Made by a program: the position numbers and the translations under genes. From positions 16,658 through 80,657 of the forward strand of contig JBDSNU010000007.1 in assembly GCA_039915165.1 (NCBI GenBank): DNA of 64,000 nucleotides, in the 5' to 3' direction. Positions 1 to 64,000 of this stretch are shown here, piece by piece. How positions within the stretch are numbered: the stretch's first letter is position 1; each line of letters begins with the position of its first letter. This stretch comes from Minisyncoccota bacterium (GTDB taxonomy: Bacteria > Patescibacteriota > Minisyncoccia > Phycocordibacterales > UBA9973). A model generated the notes under the pieces. It was not told where the DNA came from. It did not search any database and worked only from the letters and a program-made list of their open reading frames with translations.

Positions 1-46
1 TCCTGCCACAGCGGAAACAGATAGAAGAATATTATGGAAAAGACGA

Positions 47-478
47 TTGATTTCTTATATTCACATCGACAATTTCCAAGAGGTTGTTCAAATAAAGCAG
101 TCAGCTCAGCCGAGCTGTAGCATTATTCCATACAAGCTAAATGCCCCCTTAACGGCAAGTGAGTTAATTGAAGAAATTGGTGATATGGATTTTATCATTG
201 CTTCAGCTTTCAGTTATTCGCAAATTGTCAGTGCGGCAAGGCGACACAAGAATATGGAAGTTAGTAACTTACCTTCTGTATTAAGCTATACGGAAGCAAA
301 TTATTTTTTCATTATTCGCAATGATGGAGCATTAGGCATAGTATCGTTGTTTCCACGTACTGAGTTTAATCGTTTTAAAAAGTGGGAAGGTTGGTTTCCT
401 GGTATTACTAATTCTTATCTTTTAAAGGGAAGACTTTTATTAAAAGAAGGTCTTCCAGAAACAATCCTACATTCTTAA
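47..478 (+). CDS. hypothetical protein (143 aa)
   Basis: Intact ORF with no recognisable motif. It ends just upstream of the LexA-box promoter. Confidence 0.35.
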   Translation: MISYIHIDNFQEVVQIKQSAQPSCSIIPYKLNAPLTASELIEEIGDMDFIIASAFSYSQIVSAARRHKNMEVSNLPSVLSYTEANYFFIIRNDGALGIVSLFPRTEFNRFKKWEGWFPGITNSYLLKGRLLLKEGLPETILHS

Positions 479-532
479 TTGAGTGTAGGATTTTATTTTT
501 GACTTATCCACAGTTTTTCTTAGGGAATATAC

Positions 533-561
533 TTGCATGTGAACGATTGTTCACATATACT
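533..561 (+). promoter_or_regulatory. sigma-70-type promoter TTGCAT(533-538)-N17-TATACT(556-561) with an embedded Cheo-type LexA operator TGTGAACGATTGTTCACA (538-555)
   Basis: The hexamers, the 17-nt spacer and the 18-bp perfect palindrome with a GAAC-N4-GTTC core can all be read directly. A cognate lexA gene lies 450 nt downstream. The operator fills the promoter spacer. Confidence 0.65.
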
Positions 562-609
562 AAAAGAGTAGTACACGGAGGAAATAATTAGTTTAAAAAG
601 AGTTTATAT

Positions 610-795
610 ATGTCACAAAATCAATACATCGCAACATTAGAAAAACAGATCAACGCACTCAATCGTCACATTGATGCCAAGATCATCAAAGGCCAACAAT
701 ACGTTGAAGAGTCACGCAAGCACCACGCTTTGCTCCGCAAATTGCGAGAACAAAAGAGAGGCTTCATCGGTCGTGTCTTCCCATTATTTGCATAA
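610..795 (+). CDS. small basic coiled-coil protein (61 aa), putative SOS-regulated
   Basis: First ORF downstream of the LexA-box promoter. It is Lys/Arg-rich, has no TM segment, and belongs to no family I recognise. Confidence 0.45.
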   Translation: MSQNQYIATLEKQINALNRHIDAKIIKGQQYVEESRKHHALLRKLREQKRGFIGRVFPLFA

Positions 796-1006
796 TTTAT
801 ACTGCTATGAAAATTACTCCATTCCAACTCGCACTTAAAAATGAAATCAATCGCATTGAGCGACTTAGTAACAATTACTCGCAAGGTAACCATTCGCTTG
901 TTGCTTATACCTACGTTAAACCTATAAAACCTAGCAATTTTCTGCTACAATTGTTTCGTAACAGCTTACGCATTAGCTTCTAAGCTGATAACTCGTTATA
1001 ACCATT

Positions 1007-1570
1007 ATGGAAACAGATTACAAAGAAAAAATACTGACATTCTACCAATCTCAGCGCCGCATGCCGACCTATACTGAAATGATGAAGCTTTTCGGCTTCA
1101 AGTCAAAAAATGCAGTTGCTCGCGTAGTCACAAAACTTATTGCAGCGGGTATCGTCGCAAAAGACAAGCTAGGGAAACTAATTCCATCTGATAGTTTCAA
1201 TGATGTACCAATGCTTGGCTTTGTTACTGCCGGCCTGCCTGCGCCTGGTGAACTACTGACTGATACACTCAACATCGAAAACTATTTAATGCCTAAGAAG
1301 GCCTCCACATATCTTTTTGAAGTAACTGGTGACTCAATGATCGAAGCGCACATTGCTGATGGCGATATAGTTATTGCCGAACGATCAACTACTGCCAAAG
1401 AAGGTGATATTGTTATTGCTCAAATCGATGGGGAGTTCACTATGAAATATCTCCGCGGTAAAAGTGGTAAGCAATGGCTTGAACCAGCTAACAAGAAATA
1501 CAAACCGATTTATCCAGATTACGAACTAAGTATTGTTGCTATCGTTCGCGGAGTAATGCGTAAGTATTAA
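1007..1570 (+). CDS. lexA: LexA repressor (S24 peptidase, SOS regulator)
   Basis: N-terminal wHTH. The C-terminal domain has the cleavage site VTAG-LPAPG, the catalytic Ser motif GDSM, and a Lys within the YLRGK segment. Length 187 aa. Confidence 0.9.
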   Translation: METDYKEKILTFYQSQRRMPTYTEMMKLFGFKSKNAVARVVTKLIAAGIVAKDKLGKLIPSDSFNDVPMLGFVTAGLPAPGELLTDTLNIENYLMPKKASTYLFEVTGDSMIEAHIADGDIVIAERSTTAKEGDIVIAQIDGEFTMKYLRGKSGKQWLEPANKKYKPIYPDYELSIVAIVRGVMRKY

Positions 1571-1577
1571 TTAAAAA

Positions 1578-1606
1578 CCCTAAGTAGCACTACTCAGGGT
1601 TTTTTG
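1578..1606. terminator. bidirectional intrinsic terminator (A-run, CCCTAAGTAG/CTACTCAGGG stem, T-run)
   Basis: Hairpin flanked by AAAAA and TTTTTT between the convergent lexA gene and the membrane-protein gene. Confidence 0.6.
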
Positions 1607-2627
1607 TTTGTACTGATTTATACAGCAATAGTCCAGCGATGACTGGTATCCAGAACGAAAGTACTCTATACATCAATGTGATAACCAATGCTGCTTGAAA
1701 TGGGATACCCAATGCTGAATAGAAAAATGTCATTGCGCCTTCAAACACTAGTAATGATCCGGGAGAAATAGGCAATGCTGCAATAATATTTGATAACAAA
1801 AGACCAAGTAAAATAACAATCACTGATGCATGTAGCTCAAGCCCTTTCATTAGGGCAAAAATGGTTAGTCCGTCTGCCAAGAACACTGTAAGGTGACCTG
1901 CAATAACCATTGCCATTTGTTTTGGATATTTTCTGTACATGTCCCACACACCACTGACGTTATATTCAGTAAATGTACCTTGTGGAGAAAAAGTTACTCC
2001 TTCGAAATAATGACTAATGAAACGGAAGCGGGATAATTTTTTTATAAGGTATTGTAAGGTGTCTCTCTTACTAAAAATAGTAATGGCGGTTGCAAGTACT
2101 GCATAAAAAATAAAACCATAAATTATAACAATTAGAAACAAGTGAGGGAGGGAGGTGTGCCCTACGAGATAGATTAGTGGCAAGCATAGTAACAGCAACG
2201 CCATTGCTATATACAAAGAAAGACACTCCATAATGATCGTGAAGAATGTCTTTTTTGATGTCACGCCATTTTTTGATAGTTCGCTATATAAAAAACCGTT
2301 TCCACCAATACCACCGCTCGGAACAATTTGATTGATGAACACTATTACAATGGACATTTTGAACATGCGCCAGATTTTTATACCTGTTTTTTCATGAAAG
2401 CCATTCAGTAGGACGTAATACAAAGTAGCTGTTGCTAGATAAGTAATTGCCTGACTAGCAAATGCTACAGTGATCCACCAGCCATCGATTTGCTTAAACA
2501 CCTGATCAACGGTTCTCAATTGAGGTAAATTACGAATGATGATATAGAGTACGGCGCAACACAATGCAAAAAAGAATATGTTTGACCATGAAAAGAGCTT
2601 CTTTGAAGTGGTTGATAGAGTAGACAT
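1590..2627 (-). CDS. polytopic membrane protein (possibly UPF0104/flippase-like family)
   Basis: 345 aa with about 8 hydrophobic segments and a glycine-rich GGIGGNGF loop. The family assignment is tentative. Confidence 0.4.
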   Translation of the reverse strand: MSTLSTTSKKLFSWSNIFFFALCCAVLYIIIRNLPQLRTVDQVFKQIDGWWITVAFASQAITYLATATLYYVLLNGFHEKTGIKIWRMFKMSIVIVFINQIVPSGGIGGNGFLYSELSKNGVTSKKTFFTIIMECLSLYIAMALLLLCLPLIYLVGHTSLPHLFLIVIIYGFIFYAVLATAITIFSKRDTLQYLIKKLSRFRFISHYFEGVTFSPQGTFTEYNVSGVWDMYRKYPKQMAMVIAGHLTVFLADGLTIFALMKGLELHASVIVILLGLLLSNIIAALPISPGSLLVFEGAMTFFYSALGIPFQAALVITLMYRVLSFWIPVIAGLLLYKSVQTKNPE

Positions 2628-2687
2628 TACACGAACTTAATGTTATAATTATGCCGATTAATTATAACACGCCACTCCTTATTTCTC

Positions 2688-4157
2688 ATGTCAAAAGCAG
2701 AAACAATAGTACGATTCGATGACGTCTCGTTTGAATATAGTGCCACGAAACCTATTTTAGAAGAGGTAACTTTCTCAATCCGTAAAGGTGCAAAGCTCAC
2801 TCTTATGGGACAAAATGGTGCCGGGAAAAGTACTATCTTCAATTTGCTGACAGGAGTGTATAAACAAGAAGAAGGAGTTATCAACGTTGTAAAAGGAACA
2901 ACCGTAGCAACAGCACGTCAGGTAATGCCACGTGACCAAATGGATCTAACGGTACGTGAATATTTCGAATCTCAATTCAATGAGAAGATATACGATATCG
3001 ACCCGCGTATCGATAATGTATTGGAAGTAGTAAACCTTCCGGTAAAAGATGTACATGACCGTATCATCAAAACTTTTTCTGGTGGACAGCAGGCTCGCTT
3101 ATTGCTTGCCTCGGCATTGATACAAGATCCTGATTTATTATTGCTCGATGAGCCGACAAATAACCTCGACACAGCTGGTATCCAGCACCTCACCAAATTC
3201 TTAATTGATTACAAGAAAACAGTATTGGTTATTTCTCACGATGCCGAATTCTTGAATGCCTTCACTGAAGGAGTGCTCTATTTAGATATCTTCAGTCGCA
3301 AAGTTGAACAATACACAGGCAACTATACTGACGTAGTGAAAGACATCGCTATTCGTATTGAAAAAGAAAATATGAAAAATGCCATGCTGGCAAAAGAAAT
3401 TCAAGCAAAGAAAGATAAAGCAAACATGTTTGCATACAAAGGAGGTCAAATGCGTTTAGTTGCAAAACGTATGCGTGAAAAAGCTGAAGAGCTTGAAGAA
3501 GATATCGTTGACGTTCGCAAAGAAGACAAAACTATTCGTCAGTTTGCTATTCCGTTTCAACAAGATTTGATCGGTGAGATTATCACTATCAATTCATTTA
3601 CGGTATTAAAAAACCACAAAGTAACTGAGCGCAAAGCAGCTATTGCGCTTCGCAAAAACCAGCACTTGTTACTAAAAGGACCAAATGGTATTGGTAAATC
3701 AACGTTACTCGAATCAATTGCTAATGGTACAGCAAAAGGATCTTCTATTAGCAAAGATGTACGCGTAGGGTATTACCGCCAAGACTTTTCTACACTAGAC
3801 TTCAATGACACAGTGTATCAATCACTTAAAAAAGCTATGGAAGCTTCGGGTATTCGTCCCAATGAGGAACGCCTTCGCTCAGTTGCTGCAAACTTCTTGA
3901 TCACTAGCGATGTTATCAATACTCGTATCGGAGCACTATCTGAAGGGCAAAAAGGTATGGTGGCATTTGCTAACTTGGTATTGATGGAACCAGGGTTGCT
4001 AATCCTCGATGAACCAACAAACCATATTAACTTCCGTCACTTGCCGATTATTGCAAAAGCATTGAGTGCTTATACTGGCGCGATGATTTTAGTTTCTCAC
4101 GTAAATGAGTTCGTGCACCAAATCCGTATCGACGAAACATTGGACTTAGATAAATAA
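2688..4157 (+). CDS. ABC-F family ATPase (tandem ABC domains, no TMD)
   Basis: Two Walker A motifs (GQNGAGKST and GPNGIGKST), two ABC signatures (FSGGQQARL and LSEGQKGMV), two Walker B motifs (LLLLDEPTN and LLILDEPTN), and a charged inter-domain linker. Confidence 0.85.
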   Translation: MSKAETIVRFDDVSFEYSATKPILEEVTFSIRKGAKLTLMGQNGAGKSTIFNLLTGVYKQEEGVINVVKGTTVATARQVMPRDQMDLTVREYFESQFNEKIYDIDPRIDNVLEVVNLPVKDVHDRIIKTFSGGQQARLLLASALIQDPDLLLLDEPTNNLDTAGIQHLTKFLIDYKKTVLVISHDAEFLNAFTEGVLYLDIFSRKVEQYTGNYTDVVKDIAIRIEKENMKNAMLAKEIQAKKDKANMFAYKGGQMRLVAKRMREKAEELEEDIVDVRKEDKTIRQFAIPFQQDLIGEIITINSFTVLKNHKVTERKAAIALRKNQHLLLKGPNGIGKSTLLESIANGTAKGSSISKDVRVGYYRQDFSTLDFNDTVYQSLKKAMEASGIRPNEERLRSVAANFLITSDVINTRIGALSEGQKGMVAFANLVLMEPGLLILDEPTNHINFRHLPIIAKALSAYTGAMILVSHVNEFVHQIRIDETLDLDK

Positions 4158-4158
4158 T

Positions 4159-5421
4159 ATGATTAAGAAAGCTGACAACGGCGCAATACAATACGATGTC
4201 ATAGTGATTGGCGGAGGAGCATCCGGGATGATGGCGGCCGGCAAGGCTGCTGAACTAGGCAAGAAAGTGCTTATTATAGAAAAAAATAAGTTCCTCGGTG
4301 AGAAATTAAAAATCAGTGGCGGTGGCCGCTGCAATATTACGAATGCTGAAGAAGATATACAAAAGTATTTAGATCACTACAAAAGTGCCAAGCAATTTTT
4401 ATTTTCTGCATTTGCACAATTTAGCAACAAAGACACCTTTACTTTTTTTGAAAAACTGGAGTTGCCACTTGTTGTACAGGCTCGTAAACGTGCATTTCCT
4501 CACACCGAAAAATCACTTGATGTATTTAAAGCGTTAGAACGATATATGAAATTAGGTAAAGTTACCGTACTTCCTAATTCAAAAATTAGTCTTATTGAAA
4601 GAACGAACGATATGATTACAGGCGTTGTAACAGCTAGTGGTGTGACATACACTGCAAAGTCATACATTCTAGCCACTGGTGGACTTTCTCATCCAGAAAC
4701 AGGGTCAACCGGTGATGGGTTTAATTGGTTGAAAGTACTTGGTCACACTGTTACTACTCCGACACCAACCATAGTACCTTTAGCTGTAAAAGAACAGTGG
4801 GTAAAAGAATTGGCTGGAGTATCACTTTCATTTATGAAAATCGCCTTTTATGCGGAAGGTAAGAAAAAAATTACCAAGACTGGGAAACTACTCTTCACTC
4901 ACTTTGGATTGTCTGGACCGCTTATTTTGAATGTAGCGGGCGATGTTGATGATCTACTACAAGAGGGAATAGTTACCGCGACTATTGATGCCTATCCAGA
5001 TACCGACCATGGAGCATTGGAGCAAAAAATTATTTCAGTATTTGATACAAATAAAAATAAAATTCTTAAAAATGTTTTTGATGATATCGTACCTCACGGC
5101 ATGATTGAAGCAGTATTTTCACTATTACCAGGACTCGATAAGGAATTAAAAGTTCATAGTGTTACCAAGGAGCAGCGCAAAGAGTTAGTAAATCTTTTGA
5201 AAGCCTTGCCAATGACTATTACTGGTCTCATGGGATATGACCGCGCAGTGGTAGCAGATGGCGGCATTCCACTTACCGAAATGGATATGAAGACTATGCG
5301 TTCTAAATGTATTAAAAATTTGTATATCACCGGAGACCTTTTGCATATCACTCGTCCCTCTGGAGGATTCTCATTACAACTTTGCTGGACAACTGGATTC
5401 ATCGCTGGACTTAATGCATAA
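4159..5421 (+). CDS. HI0933/BaiN-like FAD-dependent flavoprotein (aminoacetone oxidase family)
   Basis: N-terminal dinucleotide-binding motif VIVIGGGASGMMAA, followed by the family signature GGGRCNITN. Confidence 0.8.
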   Translation: MIKKADNGAIQYDVIVIGGGASGMMAAGKAAELGKKVLIIEKNKFLGEKLKISGGGRCNITNAEEDIQKYLDHYKSAKQFLFSAFAQFSNKDTFTFFEKLELPLVVQARKRAFPHTEKSLDVFKALERYMKLGKVTVLPNSKISLIERTNDMITGVVTASGVTYTAKSYILATGGLSHPETGSTGDGFNWLKVLGHTVTTPTPTIVPLAVKEQWVKELAGVSLSFMKIAFYAEGKKKITKTGKLLFTHFGLSGPLILNVAGDVDDLLQEGIVTATIDAYPDTDHGALEQKIISVFDTNKNKILKNVFDDIVPHGMIEAVFSLLPGLDKELKVHSVTKEQRKELVNLLKALPMTITGLMGYDRAVVADGGIPLTEMDMKTMRSKCIKNLYITGDLLHITRPSGGFSLQLCWTTGFIAGLNA

Positions 5422-5471
5422 ATAAAATTTCAGTCTATACTTATTACATACTAGAAGTAATAATAACTTAT

Positions 5472-6374
5472 ATGCAAAAAATCATCCCACATCTATGGCT
5501 TAACAAGAACGCTGAGGAAGCTGTTGCTTTCTATACTTCTATTTTTAATAACGGAAAAATTCTTGGCACTGCTGCCTATACAGAAGCAGGCCAAGAAATT
5601 CATCAAATGAAACCGGGTTCAATAATGAGTATCAATTTCGAAATCGAAGGTTTTGAATTTATTACTATAAATGGTGGTTCAATATTCACCATCAATCCCT
5701 CAATTTCTTTTATGGTTCACTATACTGACAAAGATGCCATTGGTGAATTGTGGGAGAAATTACTTGAAGGAGGCAAGACCTTGATGCCTTTGGATGCATA
5801 TCCATTCAGTGAAAAGTATGGTTGGGTGCAAGATAAATATGGAGTGTCATGGCAAATCATGCTCGGACAAGGAACTATTGTTCAAACTATCATGCCATCA
5901 TTAATGTATACACAACGAGTAGCGGGCAAAGCTGAAGAAGCAATCAATCTATATACTTCTACATTCCGAAACGGTGAGGTGAAAATGTTGGCACGATATC
6001 CTGCCGGCATGCCTGATGACAAAGAAGGAACACTGATGTATTCAGATTTCCTTATCGAAGGACAAATGTTTGCAGCTATGGATAGTGCGGGTAAGCATGC
6101 GTTCACCTTTAGTGAAGGAGTATCGCTGCTGGTTAACTGTGAGGACCAGACTGAAATCGATCGCTTATGGGAAGCATTGTCAGTAGATCCAGAGGCTGAA
6201 CAATGTGGTTGGATGAAAGACAAGTACGGCGTGTCGTGGCAAATTGTTCCTAACATCATGCAGGAAATATTACGCAGCGATGACACTGAAAAGAAGAATC
6301 GCGTAATTGCGGCAATGATGCCTATGAAGAAAATAGACCTTGATGTAATTGAAAAAGCTGCAAGAGGTGAGTAG
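5472..6374 (+). CDS. VOC-superfamily protein with tandem PhnB/3-demethylubiquinone-9 methyltransferase-like domains
   Basis: Two internal repeats, each ending in the segment KYGVSWQIM or KYGVSWQIV that is typical of the PF06983-type glyoxalase-like fold. Confidence 0.65.
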   Translation: MQKIIPHLWLNKNAEEAVAFYTSIFNNGKILGTAAYTEAGQEIHQMKPGSIMSINFEIEGFEFITINGGSIFTINPSISFMVHYTDKDAIGELWEKLLEGGKTLMPLDAYPFSEKYGWVQDKYGVSWQIMLGQGTIVQTIMPSLMYTQRVAGKAEEAINLYTSTFRNGEVKMLARYPAGMPDDKEGTLMYSDFLIEGQMFAAMDSAGKHAFTFSEGVSLLVNCEDQTEIDRLWEALSVDPEAEQCGWMKDKYGVSWQIVPNIMQEILRSDDTEKKNRVIAAMMPMKKIDLDVIEKAARGE

Positions 6375-6388
6375 GTAGATATAATGCT

Positions 6389-7402
6389 ATGATGGTGCCA
6401 ATGGATAAAAGCTTGAAAACTGCTCGTGTTGTCGAGGAGCACAAAACTCAATATGTTATACGGAGCGCTGACAAAGATTATACAGCGGTTATTCGTGGCA
6501 AAATTCTTTTGAATGGTAAAAAAGATTTTCCTAAAGTTGGTGACTATGTAGAGTTCACCGAACTTGGTAATGACCAAGCTGTTGTTGAAAGTATTTTACC
6601 CCGCACTACTCAGATTATCCGTAAGGCCGCTATTGGTAACACACCGCAAGTCATTGTCGTAAACGTAGATATTATGTTTGTTGTGATGGGTCTTGATGGA
6701 GACTACAACATTCGACGTTTAGAGCGATATTTATTGTTAGCAGAACAAAGTAATGTGAAGCCTATTATTGTTTTGAATAAAATGGATGCTGTAAGCGACG
6801 TACAGCAATTCATAGATGAAGTCTCGAGTATTGCACCGAACACACCGATACACGCTGTCAGCGCGACTACAAAGCAGAATATGGATATACTAAAGACATA
6901 CTTTGGTCCAGAAACTACTGCAGTTATGCTTGGCTCATCTGGGGCGGGCAAATCTACTATGATGAACTGGTTCCTTGGCTTTGATAAACAATCTACTCAA
7001 GAAGTTCGTGAAGACGATGGTAAGGGTCGTCATACAACAACATATCGTGAATTATTTAAACTTCCAGAAGGTGGGTACCTTATAGACACACCGGGAATGC
7101 GAACCCTCGCAATATTTACTACCGGTGATCCGACTGCGGATGTTTTTGGTGACGTTGAAGCATTATTGAAAGAATGTAAGTATGCTGACTGTGATCACAT
7201 CAAAAGCCGCGGCTGTGCAATTCAAAATGCTATCTATGATGGGAAACTAGATCCTAAGCATTGGGCTAGTTACTGCAAACTGAAAGGCGAGCAGGAATAT
7301 CTAAAAACAAAGATAGGCGTAAACTCTAATGCGGAACACAAACAAAAAGTAAGAGCTGTTCAGAAACAAAATAAAAGATATTTAAATAGTGAGCAGGAAT
7401 AA
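6389..7402 (+). CDS. rsgA: ribosome small-subunit-dependent GTPase A
   Basis: N-terminal OB fold. Circularly permuted GTPase with NKMD before GSSGAGKST. C-terminal zinc finger CKYADCDHIKSRGC. Confidence 0.85.
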   Translation: MMVPMDKSLKTARVVEEHKTQYVIRSADKDYTAVIRGKILLNGKKDFPKVGDYVEFTELGNDQAVVESILPRTTQIIRKAAIGNTPQVIVVNVDIMFVVMGLDGDYNIRRLERYLLLAEQSNVKPIIVLNKMDAVSDVQQFIDEVSSIAPNTPIHAVSATTKQNMDILKTYFGPETTAVMLGSSGAGKSTMMNWFLGFDKQSTQEVREDDGKGRHTTTYRELFKLPEGGYLIDTPGMRTLAIFTTGDPTADVFGDVEALLKECKYADCDHIKSRGCAIQNAIYDGKLDPKHWASYCKLKGEQEYLKTKIGVNSNAEHKQKVRAVQKQNKRYLNSEQE

Positions 7403-7409
7403 CTATACC

Positions 7410-7451
7410 CAGTGGTTATATCTAAAATGTGCTTTGCTTAGTAACGCACAT
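7410..7451. repeat. 42-nt intergenic repeat, copy A (CAGTGGTTATATCTAAAATGTGCTTTGCTTAGTAACGCACAT)
   Basis: Matches the inverted copy at 34636-34675 at 38 of 40 positions. Its last 26 nt are identical to 34714-34739. It lies in a convergent intergenic region. Confidence 0.7.
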
Positions 7452-7477
7452 CCGGCTTGGGGAGCGGTGTGTATTTT

Positions 7478-8137
7478 TTAGACAGCCTTACCATCTGCAA
7501 TTTGAATGACGCGGTCACAGAAAACTGTATATTCTTTTTCATGAGTTACCATAACGATGGTCTGACCTTGCTTGTGTAGATCTTTGAAGATTTCAATAAC
7601 TGCTTGCCCTGATTCACTGTCGAGATTAGCTGTTGGTTCGTCTGCAAACAAAATCTTGGGGTTGTGTGCAACTGCACGTGCAATAGAAACACGCTGCTGT
7701 TCGCCGCCAGACATCTGACTCGGCAAGTTATTTTCACGATGACCTAGATTGATACGAGTAAGTGAAGCCTGTGCAATAGTTTTTGCTTCTGATGTTGTTT
7801 TACCTTGCATGAGCAATGGTACCATGACGTTTTCAATTGCAGTTAACTCAGGGAGTAACGCGTAATCTTGAAAAATATATCCTAATTCATTGAGTCTAAA
7901 TGCTGTGCGTTCAGCAACAGATAAGTCTGTGGTGCGAGTATCATCAATAACTATCGTTCCTGTCGTTGGGTCATCAAGCAGTCCAAGCTGATAGAGCAAT
8001 GTAGACTTACCAGCTCCTGACTTACCCATAATCGCTACGAATTCGCCTGAATGGATAGTCAGATCAATACCTTTTAGCACATGAGTGATCACGTCACCGT
8101 TTTTAAATGTTTTTGTAATACCTGTTGCAGTAATCAT
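7478..8137 (-). CDS. ABC transporter ATP-binding subunit (MacB/DevA/FtsE-like)
   Basis: Walker [10 protein letters not shown], signature [14 protein letters not shown], Walker [13 protein letters not shown]. 219 aa with no TMD. Confidence 0.85.
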
Positions 8138-8147
8138 ATATAAACTC

Positions 8148-9416
8148 TTAACGTCCTAAAATACTATCGAGAGTATTTTTCTTAATAATCATTCGAGCAG
8201 GGATGAAGCCAGCAATCAGTGTCACAATGAGTAAGACCACGATGCGTACCAGTGTAGTTGGGACATCAGCCACTAAAATACCGTCTGAGAAAGGGAAGTT
8301 AAGCGGGTGAGCATTGAACAATGGCACCAATACCCCATAGAGGATAATACTTCCGAGCAAGGATCCAGAAAATCCATAAAACAAAGACTGGAGTAAGTAT
8401 GACACCTCAATAGCAAGTGGAGATACACCGATACCTTTCAAAATACCTATAAACTTACGACGAGTTACAGCATTGATGAATACCACAATAAAGATAGTGA
8501 TTGAGCCCACAACAATACCGATAGCTCCGATAAGGTTACCGAGCAAACTAAATGCTGTTTTGATTTGGGTAAGGAAGTCTGGAATTGCTTCATCAGCAGT
8601 TTGAATTTTTGCAGTAGTATCAAATCCATCATCAACCAAGCGTTGTTTCATTTCATTATCTGTAATTGTTGTAGCATGCTGCACTGCAATTTCATTTACA
8701 TCTAAATTGGTACGATTGGATAATTGAATAAAATCAGCATTAGAAATAAATGAACGCAATGATACTTCACCTACCTTTGACTTAACAATACCACTCACTA
8801 TAAATTCGCGAGTATTACCGTTCACTGTTACTTTCACTGTATCTCCAGGATAAATATTTTTTAATGAACTAAAAGAATCCCCAAATGATGACGAATATCG
8901 ATCAAGCAGATTAGACCCAAGTACTATATAGCCACTTTCGCCTGGTTCAAGAAACTTTCCTTCAACCACATATTTGGAAATATTTGAGAAATTATTTTCT
9001 TGCGCTGGATCAATGCCCGTAAGCTGGCCACCGATAGAGTTCGCCTTATTACTGAAATCGGTACGAGTTTTGTAATTTGCCTCAATAGTAGAGCCGACTA
9101 GGAAGCGCGCAGTGTATTTTGTAACCTGTGGGTCATGAGCAACTGTACTAATAAAGTTTTGTGAATGATCGATAGTAGTTTTACCAGAAAGGGTAGTAGC
9201 GATAACATCTCCAGTGTATTGATTACGATTGGCAATATTTCCACCAACAATCAGTCCGACTAAGATACCTGAAACAACCACCAGGTTTAAAAAGGTGAAT
9301 GTCATGATCGATATAATTAGAATAGTAGTTGAACGATTGGCGCGACGTAATTGACGTACACCGAGAAACAACCCGACTTTAACTGATTGGCTAAATGTAG
9401 ACATATTACTGCGCAT
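8148..9416 (-). CDS. ABC transporter permease, FtsX/MacB-type with large extracytoplasmic loop
   Basis: An N-terminal TM, a soluble domain of about 230 aa, then 3 C-terminal TMs. Translationally coupled to the ATPase and adaptor genes. Confidence 0.75.
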   Translation of the reverse strand: MRSNMSTFSQSVKVGLFLGVRQLRRANRSTTILIISIMTFTFLNLVVVSGILVGLIVGGNIANRNQYTGDVIATTLSGKTTIDHSQNFISTVAHDPQVTKYTARFLVGSTIEANYKTRTDFSNKANSIGGQLTGIDPAQENNFSNISKYVVEGKFLEPGESGYIVLGSNLLDRYSSSFGDSFSSLKNIYPGDTVKVTVNGNTREFIVSGIVKSKVGEVSLRSFISNADFIQLSNRTNLDVNEIAVQHATTITDNEMKQRLVDDGFDTTAKIQTADEAIPDFLTQIKTAFSLLGNLIGAIGIVVGSITIFIVVFINAVTRRKFIGILKGIGVSPLAIEVSYLLQSLFYGFSGSLLGSIILYGVLVPLFNAHPLNFPFSDGILVADVPTTLVRIVVLLIVTLIAGFIPARMIIKKNTLDSILGR

Positions 9417-10890
9417 TAAGTACTACAATATCTCCCGCATGCAATCCAGATGTAATTTCTACAATACTATCACTACCACGAAGGCCAGTGGTTACCGCGG
9501 TCTGAGTAGTTTTTTTATTTGCTGCAATATACACATACGAACCACGATCATCAGTATGAATATATGATACTGGCAAGGTAAGTACGCCGTCTTTTTGACC
9601 AACACCGATAGTAGCAGTTGCCGTCATACCAGAGCGAATTCGTGGATCAATCTTTGTAAATGCAACTTTTGTTTGGTATACCGGTACGCCGTCAACAATT
9701 GTTTCTGCTGGGTTGATACTACTGATCACACCAGGAAATGTTTCTGAATTAAATGCATCCAGTGACAAAGAAACACTTTGCCCAACAGCGATCGAGGCAA
9801 CATCTATTTCTGGAGTTTTAAGAACAACTTCATAATCACTCTGAGAGATAACAGAAATATTCGCATTACCTGTATCACCATTACTTGCACTCGCATTAAA
9901 TGAATTGGTAGTTTGACCAGGCTTTACATTTACCGCAGCCACTATGCCATTAAAAGGGGCAATAATTTCACGCTTAGCAATTGATGCGTAGATAGCGTCT
10001 ACATTTGCTTGTGCTTGTGCAATTTGCGCAGCAGATACTGACTGGTTTGCATTATTCGAAGCAAGGGAAGCATTTGCAGCAGTGATTGCTTGTGTACGGG
10101 TAGTAACAGCAGCGTTATATGCACTGAGATCTGCTGTATAAGTTGGAGACTTAGTATTAGGTATTGAAACAATCCAGTCGCTACCGCCATATGTCGCACC
10201 AGCAGCAAATTGAATATACAAACCGTGAGTACCAAGTGGTACTGAAGTAGTAGTTGCTGCTTCTTGTGTTAAGCCAGTTTCCAATCCTGAAACATCAAAC
10301 GAAGAACCAGAACTTGATCCGGATGAATATACATGAATGACGTATTGTCCTTCCAGTCCTTTATAGCTGCCACTAACAGTTGGAGCGGGCGCCTGCACTG
10401 TGAGATTTTTGGGTACAGCTTGTAAATGATTTGAGAGTAATGCATTGTGAGCATTTTCTACCAAGGTATCTTGTTGAGCACTCACTGTAGCGACATTAAT
10501 AGTAGTATTCGCATTATTTGCTTTTGCGATAACAAGTGCAGCTTGGGCACTTTTTAAACTGGCACGAAGGTCTGCTGTATCAAGAATAGCGAGTACTTGT
10601 CCAGCATGAACTTTGTCTCCTTCTTTTACAGTAATAGTTGCCACACGACCTTGGTCTGCAAAACCAAGATTAACAGCACTCGCTGATTGAGTGGTACCTG
10701 ACAATACTACTGAACTTACGACATTTCCTTGTTGTACTGTAGTTGAAACAACCTCCTTATGACCACCACGGAATAGTAAGATTATTACACCAATAATAAC
10801 AACTGCTCCAATTACACTTATAATTCGCTTTTTTGTGCTCGCATTTGACCACCACTGTTTAATACTTTTCATTTCTGGAGTATAGCACAA
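9406..10890 (-). CDS. membrane-fusion/periplasmic adaptor subunit (HlyD/MacA/DevB-like) with long low-complexity insertion
   Basis: N-terminal TM and a biotin-lipoyl-like hairpin (VKEGDKVHAGQVLAIL). The coiled-coil region is interrupted by an insert of about 150 aa rich in Ser, Gly, Ala and Thr. C-terminal beta-barrel region. The real start may be the Met at 10872. Confidence 0.7.
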   Translation of the reverse strand: MCYTPEMKSIKQWWSNASTKKRIISVIGAVVIIGVIILLFRGGHKEVVSTTVQQGNVVSSVVLSGTTQSASAVNLGFADQGRVATITVKEGDKVHAGQVLAILDTADLRASLKSAQAALVIAKANNANTTINVATVSAQQDTLVENAHNALLSNHLQAVPKNLTVQAPAPTVSGSYKGLEGQYVIHVYSSGSSSGSSFDVSGLETGLTQEAATTTSVPLGTHGLYIQFAAGATYGGSDWIVSIPNTKSPTYTADLSAYNAAVTTRTQAITAANASLASNNANQSVSAAQIAQAQANVDAIYASIAKREIIAPFNGIVAAVNVKPGQTTNSFNASASNGDTGNANISVISQSDYEVVLKTPEIDVASIAVGQSVSLSLDAFNSETFPGVISSINPAETIVDGVPVYQTKVAFTKIDPRIRSGMTATATIGVGQKDGVLTLPVSYIHTDDRGSYVYIAANKKTTQTAVTTGLRGSDSIVEITSGLHAGDIVVLNAQ

Positions 10891-10917
10891 CTATGGACTT
10901 TTTCAAATTTTGTTTTG

Positions 10918-11241
10918 TTATTTAGATTGAAAGTTTTCAGCAAATTTTTCGATTTTTTTAGCAATAGGGACTAATTCTTTACCCTGAGCAGTAAGTGCGT
11001 AGTAAACACAGACTTTATCTTCAGGGCTTTTTGTACGAGTGATAATGCCTAATGATTCTAGTTTTTTCAAGCGGGAAGTGAGGGTTACCGGATTACTGTC
11101 ACCCAAGATGCGTTCAATTTCGCAAAAACGTCTACTAGTTGAGCCAATAGCCATGACTATAGTCATAGTCCAGTAATCGCCAATAACCTTCATGATAGAA
11201 GGGCAGGCTAGGGCAGATGATTGTTGTTGACTGGTTTTCAT
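10918..11241 (-). CDS. HxlR-family winged-helix transcriptional regulator
   Basis: CPxxxxLxxxGxxW-type N-terminus (CPSIMKVIGDYW) and an HxlR recognition-helix region. 107 aa, divergent from a nitroreductase gene. Confidence 0.8.
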   Translation of the reverse strand: MKTSQQQSSALACPSIMKVIGDYWTMTIVMAIGSTSRRFCEIERILGDSNPVTLTSRLKKLESLGIITRTKSPEDKVCVYYALTAQGKELVPIAKKIEKFAENFQSK

Positions 11242-11257
11242 ATGGTGCTATACTTTC

Positions 11258-11269
11258 TATAGTACTATA
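11258..11269. promoter_or_regulatory. perfect 12-bp palindrome TATAGTACTATA in the hxlR/nitroreductase divergent intergenic region (candidate operator)
   Basis: Self-complementary dodecamer, centred in a 70-nt divergent promoter region. Confidence 0.4.
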
Positions 11270-11311
11270 ATATCTTAAGTACCTTATTAGTCAATATAAT
11301 AAATATAGTAT

Positions 11312-11923
11312 ATGAAATCAGAAGAAATAACAAAGGCTTTGCAATGGCGCTATGCAGTGAAGACATTCGATACAGAAAAGAAAGTAAGCGATGCAGACCT
11401 TACTACCATCCTTGAAAGCGCACGTTTGGCACCAAGTACTATTGGACTTGAACCATGGAAATTCATCGTAGTAAACAATCCAGAGATTCGCGCAAAAATT
11501 CGCGCTGCTGGATACGATCAAACAAAGATCACTGACGCATCACACTTAGTAGTGATCACATACCGTACTGATCGTGACAATCTGGCGCAAGAATTAATTG
11601 ATCGAACATCAAACACGCAAGGAAAAACTATAGAAGAACTAGCGGGTCTTGCTCAAATGGCTACTGACAGCGCAACACGGTCAGACCTCAAAGCTCAAAC
11701 CTATATTGCACTCGGTATGATGATTGAAACAGCTGCATTGTTAGGTGTGGATACTGGGCCGATGGAAGGATTTGATCCAGCGCAAGTTGATGAAATCTTA
11801 GGGCTGAAAGATAAACACCTGGCATCAGCTACACTATTAGCAATTGGATATCGGGGCGAGGATCCACATGCCGCTCTACCGAAGACTCGCCGCTCAATTG
11901 AAGATGTAATAGAAATGATATAA
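11312..11923 (+). CDS. NAD(P)H nitroreductase family protein
   Basis: N-terminal RYAVKTFD with the conserved SARLAPSTIGLEPWKF nitroreductase-fold signature. 203 aa. Confidence 0.85.
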   Translation: MKSEEITKALQWRYAVKTFDTEKKVSDADLTTILESARLAPSTIGLEPWKFIVVNNPEIRAKIRAAGYDQTKITDASHLVVITYRTDRDNLAQELIDRTSNTQGKTIEELAGLAQMATDSATRSDLKAQTYIALGMMIETAALLGVDTGPMEGFDPAQVDEILGLKDKHLASATLLAIGYRGEDPHAALPKTRRSIEDVIEMI

Positions 11924-11930
11924 TAAAAAT

Positions 11931-12641
11931 ATGAATACAGTTCAAGACAAAGTAATTATTGTAACAGGTGCCAGTGCAGGTATTGGCCTAGCAACAGCAA
12001 AACTATTGGCACAACATGGCGCAAAAGTAGCACTAGCTGCCCGTTCTGCTGATGTACTAAATAAACTCACAGAAGAATTACCTGGTTCATTTGCAGTACC
12101 TACTGATATGACAAAAGAAAGTGATATCAAGGAAATGATCCAAAAAGTGCATCAGCATTTTGGTAAAATCGATGTATTGGTAAATAATGCGGAGCAGGGA
12201 TTGTATGCTGCAATTGCAGATGTAGACATTGAGGCATATATGAGCATCATCCAGCTCAACGTCATTGGCCCACTTGTTGCCATGCAGCAAGTTATCCCAA
12301 TCATGAAAGAGCAGGGTGAGGGACATATTTTGAATATTAGTTCACTAGTATCAAAAAATTATTTTCCTATGCTTGGAGCATATGCATCTACAAAATATGC
12401 ACTTAATGCGCTTTCATTAACTGCTCGTACAGAACTCGAAGGAGATAATATTATTGTGAATGTTATGCATCCAGGACTCACTGCAACTGAATTTGGTAAA
12501 AACTCTCACAAATCAGAAACAGCGGTACAAGATATGTCAGAACGCTTTAAAGGCATGCCTGAAGCTGACACAGCAGAATACATTGCAGAACGTATCTTGC
12601 TTGCAATCGAAACAGGTGATGCTGAAGTAATGGCTCACTAA
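11931..12641 (+). CDS. SDR-family short-chain dehydrogenase/reductase
   Basis: TGASAGIG cofactor motif, NNAE (NNAG-like) segment, and catalytic S-YxxxK (SS...YASTK). Confidence 0.85.
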   Translation: MNTVQDKVIIVTGASAGIGLATAKLLAQHGAKVALAARSADVLNKLTEELPGSFAVPTDMTKESDIKEMIQKVHQHFGKIDVLVNNAEQGLYAAIADVDIEAYMSIIQLNVIGPLVAMQQVIPIMKEQGEGHILNISSLVSKNYFPMLGAYASTKYALNALSLTARTELEGDNIIVNVMHPGLTATEFGKNSHKSETAVQDMSERFKGMPEADTAEYIAERILLAIETGDAEVMAH

Positions 12642-12662
12642 TAATCAATTATATACAATGAC

Positions 12663-12698
12663 TAAAAAAAATACCGCACATAGCGGTATTTTTTATGA
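12663..12698 (+). terminator. intrinsic terminator after the SDR gene
   Basis: Stem ATACCGC/GCGGTAT followed by TTTTTT. Confidence 0.6.
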
Positions 12699-12757
12699 CT
12701 ATATAAAACAAATAAAGAGGGTAATGTTGCAAGTAAGTACTGTGCTAAAATACAGGT

Positions 12758-13513
12758 ATGAAAAAACAGGCAATTATTACTACAGTAGTAGTACTCATCG
12801 TTATTGCAATTGCAGTAGTGGGATATGTTCATTATAAGAATATATCAGTGACTACTAGTCCAGTGATTAGCAATAATACCCCTGAGACATCAAAGACTAT
12901 TACTATAAGTACAGAGCGTATTGATGAAGATACTTTCACTGGAACAAAACCAGTACTTATCGGATCGGGTACATTAGCAAATACTGCACGCAAGTATATA
13001 GTGGACTCTATTACTACTTTTGCTGCGCAAGCTGACAAAGAAGTTCCATCATTGCGCCAAGAATACGGCAATGACGCACCTTCCGCACAATACACTATTG
13101 ATATTAATGCTAAAGAAATCGATAGTAGTACTACTCAATCACTCATAATTGATTCATATCTTTATATGGGAGGCGCAAATGGCAGTAGTATGTACAAAGC
13201 ATTTACTACACGATCAAGTAACGGCGATCTTATTGCCATTCGTGATCTAGTAAAACCAACTAGGCAAAAAGCATTTGTGCCATTTATGCAAAAAAAGTTA
13301 CTGACATGGCGGCCCGATGGTACTGACCAGCCAATGATTTTTGAAGATGAAATAAAAAATCTTACAATCGATTCTTTTAGTAATTTTTCTCTTGATGATA
13401 AAAATCTAACTATATACTTCGATAAATACCAAATAGGTCCTGGGGCATTGGGGGCTGTTGCATTTCCTATCCCGCTTACACTATTAAAAGACTATATTCT
13501 ATTACCTCAATAA
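12758..13513 (+). CDS. membrane-anchored DUF3298/DUF4163-like protein (RsiV ectodomain-like)
   Basis: N-terminal TM. YMGGANG motif at the position of the DUF3298 YTGGAHG signature. A paralog at 46572-47351 has YTGGAHG. Confidence 0.55.
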   Translation: MKKQAIITTVVVLIVIAIAVVGYVHYKNISVTTSPVISNNTPETSKTITISTERIDEDTFTGTKPVLIGSGTLANTARKYIVDSITTFAAQADKEVPSLRQEYGNDAPSAQYTIDINAKEIDSSTTQSLIIDSYLYMGGANGSSMYKAFTTRSSNGDLIAIRDLVKPTRQKAFVPFMQKKLLTWRPDGTDQPMIFEDEIKNLTIDSFSNFSLDDKNLTIYFDKYQIGPGALGAVAFPIPLTLLKDYILLPQ

Positions 13514-13545
13514 AAAAGAGCCCTTATGTGGGCTCTTTTATTAAT
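13512..13545. terminator. bidirectional terminator between the DUF3298 gene and the sigma-factor gene
   Basis: AAAAAAGAGCCC-TTATGT-GGGCTCTTTTATT. Confidence 0.6.
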
Positions 13546-14132
13546 TGCTGTTTAATGTTCATTCGTGCCAATCGAATGGATGTTTTCACGGTACCAAGAG
13601 GGATCTTTAATTCTTCTGCGATCTCAGCATTTGTCATTTGCTGTAAAACCGTAAGCCGCAGGATTTTCCTATGCTGTTTCGGTAGTGACATTGTTATGGT
13701 ATCGAAGTCAATTAAAACATCATTGAGAGTAGCGGTTCGATCATCTGGAATTTCCATACTTGAACCATAGATACTATTCGTTATACGGCGTTTTTTGGCA
13801 TCCTTAATACGAAGAAAATCAATTGCGGAATTTCTTGCAACATTGATGACAATAGTTGAAAATGTGGCTTTTGTAACATCGAAGCGTTTCGCTTCAATAT
13901 ATATACTTAATTTCAACATAACATCTTGTAATACGTCTTTCGCATCTTCTACACTAGGCAACATTTTACTTAGATTACTAATTATAGACATTTTATATCT
14001 ATAATAAATTTCAGTGAAGGCGTTTTTATCGCCTGCAAGATAGTCTGCCACTAGCCAATGCACATCTCTTTGGTCTTTTATTTTCATTATAATATTTTTT
14101 CTTAACAATACATTACATTTAAATATTGTCAA
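13524..14132 (-). CDS. sigma-70 family RNA polymerase sigma factor (ECF-like, regions 2 and 4)
   Basis: Region-2-like DxxAFxxIYxRY segment and a C-terminal region-4 HTH (MTNAEIAEELKIPLGTVKTSI). The listed start is a TTG. An internal ATG at 14087 is an alternative start. Confidence 0.7.
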   Translation of the reverse strand: MTIFKCNVLLRKNIIMKIKDQRDVHWLVADYLAGDKNAFTEIYYRYKMSIISNLSKMLPSVEDAKDVLQDVMLKLSIYIEAKRFDVTKATFSTIVINVARNSAIDFLRIKDAKKRRITNSIYGSSMEIPDDRTATLNDVLIDFDTITMSLPKQHRKILRLTVLQQMTNAEIAEELKIPLGTVKTSIRLARMNIKQQLIKEPT

Positions 14133-14157
14133 CTTTTACAACTGCTATACTAACACC

Positions 14158-15396
14158 ATGAATCCTGTAGAAATATACAGTGTATCTGAATTTATTCAGC
14201 GCATTAATATTGAATTAGACAATCTCCCAGGACAAGTAATAGGGGAGGTCAGCGAATTAAAAATGGCATCTAGTGGTCATGCGTATTTCACACTGAAGGA
14301 TAAGGACACTGGCTTTGTATTGCCATGTACTATCTGGGCGCGTGACTATATGCTTTCGAGTGTTGAACTAGAATTAGGAATGGAGGTGGCAGTAACAGGC
14401 AAGGCAAACTATTACGGACCATTCGGCAAACTTTCTTTTAATGCCAAAACAGTTGAACTAGTAGGGGAAGGTGCATTAAAAAAAGCATATGATAAATTAA
14501 AGAAAAAACTCATTGAAGAAGGGCTTTTTGCCGCTGAAAAGAAACGACCGCTGCCTTTATTTCCACAAAAAATAGGCGTTATCACTTCATTGCATGGGGC
14601 TGTGATTCATGACTTCAGTAACAATCTGGGGAAATTCGGTTTTGTATTATCGGTTCTTAATTCTAAAGTTGAAGGTCCGGAATCAGGGAGAGAGTTAGCG
14701 CTATCAGTACGAGCGATGCGATCAGAAGATATAGATATACTTGTTATTATTCGAGGAGGAGGATCAATCCAGTCGTTAGCCGGCTTTGATAACGAGATGC
14801 TGGTGCGAGAAATTGCCACCTTTCCAGTGCCAGTACTAGCAGGTGTTGGTCATCATCAAGATGTAACACTTGCGGCTCTTGCTGCTGACGTAGCAGAATC
14901 AACCCCATCATTGGTCGCTACATTGATAAATACATCATGGGTACAAGCAACGCAATCACTCGATCAGTCAGAGCGCTTGATTATAACTACTTTCGAAAAT
15001 AATATCGGCACTACAAGGAGAATTATCGATAGAACATTTACGACTATAAAAGACACATTGGAAGAAATATTATCTACCTATACAAAAGCAAAGAACGCTG
15101 TAAGTACTGCCATAACTTCATTAGAGTATGAGTTCAAAAGAATATTTGAAAAAATATCTAGTAATGGAACCCAGATTTTAAATAACTATCAGCAAAAGCT
15201 GGTCCAGACAAAAACAATTATCGATGCCTCTGCTCGTTTTATGCAGGCACATAGTCCAGAACATCAACTAAAATTTGGCTATAGTATTATTTACAAAAAT
15301 GGTAAAATAATTCGATCAACAAAAGATGTTAAAAGTGAGGATATACTTGAATTACAAGTCTCAGATGGCATTATTACCACAACAGTAACAAAATAA
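14158..15396 (+). CDS. xseA: exodeoxyribonuclease VII large subunit
   Basis: N-terminal OB fold (VIGEVSEL...GHAYFTLKD) and the conserved ExoVII_L catalytic core. 412 aa. Confidence 0.9.
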   Translation: MNPVEIYSVSEFIQRINIELDNLPGQVIGEVSELKMASSGHAYFTLKDKDTGFVLPCTIWARDYMLSSVELELGMEVAVTGKANYYGPFGKLSFNAKTVELVGEGALKKAYDKLKKKLIEEGLFAAEKKRPLPLFPQKIGVITSLHGAVIHDFSNNLGKFGFVLSVLNSKVEGPESGRELALSVRAMRSEDIDILVIIRGGGSIQSLAGFDNEMLVREIATFPVPVLAGVGHHQDVTLAALAADVAESTPSLVATLINTSWVQATQSLDQSERLIITTFENNIGTTRRIIDRTFTTIKDTLEEILSTYTKAKNAVSTAITSLEYEFKRIFEKISSNGTQILNNYQQKLVQTKTIIDASARFMQAHSPEHQLKFGYSIIYKNGKIIRSTKDVKSEDILELQVSDGIITTTVTK

Positions 15397-15407
15397 CATA
15401 TAACAAC

Positions 15408-15632
15408 ATGGCTACAACAAAGAAAACCGATACTATTGATCTCAGTAAAAATTTAGAAGCACTTTCATCTATCGCGAATTGGTTCGATGATCAAGAAGAA
15501 ATTGATATCGAAAAAGGTCTCACCAAGGTAAAAGAGGCCGCATCACTTATCAAGGCAAGTCGAGCTCGCCTGCAAGACATCGAAAATGAATTCAAAGAAA
15601 TCAAAAAAGATATTGAAAAGGAGTTGGACTAA
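15408..15632 (+). CDS. xseB: exodeoxyribonuclease VII small subunit
   Basis: 74-aa helical protein immediately downstream of xseA, with the typical FEEAL-like start (FDDQEEIDIEKGL). Confidence 0.8.
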   Translation: MATTKKTDTIDLSKNLEALSSIANWFDDQEEIDIEKGLTKVKEAASLIKASRARLQDIENEFKEIKKDIEKELD

Positions 15633-15688
15633 TCTATTCTCTAGGAAATGCGATATACTATAATTATTAGTACCTAAACGAGAACGAT

Positions 15689-15970
15689 ATGATAGACCCA
15701 ACAAATGTAGACTTTAACCAATTACCAAAGAAATTCTGTGATGGTGCTGTTGGAGCATATGGCAAAGAAGCATTTTCATTTGCGCTTACTTCAGGCAATA
15801 CACTTGATTCATATGCAACGACACCACAAGTAATGAAAAGTATTGCGCAGTGGGCTACTGCTCAAATACAAAATTACGAGAAACAATTTGGTGAAATAGA
15901 TATGACACCACCTCAGATCCAGAGTCCTATACAAAGAGCAGACCTCTCAGATAATTCTTCAACAATATAA
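15689..15970 (+). CDS. hypothetical protein (93 aa)
   Basis: ORF only. Confidence 0.35.
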   Translation: MIDPTNVDFNQLPKKFCDGAVGAYGKEAFSFALTSGNTLDSYATTPQVMKSIAQWATAQIQNYEKQFGEIDMTPPQIQSPIQRADLSDNSSTI

Positions 15971-15980
15971 TATTCAATTT

Positions 15981-16499
15981 ATGAAAAAAACTGTAGTAAT
16001 TATTCTGATCATCCTTGTTATTCTTTTTGGGGGATTATTGCTTTCTCACAACGATCCAAGTACGACTGTTATTGCCCCAAGTGTTACTGACACTTCTATG
16101 CCGACAAACACTGTGCCCGATACAATCAATCAGCCCGTACCATCAACTGATGGAACACGAGTAAAAGGTCCTGAACGAAAAACTATTGCTATTGGCGCTA
16201 GTGCGGAACTAGCGGGTATGATTATCAAAGTTACATCGCTCGCTCAAGATAGTCGCTGCCCAACACAAGTGACTTGTATCCAAGCAGGATCAGTAGGTAT
16301 CCATGCAACAGTAACAAAAGGAGGAGTAACTGTTGATCATGATTTCGCTTCTAATACAGCACCCTTTGTATTCGAAGGCTATAGTATTGCTATGGTAAAT
16401 GTTACCCCGGTACCAACGACAGGTGCTAATGCGATTAAGCTGTCAGACTATCGTCTAACATTTGAAGCAACTCCAACAGCAAAAGGGGACACTATTTAA
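15981..16499 (+). CDS. hypothetical exported/membrane-anchored protein (172 aa)
   Basis: N-terminal hydrophobic segment, then a Thr/Pro-rich linker. Confidence 0.4.
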   Translation: MKKTVVIILIILVILFGGLLLSHNDPSTTVIAPSVTDTSMPTNTVPDTINQPVPSTDGTRVKGPERKTIAIGASAELAGMIIKVTSLAQDSRCPTQVTCIQAGSVGIHATVTKGGVTVDHDFASNTAPFVFEGYSIAMVNVTPVPTTGANAIKLSDYRLTFEATPTAKGDTI

Positions 16500-16945
16500 T
16501 ATTCTTCTTGAATCAATTCGTCATTAGGACCTCGACGTAACTGCTTCTTGTTGAAAATATATTTCAGCACAGTAAGCGGTTTTCTCGTTTTTAAGTACTG
16601 TTCATTGCGAGCGTTGCGGTGTGCTTCTTGTTCCATAGCGCTGTAATAGTAGACCTGTCGTGCATCAAGTTTCTTTACAAACTTTGCATAGAGAAATTCA
16701 TAGAGATATAACATAATTGCGCCAACTAACAATAATTCCAATTGCTGGCGGATATGTATTGTTTCGTGACGGATGAGTTCTTTATTGGGCCGTGTAATAC
16801 GACGCACAAAAATAAAAGGAAAAACTGTAATAGCCATAGCATTATCTCCCAGTGAAATAAGTCGCCCCAGTCGTCGAACAATAGTATCTGAGATGATGAT
16901 AAAAAAGTAGCCTTTGTATTCAACTTTCATATGCGCATTATACAT
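16496..16945 (-). CDS. DUF4157-like zincin-fold protein with HExxHxxQQ motif (149 aa)
   Basis: RHETIHIRQQ matches the DUF4157 hallmark HELxHVxQQ. One hydrophobic helix. Confidence 0.5.
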   Translation of the reverse strand: MYNAHMKVEYKGYFFIIISDTIVRRLGRLISLGDNAMAITVFPFIFVRRITRPNKELIRHETIHIRQQLELLLVGAIMLYLYEFLYAKFVKKLDARQVYYYSAMEQEAHRNARNEQYLKTRKPLTVLKYIFNKKQLRRGPNDELIQEEY

Positions 16946-16981
16946 ATAAACCGATAGATATAACCATGGTATAATAGTGGC

Positions 16982-17293
16982 ATGTTTACATATTGGGGAT
17001 ACAACTACGGTAATTACGGCATCGCCGGAACACTACTATATATATTTATTATAATCATTATTATTATCACTGTGATTGAGGTTATCAGTGCATTATTAAG
17101 TCACTCACGACCACGAACACCACTTCCGCCACCAGTAGTACCTCCGGCCCCTGTGCCACCTATCATTACTCCATTGCATACAGTAGAGAAGTCGCCATTA
17201 GAAATTCTCAATGACCGATATGCTCGTGGTGAAATCAACAAAGAAGAGTACGATCAAAAGAAACTTGATATTACTCATACTCACCAGATGTAA
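16982..17293 (+). CDS. SHOCT-domain membrane protein
   Basis: N-terminal TM, Pro-rich linker, and a C-terminal SHOCT-like segment (LNDRYARGEINKEEYDQKK). Confidence 0.6.
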   Translation: MFTYWGYNYGNYGIAGTLLYIFIIIIIIITVIEVISALLSHSRPRTPLPPPVVPPAPVPPIITPLHTVEKSPLEILNDRYARGEINKEEYDQKKLDITHTHQM

Positions 17294-17379
17294 TAATAAA
17301 AGCCACCTTATGCGGGTGGTTTTTTGTTTGAGAACACTTTGCTTCATTACTTGACTTTGTCAATAGGTAGGGTAAAGTA

Positions 17380-17757
17380 GTGAAAAATAAAAATATGGCA
17401 GAGCGAATTTTTCTCCTTACAGACAAAGAGTTGGACTTAGTAAAAAGTTCAAACATTGAAGATAAGATAACCGGACTGACGGGTAAAACTTTTGATGAGG
17501 CGTGGCGATATATGAATGATTATGGTGGTTTTCAAATGACCACAGATCAACAACAAGATGGCCATATTATAGTTGGATATCGAGTGCATACATCCGATAC
17601 TCCGCACCCTGAACCTGTTGAAGGTATTCCGCAAGATATTCTTGAATTTTTACACAATCCGCCTCCAGCAGACGATGAACATTTCATAATTTTATTGTCA
17701 TTAAATAAAAAGGCGTATCAAAAAATGTATCGATCAATGTTTACTTCGCGACTTTAG
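17380..17757 (+). CDS. hypothetical protein (125 aa)
   Basis: ORF followed by a hairpin terminator at 17768-17800. Confidence 0.35.
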   Translation: MKNKNMAERIFLLTDKELDLVKSSNIEDKITGLTGKTFDEAWRYMNDYGGFQMTTDQQQDGHIIVGYRVHTSDTPHPEPVEGIPQDILEFLHNPPPADDEHFIILLSLNKKAYQKMYRSMFTSRL

Positions 17758-17803
17758 TAACCTCTTCAAAAAAGCCCCTTGTATATAAGGGGCTTTGTTA
17801 ATT

Positions 17804-17832
17804 TTGACTATTATGTCTATATCCTATAGTAT
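17804..17832 (+). promoter_or_regulatory. sigma-70-like promoter (TTGACT ... TATAGT/TAGTAT) for the 396-aa gene
   Basis: Near-consensus -35 hexamer and a -10-like hexamer 15-17 nt downstream. It sits 22 nt upstream of the ATG with no SD sequence. Confidence 0.45.
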
Positions 17833-17853
17833 CGAGAAAAAGATCTTTAAACT

Positions 17854-19044
17854 ATGGAAAAAGGAGAACAACATCAATTATTTCCTGTGGACGAGGTCCG
17901 GGAATTAAAAACTAAAGGCAGTTGGGGAGTAGAGTTTTTTACTTCTGATTACCTTCAATTTGAGTTAGTGCCTATTATCGCACTGCTCGGACATGAATAC
18001 ATAAATGGAGTTAAAAATAACCCCAGCCTTATACGATACATTGAGCGCCACAAAGAGTTCAAGAAAATCAAAAAAGGTGCTATTACGCCAACACTTTTGT
18101 CTTCTTTTGGATTCAAAAAAGACAATGAGTTGTTATTGAAATACGTGAATGAAATCCAACAGTATGCCGCACATGAAGCTCCAAAAACTAAACGTCAGTC
18201 GCACCTGAAACGATTCGCTAAGAACATGTTCACAGAGAAAGATCTGATCAGTATGTGGGGATATGGTTCCATCTGCTTGGAGTATCAAGACAACATTCCG
18301 TCAGAATATCTTCAACACATCAAAAGGTCCTTGGGCGACGCAAGTCCGCATGTTCCAAACTTTTCCCACGCTGCGCGATACATCTTAAATGGATTATCTG
18401 ATCGGTATTGGTATGAAGAAACACATCGTGATGTCATGAAATTATTTCCGGGAGAAGACCCGCGGGTAATATTTGATCTGTTGGCAGCAACTTCTGTTCG
18501 CTCATCAATCGAAGCTAATGCAAAAAAGTTTGCACTGGCCAGGTACCAGTACTACAAAAAAGAGTATCGAGAAGTGACGATCAGAATTGGGAAAAATCCA
18601 AAAATTGTTCAGAGTATCTTTCAAGGCTTTCTTAGTGCAACACTCGTTCACTTGATTGATATCGGTGATGGATTGCATTTATGTGAAGCATCTGAAGACC
18701 TGGGCGTGAAAATCAATGCCAGAAAAATTAAAAACTTTTCTAAAGCTATGATGGGCAGCGTGGATGCTGTCCCTGTTGATATTTGGCTGATGCGAGTATT
18801 TGACACTGACATCAAAGCTCTATACCAGGGAAGGATGCTCAGTCGCTCACCGACACCTAAGCTTTACAATGCATTACATGCTTATTTTAAGATTGTTGCT
18901 CGTGCAACTGGTTTTGAAGCTCGACAAGTTTCTGCCAGTGCTTGGGCAGGCATCAGAGGAGAGCATAGTAATTCAAAAACTACTCGATTTAAACCTTTAT
19001 TAGAAAAGACTCTTAATAAAGGAATATTTGCTTCAGTAGCCTAA
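17854..19044 (+). CDS. uncharacterised 396-aa protein with an Nth/HhH-GPD-like VPVDxWxxRVF segment
   Basis: No family recognised. The segment GVKINARKIKNF...SVDAVPVDIWLMRVF resembles the HhH plus catalytic-Asp region of endonuclease III (AVDTHIFRV). Followed by the terminator at 19046-19079. Confidence 0.4.
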   Translation: MEKGEQHQLFPVDEVRELKTKGSWGVEFFTSDYLQFELVPIIALLGHEYINGVKNNPSLIRYIERHKEFKKIKKGAITPTLLSSFGFKKDNELLLKYVNEIQQYAAHEAPKTKRQSHLKRFAKNMFTEKDLISMWGYGSICLEYQDNIPSEYLQHIKRSLGDASPHVPNFSHAARYILNGLSDRYWYEETHRDVMKLFPGEDPRVIFDLLAATSVRSSIEANAKKFALARYQYYKKEYREVTIRIGKNPKIVQSIFQGFLSATLVHLIDIGDGLHLCEASEDLGVKINARKIKNFSKAMMGSVDAVPVDIWLMRVFDTDIKALYQGRMLSRSPTPKLYNALHAYFKIVARATGFEARQVSASAWAGIRGEHSNSKTTRFKPLLEKTLNKGIFASVA

Positions 19045-19161
19045 ACAAGGCCTCGTATTATAGATACGAGGCCTTTTTCAATATTTCACCTAGTTTGGGA
19101 GCTTTGACAAGATTACATTTTGTGGGGTATTTGATACAATTCAAAAAAAACAAAAGAAAAT

Positions 19162-20322
19162 ATGGGACAAACAAAAAGAGGAGGTATGTTGTACACTCAG
19201 TGTCTCATACCTATTAACAACGTTATTGTATTTCCACAAGTCCGCAAGACATTTGATCAAGAACTGATTACAGAACTTGCCGATGACATTGCTACAAATG
19301 GAATTATTTACCCTCCGGTTTTTGCAAAATTATCAGAGGAAAAATTCAAAGCCTACAAAACAGCATTTGAATTAATTTCAGGCAAACAGCTCAACGAAAT
19401 ACACTTTCCCACACACAAGGGATATTACTACTGCCTTATTGCGGGTGAACGAAGATTTCGTGCACACAAACAACTCTGGGAACACGGTTGTACTGAATGT
19501 AACGCTGTTGCAAAAATTGCCTTGAAAGAATTAAAACCGGGCCAGTGCTACCACTCTCATTACGGGGATAGCCATATTGAGGGTAGGGCATGCCTTAACA
19601 TTGATCCACTGTCAGCCAAATCAATTCAGTTCCGAGAAAATAATCACGTTAAGCCGCCATTTCATGAAGAAGCGGATGAATACGATCATTTTTTCAGATA
19701 TATGCAATTAGGTAACCCTAAATTGAATTTAACTGAGTTTGCAAAAATTGTTGGCGTATCAAAAGAAAAGGTTCGCCGTGCTTTATGGTTCAGAGAACTA
19801 CCTGAATCAGTACAAGATGCAGCGCGACAAGGCTACATCTCTTATTCTAATGCAATTGAATTGCGAAGAATCAATGACCTACCCGCAAGCTTGATTACAG
19901 AAGAAAAGAGGGCAGACCTGTTACTTGAACAAGCCAGTTACTTGTTATTGCATCCACGGATCAAAAACGATGAATATCGCAAACGATTACGTGAGCGCTT
20001 AGCCAATCTGAACAACAACACTCTTTTTGACGTGACACCTTTTATTATTAAAGAAAAAGGTAAGCGAAAAATTGTTGAAGAGCATTTAATTCCTCACTTA
20101 ATGCTCCTTGCTAAATACATTAAAAAAGTTGGTGAACTACAAAAAACCGGCAGTATCGGTAAAGAGCAGATTTTTGCTGGTGGCTCTCCGACAAATCAAT
20201 TAAAAGTGATTACGGAGGAACTACAAACAATCATTCCAGGATTTGAATTAAGTATGGAACAATTAAAGGCAATCGGCCTACTTAATCTTGAAAACAAATC
20301 CAAAACACGTGAAGCTGGTTAA
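19162..20322 (+). CDS. ParB/Srx-family protein (N-terminal ParB nuclease-like domain + HTH) with Cys/His-rich insertion; orphan (no ParA)
   Basis: Box I (FPQVRKTFDQELITELADDIATNGIIYPPV) and box II (LIAGERRFRA). ParB-type HTH (LTEFAKIVGVSKEKVRRALWFRELPESVQDAARQGYISYSNAIEL). An insert of about 70 aa carries C-x2-C, C, H-x-H and C residues. Confidence 0.7.
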   Translation: MGQTKRGGMLYTQCLIPINNVIVFPQVRKTFDQELITELADDIATNGIIYPPVFAKLSEEKFKAYKTAFELISGKQLNEIHFPTHKGYYYCLIAGERRFRAHKQLWEHGCTECNAVAKIALKELKPGQCYHSHYGDSHIEGRACLNIDPLSAKSIQFRENNHVKPPFHEEADEYDHFFRYMQLGNPKLNLTEFAKIVGVSKEKVRRALWFRELPESVQDAARQGYISYSNAIELRRINDLPASLITEEKRADLLLEQASYLLLHPRIKNDEYRKRLRERLANLNNNTLFDVTPFIIKEKGKRKIVEEHLIPHLMLLAKYIKKVGELQKTGSIGKEQIFAGGSPTNQLKVITEELQTIIPGFELSMEQLKAIGLLNLENKSKTREAG

Positions 20323-20334
20323 AACCAGTCGCAC

Positions 20335-20377
20335 AAAAAGCCATAACAAATTAATTTGTTATGGCTTTTATTTTTTA
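20335..20377. terminator. bidirectional terminator (AAGCCATAACAAA/TTTGTTATGGCTT)
   Basis: 13-bp perfect stem flanked by A- and T-runs. Confidence 0.65.
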
Positions 20378-20390
20378 CAGAAACAATTTA

Positions 20391-20750
20391 CTACACCAGA
20401 TAGGGGATGTACTCTTTGTATTCTTCTTTAAACATTTTCAGAACTGTTTGTGCATGCGCGGCATCCATACCTTCATATGCATCTACTTCCTTTATTACCA
20501 GAGTATATGCACGCTTAGTAGCATTCACTCCAATAGAGCCAGCATCACTGTTAAGCGTTGCTTCCATTGGGGCAAAGTGCGGATGAGGTTTGCGCATAGC
20601 CTGATCTGTATCAATTTGTGAAATTGCAGCTTCAAGTTTTGTTACAAGCTGGCTGTTTTGATTGACCAGAAGCCATTCGCTTTCCTTAAACCATGTTGGT
20701 AAATGAGCCCAGCGCGCCGGCGCTTTTGGCATACTTTGAGTTGTCTCCAT
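20391..20750 (-). CDS. hypothetical protein (119 aa)
   Basis: ORF only. Confidence 0.35.
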   Translation of the reverse strand: METTQSMPKAPARWAHLPTWFKESEWLLVNQNSQLVTKLEAAISQIDTDQAMRKPHPHFAPMEATLNSDAGSIGVNATKRAYTLVIKEVDAYEGMDAAHAQTVLKMFKEEYKEYIPYLV

Positions 20751-20820
20751 ATATGTTTTAGTTTTTAATACTCTACATTGTTTTGGATTATTGTCAATAT
20801 AAAAGGGGAGTCGTATGTTG

Positions 20821-21624
20821 TTATCCCTGAAAAGGCTGACAAGATGCGAATGTTCCAGTCGTATATCCTTTATTAAATGCCGCTACGCGCTGTTGAGATG
20901 AGCCGTGGGTCCATGTTTCGGGATTTACCGTGCCATTCACTGTCTTTTGAATATTATCATCACCAACAGCAGATGCTGCATCAAGTGCTTCTTTTATTTC
21001 TCCAGGTTCAAATATTCCTTGATCCTTAATTGAGTTTGCCCATAAACCTGCGAAACAGTCTGCTTGTAACTCATTGTGAATTGAATCACTATTTTCAATC
21101 TGTAACTCATGTTGAATATGATGTCCAACTTCATGCGCAATCACATATGCTTGTGCCACATCACCTGATGCATGGAAACGGGTCTGAAGTTCATCAAAAA
21201 ATGTCTCATCGAGATATATTGTGCTGTCGCCAGAACAATAATGTGGACCAATATCTGAAGTCGCGCCGCCACAAGCAGAGTCTGTTGAACCTCTGAAGAG
21301 CACTAATTCCGGAGGCGTGTATGTCTTATTACTTTTATTAAAAAGGCTGCTCCACATATCGTTTGTTGAACCAAGTACTGTTGAAGCAAATACTTCATAA
21401 CTGTCTGCGCCATCAAAAGCTTTGGTATCAATTGTTTGTTGTTGTACTTGTGTAGTTTGAAGCTGGTTTAATACAGTACCGACATCAACGGTTCCTGTAC
21501 TGAAATAACTAAATAGCGCGTATATTACAACACCCGCTAGACCTACACCACCAACTGCAGTTGGTCCTGCACCACGACGATCATCAATATTTCCTCTACT
21601 TGTTATTTTGCTCCAATCTGCCAT
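20821..21624 (-). CDS. YpfJ-family neutral zinc metallopeptidase (membrane-anchored)
   Basis: HEVGHHIQH motif and downstream ELQADCFAG, typical of PF04228. The start is placed at the MADWSK Met (21624) because the longer ORF would run through a minus-strand terminator at 21670-21710. Confidence 0.75.
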   Translation of the reverse strand: MADWSKITSRGNIDDRRGAGPTAVGGVGLAGVVIYALFSYFSTGTVDVGTVLNQLQTTQVQQQTIDTKAFDGADSYEVFASTVLGSTNDMWSSLFNKSNKTYTPPELVLFRGSTDSACGGATSDIGPHYCSGDSTIYLDETFFDELQTRFHASGDVAQAYVIAHEVGHHIQHELQIENSDSIHNELQADCFAGLWANSIKDQGIFEPGEIKEALDAASAVGDDNIQKTVNGTVNPETWTHGSSQQRVAAFNKGYTTGTFASCQPFQG

Positions 21625-21859
21625 ATATTTATTTATACTACATTTTAGAATCAAACTAAAGTACAAATAAAAAAACCTCCTGCATTCCGTCGCAGGAGGT
21701 ATTCTCTGTATTGGCCGAGCATTAGAACAAGGTCTTTTAGTTTGACCCTCGACCATACACCAAAGAATGTTCATATCATATACGGAATAAATAAATAGTC
21801 AAAGATTAAAAAAACCCACAAGCCTCGCGCTTGTGGGTATTCATCGTTTAACTTTGTAC

Positions 21860-22315
21860 TCATTCAGCTACTTCTTCTTTCTTAACAATAAAGCACCCTG
21901 ATGCCCACTGCGTAAGTTCTGCTTTTAGCAACCAAACAATAATCAGTTCGATAATGTCTCCCTGAGTAATAATTTCTGCAAGAGACCTCATGGACCAAGC
22001 TTTGTCATTATCTCCTTCTTCGGTACCTTTTAGTGTTACATCTACCTTATTAACATTAAGCTCATTAATAGAGAAATTAATCCCGCTTAGGCGGTTTTTT
22101 AAGCAAATATATAAATCATCAAAAAGGTTTCTATCATTTAAGGCGAGGGTGGAACTACCTTCTTCGAAATTATTAAATTTCTCTTTGATAATTATTTCTT
22201 CTCTATTGATGCGACCATCTTTCGTTAGTTCAATAACTAACTCCTTTTTAAAACTCTGTAAGCAGTCCATATATGGAACACCTAGATTAAATTTCAATAA
22301 ATTTTCCCTTTTCAT
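21860..22315 (-). CDS. hypothetical protein (151 aa)
   Basis: ORF followed by a hairpin terminator at 21812-21848. Confidence 0.35.
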   Translation of the reverse strand: MKRENLLKFNLGVPYMDCLQSFKKELVIELTKDGRINREEIIIKEKFNNFEEGSSTLALNDRNLFDDLYICLKNRLSGINFSINELNVNKVDVTLKGTEEGDNDKAWSMRSLAEIITQGDIIELIIVWLLKAELTQWASGCFIVKKEEVAE

Positions 22316-22749
22316 ATTTTTACTATTTTCCGAATACTACGTGGTTAAAATTATTTGTCAATTTTTAGCTACAAATGAGACGACTACTTACTCAAGTCAG
22401 AATATCCGACGTGCTTAAAATCGATTATAGAGCCTCAAAAATGCCTTGAAAATAGGGAAGTGTGAGTCCCCTCATTTGAGACAAAAAAAATACCCCGGCC
22501 TTTCGCTTAGGGGTATTCACTTAAATCAATCTAATTTATGAAAACTATTTCTATAAGCATACTCCAGTAAATCATTTTGTAAACAGGCTGTAAGTAAATC
22601 AATTGAACTTTTTTATATTTGACCTAAAGGAATTGGAATATAAATGATCCAGGCTTAATCCATAGGTCTTTATATATAAAGCTTATTTTATTGATTATAC
22701 GTCGTAAAAGATATATTGTGCGACGTTAACATAATAACGAGGGAGGGCC

Positions 22750-23682
22750 CTATTCTTTTGATACTTGGTATCGTCCCAGACATTTATTAAATGCTACTAC
22801 CTGCTTGTTATAGGAAGCAATATTTATTTGTGATGATGCAACATCGGAATTATATTTTGCAACCAATGTATTAAACTCTGTAATTAATTTTCCATATGAT
22901 TGATCCTGTGCGTGATTTGGATCTTCAATTTGTGCACGCAATGATGCGATTTGTGTCTCTTCATTTTTTACACGAAGATTGAGCGTATTGATTGTAGTCT
23001 TCAGTGTTGTACTCAAAGCAGGACATACTCCCCGTTCAGTACCAAAATGTTGGACAGCGAACCATACAGTGCGTCCTTGATACGTACCTTGTGCAGCGTA
23101 CACACCGATGTCTTGATATGAGGTATTCAAAATATTGGCACGGTGACCAGCGCTATTCATCCATGCTTGAAGTAAATCATTTGCATCAGTGAAATCACCC
23201 AATGCTAAATTTTCTCCCATGACCACATAGTCATAGCCAACCTGATCACCAAGATTAGCAACAGTCTTGCCTGATGGTGATGTGTGTTCAAAGTAATGAT
23301 TTGTAATCATGTCTATTGCTTTAATTTTCGCTGAAGTTGCAAGCTTGTCATTCGTCTTGAGCGGCTGTAAACCTGCCTTCACACGCTCTGCGTTGGTCGC
23401 ATCAATAATATTTTCTAATGATAGTGGTGAAGAATCTTTTACTGTAGGTGTTGCCTTTGGGTTATCTACATTTGTTACAGTGCCCGCGCCTTTATTAATT
23501 ACCGTAGTGATGGCCGATGAAATAGTTTTTACAGGAGCCTCAATCCCCACGGCTTTATTTACAGTAATAACTTGACTGAGCACAGTTTGAACAATCTTGT
23601 CCGCCTGACTCGGCAAAAGTAATGCCATTACCAGCATGCCGAATGCAGCCATTATAGATAGTGAGAGGATTGATTTTAACAT
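22750..23682 (-). CDS. CAP/SCP/PR1-like domain protein (YkwD-like) with N-terminal TM and C-terminal coiled coil
   Basis: CAP signature region HYFEHTSPSG...GENLA...GHRANIL and the conserved HFGTERG tail. Confidence 0.7.
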   Translation of the reverse strand: MLKSILSLSIMAAFGMLVMALLLPSQADKIVQTVLSQVITVNKAVGIEAPVKTISSAITTVINKGAGTVTNVDNPKATPTVKDSSPLSLENIIDATNAERVKAGLQPLKTNDKLATSAKIKAIDMITNHYFEHTSPSGKTVANLGDQVGYDYVVMGENLALGDFTDANDLLQAWMNSAGHRANILNTSYQDIGVYAAQGTYQGRTVWFAVQHFGTERGVCPALSTTLKTTINTLNLRVKNEETQIASLRAQIEDPNHAQDQSYGKLITEFNTLVAKYNSDVASSQINIASYNKQVVAFNKCLGRYQVSKE

Positions 23683-24098
23683 TTTCCTGGGGTGTATCCT
23701 TGGATCTTGGCATCTTCAGCAGTATCAAACCATTGATAGTTGGCTGGCTTAATGCGTTTGACTGCAGCACAAGTCGGGAGGTAGTACTTAGTACTGTTCT
23801 TTGAGCCGACATACTTACCTGCTTGGTGCGCAGTAGCTTCAGCGGAGGCTGACCCTGTCGATGAATTACTTGATTCAGCATGTGCAACTACCCCATTACT
23901 TAATGATTCTAGAGGTATTGACAATTTGTCTAAAACGTTTTCTTTACACGAGAGAGTAACTGGCTGAGCTGATGTACTCTGCTTCCCTTCCAAAAAGCCA
24001 GAATAAAAGGCTGTAACGACTAAGATACTGCCAAAAGTGGCAAAAAGAGTCTTATAATGTCGGTCAACAAAGCCCTGCATCCCGCTAGTATACCCCAA
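23676..24098 (-). CDS. membrane-anchored protein with C-terminal Ada-like Zn-binding (sunset-type) domain
   Basis: N-terminal TM. The C-terminus [37 protein letters not shown] resembles the Ada_Zn_binding pattern YCRPSC...FFxSxxEAxxAGFRPCKxC. Confidence 0.5.
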
Positions 24099-24109
24099 AT
24101 GTCGTTACA

Positions 24110-24138
24110 TTGACAGAAAAAAGCCTATAGGCTATTAT
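24110..24138 (+). promoter_or_regulatory. promoter TTGACA-N17-TATTAT for rpmA, only 9 nt upstream of the ATG (near-leaderless)
   Basis: Hexamers at 24110-24115 and 24133-24138. ATG at 24148. No room for an SD. Confidence 0.5.
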
Positions 24139-24147
24139 GTTAGCACT

Positions 24148-24432
24148 ATGGCACATAAGAAAGCCCAAGGAGCGGCAAAAAACCTAAATGATTCAAACCC
24201 ACAATACCTGGGTACTAAACTGTACGATGGTCAGATTGCACAAGCTGGATCAATCATCGTTCGTCAGCGTGGTACAAAGATCTTAGCTGGAGCATCAGTT
24301 GGTATTGGTAAAGACCATACTCTCTACGCTCTTAAGCCAGGATTTGTAAAATTCCAATCAAAGCGCAAACTAAACTTTGATGGAACTACTACAGTTCGCA
24401 AGATGGTAAACATCAAAGATACTCGCGGCTAA
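24148..24432 (+). CDS. rpmA: 50S ribosomal protein L27
   Basis: [12 protein letters not shown]...[11 protein letters not shown]...LKPGFVKF matches the bL27 fold. Intrinsic terminator at 24433-24465. Confidence 0.9.
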
Positions 24433-24513
24433 ATAAAAAACTCTCATTATGAGAGTTTTTTATTTAGCCAATTCAATAGAATAAGCTTGTTTTGAAATAA
24501 TAGTTCCCTACTA

Positions 24514-24954
24514 TTACTGAACAGAAACCATAAATGAAGAGCTATATCCTTCATCAGTAATAGTCACTTCGTATTCACCGACTTGTTTAATAGGTCCATC
24601 AGTAATTTTCAATAGAGCTGGGGCAATAGAGATGCGCTGGGCATCGAGTAATGCCTTACTAATGTCCACTTCATTTACTTTTGAGAAGAGACTCCCCTTT
24701 TCATTAGCCTTTACCTTATATACCAAGGTGCGGCCATCGAGGCTTTCAATTGATCGATCAAGTAAGTCGTGCTGAATCTTTTTTTCAGTCACCTTGTTGT
24801 GAGCTTTGCGCTGTACTTCTGCGATAGCTTGATCAGTTGCTGGTACAGCGAGTTTTTTAGCAAAGAGTGCATTGCGTGCATAGCCTTCACTCACTTCTAC
24901 AATATCGTTGGTTTTACCCACTTTTGGAACTGACTTTAATAAGATAACTTTCAT
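24514..24954 (-). CDS. rplI: 50S ribosomal protein L9
   Basis: MKVILLKSVPKVGKTNDIVEVSEGYARN matches the bL9 N-terminus. Start set at the internal ATG (24954). Confidence 0.8.
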   Translation of the reverse strand: MKVILLKSVPKVGKTNDIVEVSEGYARNALFAKKLAVPATDQAIAEVQRKAHNKVTEKKIQHDLLDRSIESLDGRTLVYKVKANEKGSLFSKVNEVDISKALLDAQRISIAPALLKITDGPIKQVGEYEVTITDEGYSSSFMVSVQ

Positions 24955-24955
24955 A

Positions 24956-26212
24956 CTATTGGAATGTAGCAGGACTGGCGAATAGGTCAATAGCCTTTTG
25001 CAATTGGACATCAGTTTTGTCCTTCGGGTCAAATGGGATAACAATTTTAGGAGTAAGTCCTTTTGCAGAGATTGAAGTGCCATCTGGAGTGTACCAGTGC
25101 GCTACAGTCACCTTGAGTGATGTATCATCCGTAATAGGAATGACTTGTTGCACAGAACCCTTACCAAATGTTTGCTGGCCAACAAGCACACCGATACCTT
25201 GCTGACTTAATGCGCCTGCCAAGATTTCTGCAGCTGAAGCAGAACCTTGGTCTGCCAAGATAATAAGTTTGTCACTATCAGGGAAAATCTTTGGACCAGT
25301 ACTATTGTGCACACTAACTTCTGTAGGAGTCTTGCCAATTTCTTTTACGATCACCTTACCCTCTGGAATAAATTCACTACCGATCTGCACTGCAGCATCC
25401 AAATATCCACCAGGATTGCCACGAAGATCAATCAATAGCTTGTGGTCACCTGAAGCTAAGTATTTATCCATTGCGCCTTTAAACAACGTTGCTGATTGTG
25501 CAGAGAAACTATATAGATGGATAACAAATACATCGTTACCTTTCATCTCAGTATCAACAGTTGGTAGATCAATTGTTTGGCGAACAATCGGAGTAACAAT
25601 TGGTGCTGCAACGCCCTGTCTCATAAGGGTCAGTGTTACTGTAGTACCAGTTTTGCCTTGGATCATTGACACGGCCTGATCAACAGTAACTGATGAAGTT
25701 ATAGTGCTATCAATTTTTATAATTTGATCACCAGATAATACTCCGGCTTTTTCAGCAGGAGTTCCCTTCAAAGGAGCGATAACGGTCAATATACCGTTCT
25801 TTTCTCCGATTTGAATACCAATACCACTAAATGATCCGGCGATTTGTGCTTGGAATTGAGTATTTTGAGCTGGTGGGAAGAATGTTGTATACGGATCACC
25901 ATATGACGCTACCATGCCCTGTATAGCCCCATATACGCGGTCTTGGGCAGATACAGGAGTTGCTTCACTCTTACCGGGAGCAAAGTTTTGGCTCACAATT
26001 TGCCATGCCTTCCAAAAAGAAGAAAAGTCAGCACCTGTGGCACTTGGGTCACTGGCATGAACAAGGCTAGTTACCTTGGCAAATGCAGGTTGATTACCAT
26101 ACCCAACATATACTCCGCCAAAGAACACTACAGCGACTAATACTATAGCTCCAACAATTCGGAGTGCAGTTGTAGTAAAAAAAGATTTTTTTTGTGGTTC
26201 AATATTATTCAT
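24956..26212 (-). CDS. ctpA: carboxyl-terminal processing protease (S41 family, PDZ-containing)
   Basis: N-terminal TM, PDZ domain, and the S41 catalytic region (LIDLRGNPGGYL, catalytic Ser in LADQGSASAAEIL). Confidence 0.85.
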   Translation of the reverse strand: MNNIEPQKKSFFTTTALRIVGAIVLVAVVFFGGVYVGYGNQPAFAKVTSLVHASDPSATGADFSSFWKAWQIVSQNFAPGKSEATPVSAQDRVYGAIQGMVASYGDPYTTFFPPAQNTQFQAQIAGSFSGIGIQIGEKNGILTVIAPLKGTPAEKAGVLSGDQIIKIDSTITSSVTVDQAVSMIQGKTGTTVTLTLMRQGVAAPIVTPIVRQTIDLPTVDTEMKGNDVFVIHLYSFSAQSATLFKGAMDKYLASGDHKLLIDLRGNPGGYLDAAVQIGSEFIPEGKVIVKEIGKTPTEVSVHNSTGPKIFPDSDKLIILADQGSASAAEILAGALSQQGIGVLVGQQTFGKGSVQQVIPITDDTSLKVTVAHWYTPDGTSISAKGLTPKIVIPFDPKDKTDVQLQKAIDLFASPATFQ

Positions 26213-26444
26213 GAGTTTGTTCACTTGATGCAGTTCCCATTGTTGTATGTACAACACTGTGTTCTAAGTTTCGGATAATAATGCGTAGTGCGCGATAACT
26301 ATTGCGTAATAGTACAGCTAGTGTAATTAAGGCAACACCAATCAATACAGCAATGACTGTTTTCCATGTATTTGAAATGCCAAAAAATGGCAAGAACAAC
26401 ATTACAATGCCGAGCCAAAATAATACTCTAAATTTCCCTATCAT
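26205..26444 (-). CDS. small membrane protein (79 aa, two TM)
   Basis: ORF between rsmI and ctpA. Confidence 0.35.
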   Translation of the reverse strand: MIGKFRVLFWLGIVMLFLPFFGISNTWKTVIAVLIGVALITLAVLLRNSYRALRIIIRNLEHSVVHTTMGTASSEQTHE

Positions 26445-27172
26445 TCCTCTATTGTACCAGACACAGCTGATGGATGGTAGTTCTTGGGACTAATGACGAT
26501 TACAAATTCACCACGAACCTTATCGCTATGATCAGTATAATATTTTAACAATTCCTTCGCTGTAGCTACAGGATATTCTTCAAATGTTTTTGTCATTTCT
26601 CTACCCACCATTACTAAGCGGTCATCAATAGCTTCAGTCAACGCTTCGAGTGTTTTCAAAATGCGATGAGGAGATTCGTAGAGTACAATTGTGTGATCTT
26701 TTTCTTGTAATGATTGAAATAATGTCTGTCTTCCCTTCTTGTGTGGAATAAATCCTAAAAATTCAAAATGACTAGCTGGAAAACCTGAAACAGAAAGTGC
26801 TGCAATCACTGCAGAAACTCCAGGAACTGGTACAACAGTAGAATGTGGATACATTGCACGAAAATGACTAATGAAAAATGAACCAGGGTCAGAAATAGCT
26901 GGAGTGCCGGCATCAGTCACTAATGCAATTATTTCATGTTCCGCACAAGCTTCCAGCGTCTTATCCATTGACTGCGAACTACTCTGCGCATGAGAAGACA
27001 TAAATATTTTTTTATTATTCTCATCTTTTTCAATACCAAGCAGCTTAAAAAGCTGACCAGTAGTGCGAGTGTCTTCAGCGATTACTAATGTCGCCTCGTT
27101 CAAAATCTTAATTGCTCGAGGAGAGCAGTCTGCGAGGTTTCCTATAGGGGTTGCGACAACATAGAGTGTCAT
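26441..27172 (-). CDS. rsmI: 16S rRNA (cytidine1402-2'-O)-methyltransferase
   Basis: LYVVATPIGNLADCSPRAIKIL...EDTRTT tetrapyrrole-methylase-like fold. Start set at the ATG at 27172, because the longer ORF would overlap tRNA-Ile. Confidence 0.85.
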   Translation of the reverse strand: MTLYVVATPIGNLADCSPRAIKILNEATLVIAEDTRTTGQLFKLLGIEKDENNKKIFMSSHAQSSSQSMDKTLEACAEHEIIALVTDAGTPAISDPGSFFISHFRAMYPHSTVVPVPGVSAVIAALSVSGFPASHFEFLGFIPHKKGRQTLFQSLQEKDHTIVLYESPHRILKTLEALTEAIDDRLVMVGREMTKTFEEYPVATAKELLKYYTDHSDKVRGEFVIVISPKNYHPSAVSGTIEE

Positions 27173-27179
27173 ATTTTTG

Positions 27180-27251
27180 TGCGTGCACATGGAATCGGAC
27201 CATGGACCTCTGTCTTATCAGGACAGCGTTCTACCACTGAACTATGCACGC
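27180..27251 (-). tRNA. tRNA-Ile (anticodon GAT)
   Basis: The reverse complement folds as a cloverleaf: perfect 7-bp acceptor stem, D-stem GTTC/GAAC, anticodon stem CTGTC/GACAG with loop CTGATAA, T-stem CATGG/CCATG. No encoded CCA. Confidence 0.85.
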
Positions 27252-27419
27252 CTGCGTACTTCACTTCGTTCAGTACTTCGGCGCTGCGATGCACGTTTTA
27301 TCGCGCAGCAGCTTTTTGCGAAGGCGGACCTTACGCTGGATAACTATATCAAATTTTCAATATTTTTCAAGTCGTAGATCCTGAACGTATGGGTCGAAGA
27401 TCCTGAACGTAGTGAAGGG

Positions 27420-28364
27420 CTATTCGTCATCATCTCCACCATCAGTGAACTCACTAGTCTGCAATGCATCAATAATCTTATCAACCTTGCCCTGTAGTAA
27501 ACCTTCGATGTTGGAGAAGTTCTGCTTAATGCGGTGATCAGTCACACGGTCTTGTGGGAAGTTATAGGTACGAATCTTTTCACTACGGTCTGCAGTACCA
27601 ATCTGACTTTTACGCTCACCAGCATATTTCTGAGCTTCTTCTTGTTCTTTCATCTGTTGCAATTTAGCAGTCAAAATAGCAAATGCTTTTTCACGGTTAC
27701 CAAGCTGACTGCGCTCACTCGTTGAACGCACGTCGATACCTGTTGGACGGTGGATCAAACGTACTGCCGTTTCAACCTTGTTAACGTTCTGTCCACCTGC
27801 CCCTCCTGAACGTGAATATTCCATATCCAAATCAGCAGGGTTAATAACAAAGTTAACTTTTTTCTTCATTGGCAAAATAGCAATCGAAGCAGTAGAAGTA
27901 TGAATGCGTCCGTTCTTTTCAGTTACAGGCACACGCTGTACACGATGAACACCAGTTTCATATCTCAAAAGTTTGTAGACATCCTTACCTTTAATTTCCA
28001 CACTGAGATCATCAGTATGTTTCCATTGCCAGCCTTTTATTTCAGCATAACGACAGTACATTTCAACAAGTTGATGAGCAAATAAGTTTGCTTCATCCCC
28101 TCCTGCACCGGCACGTGCTTCTAGAATAATTTCATTTGGGAATTCCTCTTCTTCCTTTTCAGAAAGTTCGATAGCAGCAAACTGTTCTTCCATTGCTGTT
28201 TTTTGCACTTGGATAGCGTGCAATTCTTCTTGTGCCATTTCTTTCATCGAAGGATCACTTTCAGCCAACAACTGAGTCTCCTGCTCATCACGCAAAAGAC
28301 GCTCGTATTGTTCTGCGAGAAATTGTGTTTTGTGATTCTTTTTTAAATTTTCAATGTATATCAT
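27420..28364 (-). CDS. prfA: peptide chain release factor 1
   Basis: GGQ motif ([10 protein letters not shown]) and the RF1-specific PVT tripeptide ([17 protein letters not shown]). There is no SPF motif and no frameshift site. Start set at the ATG at 28364. Confidence 0.85.
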
Positions 28365-28389
28365 ATAAATGACTAATTTAAAGTGAAGC

Positions 28390-28485
28390 AAAAACACCCC
28401 GTGAACCGTCTTTCGCAGGACGACTGGTCCGAGAAGGAGCAAAATTTCAGCAGAAATTTATGCGACGGTGAAGGGGGTGTTTTTG
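28390..28485. terminator. long multi-hairpin structured element/bidirectional terminator between rpmE and prfA
   Basis: Outer stem AAAAACACCCCGTGAACCGTC...GACGGTGAAGGGGGTGTTTTT enclosing two inner hairpins. A- and T-runs on both sides. Confidence 0.5.
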
Positions 28486-28495
28486 TAGAACTTTA

Positions 28496-28750
28496 TTATT
28501 TCTGCGCAGAAGCAGCACGACGCTTGTTGAAACGATCAACACGTCCAGCTGTATCGATAACCTTTTCAGTACCGGTATAGAATGGGTGTGAAGCACTAGA
28601 AATTTCTACACGGAACATAGGATATTCTACGCCGTCTTTTGTAGTTGTTTCTGTAGTCTTCACTGTTGATGTGATCACGAACTCTGTTTCAGAAGAGTTA
28701 TCGTGAAATACCACGTCGCGGAAGTTCTTTGGATGGGTGTCTTTTTTCAT
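28496..28750 (-). CDS. rpmE: 50S ribosomal protein L31, type B (non-zinc form)
   Basis: [15 protein letters not shown]...HPFYTG. It lacks the CxxC pairs of the zinc-ribbon form. Confidence 0.85.
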
Positions 28751-28807
28751 AACTGGTCTATTGTAGCATACAATATAAAGATTTCAAGAGGTTAAATAAG
28801 TCTTATT

Positions 28808-30223
28808 TTAGCGCTTAGAAACACCATATTGTACCAAGTAGTCAATATCAGCTTGAATGTTACGCGCAAGTGACATTACATTATTTCCATAGAAACTGTT
28901 TGCCGGCGACTTACCGTCACAAGATCGTCCAGAATAATACTTACAAGCAGCATTACGCTCATTAGTCTCCCCTCCTATTGCACCGCGATCTTTCAAGTAA
29001 ACAGCAGAAGCCATGATTGCATCACGTGCAGACCAAGGGTTGGCTGCAGACTTGCCGAGAGCAGAAGCTACCCGAGGAGCAATAAGCTCCCAAGTTGTTG
29101 GGATGAACTGAGCAGGCCCCATTGCGCCCCCCCATCCTCCGCCACCCAAAGGACATGACAATGGTGTTGTTTCTGGATTGAGTCCGAGAGCACTAGTGAT
29201 GCGCAAAAAAGCACTTTGGTCATCACGAGAAGATTTACCAGAAGCTTTGGCATCAGGTCCTGGCATAATATTTCGATAGCCTTTTGAAACAGGATCACCG
29301 GCACGGTTACAAGTACCAACGTTTTTACCTAAACTTGATTCTTGTGTAAGGATTGCCAAAATAAATGCGGCACGTACACCTGTTGCATTTGATGCAGCAG
29401 TTGCATAATCATACGCCAAACTAAATGGGATGGAACTTGTTGCACCACCAGCGAAACTAAAGAGTTTGCTTTGAATTGCTGCTACTTTCTTTTGCTGATC
29501 AGAAACCATAGCGGCTTGCTGTTGTTCAGCACTCTTACTGGTATTGAGCAATGTTTGAACTTGCTTTTGATTATTGGCAAGTTGACTCTTTTGACTTAAC
29601 AGCGCATCTTTAGCATCCAATGCTTGAGATTGCTTGTCTTGAAGTTGTTGCTCTTGAGTTTCTGTTGCCGAACGAATTTGCTTAACACGAGTTAGTGCGC
29701 CATACAATGATTGCTTAATGGAGAAAAAATCATCAAGATCTTTATAGAAACTAGATACAGAATCAGCACTTAGCATGACGTACTCTGCGCCTTTTTGGTC
29801 TATTTCATCAGTACGGGTGATCAATTGAGACATTGAGGCATGTTGACGATCCAGTTCAGAATTCAAATCACCGATAGCTTTTTGCTTTTGACCTATCTGT
29901 AAACTCAAACTGTTAATAGTACTTATTTCACCGGAAATTTTGGACTGAGTACTAGTAATTTGCGACACAAGTGTATTAACATTTTTTTGCAATGATCCAC
30001 TTTTTGCTTTTTGACTAGCGAGTTGTGCTTGCAGTTGTGCTAATACTTTATTTTCAGCTGCATAGTCAGCACAAGCTTGAACGATATCGGCATTAGTGGG
30101 ATTGTTACAAACAGCAGGTTGTGCCGACTGAGCATCAACAGAAGTTATAGTAAATAACGGTACAAATGTAACGGGTAAGAGCAGTGCCAAAAAAAGAATT
30201 GTTAATTTTTTATACATATACAA
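28808..30223 (-). CDS. secreted coiled-coil protein with C-terminal lytic transglycosylase (SLT)-like domain
   Basis: Signal peptide, Gln-rich coiled coil of about 250 aa, then a C-terminal region with the catalytic LTQESS and AMGPAQFIPTTW motifs. Confidence 0.6.
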   Translation of the reverse strand: MYMYKKLTILFLALLLPVTFVPLFTITSVDAQSAQPAVCNNPTNADIVQACADYAAENKVLAQLQAQLASQKAKSGSLQKNVNTLVSQITSTQSKISGEISTINSLSLQIGQKQKAIGDLNSELDRQHASMSQLITRTDEIDQKGAEYVMLSADSVSSFYKDLDDFFSIKQSLYGALTRVKQIRSATETQEQQLQDKQSQALDAKDALLSQKSQLANNQKQVQTLLNTSKSAEQQQAAMVSDQQKKVAAIQSKLFSFAGGATSSIPFSLAYDYATAASNATGVRAAFILAILTQESSLGKNVGTCNRAGDPVSKGYRNIMPGPDAKASGKSSRDDQSAFLRITSALGLNPETTPLSCPLGGGGWGGAMGPAQFIPTTWELIAPRVASALGKSAANPWSARDAIMASAVYLKDRGAIGGETNERNAACKYYSGRSCDGKSPANSFYGNNVMSLARNIQADIDYLVQYGVSKR

Positions 30224-30276
30224 TAAGACTCCTAGTATACCAGGAGTCTTACATGTAAATCTATTGACGAAAGTGA

Positions 30277-30894
30277 TTATTCCTCGTCTTCTGTCTTTCC
30301 TTTCTTTTCTACTTCAATAGCAGAGAGGTCGAGTACTGGTGCTTCTTCTGTTTCTTCGATGAAATGAGCCATTGAAACAACAACTTCTTCACCATCAGTG
30401 ATCATTGTTACACCCTTTGGAAGCTTGATATCTTTCACGTGAATCTGGTCTTCAAGAGTTGCAAGACTAGTGATGTCGATTTCAAAATTGTGAGGAAGAT
30501 CATTTGGAAGTGCGCGTACTTCTACTTCGTGAATTGATTTCACTACAGTACCAAGTCCAGCTTTTTCAGCTTCAGCTACACCAGTGAATTCAATAGGAAT
30601 AGCAACTTCGATTTCTTTCTTCATGTCGATGATAAGAAAATCAACGTGCAATGCTGCTCCTGTCATAGGATCACGCTGCATAGCATGGATAATTGTACTG
30701 ATCTTTTCACCGCCGATAGTAAGAATAACTGCAGTGTTTTCACCAGCTTCCTTATATACCTTGATAAATTCTTTTGCTGGAACTGCAATTGAAACTGCGT
30801 CCTTCCCAGCACCGTAATACACTGCTGGGATCATGTCCTGTTCGCGTAGGGCTGCCGGTGAGCCAGTACGCTGCTTTGCTTCTAAAGTAATCAT
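30277..30894 (-). CDS. rplY: 50S ribosomal protein L25/general stress protein Ctc
   Basis: N-terminal bL25 domain (LEAKQRTG...IPAVYYG) plus the Ctc-type C-terminal extension with an acidic tail. Confidence 0.85.
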   Translation of the reverse strand: MITLEAKQRTGSPAALREQDMIPAVYYGAGKDAVSIAVPAKEFIKVYKEAGENTAVILTIGGEKISTIIHAMQRDPMTGAALHVDFLIIDMKKEIEVAIPIEFTGVAEAEKAGLGTVVKSIHEVEVRALPNDLPHNFEIDITSLATLEDQIHVKDIKLPKGVTMITDGEEVVVSMAHFIEETEEAPVLDLSAIEVEKKGKTEDEE

Positions 30895-30932
30895 ATGGCA
30901 ATCAGTATACTGAATAATGTGAATTTTGCAAC

Positions 30933-32597
30933 CTAAGAACCATGCTCAACGTTATGAGACTGGACCAAATGGCTCGTAATATAGTCAAAAGAGCCTCCAA
31001 CCTTCTTCCCGGGATTGAAAATATTCAATGGGTCAAAAATATCCTTTACTTTGGCAAATAAATCAATAATTTCAGGCTTGTACATGTACGGCAAAAATGG
31101 AGTGCGGATAATACCGTCATTGTGCTCAGCAGTAATAGAGCCGTCATATTCTGCAACTAGTGCGTACACCTTTTTTGAAAGGTCTAAAATAATATCGCTA
31201 GAGATTGGATTATTGAGATCCATCAAAGGAATAATATGAAAGTTACCATTACCAGCATGCCCTGCAATTGTATACACCAGTTTATATTGATCGATAATAC
31301 TTTGTAGTTTTGGTAGGAATTCTGGAAGTTTGTGCGGATTAACAATGATGTCATCAATAAATGGTGCAGTTTGTTTTCCTTGTACATGCTTACGCAATAA
31401 ATTGAAACTCTCGCGACGAATCTTCCAATACTTTTCAACTTCTGCTGCACTATGAGCAACATGCGTTTTATATTTGAATGGCTTCATTGCAGTCTTAATA
31501 GCATCAGCACGAGTCATCACTTCTTGTTCGTCATCACCAGTTACTTCTGCCATCAAAATAAGTTTTGGTACACCACCTGTAAGGACTTGCCATATATCGG
31601 GGATAAATTGAATGCCAAGTTTGATGGCACCCCAAAATCCCAACGTCGAAAAGAAATCAAATGAGAACTTGATTGCTAGCTTCATACTATAGTCATCATA
31701 CGACTCGAAACTTTCAGGTTCGTATTTCATTATCGTATCAACTACTTCACCCAATCGAGCGATGGTCGGCAGGTACATTACTACCATCTTGGAATATTTT
31801 GGTACCTTCACCAAACCAAGCTCGACTTCAGTCGTCATACCCAGTGTGCCCTGTGAACCACATAACAATTTATTCAAATCAAAAATTCCTGTGTCTCTGT
31901 CCCATACATTCCATAAATAATATCCAGCTGAGTTCTTTGTTACATGAGGACGAGCAGTTTGAATTGCATCATAATGTGCCTCAATTAATTCATACAGTTC
32001 TTTGTACACCTTGCCCTCGAAATTTTTCTGAACCATTTTTATATCAAGTTCAGCCTTTGTTAGTGGTTTAATATCATATTCAACACCATCAGCAAGTACT
32101 ACTTTTTGGCGGCGGATATATTTTTCTGTCTTGCCATATTTGATAGCCTTTTCCCCTCCTGAATTATTGGCATTCATTCCACCTAATGTATTGAGCTCTT
32201 TTGAAGCAGTATATGAAGGGAGAATACGATTGCGCTTCAGGGTAAGTTTTTCGAAATCACGATAAAAAGCGCCAGGTTGAGCAATACCTTTTTCATCATC
32301 AACAGAAATAATTGTCCCCATATACTTCGTGAAGTCCATAATAATGCTTTCATTCAATGGACCACCGGACATATCTGTTCCAGCAGAGCGAGCAGTGACT
32401 GAAATACTTGGATCAAGTTCTTTATGCTCACCAACATATTTCACAACTGCTTGAACATCAGCAGCATCTTTTGGAAATACCACTGCTTCAGGTCGTACTT
32501 CAAACAAACTCGCATCACGTGAGTATTTGATCAGTGTCGGCTCATCAGCCATTACCTCACCATTTATTTTCTTTTGGAGGTCGGAAACGTTTACCAT
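30933..32597 (-). CDS. FAD-binding oxidase (GlcD/D-lactate dehydrogenase-like)
   Basis: FAD_binding_4-type N-terminal domain (VVFPKDAADVQAVVKY...ARSAGTDMSGG) and an oxidase C-terminal domain. 554 aa. Confidence 0.75.
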   Translation of the reverse strand: MVNVSDLQKKINGEVMADEPTLIKYSRDASLFEVRPEAVVFPKDAADVQAVVKYVGEHKELDPSISVTARSAGTDMSGGPLNESIIMDFTKYMGTIISVDDEKGIAQPGAFYRDFEKLTLKRNRILPSYTASKELNTLGGMNANNSGGEKAIKYGKTEKYIRRQKVVLADGVEYDIKPLTKAELDIKMVQKNFEGKVYKELYELIEAHYDAIQTARPHVTKNSAGYYLWNVWDRDTGIFDLNKLLCGSQGTLGMTTEVELGLVKVPKYSKMVVMYLPTIARLGEVVDTIMKYEPESFESYDDYSMKLAIKFSFDFFSTLGFWGAIKLGIQFIPDIWQVLTGGVPKLILMAEVTGDDEQEVMTRADAIKTAMKPFKYKTHVAHSAAEVEKYWKIRRESFNLLRKHVQGKQTAPFIDDIIVNPHKLPEFLPKLQSIIDQYKLVYTIAGHAGNGNFHIIPLMDLNNPISSDIILDLSKKVYALVAEYDGSITAEHNDGIIRTPFLPYMYKPEIIDLFAKVKDIFDPLNIFNPGKKVGGSFDYITSHLVQSHNVEHGS

Positions 32598-32598
32598 A

Positions 32599-33465
32599 CT
32601 ATTGCATTCGACTGAAAATTTTCAACTTCTCAGTTACTACGGCTTCCATTGCCAATGATGCAGGGCCAGTATATTTATAAGGAGCGATTTCGTCTGGATT
32701 AGCATCAAGATAACTTTTAATTGCACCAGTGAATGCGCGACGGAGTTCAGTGTTTACATGAATGATGGTAATACCAGCATCAATAGCCGCAGCAAAGTCT
32801 GCCTCTTCCCCGCTACCTCCATGAAGTACAAGCGGTGCATCTGTAACAGCTGCAATATTTTTAATTGTTTCAATATTCAAACGAGGCTTTGTACCAGTTT
32901 TCAACATGCCATGAAAATTCCCAACAGCAGGAGCCAGCATATCTGCACCTGTTTCATCCATAAATTTCTTTGCTTCTTCAGGGCTAGTAACAGCACTTAA
33001 TCCTTCTGGAATCTCATCGCGAAGTTTTGAGCCTTCACCGATATACCCGATCTCGACTTCAACAAGGATTTCACGTCCGGTTTCCATACTCACCATGCGT
33101 GCGTACTCAACACATTGTTTTGAAATAACCACATTATCTTCAAAAGAAAGTTTTGCGCCATCATAAATAACACTGTCATACCCCGCATCAATACATGCTT
33201 TCACTCCTTCAAAACTATAGTGGTGGTCAGCATTCAAGAAAATTGGCATATTCCAGTCTTCACGAATGATCTTCACAAGTGCCACGGCTGCTTTGGTACC
33301 AACTGCTATTTCTTCCCCTTCTGCAGTACCGACAATTACCGGCACATTCAATGCCTTTGCTGCACGCGCTATTGCATACAAGCCTTCAATATTAGAAAAA
33401 TTAAAATGACCAATTGCTTTCTTTTCACTGCGCGCCTCTGCCAGGTATTGTTTAAGAGTGTTCAT
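32599..33465 (-). CDS. fba: class II fructose/tagatose-bisphosphate aldolase
   Basis: MNTLKQYLAEA...AIGHFNFSNIEG...DHH...metal-binding His residues and the conserved VLHGGSG. Start set at the ATG at 33465. Confidence 0.85.
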   Translation of the reverse strand: MNTLKQYLAEARSEKKAIGHFNFSNIEGLYAIARAAKALNVPVIVGTAEGEEIAVGTKAAVALVKIIREDWNMPIFLNADHHYSFEGVKACIDAGYDSVIYDGAKLSFEDNVVISKQCVEYARMVSMETGREILVEVEIGYIGEGSKLRDEIPEGLSAVTSPEEAKKFMDETGADMLAPAVGNFHGMLKTGTKPRLNIETIKNIAAVTDAPLVLHGGSGEEADFAAAIDAGITIIHVNTELRRAFTGAIKSYLDANPDEIAPYKYTGPASLAMEAVVTEKLKIFSRMQ

Positions 33466-33481
33466 GATACAATTGTAGCAT

Positions 33482-34477
33482 ATGCAAAATGACCAAATTG
33501 ACTTCCTCGCTATAGGCGATATTGTGACAGATGCTTTTATCCGAGTAACTGATGCAGAAGTAAAATCTGATGCAGATGGTAGCAATCCCAAGCTTTGTTT
33601 CCGTTATGGCGATAAGGTTCCCTACGAATCAATGGAGGAAGTGCGTGCAGTTGGTAACAGTGCCAATGCAGCAGTTGCAGCAGCTCGCCTCGGACTAAAG
33701 AGTTCCCTGCTTGCTCATGTTGGTAACGATGTACAAGGACAATATTGTTTAGATGAACTAAAAAAGAATAATGTTGCAACAGACCTTATTGGTATTCATG
33801 ACGGCATTCCTACAAACTATCACTACGTACTCTGGTATGACGTTGAGCGAACTATATTGGTAAAACACGCAACATTCCCAGTACAAATGCCAATTATCCC
33901 ATTAGCACCAAAAATGCTCTATCTTTCTTCTCTCGGAGACCATACAGAAGCGTACCATCATGAAATCGCTACATTCATAAAAGAACATCCGGAAATGAAA
34001 GTGGTATTTCAGCCTGGGACATTTCAAATGAAATTGGGTACCGGTGTATTAAAAGATATTTATGCCAACACCTACGCTTTTTTTTGCAATTTAGAAGAAG
34101 CGCAAATGATTACAAATTCTGATACAAAAGAAATTAAAACATTGATCAAAGCACTGCATGATCTTGGGCCTAAGCTAGTATTTATTACTGATGGTATCAA
34201 AGGTGCATATGCATCTGATGGAACCGAAGCATGGTTCATGCCGATTTATCCTCATGACCCTTACGAACGAACAGGTGCAGGTGATGCATTTGCTTCAACG
34301 GTTTCTGTAGCATTGTTACAGGGCAAAACTATTGCGGAAGCATTGCGTTGGGGTCCAATAAACTCTATGTCAGTGGTGCAATTCGTTGGTGCACAAAAAG
34401 GGCTACTTACTACTGAAGCCGTACAACAATATTTGATGAATGCCCCTGCAGACTATCAACCACGACTGTTGATGTAA
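33482..34477 (+). CDS. PfkB-family carbohydrate/nucleoside kinase
   Basis: N-terminal GG motif region and the C-terminal TGAGDAFAS anion-hole motif. Confidence 0.8.
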   Translation: MQNDQIDFLAIGDIVTDAFIRVTDAEVKSDADGSNPKLCFRYGDKVPYESMEEVRAVGNSANAAVAAARLGLKSSLLAHVGNDVQGQYCLDELKKNNVATDLIGIHDGIPTNYHYVLWYDVERTILVKHATFPVQMPIIPLAPKMLYLSSLGDHTEAYHHEIATFIKEHPEMKVVFQPGTFQMKLGTGVLKDIYANTYAFFCNLEEAQMITNSDTKEIKTLIKALHDLGPKLVFITDGIKGAYASDGTEAWFMPIYPHDPYERTGAGDAFASTVSVALLQGKTIAEALRWGPINSMSVVQFVGAQKGLLTTEAVQQYLMNAPADYQPRLLM

Positions 34478-34507
34478 TCATCGGTGCACTCCCTCCACAA
34501 TATAAAA

Positions 34508-34585
34508 AACATCTCGCTTCCGGGTTCTCGCTGCATGGAATAGTTGCAGCTGTATCGGTCCTCAGTTCGAGATGTTTTTTATATT
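34508..34585. terminator. 78-nt structured hairpin element flanked by A6 and T6 (complex bidirectional terminator or small RNA)
   Basis: AAAAAACATCTCG...CGAGATGTTTTTT with an internal GCTGCA/TGCAGC hairpin. Confidence 0.45.
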
Positions 34586-34635
34586 GTTTCCGGGAGCTTT
34601 ATGCTGTTTAGTGATTAATTAAAAAAAATCGAGGT

Positions 34636-34739
34636 GTGCATTACCAAGCAAAGCACATTTTAGATATAACCACTGAGTAGAGTTATCCCATATTAGGTGA
34701 CGGCGGAGGCTGTAATGTGCTTTGCTTAGTAACGCACAT
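34636..34739. repeat. copy B of the 42-nt repeat, present as a 23-bp inverted repeat (34636-34658 / 34716-34739) around a 57-nt loop
   Basis: 34636-34675 is the reverse complement of 7410-7449 at 38 of 40 positions. 34714-34739 is identical to 7426-7451. Confidence 0.7.
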
Positions 34740-34863
34740 TCCCAATACCACCATAGCTGCATTACCACCTATAGCTGGGTGCAAGAGACAAAAATAAAAA
34801 GACCGTTTCAGGTCTTTTTATTTTTGTCCTCTGGAACATGGGTGCCGGAGGGATATGCTTTTA

Positions 34864-35856
34864 TTATTTTCTGTCTAAAATTTTCATTACTGCAGCTATA
34901 ATGGCATCTTGACCCATGTCGTATTTTTCTACGAGTTCATTTGGTGTGCCAGACTGGCCAAAGCGATCTTGTACGCCAATGAATTCCATGGGTACTGGCA
35001 TTGTTTGCATCAGTACTTCAGCGATCGCACTACCGAGACCTCCTGCAACCTGATGCTCTTCAACAGAAACGATGGCTTTAGTTTCTTTTGCTAATTGTAA
35101 AAGTAATCCTGTATCAATTGGCTTAATAGTATGAATATTTGCAACAAGTACCTTCACTCCTTTTTTTTCTAAATCTTTTGCAGCACGTAATGCATGAACA
35201 ACAAGCGCACCTGTGGCAATCACTGCAACTTGAGCAAGCCCTTCTGGACGATATAAAATCTGTCCTTTGCCAATTTCAAAAGGAGTGTCTTCGGTAGTAA
35301 TAACAGGAGTTTTCTCGCGTGCTAAACGCAAGTACGCAATGCGAGGATTGGCAGAGAGCGCCAATGTGGCTTTCTTGGCTTGGATAGCATCACAAGGAGA
35401 AATAACGGTCATGCGAGGCAATACACGCATCAATGCAATGTCTTCAATGGCTTGGTGTGTACCCCCGTCTGGCCCAACAGAAACACCAGCATGACTACCT
35501 ACAACAACGGCGGGGCGATCGTTGTAACAAATAGTAGTACGAATCTGTTCCCAGTTTCTACCTGGACTAAACATTGCATATGAAGAAAAGAATGGGTACT
35601 TACCCATTGCCGCTAAACCACTCGCAGTTGCCGCAAGGTTTTGTTCGGCAACACCAATTTCAACAAAGCGTTCTGGGAATTTCCCTTTGAACAAATGCAT
35701 TTGTGTTGACTCTGTTAGATCAGCAGAAAGAGCCACAATAGTTTTATTTAGTTCACCTGCCTTCAATAAGCCCTCACCAAATCCTTTGCGAATAGGAATT
35801 TGTTCTACATCATCTGCAAAGACACTAGTATTAAGTTTTAAATCAGGATTAAGCAT
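34864..35856 (-). CDS. transketolase, C-terminal (pyrimidine-binding) subunit
   Basis: Transket_pyr and C-terminal domains (EQNLAATASGLA...GPDGGTHQAIEDIA). 330 aa. Confidence 0.85.
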   Translation of the reverse strand: MLNPDLKLNTSVFADDVEQIPIRKGFGEGLLKAGELNKTIVALSADLTESTQMHLFKGKFPERFVEIGVAEQNLAATASGLAAMGKYPFFSSYAMFSPGRNWEQIRTTICYNDRPAVVVGSHAGVSVGPDGGTHQAIEDIALMRVLPRMTVISPCDAIQAKKATLALSANPRIAYLRLAREKTPVITTEDTPFEIGKGQILYRPEGLAQVAVIATGALVVHALRAAKDLEKKGVKVLVANIHTIKPIDTGLLLQLAKETKAIVSVEEHQVAGGLGSAIAEVLMQTMPVPMEFIGVQDRFGQSGTPNELVEKYDMGQDAIIAAVMKILDRK

Positions 35857-36187
35857 TATTATTGTTATTCATATATTCGTTTCTGCTCACAAAATTATCG
35901 TGTATCTGTATAAGATCTTTTTTAGTAGCCATATTCGCAATATCTTCTTTTGTAGCAAACCTTTTTAGATCCTCCTTTGTTGCCATTGTGCTTTCAATGC
36001 GATCAAATCGCTCATCGATTGCAGTAAAAACTGGTGCTAATTTTTCTGCAAATTTATCAAATGCTGCATCTACAATTTCCGTCACAGCCTCCTTTAAATA
36101 CGCTTTCGTAACATATTCATTACCTTCTTCGACTGTGTTGGTATTGTTTTTCATAGATTTAGTATACTTGGTATTTATATAAGACAC
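35849..36187 (-). CDS. hypothetical repeat protein (112 aa) inserted between the transketolase subunit genes
   Basis: Three tandem 9-aa units: ATKEDLKRF, ATKEDIANM, ATKKDLIQI. Helical, with an Asn-rich tail. Overlaps the tkt-C start by 8 nt. Confidence 0.4.
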   Translation of the reverse strand: MSYINTKYTKSMKNNTNTVEEGNEYVTKAYLKEAVTEIVDAAFDKFAEKLAPVFTAIDERFDRIESTMATKEDLKRFATKEDIANMATKKDLIQIHDNFVSRNEYMNNNNNA

Positions 36188-36228
36188 TACCAGTATTTTG
36201 TTAATAACACCTTATTTTTCTTTAGGTT

Positions 36229-37095
36229 TTATTTATGCTCACTTTTTATCTTACCTCCCAATGTGCGCAATTCATCCAATGCAATTGTCGCTTCTTCTTT
36301 GTTTGGTGTCTTGCCATGCCATTCGAATTTGCGTTCGAATTCTTTTACCCCTTTTCCAGGAATTGTGCGAGCAATGATGACTGAAGGTTTTTCAAAAACT
36401 GCCTTTGCTTGATGTACTGCATCGATAATTGCTTGCATGTTATTACCGTCGATTTCTTGCACATGCCAATTGAAACTTTCCCATTTTTTATTTAATGAAT
36501 CCAACGGCATGATGTCTTCTGTATAGCCATCAATCTGAATATTGTTACGATCAACTATGGCGATAAGGTTATGAAGTTTTTCTTTGCCAGCAAGCATCAT
36601 AGCTTCCCAGTTGTTTCCTTCATTGAGTTCACCATCACCGAGTAAGCAATAAATACTGCGTGCTGTAGCAATACCATTATCCATACGGTCAGCTAGCGCC
36701 ATGCCAACTGCTTGTGACAATCCACTCCCTAGTGGCCCTGAACTGTTTTCAAGGTATGGCAAAAATTCACGATGCGGATGTCCTTGCAAACGTGAACCGT
36801 ATTTACGAAGTGTGAGCAGTTCTTCTACAGGGAAATAACCACTGTGTGCCATAGTGGCATAGAGCACCGGACAAATATGTCCATTAGAAAGTACGAGACG
36901 ATCGCGATCTGGCCAAGCAGGATTTTCTGGATCATGACGAAGCAGATCAAAATATAATGCGGTGAATACATCTGCCATGCCAAGCGGCCCAGCAGTGTGT
37001 CCACTTCCCGCCTCAAGCAACATTGAAATAATTGACTGACGAATTTCGTTAGCTTTGAGTGTTAGTTCTCTTGTTGTGAAATCGCGTTGTTGCAT
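36229..37095 (-). CDS. transketolase, N-terminal (TPP-binding) subunit
   Basis: GSGHTAGPLGMADVF TPP-binding motif and GDGELNEG. The start may instead be the Met at 37023, because this ORF overlaps rpe by 34 nt. Confidence 0.85.
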   Translation of the reverse strand: MQQRDFTTRELTLKANEIRQSIISMLLEAGSGHTAGPLGMADVFTALYFDLLRHDPENPAWPDRDRLVLSNGHICPVLYATMAHSGYFPVEELLTLRKYGSRLQGHPHREFLPYLENSSGPLGSGLSQAVGMALADRMDNGIATARSIYCLLGDGELNEGNNWEAMMLAGKEKLHNLIAIVDRNNIQIDGYTEDIMPLDSLNKKWESFNWHVQEIDGNNMQAIIDAVHQAKAVFEKPSVIIARTIPGKGVKEFERKFEWHGKTPNKEEATIALDELRTLGGKIKSEHK

Positions 37096-37778
37096 ACCTT
37101 TTGGAATGCATCCATTGTACCGTGAATATCGCCATTCTGAAATAGTGCAGAACCAATAATCAATTCATCTGCGCCTGCTTGTACTAATTCTGTAGCATTT
37201 TCAAGTGACACTGCCCCATCAACAGCAATGATCATCTCAGGGTACAATGCTTTTACTTTTTTAATTTGTTCAACTACGCGATCATCATACGTTTGCCCTT
37301 GAAATCCTGGATTCTGAATACCCATACATTGAATGCTTTCTATATAAGGAAGGTATGGCTCAATAAGTTTTGGATCAGTAGTAGTACCAATAGCAATACC
37401 AAACGTAATTGCTGTACGAATAATTTCTGGCACTGTTTCAAAAAATGTCAGCGTCTTTTCTAGTTCAAGTCCTTCTACATGAAAGGTAATTTTGGCAGGA
37501 CCAAATGCAATGAACATTTCCATATGCTGAATCGGCTCCTTTACCATTAAATCAAATTCATAGTTCAAACTATCCCAAAAGGGCAATCCCATATCTTCAT
37601 GCATGATTGCTTCAATATTTTCTTCATCTTTGTTGTTAAACAACCAAGTACGGTTTGGGGCAAAGTGACCATCAACAAAATCAATCTGTACACGAGGCAC
37701 GATGTCATATACTTTTTCAACACCCATTTCGATTCCTCGATAGGTATGCGGCAATATTGCAGGAATTATTTTTGTCAT
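37062..37778 (-). CDS. rpe: ribulose-phosphate 3-epimerase
   Basis: IIPAILPH...DFVDGHFAPN and a C-terminal AVDGAV...GADELIIGSA TIM-barrel pattern. Confidence 0.85.
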   Translation of the reverse strand: MTKIIPAILPHTYRGIEMGVEKVYDIVPRVQIDFVDGHFAPNRTWLFNNKDEENIEAIMHEDMGLPFWDSLNYEFDLMVKEPIQHMEMFIAFGPAKITFHVEGLELEKTLTFFETVPEIIRTAITFGIAIGTTTDPKLIEPYLPYIESIQCMGIQNPGFQGQTYDDRVVEQIKKVKALYPEMIIAVDGAVSLENATELVQAGADELIIGSALFQNGDIHGTMDAFQKVCNNAISQQEN

Positions 37779-37779
37779 A

Positions 37780-38232
37780 TTATTTAAATTTAGTTAAGCG
37801 ACGAATATCACGCTCATCATTTGAAAAAGGAATTTCTGACCAGATCGCAATAGCGTTGATTGTTTCTTCAATAGTCACAAACATTGCACCGATTGATAAC
37901 ACATTCGCATTATTATGAGCACGAGACAATGTCAAAATATCTGTCGGGCCACCATAGTACACCGCAGCACGAACTCCTGATACTCGGTTAGCAACCATTG
38001 CTTCGCCTTGCCCCGATGCTCCAAAGATTATCCCTACATCAGTATTGAGCTCAGCACCTCCACTCAAACCAACAGCTTGTGCTGCAGGAGCAATGAAATC
38101 AGGATAGTCATCACGTCCATCAAACACTACCGCGCCATGATCAATAACCTCGAGTCCTTGCTCAAGCAAATATTCTTTTACCGCCTCTTTGTGTTCAAAG
38201 CCGGCGTGATCAGTAGCGAGGTGTATTCTCAT
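37780..38232 (-). CDS. rpiB: ribose-5-phosphate isomerase B
   Basis: MRIHLATDHAGFEHKE...GIIFGASGQGEAMVANR typical of RpiB/LacAB. Confidence 0.85.
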   Translation of the reverse strand: MRIHLATDHAGFEHKEAVKEYLLEQGLEVIDHGAVVFDGRDDYPDFIAPAAQAVGLSGGAELNTDVGIIFGASGQGEAMVANRVSGVRAAVYYGGPTDILTLSRAHNNANVLSIGAMFVTIEETINAIAIWSEIPFSNDERDIRRLTKFK

Positions 38233-38235
38233 AGA

Positions 38236-38508
38236 TTACGCTGCGTCCTTTGTAACAGACTCTAATTGAGCACGGTGTTCTTCAATTTCGTTCATTTCTT
38301 TCTGAATGTCTGAAATTTCTTCTTTATGAGAACTGCCGTCACTTTCCAAATCCTGTAAAGTATTCATTTTTTGCTGTAGTTCATCATAGCGAGCAGTCAA
38401 AGTAAGCATCAGTTCAACTGTATCCTGAGTTTCATTTGCTTGTTCTTGAGAGTTAAGGTGTACTACATTTCCTTCTTCAAAATTTTCGATATTGTTCATT
38501 TGTTCCAT
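38236..38508 (-). CDS. hypothetical acidic coiled-coil protein (90 aa)
   Basis: ORF heading the pentose-phosphate operon. Confidence 0.3.
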   Translation of the reverse strand: MEQMNNIENFEEGNVVHLNSQEQANETQDTVELMLTLTARYDELQQKMNTLQDLESDGSSHKEEISDIQKEMNEIEEHRAQLESVTKDAA

Positions 38509-38628
38509 ATATTAAATGCTTATTTACTAATAGTCGTATGTCACCATTATCTTACCAATCAAGGGTGTTTATAGCAATGTGCAAAAAGAACCCTATAGAG
38601 GGTTCTTTTTATTGATTTACAGTAGAGG

Positions 38629-39663
38629 TTATTTTGTGATTGTCTTCCCTGTCTTGATCACATGATCAACGAGCGTGTAGGTATACCCCATTTCATTATC
38701 ATACCAGCCCATTACTTTTACGAGATTGCCGCCAACAACACGAGTCATTGCCAGGTCAGCGATTGACGCATGACGGTTACCGAGAATATCACTTGAAACA
38801 AGGGGTTCATTAGTCACAGTGAACACTCCTGCCCAACGTGGATCGAGAGATGCTTTTGTGAGAATGTCATTTACTTCTTCAGCAGTAGTATCACGCTTCG
38901 CGATAAAAGTTACATCGACAATAGAGCCTGCGGGTACTGGTACGCGAATAGAAATACCATCAAACAATCCTGTCAGTTCTGGGTATGCTTGTGTTACAGC
39001 TATAGCAGCACCTGTGGAGCTCGGTACGATGTTTTGTGCAGCTGCACGACCTTCGCGAAGATCTTTCTTACTAGGTCCGTCAACGAGTGACTGAGATGCT
39101 GTGTAGCCATGTACTGTATTCAAAATAGCTTTTTCAATACCAAGTGCTTCATTCATGATACCGATCAAAGGACTTGATGCATTGGTAGTACATGAAGCGT
39201 TTGAAGTGATATCACAGGTACCAAACTTATCTTCATTCACCCCCAGCAAAATAGTTGCCGCTTGTTGCGCACCAGCTTCGTCCTTTGCAGGAGCTGAGAT
39301 AACTACACGCTTTGCACCATCAGCAATGTGGAACTGTGCTTTGTCATATGAAGTGAAGAGACCAGTTGATTCAACAACTACATCTACTCCGAGATCTTTC
39401 CAGGGAAGTTTCGTTGTATCTTTTTCAGAAACAAATTTCACCAGCTTGCCATCAATAGACAATCCGCCCTCAACAATAACAACATCATGGCCCCAGTCAC
39501 GATACACTGTGTCGTGACGAAGCAAATATGCCAAACTTTCCAATGTACCTAAGTCATTCACTGCTACGATTTCAATCTCTGGGCGTAGCCACGCAATTTT
39601 TAAAAATGCTCGACCAATACGTCCGAATCCATTAATTGCTACTTTTATTGTTGTTGTATCCAT
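38629..39663 (-). CDS. gap: type I glyceraldehyde-3-phosphate dehydrogenase
   Basis: NGFGRIGR Rossmann motif and the catalytic SNASCTTN. Confidence 0.9.
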   Translation of the reverse strand: MDTTTIKVAINGFGRIGRAFLKIAWLRPEIEIVAVNDLGTLESLAYLLRHDTVYRDWGHDVVIVEGGLSIDGKLVKFVSEKDTTKLPWKDLGVDVVVESTGLFTSYDKAQFHIADGAKRVVISAPAKDEAGAQQAATILLGVNEDKFGTCDITSNASCTTNASSPLIGIMNEALGIEKAILNTVHGYTASQSLVDGPSKKDLREGRAAAQNIVPSSTGAAIAVTQAYPELTGLFDGISIRVPVPAGSIVDVTFIAKRDTTAEEVNDILTKASLDPRWAGVFTVTNEPLVSSDILGNRHASIADLAMTRVVGGNLVKVMGWYDNEMGYTYTLVDHVIKTGKTITK

Positions 39664-39751
39664 ACAACTAGTATATCACTACTTTTTTCATCCCCTCTCA
39701 TATCATTGACAAAAAATGATTTAAATGGTAAGATAAAGAAAACGTAACAGT

Positions 39752-40147
39752 ATGAATATTTGGAAAGAAGCACAGAAAAGCGAAGGAATTATAATTTCAG
39801 AGTATCAATGTACCGTGGAAGAAGGGCTGGCAAATAGTGTGTTTGCATATATTGCATACACTAAACATAAACAAGCGCACATGTTTAAAAGCTCTCTACA
39901 AAACAACTTGGTTACTCCTTTTATGGAGGCAATTAAGGAGAAAAACGGGGACGACGTTTATCCGGCAAAGATCACTATCTTCGAAAATGATCTCTCGCGA
40001 TTTAATATGTCACCACAAGAATTTCTTGAATGTATTTTATGCATTAAAAACATTGTTCAAGATTCTTTAATTATTGTTAAGGAGTTCAATACAAAATATG
40101 AACCACCCAACCCAATCTTTACATTAGAAATTTCCCTTCGCGGCTAA
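39752..40147 (+). CDS. hypothetical protein (131 aa)
   Basis: ORF only. Confidence 0.3.
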   Translation: MNIWKEAQKSEGIIISEYQCTVEEGLANSVFAYIAYTKHKQAHMFKSSLQNNLVTPFMEAIKEKNGDDVYPAKITIFENDLSRFNMSPQEFLECILCIKNIVQDSLIIVKEFNTKYEPPNPIFTLEISLRG

Positions 40148-40186
40148 ACCAAAAGGCTTTGCATATTATATGCAAAGCCTTTTCTA

Positions 40187-41599
40187 TTACATCAGCTCTT
40201 TTAAGAGTTTCGTTGCTACTGCGGGATTGGCACTTCCCTTTGTCGCTTTCATTACCATACCAACAAGTGCTTGCATAACCGCTTCCTTCCCTTCTTTGTA
40301 TTGAATAACCATCGCTTGATTATCCGTAATCACTTGAGCAATCAATGGCTTAAGATCATCTTCATTATTCTGTTGCAATAGTCCTTCTTTTTCTGCAATA
40401 GCTTTTGGTGATGCATCAGTATCTTTTGTAATAACTATCAAAATATCTTTTGCTCCACGTGAAGTGATTTCTCCCGCCGTAATCATTGAAATAAGTTCCG
40501 CGAAATGTTCTCCCTTCGGCAAAACAGCCTCAGGGTCTTTTTTCATAATACCGATAATGTCACTGCTCAAATAGTTTGATGCCATTTGTGCAAATGCTGC
40601 ATCCTTCCCTTCTACTATAGTTTCGAAATAACTAGAGAGGGTTGGGTCTGAAACATGCAGTTCAATATCAGCTTCTTTAATACCAAAGTCCTTTGCATAA
40701 CGAGTACGCTTATCCCACGGCAGCTCTGGCAACGCCGCCTTCATTTCAGCAATAGGAAATGCGCTATGCAATTTCATCTTTGGAAGATCAGGATCTGGGA
40801 AGTACCGATAGTCATGCGCATTTTCTTTTGAACGCTGTGAAAATGTTGATTGTTTTACTTCATCCCATCCGCGAGTTTCTTGCACGATCTCATCGCCGCG
40901 ACCCGCTTCATGCAGTGCAATCATACGAGCAAGTTCATGTTCAATAGCGCGCTCTACACTACGGAATGAGTTCAGGTTCTTCACTTCAACTTTTGTACCA
41001 AACACACCTTCTGTATCAGAAACAGAAATGTTTGGCTCAACGCGCATTTCACCTTTTTCAAGATTGGCCTCTGAAACACCAAGCGTTCGCAATAGTAGTT
41101 GTAATTCTTTGGCAAAGTCAGCGGCATCTTTTGCACTATGAATAACTGGCTCAGTTACCAGTTCCATCAACGGTACACCTGCGCGGTTGTAGTCTACCAA
41201 TGTGAAGTTGCCTCGGTCATGTTTCGAAAGACCGGTATCTTCTTCAAGGTGCACTCGGGTGATACCAAAACCATTAAGTTCTCCACCAGAAACAATTGGA
41301 TATTTATATTGAGAGATTTGATAGCCTTTTGGAATATCAGGATAAAAATAGTTCTTACGATCAAACTCTGTGAAGTCTGCGATAGTAGAGCTTAGCGCCA
41401 AACCAACCTTAATGACTGACTGCACCGCCTGCTTATTAGCCACAGGAAGTGTTCCAGGATGAGCCATACAAATTGGACAAATATTTACGTTAGGATTCAT
41501 TTCATCTGGATCGTTTTTACATGCACAAAACATTTTGCTCTTTGTGTTCAATTCAGCGTGTATTTCCAAGCCAATAACTGGATAGTAGGTTTTGCTCAT
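40187..41599 (-). CDS. gatB: Asp-tRNA(Asn)/Glu-tRNA(Gln) amidotransferase subunit B
   Basis: MSKTYYPVIGLEIHAEL...CPICMAHPGTLP and the C-terminal GatB/YqeY domain. Confidence 0.9.
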   Translation of the reverse strand: MSKTYYPVIGLEIHAELNTKSKMFCACKNDPDEMNPNVNICPICMAHPGTLPVANKQAVQSVIKVGLALSSTIADFTEFDRKNYFYPDIPKGYQISQYKYPIVSGGELNGFGITRVHLEEDTGLSKHDRGNFTLVDYNRAGVPLMELVTEPVIHSAKDAADFAKELQLLLRTLGVSEANLEKGEMRVEPNISVSDTEGVFGTKVEVKNLNSFRSVERAIEHELARMIALHEAGRGDEIVQETRGWDEVKQSTFSQRSKENAHDYRYFPDPDLPKMKLHSAFPIAEMKAALPELPWDKRTRYAKDFGIKEADIELHVSDPTLSSYFETIVEGKDAAFAQMASNYLSSDIIGIMKKDPEAVLPKGEHFAELISMITAGEITSRGAKDILIVITKDTDASPKAIAEKEGLLQQNNEDDLKPLIAQVITDNQAMVIQYKEGKEAVMQALVGMVMKATKGSANPAVATKLLKELM

Positions 41600-41639
41600 G
41601 TGGAGATTATACATGAAATTCTAAAATATTCAGTAGCAC

Positions 41640-41930
41640 TTGACGAATGGAAATTGTGGAGTAGGATTAAGAAAAATATATACATATATGGAGCGTAAAA
41701 AAGCTACGGCTATTGCAAAAACCAAGTCATTATCTTCATTATCATTAAATGAAGACGGTCTAACAAATCAGCGGTTACAAAATCGCTTTGAAAAAGAAAT
41801 AAGTCGTAACAAAAACGACTACCACTCTCTTTTTGAAAGAAGTAACGAATCTGATGAAGATGACGTATCGGCAGAGTTTTACACGGAAATGGTTGAAAGT
41901 GGGTGGAGCCGCCAACAACTAAGCGCGTAA
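41640..41930 (+). CDS. hypothetical protein (96 aa or shorter)
   Basis: ORF followed by a bidirectional terminator at 41940-41985. Confidence 0.3.
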   Translation: MTNGNCGVGLRKIYTYMERKKATAIAKTKSLSSLSLNEDGLTNQRLQNRFEKEISRNKNDYHSLFERSNESDEDDVSAEFYTEMVESGWSRQQLSA

Positions 41931-41981
41931 GCTCGGAACAAAAAACCCCTGATCATAGATATATGGCCAGGGGTTTCTTTA

Positions 41982-42977
41982 TTATTCAGAGACTATTTCA
42001 TCATCCTTCTTAAGGTATTTTACCAATTGATCTTGGAAATCTTTCACCGTCTTGTCATCAAACAATGTTACTGCAAAAACTGGCTTACCGAGTTTTTTAA
42101 ATTTCTTTACTGTTGCATCAATCACTGACTGGTCAACGGTGTCTGTTTTAGTAAGCAAAATGATTTCTTCTTTTTTATCAAGATCAAGTTTACCTTCGAA
42201 TTTTGTCAGCTCATTACGAATAGTTTCGTATGCCTTCATCATGTCTGCTTGTTCGAATGAAATCAGGTGTACCAATACTTTTGTCTTGGAAATGTGACGC
42301 AAGAATTTATGACCGAGTCCCTTGCCTTCACTAGCACCTTCGATCAATCCTGGAATATCAGCAATGATATATCCATAGAGATCTCCTAAGTTTGGATCCA
42401 GTGTAGTAAAAGGATAATCCCCAACCTTTGCTTGAGCATTGGTAATAATATTCAATAGACTAGATTTACCTGCATTAGGAAAACCAATCAGTCCTACATC
42501 TGCAATCAATGAGATCACTACATGGAGTTCTGCTTCTTCACCCGGCCACCCTTTTGTTGCCTTTTCGGGAGCTTGGTTAGTTGAACTTTTGAAGTGTTCA
42601 TTACCAAAGCCACCATTACCACCAGTAAGGATTTTAAATTCTAGTCCTTCTTTATTAAGATCCCATACTTGGCCTGTTGTTACGTTTGTAACAAGTGAGC
42701 CAACTGGGAAATCAATGGTGAGTCGTTCACCATCAGCACCGGTATAACTTCTGTTGCCGCCTGGAGCACCGTCTTCTGCAAAAAATTCCTTGCGACTACG
42801 ATATTGATCAAGTACGCGAAAGCTGCGGACAGCACGAATATACACGTGTCCACCGCGTCCTGCATCGCCGCCATTAGGGCCGCCCTTAGCAATAAACTTC
42901 TCACGACGCCATCGTACTACGCCGTCTCCGCCCTTGCCCGCCTTGGCTTGAATTGTAATTTCATCTAAAAATGCCAT
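41982..42977 (-). CDS. obg: GTPase Obg
   Basis: N-terminal glycine-rich Obg fold (AGKGGDGVVRWRREKF...GGPNGGDAGRGG) and G-domain motifs GFPNAGKSS and DIPG. Confidence 0.9.
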   Translation of the reverse strand: MAFLDEITIQAKAGKGGDGVVRWRREKFIAKGGPNGGDAGRGGHVYIRAVRSFRVLDQYRSRKEFFAEDGAPGGNRSYTGADGERLTIDFPVGSLVTNVTTGQVWDLNKEGLEFKILTGGNGGFGNEHFKSSTNQAPEKATKGWPGEEAELHVVISLIADVGLIGFPNAGKSSLLNIITNAQAKVGDYPFTTLDPNLGDLYGYIIADIPGLIEGASEGKGLGHKFLRHISKTKVLVHLISFEQADMMKAYETIRNELTKFEGKLDLDKKEEIILLTKTDTVDQSVIDATVKKFKKLGKPVFAVTLFDDKTVKDFQDQLVKYLKKDDEIVSE

Positions 42978-43003
42978 ATAGTTATATCAGTTGTGTTGAC
43001 ATC

Positions 43004-43888
43004 CTATAGGATTATTGCCTTTTGAGCAAGTTTGTATACTCCTTCACGTGTTTGCGCCACAGCGATAAAGCGGCCGTTATGACAGAAGATAGCATCTGCG
43101 ACTCCTGACTCATGCTGGAGTTCTATGTCTCTCAAACCAGCCCAACTTTCTGGAAATGGGTGCCGAGCAGCAAATTCTGCTGGTGTAATACGAACAGCTT
43201 TTGCACTCCAGTTCCCGTCTTCGCGCTGATAAATGACAAACAATGGTTCTGGATGATTAGACATTACTTCATACCATCCTGGATACTCTTTTCCGATTTC
43301 AATAATCTGCTTATCAGGTGCAACTGAATATGCTGTTTCTAAAATTGCTTGCGCGTGAGTATAACTAGAAGCATGCGCCATCATTCGCTCCAAAATAGTT
43401 GTTGCGAGATTGACTGCCTCCATAAATGCTTCATCCATAGTACTGTGTTCTTCCCATGTTGTACGCATTGCACTAATAATATCGATGACACTGTAACAAT
43501 AAATTCCATTGTCAGAGACTTTGTTCAGCACGCCATTATCTGCGCCATCGATCCCTTGAACTAACTGTTCATCGATGAACTTGGCACTATCTTCATTACC
43601 ACAAAGCTGTGCGCCATATTCTTTCCATACTAAACCAAATGAAGCATATGGAATACCATTGTCGCGAGTAGCTGCTCCGCCTTTTTGATGGTGATCAAAT
43701 CTTCCTGCTTCGATATCATAGACACCACCGACATCAACGACGATATCAGCCTCATTGATAACGTCTTCATCTCGTGAGCGAACGATTTCTATTTCGCGAT
43801 CTTTGAATGCCAATGAAAGTGTTGCGCAAGCAAATACATCATCGGTATGAAAAGTACCGTCATGAGCAACAATAGTGAGTGGTTCCAT
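43004..43888 (-). CDS. MYG1/UPF0160-family metal-dependent hydrolase
   Basis: TIVAHDGTFHTDDVFA matches the MYG1 N-terminal His/Asp motif. Confidence 0.7.
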   Translation of the reverse strand: MEPLTIVAHDGTFHTDDVFACATLSLAFKDREIEIVRSRDEDVINEADIVVDVGGVYDIEAGRFDHHQKGGAATRDNGIPYASFGLVWKEYGAQLCGNEDSAKFIDEQLVQGIDGADNGVLNKVSDNGIYCYSVIDIISAMRTTWEEHSTMDEAFMEAVNLATTILERMMAHASSYTHAQAILETAYSVAPDKQIIEIGKEYPGWYEVMSNHPEPLFVIYQREDGNWSAKAVRITPAEFAARHPFPESWAGLRDIELQHESGVADAIFCHNGRFIAVAQTREGVYKLAQKAIIL

Positions 43889-43889
43889 A

Positions 43890-44222
43890 TTAATCAATAA
43901 AATGATTAATAATCCAAGTCACGACTGAAATTACAAATGCCCCAATGATTGCTGCAGTAAATGACGCGACCGTGAATCCAGTGATAATCTGAGCCACGAA
44001 CCAGAAGAATGCACCATTGATGACAACAGAAAATAATCCTAATGTCAAAATATTTAATGGCAATGTCAGGATAGTGATAATTGGCTTAACAATTAAGTTT
44101 AAGAATACTAAACATGCCGCAACAATAACGGCAGTAAGAATACTACTTACAGAAATACCTTGAACAAAAAATGGTAGTGCGAAGATTGCGAGAGTAGTAA
44201 TGAACCAGCGAAGTAAAATCAT
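43890..44222 (-). CDS. DUF360/phage-holin-4-like small membrane protein
   Basis: 110 aa with four TM helices and a composition typical of the PF04020 family. Confidence 0.45.
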   Translation of the reverse strand: MILLRWFITTLAIFALPFFVQGISVSSILTAVIVAACLVFLNLIVKPIITILTLPLNILTLGLFSVVINGAFFWFVAQIITGFTVASFTAAIIGAFVISVVTWIINHFID

Positions 44223-44239
44223 ACAAGAATTATATCAGA

Positions 44240-44701
44240 CTAGAACAAGGATTCAACAACTGTCTTCACCACTCCTCCATCTGCTTGTGCGGACTGGGCT
44301 GCAATTTCTTTCATCACCGCACCGGTAAGGATACCTGCCTTTGCAGGGTCAGTAACATTGAGCTCTATTTTCTTCTTTTCAGCGATAGTACGGATATCTG
44401 CTTCACTCATTTGTGCCGGTTGGAATTTTTCCAAAAGTGCCAACTGACTTTTTTCTTCATCAGCCAGGTCAGCACGTCCACCGGCTTCGAACTGTGTAAT
44501 AGCATCTTTGCGCTGTTTAATAAGTTTCAAAATAACCTTCAACGCAATATCGTCACTTACTTCGTCTTGAGGCGTCTTGCCTGCATTTACTAGCTCTGCA
44601 GTAAATGCACTAAGCGCTCCACGGTATGTATCCAATGCTACCTGGTTCTTATCTCGCATCGCTTGTTTCATGTTTTCTCGTACTTCTGTGGCAATTGTCA
44701 T
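44240..44701 (-). CDS. GatB/YqeY-domain protein
   Basis: All-helical protein of about 150 aa with a pattern typical of the YqeY family. Start set at MTIATEV. Confidence 0.75.
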   Translation of the reverse strand: MTIATEVRENMKQAMRDKNQVALDTYRGALSAFTAELVNAGKTPQDEVSDDIALKVILKLIKQRKDAITQFEAGGRADLADEEKSQLALLEKFQPAQMSEADIRTIAEKKKIELNVTDPAKAGILTGAVMKEIAAQSAQADGGVVKTVVESLF

Positions 44702-44733
44702 ATGCTCCGATTGTAACATGTTATAATGACCTT

Positions 44734-45453
44734 ATGAAAATCGTCTTTTTTGATACTGAAACAACAGGCAATGGAACAAAAGATTTCCTTTGCCAATTAG
44801 CAATTATGGAACGTGGTGCCAGTGAACCAATCGTAGATGCGATGTACAAGCCACCAGTACCAATCCCCTTCGAATGTTCAGCTATTCATCACATTTCAAA
44901 CAAAATGGTTGCCGATCGTCCATCTTTTAAAGATGCGCCTGAATACAGCATGCTCAAGGAGTTACTTGAGAGTCCTGATACTATTTGTGTCGCACACAAT
45001 GCAGCATTTGATGATCAAATTTTGAAAAATGATGATATTACTATTAAGAACTTGCTTTGCACATTCAAAACTATCCGCGAACTCGACACAGATGCGCGTT
45101 TCACTATGCATAAATTGCAGTACTTACGTTATGCATTAGATATTGAACTTGATGTTGCATCGCATGAAGCGTTTGCTGATGTATTGGTGCTAGAAAAGTT
45201 ATTTGAATACGAATTGCAAGAAGGTATGACTAAGTGGGGTCTTGATGAAGAAGCTGCAATTGCAAAGATGATTGAGATCACTGCTGAACCACTCGCTATC
45301 AAAACGATCAACTTTGGTAAATACAACGGCAAGACGATTGCGGAAGTGGCCTCACAAGATATCGGCTATCTTTCATGGCTACTGGACCAGAAGCGCAAAA
45401 GTGACAAGGACGAAACAGACTGGATTTATACATTAGAAAAATACGTATCATAA
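44734..45453 (+). CDS. DEDDh 3'-5' exonuclease (DnaQ-like) with C-terminal DUF3820-like domain (ExoX-like)
   Basis: Exo I motif VFFDTETTG, Exo II VAHNAAFD, Exo III H-x4-D (HEAFADV). C-terminal FGKYNGKTIAEVASQDIGYLSWL. Confidence 0.75.
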   Translation: MKIVFFDTETTGNGTKDFLCQLAIMERGASEPIVDAMYKPPVPIPFECSAIHHISNKMVADRPSFKDAPEYSMLKELLESPDTICVAHNAAFDDQILKNDDITIKNLLCTFKTIRELDTDARFTMHKLQYLRYALDIELDVASHEAFADVLVLEKLFEYELQEGMTKWGLDEEAAIAKMIEITAEPLAIKTINFGKYNGKTIAEVASQDIGYLSWLLDQKRKSDKDETDWIYTLEKYVS

Positions 45454-45454
45454 T

Positions 45455-46522
45455 ATGCAAATTATTTTTATTCTTATCGGAGTCTTAGTGGGAGGAGTTG
45501 TGGCATATCTCATTGCCAGTAATAAAAAAACTGAACCGCTTAAGCAAGACGACAGCGCTACGGGCTTTCAACTGTTAATGCAGCAAGTCTCTGAGTTGCA
45601 GCGCACAGTTGACCAGAAACTTGGTGAATCAGAAAAATCTATTCGTGAATCAATGATGCACCAGTCCTCTCAGTCAGCCAGCATTATCAGTGATATCACC
45701 GAGCGGTTAACTCGTCTCGATGAAGGCAATAAACAGGTATTGAACTTTGCTGATCAGCTACGAAACCTGCAAGATATTTTGAAAAATCCTAAACAGCGCG
45801 GAACTATTCTCGGTGAATACTATCTTGAAACCATTCTTTCAAAAGTGTTGCCGCCGAAAACATTTCAGACACAATATAAATTTCAAAATGGTGAAATAGT
45901 TGATGCAGTGGTAATGGTAAAAGATAAAATCATTCCTATCGACTCAAAATTTTCATTGGAAAACTATAACCGTATTATTGAATCCAATCAAAACGGCACA
46001 GACCCTGATCAGTTCGTTAATGAATTCCGCAAAGATATCAAGAAGCGTATCGATGAAACTTCAAAATATATTCGCCCAGCAGAAAATACCTTGGACTTCG
46101 CGTTTATGTTCATTCCTCACGAATCAATTTATTACGACCTATTAGTCGCTGAAGTCGGCAGTATCAAAGTTAATACTCAAGACCTTGTACAATATGCCTT
46201 TGAAAAGAAAGTGATCATTGTTTCCCCTACTTCATTCCTCGCATATCTACAAACTGTATTACAGGGACTACGTGCAATGCAGATTGAAGAAAGTGCTAAG
46301 GATATCGTGAAGCGTGTTGAAGAGCTTGGTAAGCATATGAAAGCCTATGAGGAATACCACAACAAACTTGGTAGCTCACTGAGCACTGTAGTGAATCATT
46401 ATAGTAATGCCGGAAAGGAACTAAAGAAGGTGGACAAGGATGTTATGCGCATCACTGGTTCAAGTAATGAAATTGAGCCCTTGCTCGTAGATATCTCTCC
46501 TATTGAACGAACTACGGAATAA
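45455..46522 (+). CDS. rmuC: DNA recombination protein RmuC
   Basis: N-terminal TM, a long coiled coil, and the C-terminal RmuC nuclease-like region (DAVVMVKDKIIPIDSKFSLENY...FMFIPHESIYY). Confidence 0.85.
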   Translation: MQIIFILIGVLVGGVVAYLIASNKKTEPLKQDDSATGFQLLMQQVSELQRTVDQKLGESEKSIRESMMHQSSQSASIISDITERLTRLDEGNKQVLNFADQLRNLQDILKNPKQRGTILGEYYLETILSKVLPPKTFQTQYKFQNGEIVDAVVMVKDKIIPIDSKFSLENYNRIIESNQNGTDPDQFVNEFRKDIKKRIDETSKYIRPAENTLDFAFMFIPHESIYYDLLVAEVGSIKVNTQDLVQYAFEKKVIIVSPTSFLAYLQTVLQGLRAMQIEESAKDIVKRVEELGKHMKAYEEYHNKLGSSLSTVVNHYSNAGKELKKVDKDVMRITGSSNEIEPLLVDISPIERTTE

Positions 46523-46523
46523 T

Positions 46524-46563
46524 AAAAAACCACCCTTCAACTACGTTCAGGGTGGTTTTTATT
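46524..46563. terminator. bidirectional intrinsic terminator (AACCACCCT/GGGTGGTT)
   Basis: Stem flanked by A5 and T5. Confidence 0.6.
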
Positions 46564-46571
46564 ATTAGTAG

Positions 46572-47351
46572 TTAGTTTCCGAAAACATCCTTGCTAGCAA
46601 TAGTCTTGAATGCACTCAAAGGAACCTTTACAGTTTGTGTACCTGCAGAATATGGGGCAACTTGATAAGGATCAAATATAAATGTTACTCCTTCATCTGT
46701 AATGATAAAGTTTTGGAAGTTTGATTCTGTTGGAGCAGCACCGGCTTTGATGGCTGTTTGATCTGCATCGGCACTCTTTGATAACTGCTGTTGTACATAT
46801 GGCGCAACTGTCTTGAGACCATTAATTCCATTTTTAAACAAAGCCGCTAACATGATCTGTTGACCAGTTGGAGAAAAAGAAAATGTTTTTGTTGCCTGTA
46901 AGCCATGCGCTCCGCCAGTATATGTAGTGATAGAGAAAATGAAATTATCTGCAGTGGCGCTTTTTTGTTCAGTGTATTTTATATCCAATGAAAGTGATGA
47001 GGCTTCTGCCGGTGCAATAGTAGCACCCTCTCCTGCTGCCCATGAAGTATCATCTTTGAATTGTGAAATTGCATTGGTAACAAATGTTTTGAAATATCCA
47101 TTGATGACATCATCTTTCACCACTGGGTAGATGGCACTAATCGTGTAGTAACTTGCATTGTCAGTAATAGTTTGATCTTTAACAATTGCTGTAGGCCATT
47201 CTGTTGGAGTTGATGGCACAGGCGTTGTTTCAGAAACTGGATTTTGCACAACGCCTTTATTGCCTCTATGTAAAAATAACACTAAACCGATAACGGCAAG
47301 TACTAATACGGCTAATAGTATGAGTGTTGTTTTTGATGTTGGTCGATTCAT
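46572..47351 (-). CDS. exported DUF3298/DUF4163 domain protein (RsiV ectodomain-like)
   Basis: N-terminal TM or signal peptide. Carries the YTGGAHG signature of DUF3298. Confidence 0.6.
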   Translation of the reverse strand: MNRPTSKTTLILLAVLVLAVIGLVLFLHRGNKGVVQNPVSETTPVPSTPTEWPTAIVKDQTITDNASYYTISAIYPVVKDDVINGYFKTFVTNAISQFKDDTSWAAGEGATIAPAEASSLSLDIKYTEQKSATADNFIFSITTYTGGAHGLQATKTFSFSPTGQQIMLAALFKNGINGLKTVAPYVQQQLSKSADADQTAIKAGAAPTESNFQNFIITDEGVTFIFDPYQVAPYSAGTQTVKVPLSAFKTIASKDVFGN

Positions 47352-47352
47352 A

Positions 47353-47832
47353 CTACCACTGTACTTTTATTACTACAGACTTGTCAAACCGTGCTTCCCC
47401 AGATGGATTGTCTTTTTTCAATACAATGTATCCTGCATGAACAGTAGCCGGAGAGGTAAAGTTTATCGTAGCAGTAAAAGGCACATATGATTCTACCATC
47501 CAATCGTCTTCAGCTTTTGCAATACCTGTCGCAATGGTTGTTCCATCAACTGTTATCAGTGATATAGGGAAAGAGCCTTCAAAAAACCATGTTCCTTTCG
47601 CCTTTCCTTTTATAGTAACCGGAGAAGAAATTGTACTGCCATCCATTGGTGTAGTAATGATGACATCTTCAGCAACAACTGGAGTCACTGCTTGTCCTGG
47701 GATTTCAGGTGCAGTCGTGTTCTGAACTGGTGTAGCATGTTGTGACAAACTGTCATTCAGTGTCGTTACCAAACCCCACATTGAGAGAGCGAATAATAGC
47801 ACTATAAGAGTAAGATAATGGCGTCGTTTCAT
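47353..47832 (-). CDS. exported Gmad2-type immunoglobulin-like domain protein
   Basis: Signal peptide plus a beta-rich domain of about 110 aa (PVTIKGKAKGTWFFEGSFPISLI) resembling PF10648. Co-oriented with, and overlapping, the DUF3298 gene. Confidence 0.45.
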   Translation of the reverse strand: MKRRHYLTLIVLLFALSMWGLVTTLNDSLSQHATPVQNTTAPEIPGQAVTPVVAEDVIITTPMDGSTISSPVTIKGKAKGTWFFEGSFPISLITVDGTTIATGIAKAEDDWMVESYVPFTATINFTSPATVHAGYIVLKKDNPSGEARFDKSVVIKVQW

Positions 47833-47910
47833 ATAGTAAGTATAACGTACTGTTGCTGAATAAAAAAATGCCTGCTCTATATAATAGAGCAGGCATAGGG
47901 ATAAAAATTG

Positions 47911-48459
47911 TTATGCAACTTTTTGTTTTTGCATTTCAAAACGTTTATCCCAATACACATGCATTGGACATGGTCCATCTGGCATTTCTTTTTCTTGGTC
48001 ATACCCTTGGATCACACAACCCCCGAAACAACCGTCGCCGTACTCACCTTCGGGTTTGCCGCACAACAAATCACCTTCACTATTAATATGCATGCGCTGA
48101 CAAGTCGGAAGGTTTTCAATTGCAGTTGCTGACCCCCACATGTATTTGCTGAGTTGATACACACCGTCTATTACTCGTTTGTCGGCAGCAATTGCTTTCA
48201 TCAAACTTTCTTCATCATCTGCTTCCCACAATGTACTTACTTCCCGACTACCAATAAGATATCCACGAAGAGATAAGGAGTCAAACGCAGTCGCTTCTTC
48301 GTCTGAACGAAATCCATACACATTAACAGCAAATCCATCACACATAAATGTGTAGCATTTACCATGAGCATCACCGCCATTCACAGAGGTATGCTTTTCA
48401 TCGAAATGAACGAGGAAATAATGCGGTGCTTTTACAATAGTCTTATTTTCATTTTCCAT
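47911..48459 (-). CDS. hypothetical Cys-rich protein (182 aa)
   Basis: The C-terminal 60 aa contain 6 Cys (C-x8-C...C-x3-C...C-P-M-H). No family recognised. Confidence 0.35.
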   Translation of the reverse strand: MENENKTIVKAPHYFLVHFDEKHTSVNGGDAHGKCYTFMCDGFAVNVYGFRSDEEATAFDSLSLRGYLIGSREVSTLWEADDEESLMKAIAADKRVIDGVYQLSKYMWGSATAIENLPTCQRMHINSEGDLLCGKPEGEYGDGCFGGCVIQGYDQEKEMPDGPCPMHVYWDKRFEMQKQKVA

Positions 48460-48562
48460 AATGTAATTTATTTAAATAACGTGAGTTTTCTCCACACTAC
48501 TATATTCACTCGCTATGTCAAACCTTGCCGAAATATAAAAGAATCGTTACTATGTCAACACT

Positions 48563-48634
48563 GGCCCTATCGTCTAACGGTTAGGACGAATCCTTCTCAA
48601 GGATTAAATCGGGGTTCGATTCCCCGTGGGGTCA
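48563..48634 (+). tRNA. tRNA-Glu (anticodon CTC)
   Basis: Cloverleaf: acceptor GGCCCTA/TGGGGTC with two G-U pairs, anticodon stem AATCC/GGATT, loop TTCTCAA, T-arm CGGGG-TTCGATT-CCCCG. No encoded CCA. Confidence 0.8.
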
Positions 48635-50117
48635 CTTTAGGGAATTTTGACTCGTCAATTAGCAGTTTTAGCTTGAAAACACTGCATATTTTCGGTGTTC
48701 GTAAATTTACCCCATCGAAGACTATACCTTTAGGAAAGTCGAACTCTTGGAACTTTCGCCTTATTTCTAAAGAGCTTTTTTCCCAGAACAAGTGAGGGGC
48801 CTGCAATACCTGAGCCGAATATTTTATAAGATCATTGATGTTGATATTCTCATTAACCGCTGCTTTTGAAACCTCCCGTAATTCCTCATTTTCTGATTCA
48901 AGGCGCTTAACCCGTAGCTCAAAACTATTTTCACTGATACTCCCCTTTCCGTGTAAGTCGATTAGTACATCTATTTGTTGGTTGATTTCATCTATTCGTT
49001 TGTGTATTGCCGCACTCACATGGGCGTCGTTGACCGTCCGCTTGCCAAAGTGCTTTTCTAAATATTCTTTTAATGCGTTTAAATGCGAAGTATCAAAGGC
49101 AAATTGCGACAAGAATGCTATAAATTTCTGCTCCAATAGTTCCTTTCTGATGGTTGTTCCAGGCAAATGAAAGGAATAATAGGGATACTTTTTGGTTTTT
49201 CCTTTCGACCAGTAGCCAGTAAGTTGCTTTCCGTCCTCGTTAAGAACGAAACGTCTCAAAGGGAAATCGGGATTTTCTTTTAAGTACTGTTTAATGACAT
49301 TCTTTCGTCCCTTCAATGCTGCTTGAACATCGTCAAATAGTGGTTCAGGAATAAACGTTTCAAAGGTTGCATTAACGACTAACCCGAAATTTTTAATGAT
49401 TCCTTTATATAATGGGTTTCGCAGCAGTCTAAAAAAATATCCCCTGCTAACAGCACCTCCTGCATTGTTGGTCAAACCTTTTTCTTTCATCATTAACCTA
49501 ATGACCTCCGAAGAGTATCTCCGTTGGGAAATCAATTCAAATGCTTCCCGTACCAAAGGTGCCATCTCATTTGGCGCAATGTTGGCCTTATTCCCTATTT
49601 TGACATTGCTGTATCCCAGTGGCGCTTTCCACACGTATCGGCCTTCTTGCACAGCTTCTCGCATCCCTCCGACACTCCGCTCAGTTCGCACTTCATTATC
49701 AAACTGACTAACATTGGCGATAATATTTTCCATGAAGCGACCCGCAGGGGTGTCCTCAAAATGTTCAGATACTGACTTGATTTCTATATTATATCTTTTA
49801 AGCTTAACTTTTATATAACTATAATCAGCGATGTTGCGGCTAATGCGGTCAATCTTGTACGCGATGACTGCATTGACTGCTTCTTTTCTATCACCACAAT
49901 ATGCAAGCATACGCTGTAATTCCTTTCGATCTGCCGTTTTTGCGCTTTCACCCTTCTCAATAAAAATTTCTGCTATTTCGAGTCCCTGATTAAGGGCGTA
50001 TTCGCGGCAAAGCCGCTCTTGCGTTACAAGGCTGTTTCCTTCGTCCACTTGTTCTTTTGTAGATACTCTGCAATAAATAACGGCGCGCTTAGAGTTATTT
50101 ATTATTTCGCTTTTCAT
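48597..50117 (-). CDS. large serine recombinase (integrase)
   Basis: Resolvase-type catalytic domain with a nucleophile Ser (AVIYCRVSTKEQ) and conserved R/D residues, then a recombinase domain and a coiled coil (LRVKRLESENEELRE). The last 12 codons are the reverse complement of the tRNA-Glu 3' end. Confidence 0.85.
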   Translation of the reverse strand: MKSEIINNSKRAVIYCRVSTKEQVDEGNSLVTQERLCREYALNQGLEIAEIFIEKGESAKTADRKELQRMLAYCGDRKEAVNAVIAYKIDRISRNIADYSYIKVKLKRYNIEIKSVSEHFEDTPAGRFMENIIANVSQFDNEVRTERSVGGMREAVQEGRYVWKAPLGYSNVKIGNKANIAPNEMAPLVREAFELISQRRYSSEVIRLMMKEKGLTNNAGGAVSRGYFFRLLRNPLYKGIIKNFGLVVNATFETFIPEPLFDDVQAALKGRKNVIKQYLKENPDFPLRRFVLNEDGKQLTGYWSKGKTKKYPYYSFHLPGTTIRKELLEQKFIAFLSQFAFDTSHLNALKEYLEKHFGKRTVNDAHVSAAIHKRIDEINQQIDVLIDLHGKGSISENSFELRVKRLESENEELREVSKAAVNENININDLIKYSAQVLQAPHLFWEKSSLEIRRKFQEFDFPKGIVFDGVNLRTPKICSVFKLKLLIDESKFPKVTPRGIEPRFNP

Positions 50118-50631
50118 AAAAATATGCCTCAACCAAGATTTCGGCCAACTGATCCAATAATATTTCTATAGGTGGTTCCTGCCCCGTTAAACCCAAAGCA
50201 GAGCCACGCATAACGTCATTGTTGCTACACAATAAACCACGTGGCTCTGCTTTAGGTACGTTATCGTATAAGTTCTTAGAGGAACCATACAAATCAATAA
50301 AACGACTGTTGCTGTATTCTTTTAAAACAATCAAATTATTGCAAAAAAAAGGTTTCTGTTTAGTGTTCCACGTATCAACAATTTGATTAAAATCAGTATT
50401 GTCCTTTATCGATACTGGTGTTTTACTCCTGTCATGTGAAGTCCGCGTACTAAGCAAATTACCTTCTCTAATAAAGGTCCTTACACGATATCTTTTTAAT
50501 TTATTGAGATTTTGCGCTTCACCCAAATTACCCGGATCCACTATTATCTTAATACATACATGAAAATCCTTCCCTGTAACTTCATTAAACGCCGTATTCA
50601 ATGTATTGCAAAAGGCGTTAGGTACAATCAA
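50095..50631 (-). CDS. hypothetical protein (178 aa), upstream of and overlapping the integrase start
   Basis: ORF only. Likely co-transcribed with the integrase. Confidence 0.35.
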   Translation of the reverse strand: MIVPNAFCNTLNTAFNEVTGKDFHVCIKIIVDPGNLGEAQNLNKLKRYRVRTFIREGNLLSTRTSHDRSKTPVSIKDNTDFNQIVDTWNTKQKPFFCNNLIVLKEYSNSRFIDLYGSSKNLYDNVPKAEPRGLLCSNNDVMRGSALGLTGQEPPIEILLDQLAEILVEAYFYEKRNNK

Positions 50632-50786
50632 ATATAATGTTATTTGTGATGAATTGTTAATCCAGCAACGGCTTCAACAATGTTTTTTAAAACCTAATCC
50701 ATCTTACTATTTGGATTCCTGAATTATCGCGACGTCATCAATGAATTGGCGATTAATGCCCTAAATTTTTATTTAATCTGGCTAAA

Positions 50787-51131
50787 TCACTTGCGACATC
50801 TGTCCAAAATTCTTTCGTTTCTAAAAGATCCACCTTTAATGGGAACGTTTATCTGCAGCGAGCTGCTGTCAGATAGCTTTACGTATGCCTGCGGAGAGTT
50901 AGGAACGGCGATATGTTTTGTTGTTTGAGCAACAATGGTATCTTTTCCGTTTGGCAATTTCTCCAAGAACAACACGGTAACTTTCGTGATAGTGCCTATC
51001 TGAAAGCTTGTGTGGTGATACGAGGGAGAAGTGCGTGGATCCCAGAACTCAAGTTCTTTTTTGGCGGGTTTTTGTTTGCAACTTGCAAACAGTAAGCAAA
51101 GAATGGCTGAGAAAAATAAGGTCTTTTTCAT
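50787..51131 (-). CDS. small lipoprotein (114 aa)
   Basis: Signal peptide with lipobox LLFASC (MKKTLFFSAILCLLFASCKQ). Confidence 0.45.
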   Translation of the reverse strand: MKKTLFFSAILCLLFASCKQKPAKKELEFWDPRTSPSYHHTSFQIGTITKVTVLFLEKLPNGKDTIVAQTTKHIAVPNSPQAYVKLSDSSSLQINVPIKGGSFRNERILDRCRK

Positions 51132-51316
51132 GATTTATCTATATTTGATTGAGTGTGAATGTACTTGATTAACTAAATACACAATAGCACATTTTATGCT
51201 AAAAGTCAATAGATTTCTCTAGACACCCTTATGTTATATACAAGCCGGTTCCAATCCCTCCCCATGGGGTCATAAAAAAGCAGCCATATATGGACTGCTT
51301 CTAGAATTATTGCTGA

Positions 51317-51658
51317 CTAATAGAAATTGTAGGGAGACACCTCAAAGCTCTCACCGGGTTTTGCCAATAGGCTTTTCAATACATGTAGAATGTCTTCAAT
51401 GAGGTCTTTCCACCGAAACCGGTCATCCTTACGAATGACAACCTTGTCATCACTTCGCTCAACGCCACCCACACCCTTAATACTAAGGAGTGTGGTCATA
51501 AAGTGGTAAGTTTCTCCTGACTCCCATTTGAACATAGTAGCCTCGCTCGTGGCGGAAGAATTGAAATCATCAATGGACAGCTTCTCGGGAATCTCCACAT
51601 CAATATGGAAAACCAGCCTGTTTTCATCGTTGTATTTTTCCTCTATCATTACTTTCAT
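51317..51658 (-). CDS. hypothetical protein (113 aa)
   Basis: ORF with its own terminator hairpin at 51281-51310. Confidence 0.35.
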   Translation of the reverse strand: MKVMIEEKYNDENRLVFHIDVEIPEKLSIDDFNSSATSEATMFKWESGETYHFMTTLLSIKGVGGVERSDDKVVIRKDDRFRWKDLIEDILHVLKSLLAKPGESFEVSPYNFY

Positions 51659-51746
51659 AGTGCTTTAGTTTTTAATCATATTGCCCTATTGATCAAAAAA
51701 GTCAATAACAATTTAAAAAGCAGCCATTACAGCTGCTTTATTTGTT

Positions 51747-52349
51747 TTACTTACTCTTCATCACTATCGGAATTTCATTAAGGAATGCTGATACCCACTC
51801 ATCATCGAACCAGTAAATGGTGCACAAGTATAGCTCTAGTATATAACCAGAAGCCAACTCGAGGCCCCCTTCAAGATTAGCTTCTGGTGAATGATCTGCG
51901 CTTTCGAGTAAACCCGCTAACTTTTCCATATGATATTGAAGATGGTCTCGGAATGAAACGGCGTCATCATTATTCCCCCGAATCAAGTCCATTTTTTCTT
52001 CATTTGGTATTTCATACGTAGCCAGTTTTTTGCGAGTCAGACCAACAACATGACACATGGCTAAAATGTTAACAATTGTTTTTAGATTAGCATGTTTGAA
52101 ATCAATAGCTTTTTTCTGCAACCCAACATCTGGTAATGCTAGGTATGTAAGTTCACCTAGCTCAGTCTTAATCGCAATGACTTCAAAGCCGAGTGTACTG
52201 AATGACTTCAGCAGGTGTAGAAGTAAATGTTTTAAGGCAAAAATCTTGTTTTGTTGCTCCGTCAATTTTGCCATGACGGGATAATTTTCAGCATTGAAAA
52301 CATATCGTTGATTTACATAATCATAAGCATCGAGAAAGGTTTTAATCAT
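51747..52349 (-). CDS. hypothetical protein (200 aa)
   Basis: ORF with its own terminator hairpin at 51711-51745. Confidence 0.35.
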   Translation of the reverse strand: MIKTFLDAYDYVNQRYVFNAENYPVMAKLTEQQNKIFALKHLLLHLLKSFSTLGFEVIAIKTELGELTYLALPDVGLQKKAIDFKHANLKTIVNILAMCHVVGLTRKKLATYEIPNEEKMDLIRGNNDDAVSFRDHLQYHMEKLAGLLESADHSPEANLEGGLELASGYILELYLCTIYWFDDEWVSAFLNEIPIVMKSK

Positions 52350-52453
52350 TTTTAGTTGTTTACGTTTTGCTCACTCTACCCTCCTTCTATTGTACCGTCA
52401 AGGACAGGTCTCGAAATAATTTTATGTTATTTCTGTTATACTAACGACTGATT

Positions 52454-53383
52454 ATGAAAAACAAAAAGAATGTTGTCTTTATAAGTATCGGGGTGGTTGT
52501 TATCGCAATCATTCTTTTTCTTACTATAAACAACCATGACGGCACACCGTCATCTACAACTACCTCTGACGCTACCGTTCCAACAAAAACTGCAACTACT
52601 CCACCGATTGTTAAGTCTGAGAATGCAGAAGCCACCGACTACACTACACTTACACTAACGACTGCGGATCCAGTAACAGAAATTGCTGCAATTGTTGGTG
52701 CCAGTAATGTGCCCAATATTCTTCGCCTCAATCGTATCAATAGTACCTTCCTAAAAGCAGGTAGTACTGTTGTCATTCCTAAAGACCCTGCGGATTTTAA
52801 TTCCCTCTCACCATTCCCTACTGAACTACCTAACGCAACAGCTATTCCTAAACTGATGATGGTGTCACAACGAGTAGAGGCATTTGGATTATATGAAAAT
52901 GGTAAACTTGTGCGTTGGGGACCAGTAAGTACCGGCAAACAATCTACACAAACTGCGAGCAAGTTGTATTTCACTAACTGGAAAGGCAAGGAAGTACATA
53001 GTAGTTTCAGTGATGAGTGGGTATTGAAATGGAACTTCAATCTTGATAATGCCGAAGGTATTGGTATGCATCAATATGAAATGCCCGGGTATCCCGCAAG
53101 CCACTCTTGTGTGCGCATGTTTGGTACCGATGCAGAATGGATTTATAACTGGGCTGATCAATGGATTGTTTCTGATGACCAACAAACAGTTCTTGCTCAT
53201 GGCATACCAGTGCTCGTATTTGGAACGTATGCATATGGCAAGACTGCGCCCTGGAAAAACCTACCAAAAGATGCTGCTGCCACTACTCTTACTGAGAGCG
53301 AACTATCAAAAGCATTAGCTCCAGAACTTAGCACTATCGCACAGCGCCAACAAGAACGAATCGATTATCTCAAAAATAGATAA
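52454..53383 (+). CDS. LysM-domain L,D-transpeptidase (YkuD/ErfK family)
   Basis: TM, Thr-rich linker, LysM-like segment (ASNVPNILRLNRINSTFLKAGSTVVIP), and a catalytic domain with H...SHSCVRM. Confidence 0.8.
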   Translation: MKNKKNVVFISIGVVVIAIILFLTINNHDGTPSSTTTSDATVPTKTATTPPIVKSENAEATDYTTLTLTTADPVTEIAAIVGASNVPNILRLNRINSTFLKAGSTVVIPKDPADFNSLSPFPTELPNATAIPKLMMVSQRVEAFGLYENGKLVRWGPVSTGKQSTQTASKLYFTNWKGKEVHSSFSDEWVLKWNFNLDNAEGIGMHQYEMPGYPASHSCVRMFGTDAEWIYNWADQWIVSDDQQTVLAHGIPVLVFGTYAYGKTAPWKNLPKDAAATTLTESELSKALAPELSTIAQRQQERIDYLKNR

Positions 53384-53437
53384 TAAAAAATGCCGCTCAT
53401 AAAAAATATGAACGGCATAATGCTTGCTCGAGGCAAA

Positions 53438-53986
53438 CTACTTACCTTTGGCAATTTGCTGATCCACAGCTCTAAATGGATCATGCGCTTCAAGTTTCTT
53501 TTTATCGAAATTTACTACGAACTGTTGCGTAACAACAGTCATCTTTTCAACTTCGTAAACGGGATTTTTGAAGGTCACCTCAATTGTAAGGATTTTTTGA
53601 GGCGCATTCAGGTCAAGGAATACCGGCGGTAGGCCACCTTTTAGCGGACGTCCAATCTTTAACATACTGGATGTAGCAAGTTGATGGTCACCTTCTTTAA
53701 CAGTAACAGTAGCAGTACCTAAACTATCTGAGGGGAAATTCATACCGTCGATGACGGCTTTATCCCAACCAATAATTAATGCATACGTACCATTCCTGGT
53801 CAGACGTGAATCCTTTTTACCGAAATAAAAACCCATTTTGAAGTTTTGCCCGGTCGGTGTTATACCTGGTGCTACTACATCAATAGTATCATTATCCGGC
53901 CAAGAAACAGTCTGTTTTTGGGCGCTGGCGGTTTCTGTGAAAGCTATAATTAGTATAGCAATCACAACGAGTACACTTTTTTTCAT
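53438..53986 (-). CDS. hypothetical exported protein (182 aa)
   Basis: Signal peptide. No motif recognised. Confidence 0.35.
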   Translation of the reverse strand: MKKSVLVVIAILIIAFTETASAQKQTVSWPDNDTIDVVAPGITPTGQNFKMGFYFGKKDSRLTRNGTYALIIGWDKAVIDGMNFPSDSLGTATVTVKEGDHQLATSSMLKIGRPLKGGLPPVFLDLNAPQKILTIEVTFKNPVYEVEKMTVVTQQFVVNFDKKKLEAHDPFRAVDQQIAKGK

Positions 53987-54114
53987 GTGCTATTAATTTT
54001 TTAGTGAATTGATTAAAGAGAAGTTTATCTCCCCTTTATGTTTTCTTTATTTAACCATACCATTCATATAAAGTCAAAAGGCCGCATATATTGCGGCCTT
54101 TTGAGTCAGAATAT

Positions 54115-54759
54115 CTATTCTACTGCACTATCGAGTTGTGCATGGTATGTACTGAGATCTCGATATAGCCGTGTCATCAACAAAATGCCGATGGGGTACG
54201 TTATAAGCATACCGAGCATGGCTGGCAATGCTCCTAAGATCATCAACCCAACCTCCATGATCAATACGAGAAAGGCTGTCCAGAAAACTTTGCCTGTTAC
54301 TAGTTTCCATGAGTATCGTAATGACTTACGAATCCCCTGTTGACGATCAACATACGCAGTATTAGCAAATGCCAAGCGAGTAAGGAAATATACTCCAGGT
54401 ATGATCAGCAAAATAAATCCTACTCCTACGATAATACCAACAAGTACGCCGACAACAACCAATCCAAAAAATTGTCGAGCTGTGGGCATATGTGCTGCAA
54501 TAGAACGGAAGTTCAGGAGCTCTTCTTTACCATCAACGGCAGCTAAGGCCGCATGAATCCAAACATACGTCCAAAGAATAGTAGCTATTACCACTATAAT
54601 AGTTAGTAGTACATCTGGCGTACTGTGGCTATGGTGATAGTTTGAAAAGATACTGAACAGTACCATGATGAATGCTAGTCCGATAAAAAACAGTATGTGT
54701 TTTACGTACAGGTCCCATGACTTGTGTAGTGCGGCGCGAATTGAGAAAGTGAATTTCAT
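54115..54759 (-). CDS. hypothetical polytopic membrane protein (214 aa)
   Basis: Five to six hydrophobic helices. Confidence 0.35.
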   Translation of the reverse strand: MKFTFSIRAALHKSWDLYVKHILFFIGLAFIMVLFSIFSNYHHSHSTPDVLLTIIVVIATILWTYVWIHAALAAVDGKEELLNFRSIAAHMPTARQFFGLVVVGVLVGIIVGVGFILLIIPGVYFLTRLAFANTAYVDRQQGIRKSLRYSWKLVTGKVFWTAFLVLIMEVGLMILGALPAMLGMLITYPIGILLMTRLYRDLSTYHAQLDSAVE

Positions 54760-54762
54760 ATG

Positions 54763-56508
54763 TTATCTATCTGGTGGAATATTATAATAATTTGTTATAA
54801 ATTGGATCATACTAAAGAACGGGTCTCCCAAGGTCTGGATCGAGTACAGAATATTTTTGGGGTAGTAGTCATATAAGTATAGAACATATTTAGGATTAGT
54901 CGCAGGGAAAAATCCGATCATTGAGTGAAGGTTTCGGTCATTGTAATACCCTCCGCCATTTGGTTTAGCGATTTGGGCAGTACCCGTTTTTGCAGCCACG
55001 GTATAATTTTTGATACCGCGATGATACCCGTCATCAACTACATGGGTTAGCATGCCATCAATCGTTTTTATTGTTTCAGGTTTTAACAATGGTCCAACTT
55101 TTGGATAGTCTAATGTTTTAATTGTGCCATCTTCTTGATCGATAGATGTAACAAGGTGTGGAGTGACCAAATATCCCCCATTCGCGAGCGAGGTAAATCC
55201 ACGCACAATGTTCATTGGAGTAGTAGCGATACCTTGTCCAAAGGCCGCAGTAGCATAGTTCACATCGTTACTACCATTCAAACTACTCACCAATCCATTC
55301 ACTTCTCCTGGCAAATCAACACCGGTTTTTTGTCCTAATTTATATTTATTAATTAAATAATCCTTGAACAACTCTTTGCCCATATGTTGCTCGACATAGA
55401 CCATACCGGTGTTCAATGATTGGTTGAGTACATCTTGCATACTAGTACCTGGTCCACGGCCGCGCTTGTCGAAGTTATAAATAGTTTTGCCACCGATAAC
55501 CACTGAGCCACTGTCAGTATAGGTTGTTTGAGGAGTAACAACATTATTATCAATAGCTGCAGCCATGATAAGCGGCTTCACAATAGATCCCATTTCGTAC
55601 ACATTTTGTACAAATGGGTTGGAATACACGCCATTATCTTTTTCTATGCCATAATTATTTAAATCGAATGTTGGCACCTGTGCCATGGCAATAATTTCAC
55701 CAGTGTAGGGATCCATCACAATACCTCCCACTGATTCACTAGACCATTTTGTTTTCACGTCTGCAACTGTTTGTTCAAGCTGTGCCTGCACTGACGGTTC
55801 GATAGAAGTCACGATATCGCCTGTTGCAGCAGTATTCTTGAATACACTAGACTGAATGTTGGCAAAAATTTCAGCGAAAAAGTTCACGTAAAACTGACTG
55901 CCATTACGTGACAATACATCATTATAATATTGCTCCAAACCATAGTTTCCGACTAGCGTATTATCATTTTTATACGACACAAAGCCGACAGCTTTAGCCG
56001 CCAGTGATCCTCCAGGATAGTAGCGCCATTTATCTCGATACAGTGTCAATCCAGGGATTTTCTGTTTCGTCAGTGCGTCTGCTTGTGGTTGTGACAAGTG
56101 TTTTGCAATTTCTTCATATGGGTCATTTTTCTTTGCAACACTATTTAATACATCGGATTGAGTCACTGGTAGAACGGCATTAATTGCGGCGTAGAGTTGA
56201 TCTCCGTTGACCACCTGACTAGGATTGATAGCGGCTTTAAAACCGTTTTGAATAGTAGCAGCGGCAACTGTTGTACCGTCCTTACTAGTGAAGTAAATAC
56301 TACCACGATCAAATACACTGTTCGAAGGGGTAACATATTGGCGCTCTGCACGGTCACGGTAGTCCTTTGAACTAATGACCTGCAACATAAAAAGGCGAAT
56401 AACAATAATACCACCGAGGATTGCAACTCCGGTGATAATTATGTTTATTCGCTGATGATGAATATTACTGTCCGACATTCCATGCCACTGCAGGCTTTGC
56501 AACAGCAA
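54763..56508 (-). CDS. ftsI: class B penicillin-binding protein (FtsI-like D,D-transpeptidase)
   Basis: N-terminal TM, a dimerisation domain, and a transpeptidase domain with catalytic Ser in the SxxK motif (GSIVKP), S-x-N (SLN) and KTG (KTGTA). Lies in the dcw cluster after ftsL. Confidence 0.8.
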   Translation of the reverse strand: MLLQSLQWHGMSDSNIHHQRINIIITGVAILGGIIVIRLFMLQVISSKDYRDRAERQYVTPSNSVFDRGSIYFTSKDGTTVAAATIQNGFKAAINPSQVVNGDQLYAAINAVLPVTQSDVLNSVAKKNDPYEEIAKHLSQPQADALTKQKIPGLTLYRDKWRYYPGGSLAAKAVGFVSYKNDNTLVGNYGLEQYYNDVLSRNGSQFYVNFFAEIFANIQSSVFKNTAATGDIVTSIEPSVQAQLEQTVADVKTKWSSESVGGIVMDPYTGEIIAMAQVPTFDLNNYGIEKDNGVYSNPFVQNVYEMGSIVKPLIMAAAIDNNVVTPQTTYTDSGSVVIGGKTIYNFDKRGRGPGTSMQDVLNQSLNTGMVYVEQHMGKELFKDYLINKYKLGQKTGVDLPGEVNGLVSSLNGSNDVNYATAAFGQGIATTPMNIVRGFTSLANGGYLVTPHLVTSIDQEDGTIKTLDYPKVGPLLKPETIKTIDGMLTHVVDDGYHRGIKNYTVAAKTGTAQIAKPNGGGYYNDRNLHSMIGFFPATNPKYVLYLYDYYPKNILYSIQTLGDPFFSMIQFITNYYNIPPDR

Positions 56509-56803
56509 ATGCTACAGCAGTTCCTTTAACTAAACCAATTGAGCTGGCGTAATTTTCATTTAACTGTTGCTGATTTTTTAAATACACGCGCTCTTGGTCA
56601 CTCATAGAAGATATGAGCGCCTTGTTTGTTTGTTCAACAGCACGTTGGTTCACCACAGTAAATGTAATCGCTCCGACGAAGTAACTATAACATATAAATA
56701 GCACACCAGAACCTACCCATGTATACCGAATAATTAAACGGAGTGTTTTATTAACATCATTCATTGGGACAGATTCAATTTTGTTTTTTAGTGCTGCAAT
56801 CAT
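56465..56803 (-). CDS. FtsL-like cell-division protein (single TM + coiled coil)
   Basis: Position between rsmH and ftsI. Start set at the internal Met (56803), 16 nt after the rsmH stop. Confidence 0.45.
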   Translation of the reverse strand: MIAALKNKIESVPMNDVNKTLRLIIRYTWVGSGVLFICYSYFVGAITFTVVNQRAVEQTNKALISSMSDQERVYLKNQQQLNENYASSIGLVKGTAVAFAVAKPAVAWNVGQ

Positions 56804-56819
56804 TGTAGTATTTAAATTA

Positions 56820-57731
56820 TTATAATTTTTCGATCGTTCGCAATTTTGCGCTTCGTGATCGAGGGTTCGTTTGTAATTCTTCGTCGGATGGTGCAATAGG
56901 TTTCTTGGTAAGGATGGAGCCAATCGATTCTTCTGTCTTGGTTTTCATCCATTGTTTAACGAGTCGGTCTTCGAGACTATGGAAAGTGATGATGCTTAAT
57001 CGCCCATGAGGACTCAGTGCTTCCCACCATGAGTCCATTGCCGTAGTAAGCGTACCAAGCTCATCATTCACTGCTATCCGTAAGGCTTGAAAAGTCTTTG
57101 TGGCAGGGTGAATGCGCCCTCTGCGTGGCACAGCAGCCTCAATAACGGCAGCCAGCTGGACAGCAGTTACAATCGGCGTGATTGCTCTAGCTGCAACAAT
57201 GGCACGCGCTATGCGTCGAGAACTGCGATCTTCGCCATAACCATAAATTATGTCAGCGATTGATTCTTCTCTCCAGGTATTCACAATGTCATATGCATTG
57301 AAGCCAGTATGTGATCCTTGTTCAGAGAAGGTCATAGTCAACGGTGTATCGCTATGAAATGAAAATCCGCGAGTATCAGCAAGTAATTGGAAGACACTAG
57401 TTCCTAGATCGAGCAATACTTTGTTTACAGTAGTAATACCAGCTTGTTCTAAAATAGCAGTAGTATCTTTGAAGTTTGAGTGAACAAACTTCACATTTTT
57501 TGCTCCAACAAATTTTTCTTCGAAACGTCCCTCTGCTGCCTCATCGAGGTCAACACAGATAAGCATTCCTGTATCATGCAATGCTTCAGCAATCACACTA
57601 CTGTGACCACCTCCACCAAATGTACCGTCAACAATAACATCACCATCGGTGATATCGAGTGACATAACAGATTCGTGTAAAAGAACGGGTGTGTGAACTG
57701 GCCCTGAGCCTGTCGAATGGGTAGTTTTCAT
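56820..57731 (-). CDS. rsmH: 16S rRNA (cytosine1402-N4)-methyltransferase
   Basis: HTPVLLHES...DGTFGGGGHS SAM motif, and a conserved C-terminal region. Lies in the dcw cluster after mraZ. Confidence 0.9.
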   Translation of the reverse strand: MKTTHSTGSGPVHTPVLLHESVMSLDITDGDVIVDGTFGGGGHSSVIAEALHDTGMLICVDLDEAAEGRFEEKFVGAKNVKFVHSNFKDTTAILEQAGITTVNKVLLDLGTSVFQLLADTRGFSFHSDTPLTMTFSEQGSHTGFNAYDIVNTWREESIADIIYGYGEDRSSRRIARAIVAARAITPIVTAVQLAAVIEAAVPRRGRIHPATKTFQALRIAVNDELGTLTTAMDSWWEALSPHGRLSIITFHSLEDRLVKQWMKTKTEESIGSILTKKPIAPSDEELQTNPRSRSAKLRTIEKL

Positions 57732-57732
57732 A

Positions 57733-58167
57733 TTACAGTACTCCGATAGCTCCAAGTCGTTCTGCGAGCGTATCAGCATTCGCTTCTACCTGACGTTTAT
57801 ATTTCTGCCAAGTAGCTTCGTCCCATAGTTCAAGGCGATTGTATACGCCAATAACCGAAACCTTGTCTTTAATACCAGCACGATCCTTAAGAAAGTCTGG
57901 TAACAAAATACGGCCATTCGCATCAACCGATACTTCTGTCGCTCCACCAAGGAAATAACGACTGAAGCTTCGAGTATCAGACTGTAACATAGAGCCTTCT
58001 GCCAACTGTTCGGCTTTTTTCTTCCATTCAGCTGCAGTAAAAACAAATAATGACTGCTCCAAACCTGGCGCAACAATTACCGTCTTCCCCATTTCCTTAC
58101 GGAACTTAACAGGAAGCGATAATCTATTTTTTTCATCAATATTGTGTGTATATTCGCCGATTAACAT
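57733..58167 (-). CDS. mraZ: transcriptional regulator MraZ
   Basis: Two SpoVT/AbrB-like halves with the DxxxR motifs (IDEKNRLSLP and VDANGRILLP). Start set at MLIGEY. Confidence 0.85.
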   Translation of the reverse strand: MLIGEYTHNIDEKNRLSLPVKFRKEMGKTVIVAPGLEQSLFVFTAAEWKKKAEQLAEGSMLQSDTRSFSRYFLGGATEVSVDANGRILLPDFLKDRAGIKDKVSVIGVYNRLELWDEATWQKYKRQVEANADTLAERLGAIGVL

Positions 58168-58204
58168 ATTATTTACATTTACCACTTCGTCCCACTTGCT
58201 ACCA

Positions 58205-58262
58205 TTATATCCCACTTAGTCACCCCACCGCAAATAATTTGTGGGGATAACACAGAAAAACC
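58205..58262 (-). promoter_or_regulatory. candidate MraZ operator region: GTGGG-type repeats upstream of mraZ
   Basis: On the coding strand the sequence reads CCCCAC-N12-GTGGGGTGACTAAGTGGG, which contains two direct GTGGG boxes and an inverted CCCCAC. Confidence 0.35.
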
Positions 58263-58294
58263 CCACCGTACGGTGGGGTCTTCGTTTTTGTTAC

Positions 58295-58753
58295 CTATTC
58301 AACACTAACAATAGTGTATTCCATATCACCTCTCGGTGTTGAAACTGTAACGGTATCGCCTTTTTTCTTGCCATACAGCGCGCTGCCAATTGGTGACTTA
58401 TATGAGATTTTGCCAGATAACATATCTGTTTCTTCGCTCCCTACCAAAACAAATGTGCGATTATTGCCTTCATTATCTTTTTTGATCACGACAGTTGAAC
58501 CAATATCGATAGTGCCGTTGACTGAATGTTGAATAACAACAGCATGTTTGAGCACATTTTCGATGTTACCAATACGCTCTTCAAGTCTACCTTGTTCTTC
58601 ACGAGCAATGTGATATTCAGCATTTTCGGACAAATCACCCAGGCGCTTGGCGTATTCAATAGACGCGATTACTTCCTTGCGTTTTACAGTCGTTAATTCC
58701 TTCAATTCGGCTTCGAGTGTGTCTTTGTTTTCTTGTGTCAGATATTCTTTCAT
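58295..58753 (-). CDS. greA: transcription elongation factor GreA
   Basis: N-terminal coiled coil with the conserved acidic tip (LSENAEY) and a C-terminal FKBP-like domain. A CCCCACCG/CGGTGGGG terminator follows. Confidence 0.9.
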   Translation of the reverse strand: MKEYLTQENKDTLEAELKELTTVKRKEVIASIEYAKRLGDLSENAEYHIAREEQGRLEERIGNIENVLKHAVVIQHSVNGTIDIGSTVVIKKDNEGNNRTFVLVGSEETDMLSGKISYKSPIGSALYGKKKGDTVTVSTPRGDMEYTIVSVE

Positions 58754-58779
58754 GGATGCATTACTATACTATCTTTTAA

Positions 58780-60477
58780 TTATTGGGTCAAAAGTTCAGG
58801 ATTTGCGGCATATAAATCAATAACGGGTTTTATGGCGTATTTTGCACCACTGGAAACGATAGGACCATTTTCCATCAATACCACAAAGGCGTATTTGGGT
58901 TTATCTAAGGGGAAATATCCTTCGATCCACGAGTTAACGCGAGTGTTACCACTGATCTGTGCCGTACCGGATTTGGCAGCAACAGCCAATGTGGTATTTT
59001 GTAGCACAGTTGCAGTTCCTCCTGGATCAGTTACTGTCATTCGCATTGCCTCATCAATCACTCGATATTGGGCCTCTGTAAACGGGAGGTGTTCGATCGG
59101 CCCCAATGGTTTACCGTCTAAACTTTTCAAAATACTTGGTGTCACCAGTGTACCGTGCGATGCCAACCCTCCTACAGCACGCAGCATCTGAATAGGTGTT
59201 ACCTGAAAACCATACTGACCAATGGCAGTGTGGTACGTGTCACCAACGCGCCACATAGGATCTTTGGGAAAGTTTTTTGCCTTCCATGCAATACCTGGGA
59301 TCGTACCAGTAAGTTCTCCAGAGAAATTAATACCGGTTTTTTGCCCAATACCAAAAAGTGTTGAGTACTTATCAATATTGGCAATACCCAAACCAGGTTG
59401 ACCACCTAATCCACCGCCGATTTCATAAAAGTATGAGTCGGAAGATACAGCAATTGCTTTGCGCATATCAACATCGCCATGGTTCGCATTATCTTTAAAG
59501 ATCGTGAATTGACCTGGGGCATATGGATTTGGAATACGAACTTCACCGGTTGTATGGAGTACTGTATTGGCATCAATGACCCCTTCTTGTAATGCACCAA
59601 TAGCAAAGAACGGCTTCACGATCGAACCAGGAGTATAGAGACCGTCAGTTAGTCGATTGAGGAAAGGACGGGCGGGGTCTTTGAGGTATCCATTAATGGT
59701 CGCAGTGTCCTTACCTGTCGACAAAATATTTTCATCATATTCAGGATAACTCGTCATAGCAATAAGTTCACCAGTATCGATGTTCATGACTGCCCCTGCG
59801 CCACCAACATATCCTGACTGCTCAGCCAATGCCTTTATGCCGTCATATAATGTGGACTCTACGCGAGTATCTACTGCCAATGAAATATTTCTGCCTTGTA
59901 TAGGATCTTCAACCAGCCCCTGCGAAACAGTGTTGCCATTCACATCTGTTTCAATAAGCTGTGTGCCATTTTTCCCAGCAAGATCAGTATCAAATTGTTT
60001 TTCTACACCATCCTTACCCATGGTACGAGTCTGCCAAAATTTTCCTTTTGTATCTTTTGCGGGATAAGAAACATACCCTAGCAAACTAGCGAAGCCACCT
60101 TGTTGTATATAATTTCGAAATGTAGGTACAACATCATTACCTGGAGTATTCCATGCCAACTCTACACCGTTACGATCGTAAATAACACCACGGTCGGCAA
60201 ATACAGCGATATGGTTCAAACTATTATTTTCACTTTTGCGTTCATAGTATGCAGACTTAGCAATTTGCAAAAAACCCAATCTTCCCACAAAAAATACAGC
60301 AATGGTTACCATCACTGCCAGTAGTACACCAAATGATTGCTTGCTCAACGGCTGCTCCATTCGGCCTTCAAATTGCTGACGGTCGAATGCCGGTAGATTA
60401 TTTACATCAAGCAGGATCTCATCAGGATGTAATTCTGCGCCATATATTTTTTTGTTACGTCTACGCTTCCAAACCAT
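58780..60477 (-). CDS. mrdA: class B penicillin-binding protein 2 (elongation-type transpeptidase)
   Basis: TM, pedestal domain, and a transpeptidase domain with SxxK (GSIVKP), S-x-D (SSD) and KSGTA motifs. Confidence 0.8.
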   Translation of the reverse strand: MVWKRRRNKKIYGAELHPDEILLDVNNLPAFDRQQFEGRMEQPLSKQSFGVLLAVMVTIAVFFVGRLGFLQIAKSAYYERKSENNSLNHIAVFADRGVIYDRNGVELAWNTPGNDVVPTFRNYIQQGGFASLLGYVSYPAKDTKGKFWQTRTMGKDGVEKQFDTDLAGKNGTQLIETDVNGNTVSQGLVEDPIQGRNISLAVDTRVESTLYDGIKALAEQSGYVGGAGAVMNIDTGELIAMTSYPEYDENILSTGKDTATINGYLKDPARPFLNRLTDGLYTPGSIVKPFFAIGALQEGVIDANTVLHTTGEVRIPNPYAPGQFTIFKDNANHGDVDMRKAIAVSSDSYFYEIGGGLGGQPGLGIANIDKYSTLFGIGQKTGINFSGELTGTIPGIAWKAKNFPKDPMWRVGDTYHTAIGQYGFQVTPIQMLRAVGGLASHGTLVTPSILKSLDGKPLGPIEHLPFTEAQYRVIDEAMRMTVTDPGGTATVLQNTTLAVAAKSGTAQISGNTRVNSWIEGYFPLDKPKYAFVVLMENGPIVSSGAKYAIKPVIDLYAANPELLTQ

Positions 60478-60739
60478 ATACTGTACGAATACGCAATTTT
60501 TTCATAACGACATAATGAATTCCAAGTAATGCCAATATGAGTATAGTCATCCAATGATGTGAAATACTAAGAAATGAACCAGGGGCATAGAGCGCATCAC
60601 TAATGATGGCAGGTAGTACCATAAAAAACCGGTACGGGCCGATGATTATTGCCGCGACAAAAAGTGCCAATTGTAGCCATAGTGGTACATAAAGCACCGC
60701 TAATATAAGAAAAACTATCCACAGGATGGTGCGAATCAT
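60461..60739 (-). CDS. small membrane protein (92 aa; possibly MreD-like)
   Basis: Three hydrophobic helices immediately upstream of pbp2. Confidence 0.3.
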   Translation of the reverse strand: MIRTILWIVFLILAVLYVPLWLQLALFVAAIIIGPYRFFMVLPAIISDALYAPGSFLSISHHWMTILILALLGIHYVVMKKLRIRTVYGLEA

Positions 60740-60771
60740 GCCTTAATGGTAACACATTTTGGGGGTATTTT

Positions 60772-61506
60772 TTAAAAAATGAGATTTACAACAAATCGTA
60801 AAATAAGCAAGATGATCAATGCTGCAGCGATGTAAAAGATAGCCTGGCTAGCGAAGATGGCTGCGCCTGTTGTTGCATAAATAAGCACAAATGAATCCCA
60901 TGGGTTACCGAAAGATTTTGCTGCTGAGTTTTTGTCATCTGGGGCAGCCTTTGCATTTGATGCATCAATTTTCTTTTGTGTGTTTGTTTTTAATACTGTG
61001 TATGCAACTTTTTGCTTCACGCGAAATGCTTCTACTTTAGTTAAGAGAGGTGCAAACCAGGCATTGATCTGTGCTGCCCCTGGAATGATAGATGACACTG
61101 CTGTCGGTGTTACCGTAGAACCAACTGTAACAGTACCGAGAGTGCCGATCAATCCTGGTAGGGATTTTTTGGTGCTAGTAATCGCACTAGTCACCTTTGC
61201 GGTAACAACTGTATCTTTTACTGGCATTTTCCAAGCCAGTGTAATTGTTTTTGCGGAACCTTTTGCGATCAATGCAGAAGCAGTACCGATAGTTTCAGTA
61301 GTTGTCGTGAACGCCACAGTAACCGTTGCATCACTTACTTGATTGTTATATACCAAAGCATTTACTGTAATAGGCTCACTAACAGCGACTGTCGCAGGAT
61401 CAAACCACACCGAAGCCTTAGGTAGTTCTGGTGCAGCAAATACAGCTTGTGTCACCATGCTAATACTTACTATTGATAACAACACTAGAGCAACAAACTT
61501 CTTCAT
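60772..61506 (-). CDS. hypothetical exported protein with C-terminal TM anchor (244 aa)
   Basis: Signal peptide, Thr/Val-rich beta-like repeats, C-terminal hydrophobic helix. Confidence 0.35.
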   Translation of the reverse strand: MKKFVALVLLSIVSISMVTQAVFAAPELPKASVWFDPATVAVSEPITVNALVYNNQVSDATVTVAFTTTTETIGTASALIAKGSAKTITLAWKMPVKDTVVTAKVTSAITSTKKSLPGLIGTLGTVTVGSTVTPTAVSSIIPGAAQINAWFAPLLTKVEAFRVKQKVAYTVLKTNTQKKIDASNAKAAPDDKNSAAKSFGNPWDSFVLIYATTGAAIFASQAIFYIAAALIILLILRFVVNLIF

Positions 61507-61507
61507 A

Positions 61508-62278
61508 TTATTTAAGCGCGAATGATGCCTTAACTGTTACTGTGATCTGCTTTTGAATTTGAGAAGTATCATAACTACCATAATCAGAAACATCGGTTGA
61601 GTTCAATGATTGAACTTGTACTACCCCACTACTTGCACTTTTGAGTGTTCCTACTCCACGTCCAGAGTTTTTTGCCAATTCGCCAGCACGAGCCTTAGCA
61701 TCAGCAATCGCTTGTGACAAAAGTTGAATACGAGTATCTGCCAATTTTGAATAATAATATTCGAGTGCAATGGTAGAGAAAATTGTACCTTTGTTAATAA
61801 GCTCAGCAACATGATTTGAAGCAGTCGTGAGTTTTGCTACGTCATTAGATTGTACTGTGAAAGTTTGAACTAATGTGTACTGTTTTTCAGCAGTTTCATT
61901 TTGTTGGTAGACTTCATTCATTGCTACGGGTGTTGTAGTAAGTTCATCAGTAGTAATACCTTGGGCCTTGAAGAATGCATTTGCATCTACGAGGTCACTA
62001 GCGAGTTGTGCATACCCTGCCTTGAGACTACTCTCTCTCACAGTACGACTGATCTGCGTAGTCCATTTTGCTTGATCAGAAACAACTTCCATTTTTGCAG
62101 AACCTGTAACAGAAACAGTATCGTTCAAAGAGCGAAGTTGAAAGATAGTAACAGCACCAAGTACTACTGCAATCAAAAAGCTTCCTCCTAAAATAAATCC
62201 GAGCTTAACAAGTGGGTGTTGGTTTTCCATGCGATAAGTATAGCACCCGCAAAGAAAAAAACACGCCTGTTTGAACAA
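61508..62278 (-). CDS. SIMPL-domain (DUF541) protein
   Basis: N-terminal TM followed by a pattern of about 210 aa typical of the 26-kDa periplasmic immunogenic protein family. The start may be the Met at 62230. Confidence 0.55.
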   Translation of the reverse strand: MFKQACFFLCGCYTYRMENQHPLVKLGFILGGSFLIAVVLGAVTIFQLRSLNDTVSVTGSAKMEVVSDQAKWTTQISRTVRESSLKAGYAQLASDLVDANAFFKAQGITTDELTTTPVAMNEVYQQNETAEKQYTLVQTFTVQSNDVAKLTTASNHVAELINKGTIFSTIALEYYYSKLADTRIQLLSQAIADAKARAGELAKNSGRGVGTLKSASSGVVQVQSLNSTDVSDYGSYDTSQIQKQITVTVKASFALK

Positions 62279-62296
62279 TGACGTGTTTTTTCTTTG

Positions 62297-62369
62297 TGGA
62301 CCCTAGGAGATTCGAACTCCTGACCTTTGCTTTGCAAAAGCACTGCTCTACCAACTGAGCTAAGGGCCC
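62297..62369 (-). tRNA. tRNA-Ala (anticodon TGC) with G3:U70 identity pair
   Basis: The reverse complement GGGCCCTTAGCTCAGTTGGTAGAGCA...TTTGCAA...GGAGTTCGAATCTCC...AGGGTCCA folds as a cloverleaf. The 3-70 pair is G-U. Confidence 0.85.
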
Positions 62370-62429
62370 GTGTACTCAGATATATTTGAGTACAGTGATT
62401 TTACTATACAATTGGTTTTTTGCAATCTT

Positions 62430-63827
62430 TTAGATAAATACAGATGCAATTGCGGCAATTCCTGCCACTGTCATCAACCCCACTACTGCCCAACCAATCC
62501 AGGTAATATAGGGCTTATTGGCATGCTTACCCATTATTTGTTTGTTACTACTTAGCTGCACAATGAAGAATAAAATTATTGGAGCAACCAATCCATTGCC
62601 CACCGCAGAGTAAATAAGCGCTTTGATAGGATCAAGTCCGATGAAATTCAAACCGATGCCGACTACCATAGCCAAAATGATCACTCCATAAAACGCATAT
62701 GCATTTTTTAATTTGCGATACAGTCCAAACTTCCATCCCATGCTTTCAGACACTGCATAAGAAGCAGATCCAGCTAATACAGGTATTGCGAGCATTCCTG
62801 TTCCCAAAATTCCAATCGCAAATAATACGAATGCGAAGTTGCCAGCAAAAGGTTTGAGCGCAAATGCTGCATCAGCAGCACTGGTGATATTGGTTATATT
62901 ATGAGTAAACAATGTTGCAGCACAGGCAGCAATGATGAAGAACATGACCAAGTTTGAAACAAACATACCTGTCCACACATCTGCTCGCATACTACGAATT
63001 GCTTTCGGGTGAAGCGCCTGTTGGCGTGCAGCAACTGTGTCTTCCCCTTTCAAAATTTCTTCCTCAACTTCTTGTGATGTTTGCCAAAAGAATAAATAGG
63101 GTGAGATGGTTGTGCCTAAGATCGCGCATACTAAGAAGATCTGTGAGCGAGAAAACTGGAATGAAGGAATAAAAGTATGATGAAGCACTACCCCCCAATC
63201 CAAATGAATAAAGAGTGCTGAAATAACGTATGACAATAATACTAGTGCGAGATACTTAAGATATTTGGCATATCGCGCATAGGTGGTGAATATTTGTAAC
63301 AACAAACTAATAACACCGAAGCCAATCACCAACAAAGCAAAACTAAGATGTGGAGCCAGAAGCTTTGCACCTTGTGCCATTGCTCCCAAGTCTGCACCAA
63401 TATTGAAAACATTTGCAGCAACAAGGAAGAACGTTGCGATATAGAGCAGTGTCTTCGAATAATGAGTGCGGATATTTGCCGCCAACCCTTTACCACTTAC
63501 CATACCAATACGTGCACACATTTCTTGCACTACCGCCATTAATGGAAATGTAAACAATGAAAGCCAGATCAATTGAAATCCATATTGAGCACCAGTTTGA
63601 GAATATGTTGCAATACCAGAAGGATCATCATCGGATGCCCCAGTAGTCAACCCAGGACCTAGGTTATTCCAATATTCTTTTGCAACTGCAAAAGGTTTCT
63701 TGTTGATGAGAGAGTGCTCTAGATGTTCGAACTTTTCTACTCCTTCTTCTAGGAGTTCTGCTGGTACCGCAATAACTTTCTCAAAGGCACTTTCCGGGGT
63801 TTCGTTCATATAAAAGTATGATAGCAC
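62430..63827 (-). CDS. mntH: NRAMP-family divalent metal (Mn2+/Fe2+) transporter
   Basis: 11-12 TM helices with the conserved DPGN-like (SDDDPSGIATY) and MPH-like NRAMP signatures (GTGMLAIPVLAGSASYA). Confidence 0.8.
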   Translation of the reverse strand: MLSYFYMNETPESAFEKVIAVPAELLEEGVEKFEHLEHSLINKKPFAVAKEYWNNLGPGLTTGASDDDPSGIATYSQTGAQYGFQLIWLSLFTFPLMAVVQEMCARIGMVSGKGLAANIRTHYSKTLLYIATFFLVAANVFNIGADLGAMAQGAKLLAPHLSFALLVIGFGVISLLLQIFTTYARYAKYLKYLALVLLSYVISALFIHLDWGVVLHHTFIPSFQFSRSQIFLVCAILGTTISPYLFFWQTSQEVEEEILKGEDTVAARQQALHPKAIRSMRADVWTGMFVSNLVMFFIIAACAATLFTHNITNITSAADAAFALKPFAGNFAFVLFAIGILGTGMLAIPVLAGSASYAVSESMGWKFGLYRKLKNAYAFYGVIILAMVVGIGLNFIGLDPIKALIYSAVGNGLVAPIILFFIVQLSSNKQIMGKHANKPYITWIGWAVVGLMTVAGIAAIASVFI

Positions 63828-64000
63828 AAGACAATAAAAAATCGCCCCAAGCTCTAAGCAGGAGGCGATTTTCGATTGGTGTAAGATCGGTGTTATTTAA
63901 TAGCTCTTTTTACAGGAGGCAACTTCATCAAATAAATGAAGAATGTGGTGAGCAAAGCTAACCAACATAGTGCGCCTACTAATAACGAGGAGCTTGAAAA

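Follow-up and report, generated by a model that had tools for sequence, protein, structure and literature searches.

Which genes does LexA control in the CPR bacteria (Patescibacteria), and what is the small protein encoded directly behind its operator? These bacteria account for a large share of bacterial diversity and are mostly uncultured, and little is known about their cell-cycle control and stress response. Both questions are raised by a locus near the start of a 64,000-nt stretch of DNA (hereafter the window), whose host is a Candidatus Nomurabacteria/Paceibacteria bacterium belonging to the CPR. A preliminary description of the locus had proposed that lexA and a novel small protein are expressed from a LexA-controlled promoter of the SOS type. 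We find this proposal strongly supported: about 80 genomes and about 30 metagenomic contigs show this promoter and operator again, with the genes in the same order.

Organization of the operon

Positions 463–1605 of the window can be read as a self-contained SOS operon of three genes, encoding a 61-aa protein, a 58-aa protein and LexA, with terminators at both ends and one sigma-70-type promoter. This is our best explanation of the locus, and taken as a whole we rate it at slightly under an even chance. The anatomy itself was computed. On the upstream side of the operon, an intrinsic terminator on the plus strand (463–492), consisting of a hairpin and a U-run, was listed by a scanner and folds with −16.6 kcal/mol (z = −5.4, none of 200 shuffles being as stable). 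It ends the upstream gene (47–478) and insulates the operon. At the distal end, a second hairpin followed by a U-run (UUUUUUG) at 1573–1605 folds with −13.5 kcal/mol (z = −3.2) and is common to the operon and a convergent LPG-synthase-like gene (1590–2627, minus strand), which was identified by a Pfam match.

The neighbours of the locus are housekeeping genes, including those for enolase, phosphoglycerate mutase, an ABC-F ATPase and RsgA, and the locus was found in 571 genome stretches of the class, one per contig. The GC skew of the window reaches its maximum at ~20 kb, where the gene strand also switches; skew and gene orientation together suggest that the window spans the replication terminus. 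A tRNA-Glu and a serine recombinase are present in the window, with no direct repeats of the kind expected for an integrated element. In other lineages, further genes follow in the operon, namely a UmuD-like/Y-family polymerase pair, MGMT or a PIF1 helicase, and the DnaA box, −35 hexamer, operator and −10 hexamer in front of it are the same. The polymerase, MGMT and helicase genes in these extended operons indicate an SOS character.

The promoter and its putative LexA operator

The promoter comprises a −35 hexamer TTGCAT (533–538) and a −10 hexamer TATACT (556–561) on the plus strand, separated by a spacer of 17 nt. It had been described as near-consensus. The two hexamers and the spacer are present as stated, but TTGCAT agrees with TTGACA at just three of six positions and a consensus scanner did not list it. 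We uphold the promoter call because it is conserved across loci, not because of its match to the consensus. Among 73 orthologous promoters, the −35 hexamer is identical in 29, most others carrying TTGAC[A/T/G] variants at the same position, while the −10 hexamer reads TATACT in 60 and TATAAT in 10 and always lies 1 nt past the operator.

The spacer is filled by a putative LexA operator, GTGAACGATTGTTCAC (539–554). The 18-bp palindrome previously reported here as perfect, TGTGAACGATTGTTCACA (538–555), turned out to consist of 7-bp arms (TGTGAAC/GTTCACA) around a GATT that is not self-complementary. The family consensus is GTGAACGnnCGTTCAC, from which the copy in the window differs by a T for C at position 10; across 73 loci, positions 1–7 and 10–16 are almost invariant. 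The operator core, GAACGATTGTTC, lies at 541–552, and a GAAC-N4-GTTC core occurs in 73 of the 81 orthologous promoters. The operator architecture is exact in 73 of 81 loci, with one mismatch in four more. The chance origin of the operator is excluded by this phylogenetic conservation, which we regard as the real proof.

Our survey of the regulon covered the window, flanks of 3–4 kb and an exact-match scan of metagenomes. In 80 loci plus the window, all 77 operator sites with up to two mismatches lie at this promoter; at the same threshold, neither the 520 kb of related loci nor the 64 kb of the window contain another copy, and no extra site that would enlarge the LexA regulon of the relatives was seen in the 80 loci. 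With no further operator turned up by this survey, the small protein appears to be the response's main output. The metagenome scan returned at least 120 exact matches to the 16-mer. Among the matches listed, 31 adjoin a LexA homolog, in some lineages without the small gene, and in higher-GC lineages lacking the small gene the same 16-mer stands directly before lexA, which ties the site to LexA and not to the small protein. The other 88 listed matches, which have no link to lexA, are mostly chance-like and located in unrelated, often high-GC DNA; only L085 (promoter-like, before a different, truncated gene) and L149 (at a contig end) resemble the module.

Within the window, GAAC-N4-GTTC was observed four times (0.75 expected). 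The copies at 5872, 51045 and 54503 lack the extended consensus; the one at 51045 lies within a coding ORF, and the coordinates of the other two fall inside listed ORFs. Similarly, the 16-mer with up to three mismatches occurs four times (1.6 expected), with fewer than three mismatches only at the promoter site. These extra copies give no evidence of further LexA targets in the window, which were dismissed.

The 5′ untranslated leader (562–609, plus strand), about 40 nt long from a predicted start ~7 nt past the −10 hexamer, is unstructured (MFE 0 kcal/mol). The leaders of relatives carry GGAGTAATTAT or a GGTCG..ATTA motif, and seven loci have no leader at all. A structured RNA was rejected, given the unstructured leader in the window and the leaders of relatives, which are too heterogeneous for a consensus fold.

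The preliminary description had assigned the operator to the Firmicutes type, which holds for its core but not for its host, a CPR bacterium. It shares with the Cheo box of Firmicutes and Actinobacteria (B. subtilis DinR/LexA; S. aureus) a GAAC-N4-GTTC core that overlaps the promoter of the lexA operon. The LexA operator of S. aureus is CGAAC-N4-GTTCG (PMC9578287), whereas in GTGAACGnnCGTTCAC TG instead of C precedes GAAC and a G/C within N4 is invariant. The base 5′ of GAAC is T (TGAAC...GTTCA) in 73 of 73 sites, and the C/G flanks of the Cheo box were not encountered. The present operon also differs from Cheo-box lexA operons in its CPR host, in having lexA last instead of first, in an operator that exactly fills the −35/−10 spacer, and in that no other strong site was seen nearby.

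The LexA motif and core regulon of Patescibacteria were reportedly determined by Sanchez-Osuna, Barbe and Erill in 2017 (Environ Microbiol 19:3465), by comparative genomics and in vitro binding. Two papers refer to that study (PMC8565304 and PMC7739468), and the latter, from the same group, places it among work on direct-repeat LexA motifs in the passage that cites it. As far as these citing passages go, the superphylum and the regulator are the same as here, while the direct repeat they mention contrasts with our inverted repeat. Part of the operon or motif may thus already be described, or described differently, in the 2017 study; no account of its motif was found in the literature searched.

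A conserved DnaA box upstream of the promoter

A probable DnaA site, a DnaA box matching the 9-mer consensus, TTATCCACA, is located on the plus strand at 504–512, with 20 nt between it and the −35 hexamer. It had been noted before as a single perfect copy. Indeed, no further exact copy occurs in the 64 kb, but the box had been placed at 503–511 and treated as incidental, when it is in fact among the best-conserved elements of the locus. Of 76 related loci, 63 have an exact copy in the 70 nt preceding the operator and eight more have one with a single mismatch, against a background of four exact copies in 446 kb of flanking sequence (0.0006 per equivalent stretch). The orientation is the same in 68 of 71 loci, with a modal gap to the operator of 15–16 nt. 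The box was seen again in metagenomic loci (exact in 18 of 24) and in L203–L208. Higher-GC loci with lexA alone contain no exact box (0 of 7) and, in two cases, a one-mismatch version. Judged by this sequence comparison, which reveals conservation beyond chance and a preferred position, the box is under functional constraint.

Two other roles were considered for the box and rejected. A generic promoter element is at odds with its sole exact copy in 64 kb and the four in 446 kb of flanks. An oriC is contradicted by the single box without a cluster, by the number of sites with up to one mismatch (14, compared with 21.6 expected) and by the terminus-like appearance of the window, in whose 64 kb no dnaA gene and no origin were found.

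The specificity of DnaA domain IV is generally conserved, and it is on this basis that we infer DnaA binding in this organism. It is reasonably probable that DnaA acts at the box upstream of the −35 hexamer. TTATCCACA would most likely be bound by DnaA, and the promoter would then integrate the status of the replication initiator with DNA damage. Precedents exist in E. coli, where uvrB, recN and dinJ are under joint control of DnaA and LexA (PMC6015884), and in B. subtilis, where DnaA directly controls the small checkpoint gene sda (PMC8203912). They share with the present locus a consensus DnaA box beside or overlapping a LexA-controlled promoter, an arrangement suggesting that one promoter responds to both replication status and DNA damage. 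In contrast to these cases, it is the lexA operon itself that carries the box here, class-wide, as a single copy whose position ahead of the −35 hexamer is fixed. The products of sda and of the 61-aa gene are both small helical proteins, without homology between them.

The last gene encodes LexA

The last gene (1007–1570, plus strand) is an S24/LexA ORF of 187 aa, residues 68–180 of which match Peptidase_S24 (PF00717, E = 1.9e-23). Its score against TIGR00498 is 106 bits over model positions 20–201 of 203, below the curated equivalog cut-off of 110.95; this narrow miss is consistent with a divergent CPR ortholog. The match to the Pfam family LexA_DNA_bind (PF01726) is marginal (E = 0.046), and the ORF also matches phage UmuD-like and repressor PHROGs. 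The closest sequence in the PDB is T. maritima LexA. An AlphaFold2 model displays three N-terminal helices and a beta wing, and Foldseek places full-length LexA structures at the top (3JSO, 8TRG and 3K2Z; E about 1e-12, ~196–200 columns), with further matches to the C-terminal domains of LexA, UmuD and lambda cI.

The residues A75-G76, S110 (in GDSM) and K147 are invariant in 26 homologs. G76 and S110 are 34 residues apart, and S110 and K147 are separated by 37, a spacing that we take to equal that of G85-S119-K156 in E. coli LexA. By sequence and by its model, the 187-aa protein is a bona fide LexA with a winged helix and an S24 fold, an Ala-Gly cleavage site and a Ser/Lys dyad; the winged helix-turn-helix, the S24 autopeptidase, the cleavage site and the dyad are shared with the LexA of Firmicutes and Actinobacteria. 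Its binding to the operator and the inducibility of the operon are predictions. A LexA dimer on the 16-bp palindrome in the −35/−10 spacer would block RNA polymerase and autorepress the operon. Upon DNA damage, RecA-stimulated self-cleavage at Ala75-Gly76 through the Ser110/Lys147 dyad would lead to derepression. Autoregulation of the operon by LexA is, in our judgement, very probable.

Two small genes precede lexA

The first gene, an ATG ORF at 610–795 (plus strand), encodes a basic single-helix protein of 61 aa (12 K+R, 5 D+E) with a Phe-rich C-terminal tail, and its family is always located upstream of lexA. The earlier statement that it belongs to no recognisable family was confirmed by the absence of matches in Pfam, NCBIfam, PHROGs and the PDB. 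Pfam returned nothing at E ≤ 1 for the protein of the window or at E ≤ 0.01 for 76 orthologs, and the family profile met no PDB chain at E ≤ 10 other than two chance coiled-coil ones (E about 2). Sub-threshold matches, among them HisKA, the H-NS N-terminal domain and Mis12, were set aside as coiled-coil noise. An exhaustive search yielded 356 cluster representatives. The family, of helical proteins of 60–70 aa, is unannotated, standard annotation labelling this class-wide SOS gene 'hypothetical'.

Conservation and a coding signature, on which the preliminary description had staked the ORF, were both borne out. Orthologs are present in 80 of 82 loci, the two misses being truncated contigs, and wherever the sequence before lexA is long enough in the 80 related genomes, it contains an ortholog. 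Single-nucleotide codon changes comprise 382 synonymous and 153 non-synonymous ones (83 and 536 in a shifted frame), a computed pattern that marks a real gene under purifying selection at the sequence level. The gene is always first in the operon and is coupled to or overlaps lexA in 35 of 78 loci. Being co-directional and co-transcribed with lexA, it would share the basal expression that keeps the cell supplied with LexA, which is awkward for a potent inhibitor. The residues M1, N18, I21, D22, I25, Y31 and H38 are invariant in both alignments of the family, and K24 and G28 show full conservation in one of the two and at least 90% in the other.

In an AlphaFold2 model, the 61-aa protein forms one helix (residues 3–56, pLDDT 88.9) with a tail of pLDDT 51–61. 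There is no transmembrane segment, the maximal Kyte-Doolittle mean over 19 residues being 0.94, against 1.6, in 76 members. The tail of the family is 26% Phe, and its hydrophobic moment slightly exceeds that of shuffled tails (0.56 and 0.49, respectively). Distant members retain the N-terminal core and the hydrophobic aromatic tail, with linkers of different length between them, and in this the tail behaves like a membrane-targeting one. It may be a short amphipathic helix behind a flexible linker, of the kind found at the C-termini of MinD and FtsA. The protein may be pictured, tentatively, as a parallel coiled coil or partner-binding helix, followed by a basic linker and an aromatic amphipathic tail that would reach the membrane.

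A search of 50,697 phage records found no member of the family. The one viral homolog, on a single contig, has no tail, and its gene is located ~1 kb upstream of that for a 78-aa stand-alone LexA_DNA_bind protein (PF01726, E = 1.4e-8); the LexA operator is absent from this viral locus. A tailless homolog near a gene for a LexA DNA-binding domain would fit a partner of LexA at least as well as an effector.

The gap before lexA had been described as lacking a LexA box of its own. No second box is present, but the 211 nt are not empty, as they hold a second gene (807–983, plus strand) for a protein of 58 aa, which was also called on Logan contigs. This protein has a conserved N-terminal helix (TPFQxxLKNELxRLExL), a variable middle part and a hydrophobic tail of the FLLQLF type. 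Its homologs are limited to a subclade, where they fill a gap of ~180–240 nt in all 27 loci that have one. Its computed codon changes are 186 synonymous and 72 non-synonymous (31 and 257 when the frame is shifted), showing coding selection on this gene too. Its profile aligns weakly and colinearly with that of the 61-aa family (hhalign probability 25%, E = 7.7e-4), which is suggestive of paralogy between the two genes but does not establish it.

Possible functions of the small proteins

Arguing by analogy, we tentatively favour a checkpoint or division-inhibitor role for the 61-aa protein, for which the preliminary description had suggested a division inhibitor or a toxin-like peptide. As an effector of an SOS checkpoint, it would most likely hold back division or the cell cycle; it would be analogous but not homologous to the inhibitors encoded next to lexA elsewhere, and the 58-aa protein would be a lineage-specific second effector of similar build. 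In P. aeruginosa, a division inhibitor and lexA are presumably co-transcribed from one LexA-repressed promoter, with lexA first and sulA second, SulA being, as we understand it, a RecA-fold FtsZ binder of about 160 aa. The gene order is reversed here, and the 61-aa protein contains no SulA domain (PF03846) and no LysM domain in Pfam searches. The lexA-adjacent SOS division inhibitors of Gram-positive bacteria are small and mutually dissimilar (PMC6851548). YneA (Bacillus, Listeria), ChiZ (Mycobacterium), DivS (Corynebacterium) and SosA (Staphylococcus) share with the 61-aa protein a small size, lineage restriction, a place beside lexA and a LexA operator (PMC6851548), as well as a predicted action at the membrane. 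They are, however, divergent from lexA, with a transmembrane segment at the N-terminus, a C-terminus outside the cell and, usually, LysM, whereas the 61-aa protein is co-transcribed upstream of lexA and is a basic helix of the cytoplasm that ends in a short aromatic tail, with no sequence similarity to them. Searches for similarity to SulA, YneA, SosA, ChiZ, SidA and DidA found none.

The main rival, which we consider rather unlikely, is that the 61-aa protein is an accessory helix of LexA (or RecA) that tunes DNA binding or self-cleavage of LexA and is made in a fixed ratio to it. The strict co-occurrence with lexA in a fixed order, with coupling or overlap in 35 of 78 loci, speaks for such a role, as do the invariant polar residues along one helix, which suggest a specific protein partner, and the viral homolog, which has lost the tail and adjoins (~1 kb) the stand-alone LexA_DNA_bind gene. 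There is also a possible counterpart in gp7 of phage GIL01, which we take to be a 50-aa LexA-binding co-repressor acting on Bacillus LexA; both proteins are very small, helical and tied to LexA, and the 61-aa family has a member on a viral contig. Unlike gp7, the 61-aa protein is chromosomal and class-wide and has a hydrophobic tail, with no detectable similarity to a PDB chain. The gp7–LexA complex has presumably been solved, so gp7 would be expected among the PDB chains searched, yet the family profile met only the chance coiled-coil chains. Moreover, lineages with the same operator manage without the small gene, the conserved Phe-rich tail would have no obvious role in a LexA partner, and if LexA has no strong target besides this operon, a pure modulator would tune a response that has no other output.

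A role in regulating replication initiation or DnaA, taking the part of Sda, YabA or Hda in genomes that seemingly lack them, appears improbable. The DnaA box is conserved together with the small-gene operon (with an exact copy in 63 of the 76 loci from genomes and in 18 of the 24 from metagenomes) and has no exact copy in the seven higher-GC loci with lexA alone (two have a one-mismatch version), and sda of B. subtilis offers a precedent (PMC8203912). On the other hand, a single box may mean that DnaA regulates the gene, not that the product acts on DnaA, and the tail points to the membrane and not to the replisome. Nor does the 61-aa protein resemble Sda, YabA or any DnaA-interacting family, whether by sequence or by profile.

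That the protein is an SOS membrane toxin of the TisB/DinQ kind, causing depolarisation and dormancy, is quite improbable. Its small size, basic character and hydrophobic aromatic C-terminal tail would suit a toxin, as would the predicted control by LexA, but no hydrophobic stretch is of transmembrane length (maximal mean 0.94 in 76 members), and a polar core of 45 residues with invariant N, D, K, Y and H is atypical of pore-forming peptides. Co-transcription with lexA also argues against it, and no antitoxin or antisense RNA feature was seen.

Finally, the cassette is most improbably an immunity module of a prophage or mobile element, with a CI-like S24 repressor and a small upstream gene: phages often carry S24 repressors, the PHROGs matched by the LexA ORF include phage UmuD-like and repressor ones, and a viral contig carries a homolog of the small gene, but we discarded this reading on the housekeeping neighbours (enolase to RsgA), the class-wide presence in 571 genome stretches at one per contig, the full-length match to LexA in sequence and fold, LexA-type winged helix included, and the lack of any match to the small gene in 50,697 phage records or of the operator in the viral locus.

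Implications for Paceibacteria

Returning to the checkpoint effector, we can place the locus in a wider and more speculative picture, which we hold to be doubtful as a whole. Paceibacteria may run a minimal SOS response of nearly a single operon, in which one promoter would read both DnaA and DNA damage. Its universal output would be a family, hitherto undescribed, of helical proteins of 60–70 aa, either cytoplasmic, membrane-tethered effectors of a new kind acting at a cell-cycle checkpoint or dedicated partners of LexA, and at least one CPR phage may have copied this family beside a cleavage-proof LexA DNA-binding domain.

The locus yields a sharply defined putative LexA operator and promoter for the whole class, and a directly testable case of DnaA and LexA meeting at one promoter. 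It also reveals a new and strongly conserved family of small proteins, which the SOS operon encodes first and which is often almost its sole product. As the protein is short and synthesisable and has invariant residues that can be mutated, it is testable in heterologous hosts. If it is a partner of LexA, it would be, to our knowledge, the first class-wide chromosomal LexA accessory protein. If it is a true checkpoint effector, it would represent a new solution for coupling DNA damage to division in ultra-small cells.

Organization of the operon

The region between positions 463 and 1605 of the window is a self-contained operon of three genes, since both hairpins that delimit it fold far better than shuffled controls. 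The first hairpin, with its U-run (463-492, + strand; −16.6 kcal/mol, z = −5.4 against shuffled controls), lies at the end of an upstream gene whose 3′ part occupies 47-478 (+). The second, also with a U-run (about 1573-1605; −13.5 kcal/mol, z = −3.2), is common to the operon and a convergent LPG-synthase-like gene. Reading of the intervening sequence revealed a DnaA box, TTATCCACA (504-512), a −35 hexamer TTGCAT (533-538), a 17-nt spacer, a −10 hexamer TATACT (556-561) and a 48-nt leader (562-609), and the ORF listing places behind them, likewise on the + strand, reading frames for proteins of 61 aa (610-795), 58 aa (807-983) and 187 aa (LexA, 1007-1570).

Several details of the preliminary description had to be revised. 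The DnaA box is present, one base away from the position it had been given. Both promoter hexamers are present as well, but the −35 is not near-consensus: it matches the textbook hexamer at three of six positions and went unlisted by a consensus scanner. The 18-mer TGTGAACGATTGTTCACA, read as a perfect palindrome, has 7-bp arms flanking a non-palindromic GATT, and the 211-nt gap between the 61-aa ORF and lexA, taken to be empty, contains the 58-aa gene.

Identity of the regulator

By sequence and predicted structure, the 187-aa regulator is a true LexA. Pfam recognizes its S24 domain (E = 1.9e-23) and, marginally only, the LexA DNA-binding domain; the NCBIfam lexA equivalog matches it along its full length with 106 bits, narrowly below the cut-off of 110.95. 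Across 26 homologs there is no variation in the Ala-Gly site (A75-G76), Ser110 or Lys147, and the spacing of cleavage site and dyad is that of E. coli LexA. The best PDB sequence match is the full-length Thermotoga LexA. An AlphaFold2 model (pLDDT 76) consists of three helices and a β wing followed by a β-rich domain, and its top structural matches are DNA-bound full-length LexA, RecA-bound LexA and Thermotoga LexA (E about 1e-12, TM-score ≤0.69).

Among thousands of relatives, the closest bear the names LexA or S24 peptidase and come from Candidatus Paceibacterota, Nomurabacteria or the Patescibacteria group. When one genome per species was scanned, 571 loci were returned, the best in a Candidatus Nomurabacteria MAG (95% identity), and NCBI taxonomy assigns them to the Patescibacteria group, Parcubacteria group. 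The Firmicutes setting first suggested for the operator does not apply, as the host is a CPR bacterium with a GC content of 38-42% and not a Firmicute. Many operon-bearing records among the genome loci of relatives (L018-L082) are titled 'uncultured Candidatus Saccharibacteria bacterium', with a LexA 61-68% identical to that of the window; either the operon reaches beyond Paceibacteria or the MAG labels are loose.

Promoter and operator

For each of 80 genome loci, the 61-aa ortholog was located and its upstream region examined. An exact GAAC-N4-GTTC lies at most 130 nt upstream of the small gene in 73 of 81 loci and a one-mismatch operator (GTGTACG...) in four more, the remaining loci being truncated. 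Anchored on this motif, the conserved module comprises TTGCAT or TTGAC[A/T/G], the 16-mer operator consensus GTGAACGnnCGTTCAC, one base, and TATACT (60/73) or TATAAT (10/73). Within the 16-mer, positions 1-7 and 10-16 hardly vary; at position 10 the window has T for C, as do some of its nearest relatives (L003, L008, L010). The operator core is that of the Gram-positive Cheo box, whereas the flanks differ, with TG instead of C before GAAC and an invariant G/C within the 'N4'. Placement of an operator in the −35/−10 spacer, which it fills here, is the classic arrangement for repression by occlusion, and LexA autoregulation through a box of the GAAC-N4-GTTC type is textbook knowledge.

Across the 80 loci and the 64-kb window, all 77 sites with at most two mismatches sit at the lexA-operon promoter. 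A scan of the window for GAAC-N4-GTTC gave four copies against 0.75 expected; the other three lack the extended motif, the one examined in detail (51045) lying inside a coding ORF and the coordinates of the other two falling within listed ORFs. In metagenomes, the exact 16-mer occurs in at least 120 stretches, and in 31 of those listed a LexA homolog is at most a few hundred bases away. Among the matches listed, seven higher-GC contigs carry the −35, operator and −10 directly before lexA, with no small gene. These contigs (L096, L114, L131, L160, L172, L178, L188; GC 0.46-0.61) share an identical TTGACA-GTGAACGnnCGTTCAC-TATACT, encode a more distant LexA (39-52% identity) and lack both the small gene and the exact DnaA box. 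Since they keep the whole module, the operator travels with LexA and not with the small protein, and it is either older or more widespread than the small gene. Among the metagenome matches listed, a single candidate for another regulon member appears, in L085 (2950-3093), where a TTATCCAC-like box, an exact operator and TATATAAT stand before another ORF (MKKTEINSG...) at the contig end.

The promoter had been proposed to be of SOS type, which is borne out by repair genes behind the same module in other lineages; such cargo in the same operon supports this assignment independently. Longer operons there run small gene, lexA and PIF1 helicase; small gene, lexA, DNA methyltransferase and, further on, MGMT; or small gene, lexA, UmuD-like protein and Y-family polymerase. 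Among the 80 genomes, a Y-family polymerase lies downstream of lexA in L023 and L068, and in L061 and L069, at least, MGMT comes 1 nt after lexA. The variable cargo, seen in these four loci and at L203 4811-6526, L205 4790-6483 and L207 4791-6310 in other lineages, is a PIF1-family helicase, an N6/N4 DNA methyltransferase with MGMT, or an 86-aa UmuD-like protein with a Y-family polymerase. In the window, a terminator directly follows lexA and there is no cargo. No canonical SOS gene is found in the window, nor an operator at its xseA, RmuC, ExoX-like exonuclease, division/cell-wall (dcw) cluster or CtpA-like protease.

In the leaders of L003-L082, many lineages have a motif a few bases after the −10, (A)GGTCG(C)..ATTA...TAA(T/C), or GGAGTAATTAT in the subclade of the window, too far from the ATG for a normal Shine-Dalgarno site. 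It forms an ACAGGT...ACCTGT hairpin in the L017-L037 subclade; the window leader (562-609) is unstructured. In seven loci (L029, L038, L046, L067, L073, L075, L078) the small-gene ATG lies 6-8 nt after the −10, and their operon mRNA is predicted to be leaderless.

The DnaA box

The TTATCCACA 9-mer, a near-universal DnaA recognition sequence, is present in a single copy in the window. Of 76 loci, 63 have an exact box no more than 70 nt upstream of the operator and eight others have one with a single mismatch, with just four exact copies in the remaining 446 kb. Its orientation is the same in 68 of 71 copies. Distances between box and operator fall into groups of 7-8, 12-17 (mode 15-16) and 25-26 nt, and the window is in the last group. 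Metagenomic loci have the exact box in 18 of 24 evaluable small-gene loci versus none of the seven lexA-only high-GC loci, and the loci of other lineages (L203-L208) carry it too. Judged by this distribution, the DnaA box beside the SOS promoter is not incidental, and DnaA, because it recognizes this 9-mer near-universally, would be the most economical candidate for its binding. There are precedents: uvrB, recN and dinJ of E. coli are under joint DnaA and LexA control (PMC6015884), and the small checkpoint gene sda of B. subtilis is directly controlled by DnaA (PMC8203912).

A role of the box in a replication origin was ruled out, as there is no box cluster and skew and gene strands place the window at the probable terminus. 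Cumulative GC skew reaches its maximum at about 19-20 kb, the point at which genes change from the + to the − strand; together, the peak and the switch indicate that the window probably spans the replication terminus. Genes are convergent, on the + strand at 2.7-20.3 kb and on the − strand at 20.8-64 kb, and a ParB-N-domain protein (19162-20322) lies at the switch. Elsewhere in the window, a gene for a large serine recombinase (48597-50132, −) overlaps or adjoins tRNA-Glu (48563-48635, +), and several small ORFs without a family match follow at 50-52 kb. The 48563-50132 region may be an integrated element; no direct repeats were found flanking it.

The small proteins

tblastn places an ortholog of the 61-aa gene immediately before lexA in 80 of 82 loci, the two misses being contigs cut at lexA, and in 35 of 78 loci it ends 0-12 nt short of lexA or overlaps it. 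Differences between orthologs are concentrated at third codon positions, with 382 synonymous versus 153 non-synonymous single-base codon changes (83 versus 536 in a shifted frame); conserved in relatives and with this coding signature, the ORF is a real gene. Its lack of a recognizable family likewise stands: searches of Pfam, NCBIfam, PHROGs and, by profile, PDB gave nothing meaningful, nor did tblastn against phage genomes, and all named members are 'hypothetical protein' without a Pfam domain. Searched exhaustively with the family profile, 1.84 billion representatives yielded 356 at E ≤ 1e-3. The best 150 of these are about 42-133 aa long, and the longer ones inspected are apparent over-extended start calls or longer-linker variants, with no fusion to a known domain seen.

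M1, N18, I21, D22, I25, Y31 and H38 are invariant in both alignments; two further residues, K24 and G28, are fully conserved in one alignment and to at least 90% in the other. AlphaFold2 predicts a single long helix (residues 3-56, pLDDT 88.9). The family is basic (median net charge +8) and has no hydrophobic stretch of transmembrane length; its C-terminal tail is Phe-rich (26% Phe), with an amphipathic moment barely above shuffled controls. In distant members the N-terminal core and the aromatic tail are retained and the linker varies. We read this architecture as a helix for interaction, followed by a basic linker and a tail that may target the membrane. The tail resembles KGFLKRLFGG of MinD, a lead and not a test.

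A small ORF fills the gap in all 27 loci with about 180-240 nt before lexA, and is missing where the 61-aa gene directly adjoins lexA. Its conserved N-terminal TPF(Q/K)xL..E(L/M)xRLExL helix is followed by a variable middle and then by a hydrophobic tail. Substitutions are of the coding type, with 186 synonymous versus 72 non-synonymous codon changes (31 versus 257 in a shifted frame). Its profile match to the 61-aa family is colinear and weak (probability 25%), and an origin of the 58-aa gene by tandem duplication is possible, if unproven.

Discussion

We tentatively regard the small protein as a putative checkpoint or division-type effector. One reason is the precedent of Gram-positive bacteria, whose known SOS division inhibitors are encoded next to lexA and are small, membrane-associated proteins unrelated to one another (PMC6851548). 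The 61-aa protein belongs to no known inhibitor family, having no transmembrane segment, no LysM domain and no similarity to those proteins. With no other strong operator found in the window, the 80 loci or the metagenome matches listed, the small protein appears to be the product of the response, which also favors a checkpoint role. So would a double control by DnaA and LexA, which suits a replication or division checkpoint.

The main rival, that the 61-aa protein is an accessory of LexA or RecA, seems to us rather unlikely. Strict co-occurrence and translational coupling with lexA speak for it, as does a 29-kb viral contig (L209, IMGVR_UViG_3300045921_000069) in which a 55-aa tail-less family member (4001-4168; hhalign probability 98.8%) lies about 1 kb upstream of a gene for a 78-aa stand-alone LexA DNA-binding-domain protein (5130-5366; PF01726, E = 1.4e-8). 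No LexA operator is present in the 6.6-kb viral stretch around this member. Its 3′ end is overlapped by the start of an ORF for a 211-aa membrane protein (4149-4784), which has a CESG...YGIFQ lysozyme-like motif by eye and no Pfam match. Weaker alternatives are that the small protein is a regulator of DnaA or replication or a TisB-like membrane toxin, or that the operon is a prophage immunity module.

For a checkpoint effector, candidate partners or targets in the window are the CtpA/CtpB-like S41 PDZ protease (24956-26257) and the dcw cluster with MraW and two FtsI-type PBPs (54763-60477); in B. subtilis, CtpA degrades the SOS division inhibitor YneA.

A 2017 study reportedly analyzed the SOS network of Patescibacteria. 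A later paper of the same group lists that study among those on direct-repeat motifs (PMC7739468), so the operator described here may be known or may differ from the reported one. The small-protein family that leads the lexA operon class-wide, its lineage-specific 58-aa companion and the conserved, fixed placement of a DnaA box next to the SOS promoter appear undescribed. In the account that is best supported, LexA would autorepress the operon at the spacer operator, RecA-stimulated cleavage of LexA would lead to induction, DnaA at the upstream box would modulate the promoter, by activation or repression, and the small protein or proteins would be the conserved output of the response.

Follow-up and report, generated by a model that had tools for sequence, protein, structure and literature searches.

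The window, by which we mean the whole 64-kb stretch of DNA analysed here, carries an ORF whose 386-aa product is identical to the NCBI hypothetical protein ABIO57_02610 from a Candidatus Paceibacterota MAG. The Pfam model ParB_N (PF02195) matches this protein at residues 26-62 with an E-value of 1.4e-7, reaching the gathering cutoff of the model (26.3 bits), and the ParB/Srx fold is also present. The gene is preceded on the same strand by one that encodes a DUF7178-like protein, and is followed by a convergent gene on the reverse strand (20391..20750), with which it shares a terminator-like hairpin (Table 1). The 64 kb contain core metabolism, ribosomal and dcw genes, and a TRF search for tandem repeats returned nothing relevant.

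Table 1. Features of the ParB-like locus, with positions numbered from the first nucleotide of the window
Feature	Position	Strand	Basis
DUF7178-like gene, 396 aa	17854..19044	+	Pfam DUF7178, E 2e-9, C-terminal part only
Terminator-like hairpin GGCCTCGTAT-TATAG-ATACGAGGCC + T5, between the DUF7178-like and ParB-like genes	19049..19078	+	Read from the sequence
Promoter-region element TTGACAAGAT, followed after ~22 nt by the extended -10 TGaTACAAT	19104..19140	+	Conserved layout
ParB-like ORF, 386 aa + stop	19162..20322	+	ORF call, domain matches, alignments, AF2 model
Box I / C-motif region, aa 25-56, PQVRKTF...IYPPVFAK	19234..19329	+	Aligns with Spo0J 18-48
Insertion A, aa 57-89, helix + loop between Box I and Box II	19330..19428	+	Alignment, model
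Box II / P-motif GERRFRA, aa 95-101	19444..19464	+	Alignment
Insertion B, aa 104-137, putative metal-binding module	19471..19572	+	Lies between Box II and Box III
Putative ligand codons in Insertion B	C110 19489-19491; C113 19498-19500; C129 19546-19548; H133 19558-19560	+	
Box III remnant, aa 156-165, QFRENNHVKP	19627..19656	+	Conservation in aligned sequences
Probable ParB-type helix-turn-helix DNA-binding domain, aa 187-239	19720..19878	+	HTH_ParB, alignment, fold matches
C-terminal all-helical region, aa 240-386, with conserved loop G-x-IGKGK-x-YSG-x-SP	19879..20319	+	
Intrinsic-terminator-like hairpin, 15-bp stem, T-run	20336..20369	+	Shared with the convergent gene 20391..20750 (-)

Spo0J and Noc align to the ParB-like protein in three collinear blocks, and its AF2 model has a mean pLDDT of 85.8. 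We assessed conservation in 156 aligned sequences, namely, the window protein and 155 relatives. Box I is nearly invariant at Q26 (149/156) and R28 (150/156), and Box II is conserved at G95 (154/156), E96 (142/156), R97 (145/156), R98 (155/156) and R100 (140/156). What we call the Box III remnant retains Q156 in 154, E159 in 146, N160 in all 156 and H162 in 121 of the sequences, while position 163 is variable and the Arg of the Box III motif ENLQR is not conserved among them. The predicted nucleotide-binding residues as a set (Q26, R28, G95-E-R-R-F-R100, E159 and N160) are 90-100% conserved in the family, selection having kept this pocket in 156 diverse sequences. Both ParB boxes reported in the preliminary description of this locus, including GERRFRA, are borne out, as is the ORF itself. 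That description also spoke of a canonical ParB HTH. An HTH is supported by alignment of the region with those of Spo0J and Noc, and by fold matches to the DNA-binding domains of Noc, KorB and ParB; however, the score of the Pfam model HTH_ParB (PF17762; E-value 7.5e-4) is 20.1 bits, below the cutoff of 22.6, and the model matches at E<=6e-6 in 16 of 60 family members.

Two insertions set the N-terminal part of the protein apart from canonical ParBs. Insertion A comprises 33 residues where Spo0J has 4, and canonical ParBs are without it; its helix (residues 59-73) is modelled with a pLDDT >88. Measured from residue 57 up to Box II, family members have a median length of 43 aa, which exceeds that of Spo0J by ~30 aa. 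This insertion of ~30 aa between Box I and Box II had not been recorded in the preliminary description. Insertion B carries the ligand set C110-x2-C113...C129-x3-H133, all four residues of which are invariant among the 12 closest sequences. The CCCH set is found in 121 of the 156 aligned sequences and a CHCH variant in another 5 (126/156 together). In the model, the CxxC caps the N-terminal end of a helix formed by residues 111-119 and the Cx3H lies within a second helix (128-134), both with pLDDT >=95. The family members missing the Cys/His site are scattered across the tree, and thus the site is ancestral and dispensable. The CCCH site is proposed to bind a single metal ion, most likely a structural Zn2+, although with three Cys and one His it could instead hold an Fe-S cluster. 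A Cys/His-rich insert of ~70 aa had previously been placed in front of the HTH, but the true insertion is of ~30 aa and lies inside the nucleotide-binding domain, since residues 104-167 include a normal beta-strand and Box III (Q156, E159 and N160). Of the Cys and His residues in this segment, described at that time as C-x2-C, H-x-H, C, the putative ligands C110, C113, C129 and H133 proved to be conserved, whereas H131, H138 and C144 did not. The insert is a common, lineage-specific feature, an outcome that the preliminary description had named as refuting it, being present in 126/156 sequences of a family whose named members all belong to the CPR.

Downstream of the HTH, the dimerisation domain with which canonical ParBs end (PF23552), and which is found in every canonical ParB among the matches listed, was not detected in the window protein or in the family members, and a novel all-helical region replaces it. 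This region is modelled with moderate confidence only, and presumably supplies the dimerisation. The 150-aa C-terminal extension described earlier does exist, at ~147 aa, but would be more aptly called a domain of another kind.

The ParB-like protein belongs to a discrete orphan ParB-type family. Searches returned at least 260 cluster representatives as full-length matches at E<=1e-30, and family members score >=352 bits, compared with <=75 bits for canonical ParBs. Wherever a member carries an organism name, that name belongs to the CPR/Patescibacteria (Paceibacterota, Nomurabacteria, Uhrbacteria, Berkelbacteria, Woykebacteria and 'Patescibacteria group'). A metagenome scan returned mostly canonical ParBs and only two further family loci, the IMG/VR viral contigs contained neither a family member nor a DUF7178-like relative, and the fold matches in BFVD were to generic ParB only. 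In every lineage examined, the family neighbourhoods are chromosomal housekeeping DNA rather than phage or defence islands. The loci adjoin trxB-ftsZ-ftsA, dnaX-dnaB or dnaB-ybaB-recR; in particular, the gene lies beside trxB-ftsZ-ftsA at family loci L001 and L004, and ~6 kb from trxB-ftsZ at L010.

The family also differs from canonical ParBs in its relation to ParA. The N-terminal ParA-activating motif, [LFI]G[KR]G[LFI], occurs in 22 of 24 canonical ParBs, but in none of the 156 family members (0/156), and an upstream ParA Walker A was found at 0 of 20 family loci versus 56 of 89 other ParB loci (63%). No ParA-type deviant Walker A is present anywhere in the 64-kb window, and DnaA, GidB and RnpA are missing among the annotated ORFs and in the 9 kb past the left end of the window. 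These results are in agreement with the earlier view of an orphan ParB-family protein that has no ParA partner and no dnaA, gidB or rnpA nearby. The parS sites for which a search had been proposed did not turn up: the canonical sequence (TGTTNCACGTGAAACA) has no match within 2 mismatches in the window and the 12 family loci (13 family sequences), and the single match with 3 mismatches in the window compares with 0.54 expected by chance. De novo searches found no palindrome that recurs within the window, and none that different lineages have in common apart from those of the near-identical loci L004 and L017.

Several signals flank the gene. A TTGACA hexamer at 19104-19109 agrees with the promoter suggested previously, but the best -10 element (TGaTACAAT, 19132-19140) follows at a spacing of 25 nt, which is not the canonical sigma-70 spacing. 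In six lineages, each locus contains the layout TTGRCA-N25/26-TAYAAT at one place only, immediately upstream of the orthologue, and the 64-kb window likewise has a single occurrence. We also considered TTTGRCAAKAT as a dispersed binding site and rejected it, since it is not enriched in the window (10 matches versus 10.1 expected). The hairpin between the two genes went unlisted in the terminator scan, possibly because its stem extends into the T-run; hairpins with T-runs occur at the equivalent position at loci L001, L014, L018 and L019. With this terminator-like hairpin and the conserved promoter intervening, the DUF7178-like and ParB-like genes are separate transcription units. The terminator of its own that had been ascribed to the ParB-like gene is indeed present downstream, and explains why position 20377 had been given as the end of the locus.

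Homology, residue conservation, the size and taxonomic range of the family, the lack of both the ParA motif and a parA gene, and the genomic context are all computed results, and from them we infer that this orphan ParB of a CPR family probably acts as a ParA-independent, nucleotide-gated DNA clamp with a stabilising structural metal site. A homodimer would bind a specific DNA site via the ParB-type HTH, while residues of Box I (Q26, R28), Box II (G95-E-R-R-x-R100) and the Box III remnant (E159, N160) would together make up the binding pocket for an NTP, most likely CTP. The clamp would then close, entrap the DNA and reopen on hydrolysis, like ParB, Noc and KorB, and would do so without ParA, as the N-terminal activating motif and an adjacent parA are both missing. 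Following the GERRxR helix, the ~30-aa insertion would wrap one metal ion through C110, C113, C129 and H133, forming a module of two short helices on the surface of the nucleotide-binding domain that is probably stabilising or partner-docking rather than catalytic. In the cell, the protein would likely help to organise the host chromosome or regulate genes on it over long distances, and not act in plasmid partition, nuclease activity or defence. CTP is our assumption, as the Box III Arg is not conserved, the nucleotide specificity of ParB-fold proteins is not predictable from sequence or AlphaFold3, and 17 of 28 such proteins, when purified, bound no NTP in vitro (PMC12704722).

Alternatively, the gene could encode a diverged canonical chromosomal ParB of a ParABS system whose parA and parS lie elsewhere in the genome. 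The gene is a chromosomal one with housekeeping surroundings, the inspection covered 64 kb and a further 9 kb of a contig that spans at least 192 kb, and a ParB detectable by TIGR00180 has been found in only 26 of 135 Paceibacterales species (~19%; PMC12704722), so a diverged form could fill the role. Nevertheless, we regard this as improbable, since the ParA-binding motif is missing throughout the family, no family locus has a ParA beside it whereas most of the control loci do, neither the window nor the family loci contain parS, the canonical C-terminal domain is lacking, the window protein scores 30.4 bits against the TIGR00180 (parB_part) cutoff of 58.45, and the gap in scores to canonical ParBs is very wide. 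By the absence of parS, the ParA-binding motif and the C-terminal domain, it is also not simply the chromosomal ParB in the sense of the preliminary description. A Noc- or KorB-like paralogue, that is, a CTP clamp that serves beside a canonical ParB as a membrane tether for division control or as a long-range silencer, is in our estimation equally doubtful. Noc is the top fold match with KorB near it, and is also the better of the two NCBIfam models with partial matches (Noc and parB_part); the gene is adjacent or close to the ftsZ cluster at the three loci named above; and the non-palindromic element conserved in the promoter region of the gene is suggestive of regulation. Canonical ParB is present in most CPR orders other than Paceibacterales (PMC12704722), so the present family would there be a second ParB-like protein. 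However, the Noc model (TIGR04285) reaches 36.6 of the 315 bits required by its cutoff and covers the N-terminal 46 residues only, the family shows no conservation over the first ~20 residues, which the AF2 model leaves disordered, with no amphipathic membrane helix identified, the window and several other lineages lack the linkage to ftsZ, and no KorA-like partner was seen. Moreover, this reading overlaps with that of an orphan, ParA-independent clamp, the cellular role being the sole difference.

The upstream gene raises the further possibility of a two-gene module, in which the ParB-like clamp could, for example, recruit or position the DUF7178-like protein as an HhH-type DNA-processing enzyme for repair, modification or surveillance. 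Of the 12 lineages whose upstream side is visible, 7 have a DUF7178-like homologue immediately before the ParB-like gene and in the same orientation, among proteins of only 30-53% identity. Furthermore, hhalign placed the conserved DUF7178-like block N-[AG]-RKIKNF...VDIW[IL]xRAF exactly onto the HhH and catalytic-Asp block of E. coli EndoIII, and the Pfam HhH-GPD model (PF00730) matches one of 8 DUF7178-like members, if weakly (E-value 0.16). Against this, the partner is missing within 10 kb in the other 5 of the 12 lineages, including that of L004, where synteny is otherwise identical, the intergenic hairpin and promoter separate the genes, nothing in the defence libraries was matched, the AF2 model of the partner, built from a 4-sequence alignment, is unusable (pLDDT 42.6), and the similarity to EndoIII is not significant (probability 0.14%, E-value 0.41). 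We consider a two-gene module rather unlikely. No EndoIII homologues for a better HhH-GPD profile were found in the 1 Mb searched. The DUF7178-like protein also matches phrog_3842, a family of unknown function (E-value 3.9e-9), and its match to an interferon-gamma PDB profile was discarded as a compositional artefact.

By far the least probable to us is a ParB-fold nuclease or a ParB associated with defence or guide RNAs, such as the TasParB of TIGR-Tas systems or DndB/DpdB-like proteins, even though parB-like genes are known from TIGR-TasA operons of CPR bacteria (PMC12045711) and orphan ParBs are often tied to mobile elements (PMC12704722). The protein has GERRFR where TasParB and DndB have DGFHR and DGQHR at the catalytic position, which, together with the absence of arrays and of a Nop-domain match in the upstream protein, led us to reject a TasParB identity. 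No TIGR-like array was detected in the window or at any family locus by a detector of short repeats with a period of 30-50 that did recover a synthetic array. A DndB/DpdB-like identity was likewise rejected, as no DNA-modification genes (dnd/dpd) are found among the neighbours and the only PADLOC match is at noise level. Accordingly, the nuclease, DNA-modification and defence or anti-defence roles contemplated earlier find no backing in a protein with the full nucleotide-binding set and the probable HTH of clamp-type ParBs, nor does a defence context, with housekeeping neighbours in every lineage examined, no relatives on viral contigs and no meaningful PADLOC match. Finally, the elements might be combined: the CCCH site could be a regulatory metal or redox switch (Zn-thiolate or Fe-S) in the nucleotide gate that makes clamp closure on the chromosome metal- or redox-responsive in these ultra-small symbionts without ParA, the family rather than canonical ParABS could be the main chromosome organiser of Paceibacteria, and in one subclade the DUF7178-like protein could be an HhH-type DNA enzyme recruited by the clamp. 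We hold this combination to be a long shot, on a par with the two paralogue and ParABS readings above.

CTP switches of the ParB type have only recently come to be seen as a class of molecular switches, and the diversification of their fold is being actively studied. Canonical ParB/Spo0J, a CTP-dependent sliding clamp loaded at parS (PDB 6sdk, 7bnr and 6t1f), is a strong fold match, with the N-terminal ParB/Srx fold, Box I, GERRxR, the E-N of Box III and, as far as the alignment and fold matches show, the HTH in the same order. However, the CPR family lacks the LG(R/K)GL motif, a parA neighbour, any parS that we could find and PF23552, and its N-terminal domain has two ~30-aa insertions, one of them with the CCCH site. 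Noc, the nucleoid occlusion protein and a ParB paralogue (PDB 7nfu, 7ng0 and 7ol9), resembles the family as an orphan ParB-derived CTP clamp, as predicted here, without a ParA partner, but has a different C-terminus and no metal-binding insert, and its conserved N-terminal membrane-targeting helix was not seen in the family. KorB of plasmid RK2, a CTP-dependent clamp and long-range repressor that acts with KorA (PDB 8qa8 and 8qa9), is a good fold match, with a ParB-fold and HTH clamp architecture that is likewise independent of ParA-type partitioning. Whereas KorB is plasmid-borne and accompanied by KorA, the family is chromosomal, confined to the CPR on present evidence and without a KorA-like neighbour, and has the metal insert. 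TasParB (Faure et al. 2025, PMC12045711) shares with it the ParB-fold, a partly CPR distribution, an adjacent partner gene and predicted C-terminal dimerisation, but differs in its DGFHR motif, the Nop-domain TasA and the TIGR arrays, the family having GERRxR and none of these features.

With its ParB-CTPase fold, its position outside parAB and no ParA-binding motif, the protein falls within the definition of an orphan ParB given by Kaljevic et al. (2025, PNAS, PMC12704722). The orphans in that survey are frequently associated with mobile elements, whereas the CPR family resides in housekeeping DNA, and the main text of the survey makes no mention of CPR/Patescibacteria, of an insertion in the fold or of a metal site (PMC12704722). 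The protein is thus of a known kind, the orphan ParB. As far as the literature searched shows, its putative metal module would be the first conserved metal-binding one inside the ParB nucleotide-binding domain itself, and offers a compact protein in which to ask whether accessory modules gate a CTP clamp. The family adds a chromosomal clade of orphan ParBs in a housekeeping context, with named members that span several CPR lineages. The ParB criterion of Kaljevic et al., TIGR00180 at its gathering cutoff (PMC12704722), would miss the window protein. Only 17 of 60 family members roughly reach the PF02195 cutoff; with ~70% of the family scoring too low for Pfam, and the window protein too low for the TIGRFAM ParB model, surveys based on domain models undercount ParB-fold proteins.

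The ParB-like gene encodes a protein identical to a 'hypothetical protein' (ABIO57_02610) on a ~192-kb contig of a Candidatus Paceibacterota MAG. Pfam detects ParB_N at residues 26-62 above its cutoff (E = 1.4e-7) and HTH_ParB at residues 187-239 just under it (E = 7.5e-4), and NCBIfam returns only partial, sub-threshold matches (Noc, 36.6 bits with a cutoff of 315; parB_part, 30.4 bits with a cutoff of 58.45). Alignment with the solved structures of B. subtilis Spo0J and Noc yields three collinear blocks and reveals two insertions, each of ~30 aa, that canonical ParB lacks: A between Box I and Box II, and B, the Cys/His segment, after Box II and ahead of the strand and helix carrying Box III. 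Thus, the preliminary description was largely correct in its observation but mis-mapped it: the Cys/His segment is real, but it lies within the nucleotide-binding domain rather than between a nuclease-like domain and the HTH, and insertion A was overlooked. The AF2 model of the protein, built with 25 sequences, has a mean pLDDT of 85.8, mostly above 90 at residues 10-280, and when it was searched against the PDB using Foldseek, CTP-dependent clamps ranked first (Noc 7nfu, E = 7e-10; other leading matches were ParB-CDP 6sdk, M. xanthus ParB-CTPgS 7bnr, KorB 8qa8/8qa9 and C. crescentus ParB). Within the first codons (19162-19188) there is an AGGAGG Shine-Dalgarno-like sequence, just before a second in-frame ATG (Met9, 19186). 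The homologue P0002 begins at the equivalent of Met9, whereas other homologues keep the K/R-rich residues ahead of it, which leaves the true start uncertain by 8 codons.

A word-indexed search found only 12 clusters of relatives, and an exhaustive profile search, run against 1.84 billion representatives, recovered 260 at E<=1e-30, nearly all matching over their full length (~360-450 aa). Since members score at least 352 bits against the family profile and the best canonical ParBs at most 75, the family forms a discrete clade. Its named members belong to Paceibacterota, Nomurabacteria, Uhrbacteria, Berkelbacteria, Woykebacteria and the 'Patescibacteria group', and carry the annotation 'hypothetical' or an automatic one, 'ParB/Spo0J HTH domain-containing'; a 936-kb contig that bears the label Gammaproteobacteria holds one species-representative match. 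Nucleotide-pocket residues are widely kept among 156 aligned sequences, namely, the window protein and 155 relatives (Q26 in 149, R28 in 150, G95 in 154, E96 in 142, R97 in 145, R98 in 155, R100 in 140, E159 in 146 and N160 in 156), while the Arg of the canonical Box III motif ENLQR is not conserved in them. As only 17 of 60 members attain roughly the PF02195 cutoff, standard ParB models largely overlook the clade, most of which would be invisible to surveys based on such domain models.

The Cys/His segment is a lineage-wide feature of the family rather than a peculiarity of this protein, an outcome that the preliminary description had listed as refuting its reading. The segment's predicted ligands, C110, C113, C129 and H133, do not vary among the 12 closest sequences, and the alignment contains the set CCCH in 121/156 and CHCH in 5/156; about 25 of the other 30 carry a shortened insertion B without ligands. 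Insertion A is present throughout. When the insert region was left out of a neighbour-joining tree, the members without ligands fell into many small, dispersed groups, which argues for an ancestral metal site that would have been lost repeatedly, and hence for a predicted role more structural than catalytic. In the model, the CxxC caps helix 111-119 and the Cx3H lies within helix 128-134 (pLDDT >=95 for both), a placement compatible with a tetrahedral metal site. What makes the family of interest is this putative conserved site inside a CTPase domain, together with its setting in the Candidate Phyla Radiation (CPR) and the extent to which standard ParB models overlook it. Our literature search found nothing relevant on a zinc ribbon in a CTP-binding ParB or on ParB CTPases of the CPR.

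We lean towards the view that the protein is a ParA-independent, nucleotide-gated ParB-type DNA clamp with a structural metal module on its N-domain and a novel C-terminal region, most likely serving CPR bacteria in chromosome organisation or regulation; here we infer the nucleotide gating, the metal (probably Zn), the DNA target, the dimerisation and the cellular role. That it is instead a diverged canonical ParB whose ParA is encoded elsewhere seems unlikely. The ParA-activating motif is found in 0/156 family members versus 22/24 canonical ParBs from the same search, and of 89 other ParB loci fetched as by-catch, 56 have a ParA-type deviant Walker A on their upstream side, compared with 0/20 family loci; no such Walker A occurs anywhere in the family loci or the window, in agreement with the absence of a ParA partner noted before. 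Neither the window nor 12 family loci contain a canonical parS, which the same scan recovered in two control loci, and no palindrome recurs in the window or is common to different lineages. The ~157-aa C-terminal region is present throughout the family, and the canonical dimerisation domain PF23552 was not detected in it. We likewise give little weight to a Noc/KorB-like specialised paralogue, a reading that overlaps the clamp favoured here and is in keeping with the leading Foldseek matches. A nuclease, a defence protein or TasParB is highly improbable: the earlier defence/nuclease slant finds no support in the housekeeping context, there are no defence genes near the gene and no PADLOC match, a search of IMG/VR viral contigs returned no relatives, and BFVD fold matches are generic only. 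The CPR/phage TasParB goes together with TasA and TIGR arrays (PMC12045711); we rejected this identity, since the Box II position reads GERRxR rather than DGFHR and neither TasA nor TIGR arrays were found in the window or family loci.

A functional pair with the DUF7178-like protein is doubtful. Of the 12 lineages in which the upstream side is visible, seven have its gene there as the immediate same-strand neighbour and five have no copy within 10 kb. Terminator-like hairpins and the conserved promoter lie between the two genes. The invariant block of the DUF7178-like protein (N-[AG]-RKIKNF..AM..A[IV]PVD[IM]W[IL]xRAF, plus W364-x-G-I-R) resembles, through N-[AG]-RKIKNF...VDIW[IL]xRAF, the HhH and catalytic-Asp signature of EndoIII-type glycosylases, though without statistical support: hhalign places exactly this block on that signature non-significantly (E = 0.41), and an HhH-GPD match appears in one of eight members (E = 0.16). 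An AF2 model failed (pLDDT 42.6), and the putative HhH-GPD kinship is a lead only.

The TTGACA and terminator hairpin described earlier are both present, but the 25-nt gap to the best -10 is wrong for sigma-70. In six independent lineages, each locus has exactly one TTGRCA-N25/26-TAYAAT, immediately ahead of the ParB-like orthologue; the 64-kb window as a whole has just one, and the motif shows no enrichment elsewhere in it. The arrangement is thus a conserved element of the promoter region that is particular to this gene rather than a general promoter layout. A conserved, non-palindromic TTTGRCAAkAT, 25-26 nt upstream of the TAYAAT -10, always precedes the ParB-like gene and is unique per locus; given its spacing, it may act as an operator or as a UP-like element.

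Coordinates of features in the window, its ParB-like product and homologous loci of other lineages (L numbers)
Feature	Position	Strand	Remark
DUF7178-like gene	17854..19044	+	directly upstream of ParB-like gene
GC-rich 10-bp hairpin + T5	19049-19078		between DUF7178-like stop (19044) and ParB-like gene
TTGACA	19104-19109		upstream of ParB-like gene; 25 nt from best -10
Extended -10 TGaTACAAT	19132-19140		best -10 before ParB-like gene
TTTGRCAAkAT + -10	19104-19140		L001 9946-9982; L010 523-560; L014 3505-3542; L016 9938-9975; L019 2290-2327
ParB-like ORF	19162..20322	+	386 aa
Hairpin, 15-bp stem + T-run	20336-20369		after ParB-like stop codon
Block 1, Box I	aa 26-56		aligned to Spo0J/Noc
Insertion A	aa 57-89		
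Block 2, GERRFRA	aa 90-103		aligned to Spo0J/Noc
Insertion B	~aa 104-137		
Block 3, HTH region	aa 168-232		aligned to Spo0J/Noc
DUF7178-like orthologues			L001 8761-9903; L014 2252-3439; L016 8693-9901; L018 1477-2652; L019 1070-2245
Transketolase, pyrimidine-binding + C-terminal part	34864..35856		
Transketolase, N-terminal TPP-binding part	36229..37095		
tRNA-Glu(ctc)	48563..48635	+	
Large serine recombinase	48597..50132	-	Resolvase + Recombinase domains

The family belongs to the orphan ParBs, which are already known and common (Kaljevic et al. 2025, PMC12704722). The ParB criterion of that survey was TIGR00180 at the gathering cutoff, which the window protein does not reach; the survey reports a chromosomal ParB in 26 of 135 Paceibacterales species and in 89-100% for most other CPR orders (Dataset S1); its main text does not mention Patescibacteria, a fold insertion or a metal site. 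In two Saccharibacteria MAG contigs (L022 and L025), ParB-like genes with ~26% identity to the window protein lack an upstream ParA-type Walker A, which nearly all other canonical ParB loci in that scan have, suggesting that further orphan ParBs exist in CPR lineages.

The window is ordinary housekeeping DNA for a CPR bacterium, with genes for a release factor, L25, aldolase, a split transketolase, GAPDH, GatB, Obg, RmuC and the dcw cluster, and, by eye from translations, xseA/xseB-like genes, L27 and L9; ATP synthase and glycolysis genes lie just past its left end. DnaA, GidB, RnpA, ParA or an SMC-sized ORF were not found in the region, bearing out the earlier statement on dnaA, gidB and rnpA. 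Orthologues in other lineages neighbour trxB-ftsZ-ftsA (~6 kb from trxB-ftsZ in one locus), dnaX-dnaB, dnaB-ybaB-recR or rnhA/comEC. Gene orientation and GC skew both flip at ~20.35 kb, the ParB-like gene being the last on the + strand before the switch: genes to the left are mostly +, those to the right almost all - for >20 kb, and cumulative GC skew, highest at 14-20 kb, declines steadily from there. Such a layout is convergent and terminus-like, or else merely marks an operon boundary, and it does not occur consistently in other lineages. The serine recombinase abuts and overlaps tRNA-Glu(ctc), with small unknown ORFs beyond it up to ~51.7 kb, and this junction (48563-50132) may be the edge of an integrated element. 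The transketolase is split in two ORFs (34864-37095) with a 112-aa ORF between them.

What the first reader, a model, noticed from the sequence alone, without database searches (positions are those of the whole stretch)
48563..51277. Small integrated element at tRNA-Glu(CUC) bounded by a large serine recombinase whose 3' end is encoded by the tRNA
A 506-aa serine recombinase gene ends inside the tRNA. Its last 12 codons, TPRGIEPRFNP, are the reverse complement of the T-arm and acceptor stem. This is the arrangement expected when attP lies within the integrase gene and recombines within the tRNA 3' end. About 2.65 kb away, 51249-51277 carries a degenerate copy of the tRNA 3' end, ending in the identical TGGGGTCA, consistent with attR. 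Serine integrases targeting tRNA genes are uncommon, and the element is tiny, with only two cargo ORFs. It may be a satellite-like or decayed element.
Basis: partly seen in the sequence, partly recalled or inferred. Interest (0 to 1): 0.65.

Follow-up and report, generated by a model that had tools for sequence, protein, structure and literature searches.

The report
Serine-integrase element inserted at tRNA-Glu
A small mobile DNA unit carrying a large serine integrase sits at the 3' end of a tRNA-Glu gene in a Paceibacterota (CPR) genome. Its integrase family keeps its own attachment site inside the end of the integrase gene, as a mimic of a tRNA, which is a rarely documented way for serine integrases to work.

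Summary
A 506-aa large serine recombinase (LSR) ORF (48597-50117, minus) ends inside tRNA-Glu(CTC) (48563-48634). A tRNA-3'-end-like copy lies at 51247-51272: the 14-mer matches 13/14, with about 0 expected by chance.

- **Shared junction.** In 80 homologous loci, 21-23 LSR ORFs end in an antisense tRNA at the same conserved Val codon (GTG, the antisense of tRNA nt 72-74).
- **attP geometry.** Intact homologues continue past that codon with a tRNA-like sequence. Their T-loop-like motif lies 5-6 nt further out (+19/20 against +14), which is the known attP-versus-attB shift of serine integrases. So attP lies inside the LSR gene and attB is a tRNA 3' end.
- **The right-hand repeat is not a private attR.** It belongs to a ~110-nt repeat family (a tRNA-Glu-mimicking P' half-site plus a promoter-like sequence). 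In related Paceibacterota this repeat bounds small gene cassettes at the same Nfu/tRNA-Glu locus, with no LSR present.
- **Two units, not one.** The 2.64-kb insert is most likely an LSR unit (~2.2 kb, with a relic of its ancestral C-terminal tail at 50753-50857) plus one cassette (ORF114).

No exact empty site and no excised form was found. Current mobility is unproven.

The parts
48563..48634 (+). tRNA-Glu(CTC), intact. It serves as the B' arm of the attachment site.
   Evidence: Relatives carry the same tRNA with unrelated downstream DNA.
48627..48635 (.). attL core, TGGGGTCA(C). CAC at 48633-48635 is the antisense of the conserved LSR Val codon GTG. The crossover is inferred to lie here.
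   Evidence: Homology to intact LSR genes stops at 48632-48640. The junction codon is shared by 21 tRNA-fused loci.
48597..50117 (-). Large serine recombinase ORF (506 aa). The body runs to Val501 and is followed by 10 tRNA-encoded codons. It lacks the 25-55-aa tail of intact homologues.
   Evidence: All invariant residues of alignment A1 are retained.
50192..50256 (-). Conserved 17-bp hairpin with a TTGTGTAGCAACAA loop, upstream of the LSR start.
   Evidence: 96% of cells paired, and 18 of 20 pairs carry compensatory changes.
50098..50262 (-). Conserved small ORF (~55-65 aa, ...EPPIEILLDQLAEILVEAYF...) overlapping the LSR start. It is the C-terminal part of the called ORF178 (50095-50631).
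50753..50857 (-). Relic of the distal half of a Mucilaginibacter-type LSR tail (TFPLKVDLLETKEFWTDVASDLARLNKNLGH*). It lacks the GTG...GKNT att part.
   Evidence: tblastn with many tail queries, best E 0.001-0.005. Translation. Tail HMM E 0.002.
50787..51131 (-). ORF114, a lipoprotein-like orphan ORF and the presumed cassette gene.
51151..51283 (-). One copy of the ~110-nt repeat. It consists of a P' half-site (51247-51272, read on the minus strand as ATG-ACCCCATGGGGAGGGAT-TGGAAC) and a promoter-like TTGACT-17-TATTGT (51181-51209).
51274..51300 (-). Terminator hairpin of the host Nfu113 gene. It is homologous to the hairpin that directly follows tRNA-Glu in relative L099, and it is taken as the B arm of the original attB.
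   Evidence: Sequence and alignment A3.

Best explanation
The window comes from a Candidatus Paceibacterota MAG. A mobile unit carrying a large serine recombinase (LSR) has integrated at the very 3' end of tRNA-Glu(CTC).

In this LSR family the element's attachment site (attP) lies inside the 3' part of the recombinase gene. The crossover is at or next to a conserved Val codon (GTG, the antisense of tRNA nt C72-A73-C74). The codons that follow form the P' arm. This arm imitates the acceptor stem and T arm of a tRNA, with the T-loop-like motif 5-6 bp further from the crossover, as attP geometry requires.

Integration therefore leaves the tRNA intact. It fuses the recombinase body to antisense tRNA codons and leaves the recombinase tail at the far end of the unit.

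In the window the far side is composite.
- A relic of the LSR's own tail (50753-50857) marks the end of a ~2.2-kb LSR unit (LSR, a ~65-aa ORF, a conserved hairpin and ~460 nt).
- Beyond it lies a ~0.42-kb cassette: a P' site at 51247-51272, a promoter-like sequence and ORF114. It abuts the host Nfu113 terminator.
- The same P'-promoter repeat separates small gene cassettes between Nfu and tRNA-Glu in relatives.

Shown: the anatomy, the family-wide junction, the motif shift and the repeat family. Inferred: the exact crossover, the order of events, and that LSRs built the cassette arrays. Present-day mobility is unknown.
For: - **Shared junction.** In 21 of 80 homologous loci an antisense tRNA 3' end (Ala, Glu, Lys, Arg, Leu, Ser or Val) lies within -2..0 nt of the aligned Val codon. 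Two more are cut by contig ends.
- **Motif shift.** TCGAAC sits at +14 in 21/22 tRNA-fused junctions. In 38/53 intact genes a [TA]C[GA]AAC, AAAAAC or TGGAAC motif sits at +19/+20 by automatic scoring, and most of the rest show it by eye. This is the 5-bp attP/attB shift of the zinc-ribbon-domain motif reported by Rutherford et al. 2013 (PMC3783163).
- **attR sites elsewhere.** The pattern GTSSAC-N15-TGGAAC matches 9 times in the 98 loci fetched up to that point, always on the LSR strand. Two matches are inside intact LSR genes. Seven lie 3.8-9 kb upstream of CPR-locus LSRs (six tRNA-fused; L062's is intact). My own estimate of the chance expectation is under 1.
- **A clean analogue.** In L047 the order is tRNA-Ala, LSR, cargo, then GTG plus a 28-codon tail preceded by a host terminator.
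- **The window itself.** Homology to intact LSR loci covers 50264-48632 only. The tail relic is documented. The P' site has TGGAAC at +18 and abuts the Nfu terminator (A3).
- **Relative L099.** It has the same Nfu...tRNA-Glu...Gmad2-DUF3298-RmuC synteny, no LSR, and five repeat copies, each directly upstream of an ORF. Its tRNA-Glu is followed by the homologous terminator hairpin.
Against: - No exact empty site was found, and no excised-form protein.
- The window's P' copy has TGGAAC at +18 instead of +19, and ATG instead of GTG. Read in the LSR frame it is frameshifted.
- The tail relic lacks the att part, so the boundary between the LSR unit and the cassette is not a clean att site.
- The LSR belongs to a Mucilaginibacter-type clade whose P' arms do not resemble tRNA-Glu. 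It is therefore unproven that this LSR recognises the repeat.
- PGAP assigns the LSR no protein accession, so it may be annotated as a pseudogene.
- Intact attP-bearing genes sit in Bacteroidota chromosomes, which the simple model does not explain.
- The tree is neighbour-joining without support values.
Confidence: 0.7

Rival explanations
1. One reading: one single 2.64-kb element, with attL in the tRNA, attR at 51247-51272, and ORF178 and ORF114 as cargo. The tail relic would be an internal leftover of a tail replacement that happened in the donor before integration.
For: attL and attR share TGGGGTCA, and attR abuts the host terminator. Bacteroidota loci show insertions exactly at the GTG that displace the old tail downstream (L046 against L054, L018). 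That gives a precedent for the order body, new tail, cargo, old tail.
Against: The same P'-promoter repeat bounds LSR-less cassettes in relatives L099, L100 and L101, including one at the orthologous position after Nfu. The ORF114 unit can therefore stand alone. The relic lacks its att part, whereas displaced tails in Bacteroidota keep it.
Confidence: 0.2
2. The insert is a fixed, decayed relic. The LSR is a pseudogene truncated at its C-terminus, the att sites are eroded, and nothing moves any more.
For: There is no NCBI protein accession for the LSR. The tail is missing. The P' copy has a 1-nt deletion. The insert is present in every assembly seen. No circular-form ORF is in the collection.
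Against: The 501-residue body has no frameshift or stop and keeps every invariant residue of the family. C-terminal truncation at exactly this codon is the normal integrated state in more than 20 loci. This rival concerns current activity, not origin, and is compatible with the best explanation.
Confidence: 0.35
3. The arrangement is chance or an artefact: an assembly chimera at a tRNA, or a fortuitous overlap between an ORF and a tRNA.
For: Logan contigs of SRR26386600 break inside the tRNA with a 30-nt overlap. Contigs often break or join wrongly at tRNAs.
Against: The same arrangement, with Paceibacterota genes on both sides, is seen in a 27.5-kb Logan contig and in two NCBI MAGs. The junction recurs at the same codon in more than 20 unrelated loci.
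Confidence: 0.02

Closest known systems
Large serine integrases of phages and ICEs (phiC31, Bxb1, A118/LI, TP901-1, SPbeta SprA, CcrAB)
   Same: It has a Resolvase catalytic domain and a Recombinase domain, plus a region that aligns with the zinc-ribbon/coiled-coil part of SprA. The att half-sites show the 5-bp outward shift of the distal motif in attP relative to attB.
   Different: The target is the 3' end of tRNA genes, and several tRNA species are used across the family. attP lies inside the integrase ORF, so integration swaps the C-terminus. The P' arm mimics the tRNA. There is no Pfam zinc-ribbon hit, and the usual Cys cluster is not evident. No phage genes are present, and no relative was found in IMG/VR.
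SSV1-type archaeal tyrosine integrases (attP within int, gene partitioned on integration into a tRNA)
   Same: attP lies inside the integrase gene, the target is a tRNA gene, and the gene is split by integration (review PMC8371274, listed; otherwise my own knowledge).
   Different: It is an unrelated enzyme family with a different chemistry. Here only the last 5-10% of the protein is exchanged, and the crossover is at the last tRNA nucleotides rather than inside the tRNA.
Serine-integrase genomic islands in t(m)RNA genes found by TIGER/Islander (Mageeney et al. 2020)
   Same: These are computationally mapped serine-integrase (S-Int) islands at tRNA genes: 14 of 297, stated there to be previously unreported and to need experimental proof (PMC7192596).
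   Different: That survey gives no mechanism. As far as I read it, it describes neither an attP-in-gene architecture, nor tRNA mimicry, nor CPR hosts.
Integron cassette arrays, and SCC composite islands at the orfX (rlmH) 3' end
   Same: Small promoter- or ORF-bearing units, each bounded by a recombination site, are stacked in one orientation next to a fixed anchor. Tandem accretion at the 3' end of a conserved gene is as in SCC elements, which use the LSRs CcrAB (my own knowledge).
   Different: Integrons use a tyrosine recombinase and attC hairpins, and their cassettes are mostly promoterless. Here the anchor is a tRNA, the sites are LSR-type P' arms, each unit has a promoter-like sequence, and the link between the LSR and the arrays is inferred, not shown.

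Membership tests
Large serine recombinase (serine integrase) | N-terminal resolvase-type catalytic domain with the nucleophilic serine | tested here: met
   PF00239, E 3.7e-32, residues 17-166. The YCRVS motif is invariant in A1. TP901-1 integrase catalytic domain, E 1e-14.
Large serine recombinase (serine integrase) | Recombinase domain (RD) after helix E | tested here: met
   PF07508, E 1.2e-7, residues 189-276. phrog_95 integrase, E 3e-74, covering residues 10-460.
Large serine recombinase (serine integrase) | Zinc-ribbon domain with an embedded coiled coil | tested here: inconclusive
   There is no Pfam Zn_ribbon_recom hit. Profile positions 318-459 align weakly to SPbeta SprA 355-502, E about 1e-3. 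No structure was predicted.
Large serine recombinase (serine integrase) | attP and attB half-sites with the distal motif about 5 bp further out in attP | tested here: met
   +14 in 21/22 tRNA junctions against +19/20 in intact genes. Reference geometry from PMC3783163. This is sequence inference only, with no binding data.
Integrated mobile element (site-specific) | An empty target site in related genomes | tested here: inconclusive
   Relatives L006, L093-L098 and L099 have tRNA-Glu without an LSR, but with other DNA downstream. No exact ORF182, tRNA, terminator, Nfu empty site was found.
Integrated mobile element (site-specific) | An excised circular form or attP junction | tested here: not met
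   The two predicted circular-form LSR proteins are absent from the 15-billion-protein collection. This is a weak test, and raw reads could not be searched.
Integron-like cassette array | Several one-orientation units, each bounded by the same recombination site, next to a fixed anchor | tested here: met
   L099 has five repeat copies, each directly upstream of an ORF, ending at tRNA-Glu. L100 and L101 have three. The window has one.
Integron-like cassette array | A recombinase shown to insert or excise the cassettes | not testable with these tools
   Only co-location in the window links the two. L099's array has no LSR within the 16-kb stretch of its 34.5-kb contig that was fetched.

The most novel reading that the evidence does not exclude
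This LSR family is a tRNA-anchored cassette-capture system. Its attP sits inside the recombinase gene as a tRNA mimic. Small promoter-bearing cassettes, each carrying a P' site, are stacked one after another at the tRNA 3' end in Patescibacteria. In Bacteroidota they are stacked at the recombinase gene's own attP (L046 against L054, L018). This would be a serine-recombinase analogue of integrons. It appears to have moved repeatedly between Bacteroidota and CPR bacteria, which could point to physical host-symbiont contact.
Probability: 0.3. Interest if true: 0.85.

Novelty: new variant of a known kind. Interest (0 to 1): 0.68.

Why it matters
**For the field.** Serine integrases are the main tools for inserting large DNA, and they are thought to avoid tRNA genes. 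A 2020 survey called tRNA use by them unreported and unproven.

**What this adds.** A broad family, more than 20 integrated cases across at least 7 tRNA species, shows a readable rule:
- The crossover is at tRNA nt 72-74.
- The P' arm copies the acceptor and T arm with the canonical 5-bp shift.
- attP is embedded in the enzyme's own coding sequence.

**Why that is useful.** attP and attB can be predicted from sequence alone. This offers enzymes whose natural landing pads are universally conserved genes. It explains why annotation pipelines may treat these genes as truncated. It also exposes cassette arrays and possible cross-phylum traffic in CPR bacteria, whose mobile elements are poorly known.

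Tried and rejected
- **Displaced tRNA end.** I tested whether the right-hand repeat is the displaced original tRNA 3' end. It cannot form a T arm. The relatives' tRNAs end in TGGGGTCAC like the window's. The repeat recurs five times in L099. Rejected.
- **Right end at ~50836-50860 with host DNA beyond.** This was attractive after the tail relic was found. Taken alone it implies a non-functional ancestral tRNA end and no terminator. I kept it only as the internal boundary between the LSR unit and the cassette.
- **Searches for an empty site.** The metagenome scan with Nfu113 found nothing. The tRNA-pattern scan gave 6 loci, none syntenic on the right side. Flank BLAST among fetched loci found nothing.
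- **Phage origin.** The IMG/VR scan with the LSR alignment found no relatives.
- **ORF114 origin.** The word-based search found only the protein itself. The exhaustive search gave only short repeat matches in large proteins. A weak match to a Bacteroidota lipoprotein signal peptide is not decisive.
- **Contig break in SRR26386600**. The branch point is 6 nt inside the position expected for an attB/attL polymorphism, so it is not evidence for an empty site.
- **Direct repeats of tRNA ends in other fused loci.** Only L075 has a long one. As expected for serine integrases, attL and attR otherwise share little sequence.
Full report
**1. What is in the window**

The window comes from a Candidatus Paceibacterota MAG. 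The flanking proteins carry NCBI names, and the same locus occurs in two NCBI MAGs and two Logan assemblies.

tRNA-Glu(CTC) lies at 48563-48634 on the plus strand. On the minus strand an ORF of 506 aa (ATG at 50117) or 511 aa (TTG at 50132) has Resolvase and Recombinase domains. It matches phage and ICE integrase profiles and solved serine-integrase domains. Its last codons, V-TPRGIEPRFNP-stop, are antisense tRNA. NCBI accession numbers skip this gene, which suggests that PGAP treats it as a pseudogene.

**2. The recombinase is truncated exactly at the tRNA**

The closest relatives are 60-71% identical. They are Bacteroidota proteins (Mucilaginibacter and others) of 530-560 aa. The alignment is collinear up to ...KFPKV and then diverges. 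The homologues continue for 25-55 residues. DNA homology to those loci covers window 50264-48632 only, which is a small upstream ORF plus the recombinase body. It stops at the tRNA's last bases.

**3. The arrangement is a family trait**

A scan of GTDB species genomes with the alignment returned 80 loci.

- In 21 of them an antisense tRNA 3' end lies within -2..0 nt of the aligned Val codon. Two more are cut by contig ends but read as tRNA.
- The tRNAs are Ala, Glu, Lys, Arg, Leu, Ser and Val.
- Of the fused loci whose record names a phylum, all but one (L085, Thermoanaerobaculia) are Patescibacteria/CPR. The rest carry uninformative or doubtful labels. None is labelled Bacteroidota.
- All Bacteroidota loci have intact genes and no adjacent tRNA.
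- In a neighbour-joining tree the fused genes are scattered among Bacteroidota clades. The window's gene sits inside the Mucilaginibacter clade (no support values).

**4. attP is inside the gene and mimics a tRNA**

I aligned the sequences at the Val codon. tRNA-fused junctions carry the T-loop antisense TCGAAC at +14 in 21 of 22 cases. Intact genes carry [TA]C[GA]AAC, AAAAAC or TGGAAC at +19/+20. Automatic scoring finds this in 38 of 53, and most of the rest show it by eye.

An outward shift of 5 bp of the zinc-ribbon-domain motif is what distinguishes attP from attB half-sites of serine integrases (Rutherford et al. 2013, PMC3783163). The conserved amino-acid motifs GKNT and FWN in the tails are the protein-level trace of that DNA motif.

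The pattern GTSSAC-N15-TGGAAC occurs 9 times in the 98 loci fetched up to that point, always on the recombinase strand. Two matches are inside intact genes. Seven lie 3.8-9 kb upstream of recombinase genes in CPR loci; six of those genes are tRNA-fused and L062's is intact. There each match follows host-like terminator hairpins and opens a 25-30-codon reading frame.

L047 is a clean case. The order is tRNA-Ala, recombinase, small ORF, cargo, then GTG plus the tail VDYSIAFWNKFGKECFQLQEILRSKGNR* preceded by a terminator.

Integration therefore splits the gene. The body stays at the tRNA and the tail goes to the far end.

**5. The right-hand side of the window's insert**

Two features compete for the right boundary.

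(a) At 50753-50857 on the minus strand lies TFPLKVDLLETKEFWTDVASDLARLNKNLGH*. This matches the distal half of Mucilaginibacter-type tails. It lacks the GTG...GKNT att part.

Read on the minus strand it is ATG-ACCCCATGGGGAGGGAT-TGGAAC. It has an acceptor-stem copy, and TGGAAC at +18, which is P'-like but 1 nt short. It is directly preceded by the terminator hairpin of the host gene Nfu113. The 14-mer match is significant.

**6. Relatives settle what the repeat is**

Through Nfu113 homologues I reached L099. This relative has the synteny Nfu ... tRNA-Glu(CTC) ... Gmad2-DUF3298-RmuC and no recombinase.

Between Nfu and the tRNA, and also upstream of Nfu, lie five same-orientation copies of a ~110-nt repeat homologous to window 51151-51283. 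Each copy reads GTG-ACCCCA-GGGGGAAGGAAT-TGGAAC (motif at +19), followed by TTGACT-17-TAAAAT. Each sits directly upstream of an ORF.

L099's tRNA-Glu is followed by a terminator hairpin homologous to the one at window 51274-51300 (A3). L100 and L101 have three copies, which flank Nfu and further ORFs.

The repeat is therefore a P'-type site plus a promoter-like sequence that bounds small gene cassettes at this locus. In the window it heads the ORF114 unit.

The most economical reading of 48636-51272 is:
- a recombinase unit of about 2.2 kb next to the tRNA, whose own far-end att site has been lost apart from the tail relic;
- plus one older cassette of about 0.42 kb.

The one-element reading cannot be excluded. 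In that reading the tail was replaced in a donor before integration, as seen at the GTG of L046 against L054 and in L018.

**7. Other parts**

Only the last 55-65 residues of 'ORF178' are conserved. In L090 and L092 the equivalent is a 64-65-aa ORF overlapping the recombinase start.

Inside it lies a 17-bp hairpin with a conserved loop. I found it in 48 of 75 loci. In a 38-sequence alignment 96% of cells are paired, against 78% in shuffles and about 50% in slid controls. Eighteen of 20 pairs carry compensatory changes, and many G-U pairs fall on the sense strand. One caveat is that the sequences were selected for having a hairpin. No Rfam family matches. Its role is unknown; an RNA leader, an oriT or a protein-binding site are possible.

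ORF114 has no informative homologues.

**8. What is missing**

I found no exact empty site and no excised-form ORF in public collections. The contig break in SRR26386600 does not fit an attB/attL polymorphism.

The window's P' copy is slightly off-register, and the recombinase's native P' type differs from the tRNA-Glu type. Activity on these sites is therefore uncertain.

**9. Comparison with what is known**

The enzyme is a large serine recombinase by its domain content and its att geometry. The zinc-ribbon domain was not confirmed.

Three features go beyond what I found in the literature: the tRNA target, attP inside the ORF, and tRNA mimicry. The 2020 TIGER survey reports 14/297 serine-integrase islands at t(m)RNA genes as previously unreported and needing proof. 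The large recombinase-discovery paper does not mention tRNA. attP within the integrase gene came up only for archaeal tyrosine integrases.

I rate this a new variant of a known kind. A further possibility is a more novel cassette-capture system.

Noticed in passing
window 50192-50256 (minus strand); the same place in 48 of 75 homologous loci: A strongly covarying 17-bp hairpin with the conserved loop TTGTGTAGCAACAA lies 60-75 nt upstream of the recombinase start, inside the conserved small ORF. G-U pairs favour the sense strand. No Rfam family matches. It may be an RNA leader, an oriT or a binding site.
   Followed up: partly
L046 9507-11890 against L054; L018 9530-11850; also L016, L028, L037, L041, L049, L051, L052: In Bacteroidota, intact recombinase genes are followed 0.5-6 kb downstream by a second orphan tail on the same strand that starts at the GTG codon. 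L046 equals L054 plus a 2.4-kb insertion exactly at that codon. L018 has a tandem [tail + HTH gene] duplication. DNA appears to be inserted into the recombinase gene's own attP.
   Followed up: partly
L099 7880-12013; L100 3343-5609; L101: Related Paceibacterota carry arrays of small ORFs. Each ORF is preceded by the ~110-nt P'-plus-promoter repeat. In L099 the array ends at tRNA-Glu. Nfu itself is flanked by repeats, so it may also be a cassette gene.
   Followed up: partly
L010-L089 (tree): tRNA-fused recombinases from CPR MAGs nest at least four times inside Bacteroidota clades (window with Mucilaginibacter; L019 with L032; L053 with L046/L054; L025 with L028). This suggests repeated cross-phylum transfer. 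Several fused loci carry doubtful taxon labels ('uncultured Gammaproteobacteria', TPA assemblies).
   Followed up: no
L090 and L092 (metagenome contigs with the 70%-identical recombinases): There the recombinase lies among relaxase, TrwB-like coupling protein, ArdC, nSTAND NTPase and SMODS/CBASS-like genes. That is inside a conjugative or mobilizable element, not at its edge.
   Followed up: no
window 48563-48634 against L006, L093-L099: The window's tRNA-Glu differs from those of the eight related loci examined. It has a compensatory T-stem pair (G-C instead of A-U) and C6 changed to U, which gives a U6-G67 wobble.
   Followed up: no
window 51175-51213 against L006 2770-2808: The promoter-like part of the repeat (TATTGACTTTT...) also occurs downstream of the GAPDH gene in relative L006, and in weaker form upstream of Nfu113 in the window (51680-51707). 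It may be a common promoter module of this lineage.
   Followed up: no
L075 1415-1439 and 1495-1512: Two direct copies of the last 18-25 nt of tRNA-Val lie about 8 kb upstream of a tRNA-Val-fused recombinase. This is the only fused locus with a long tRNA-end repeat.
   Followed up: no
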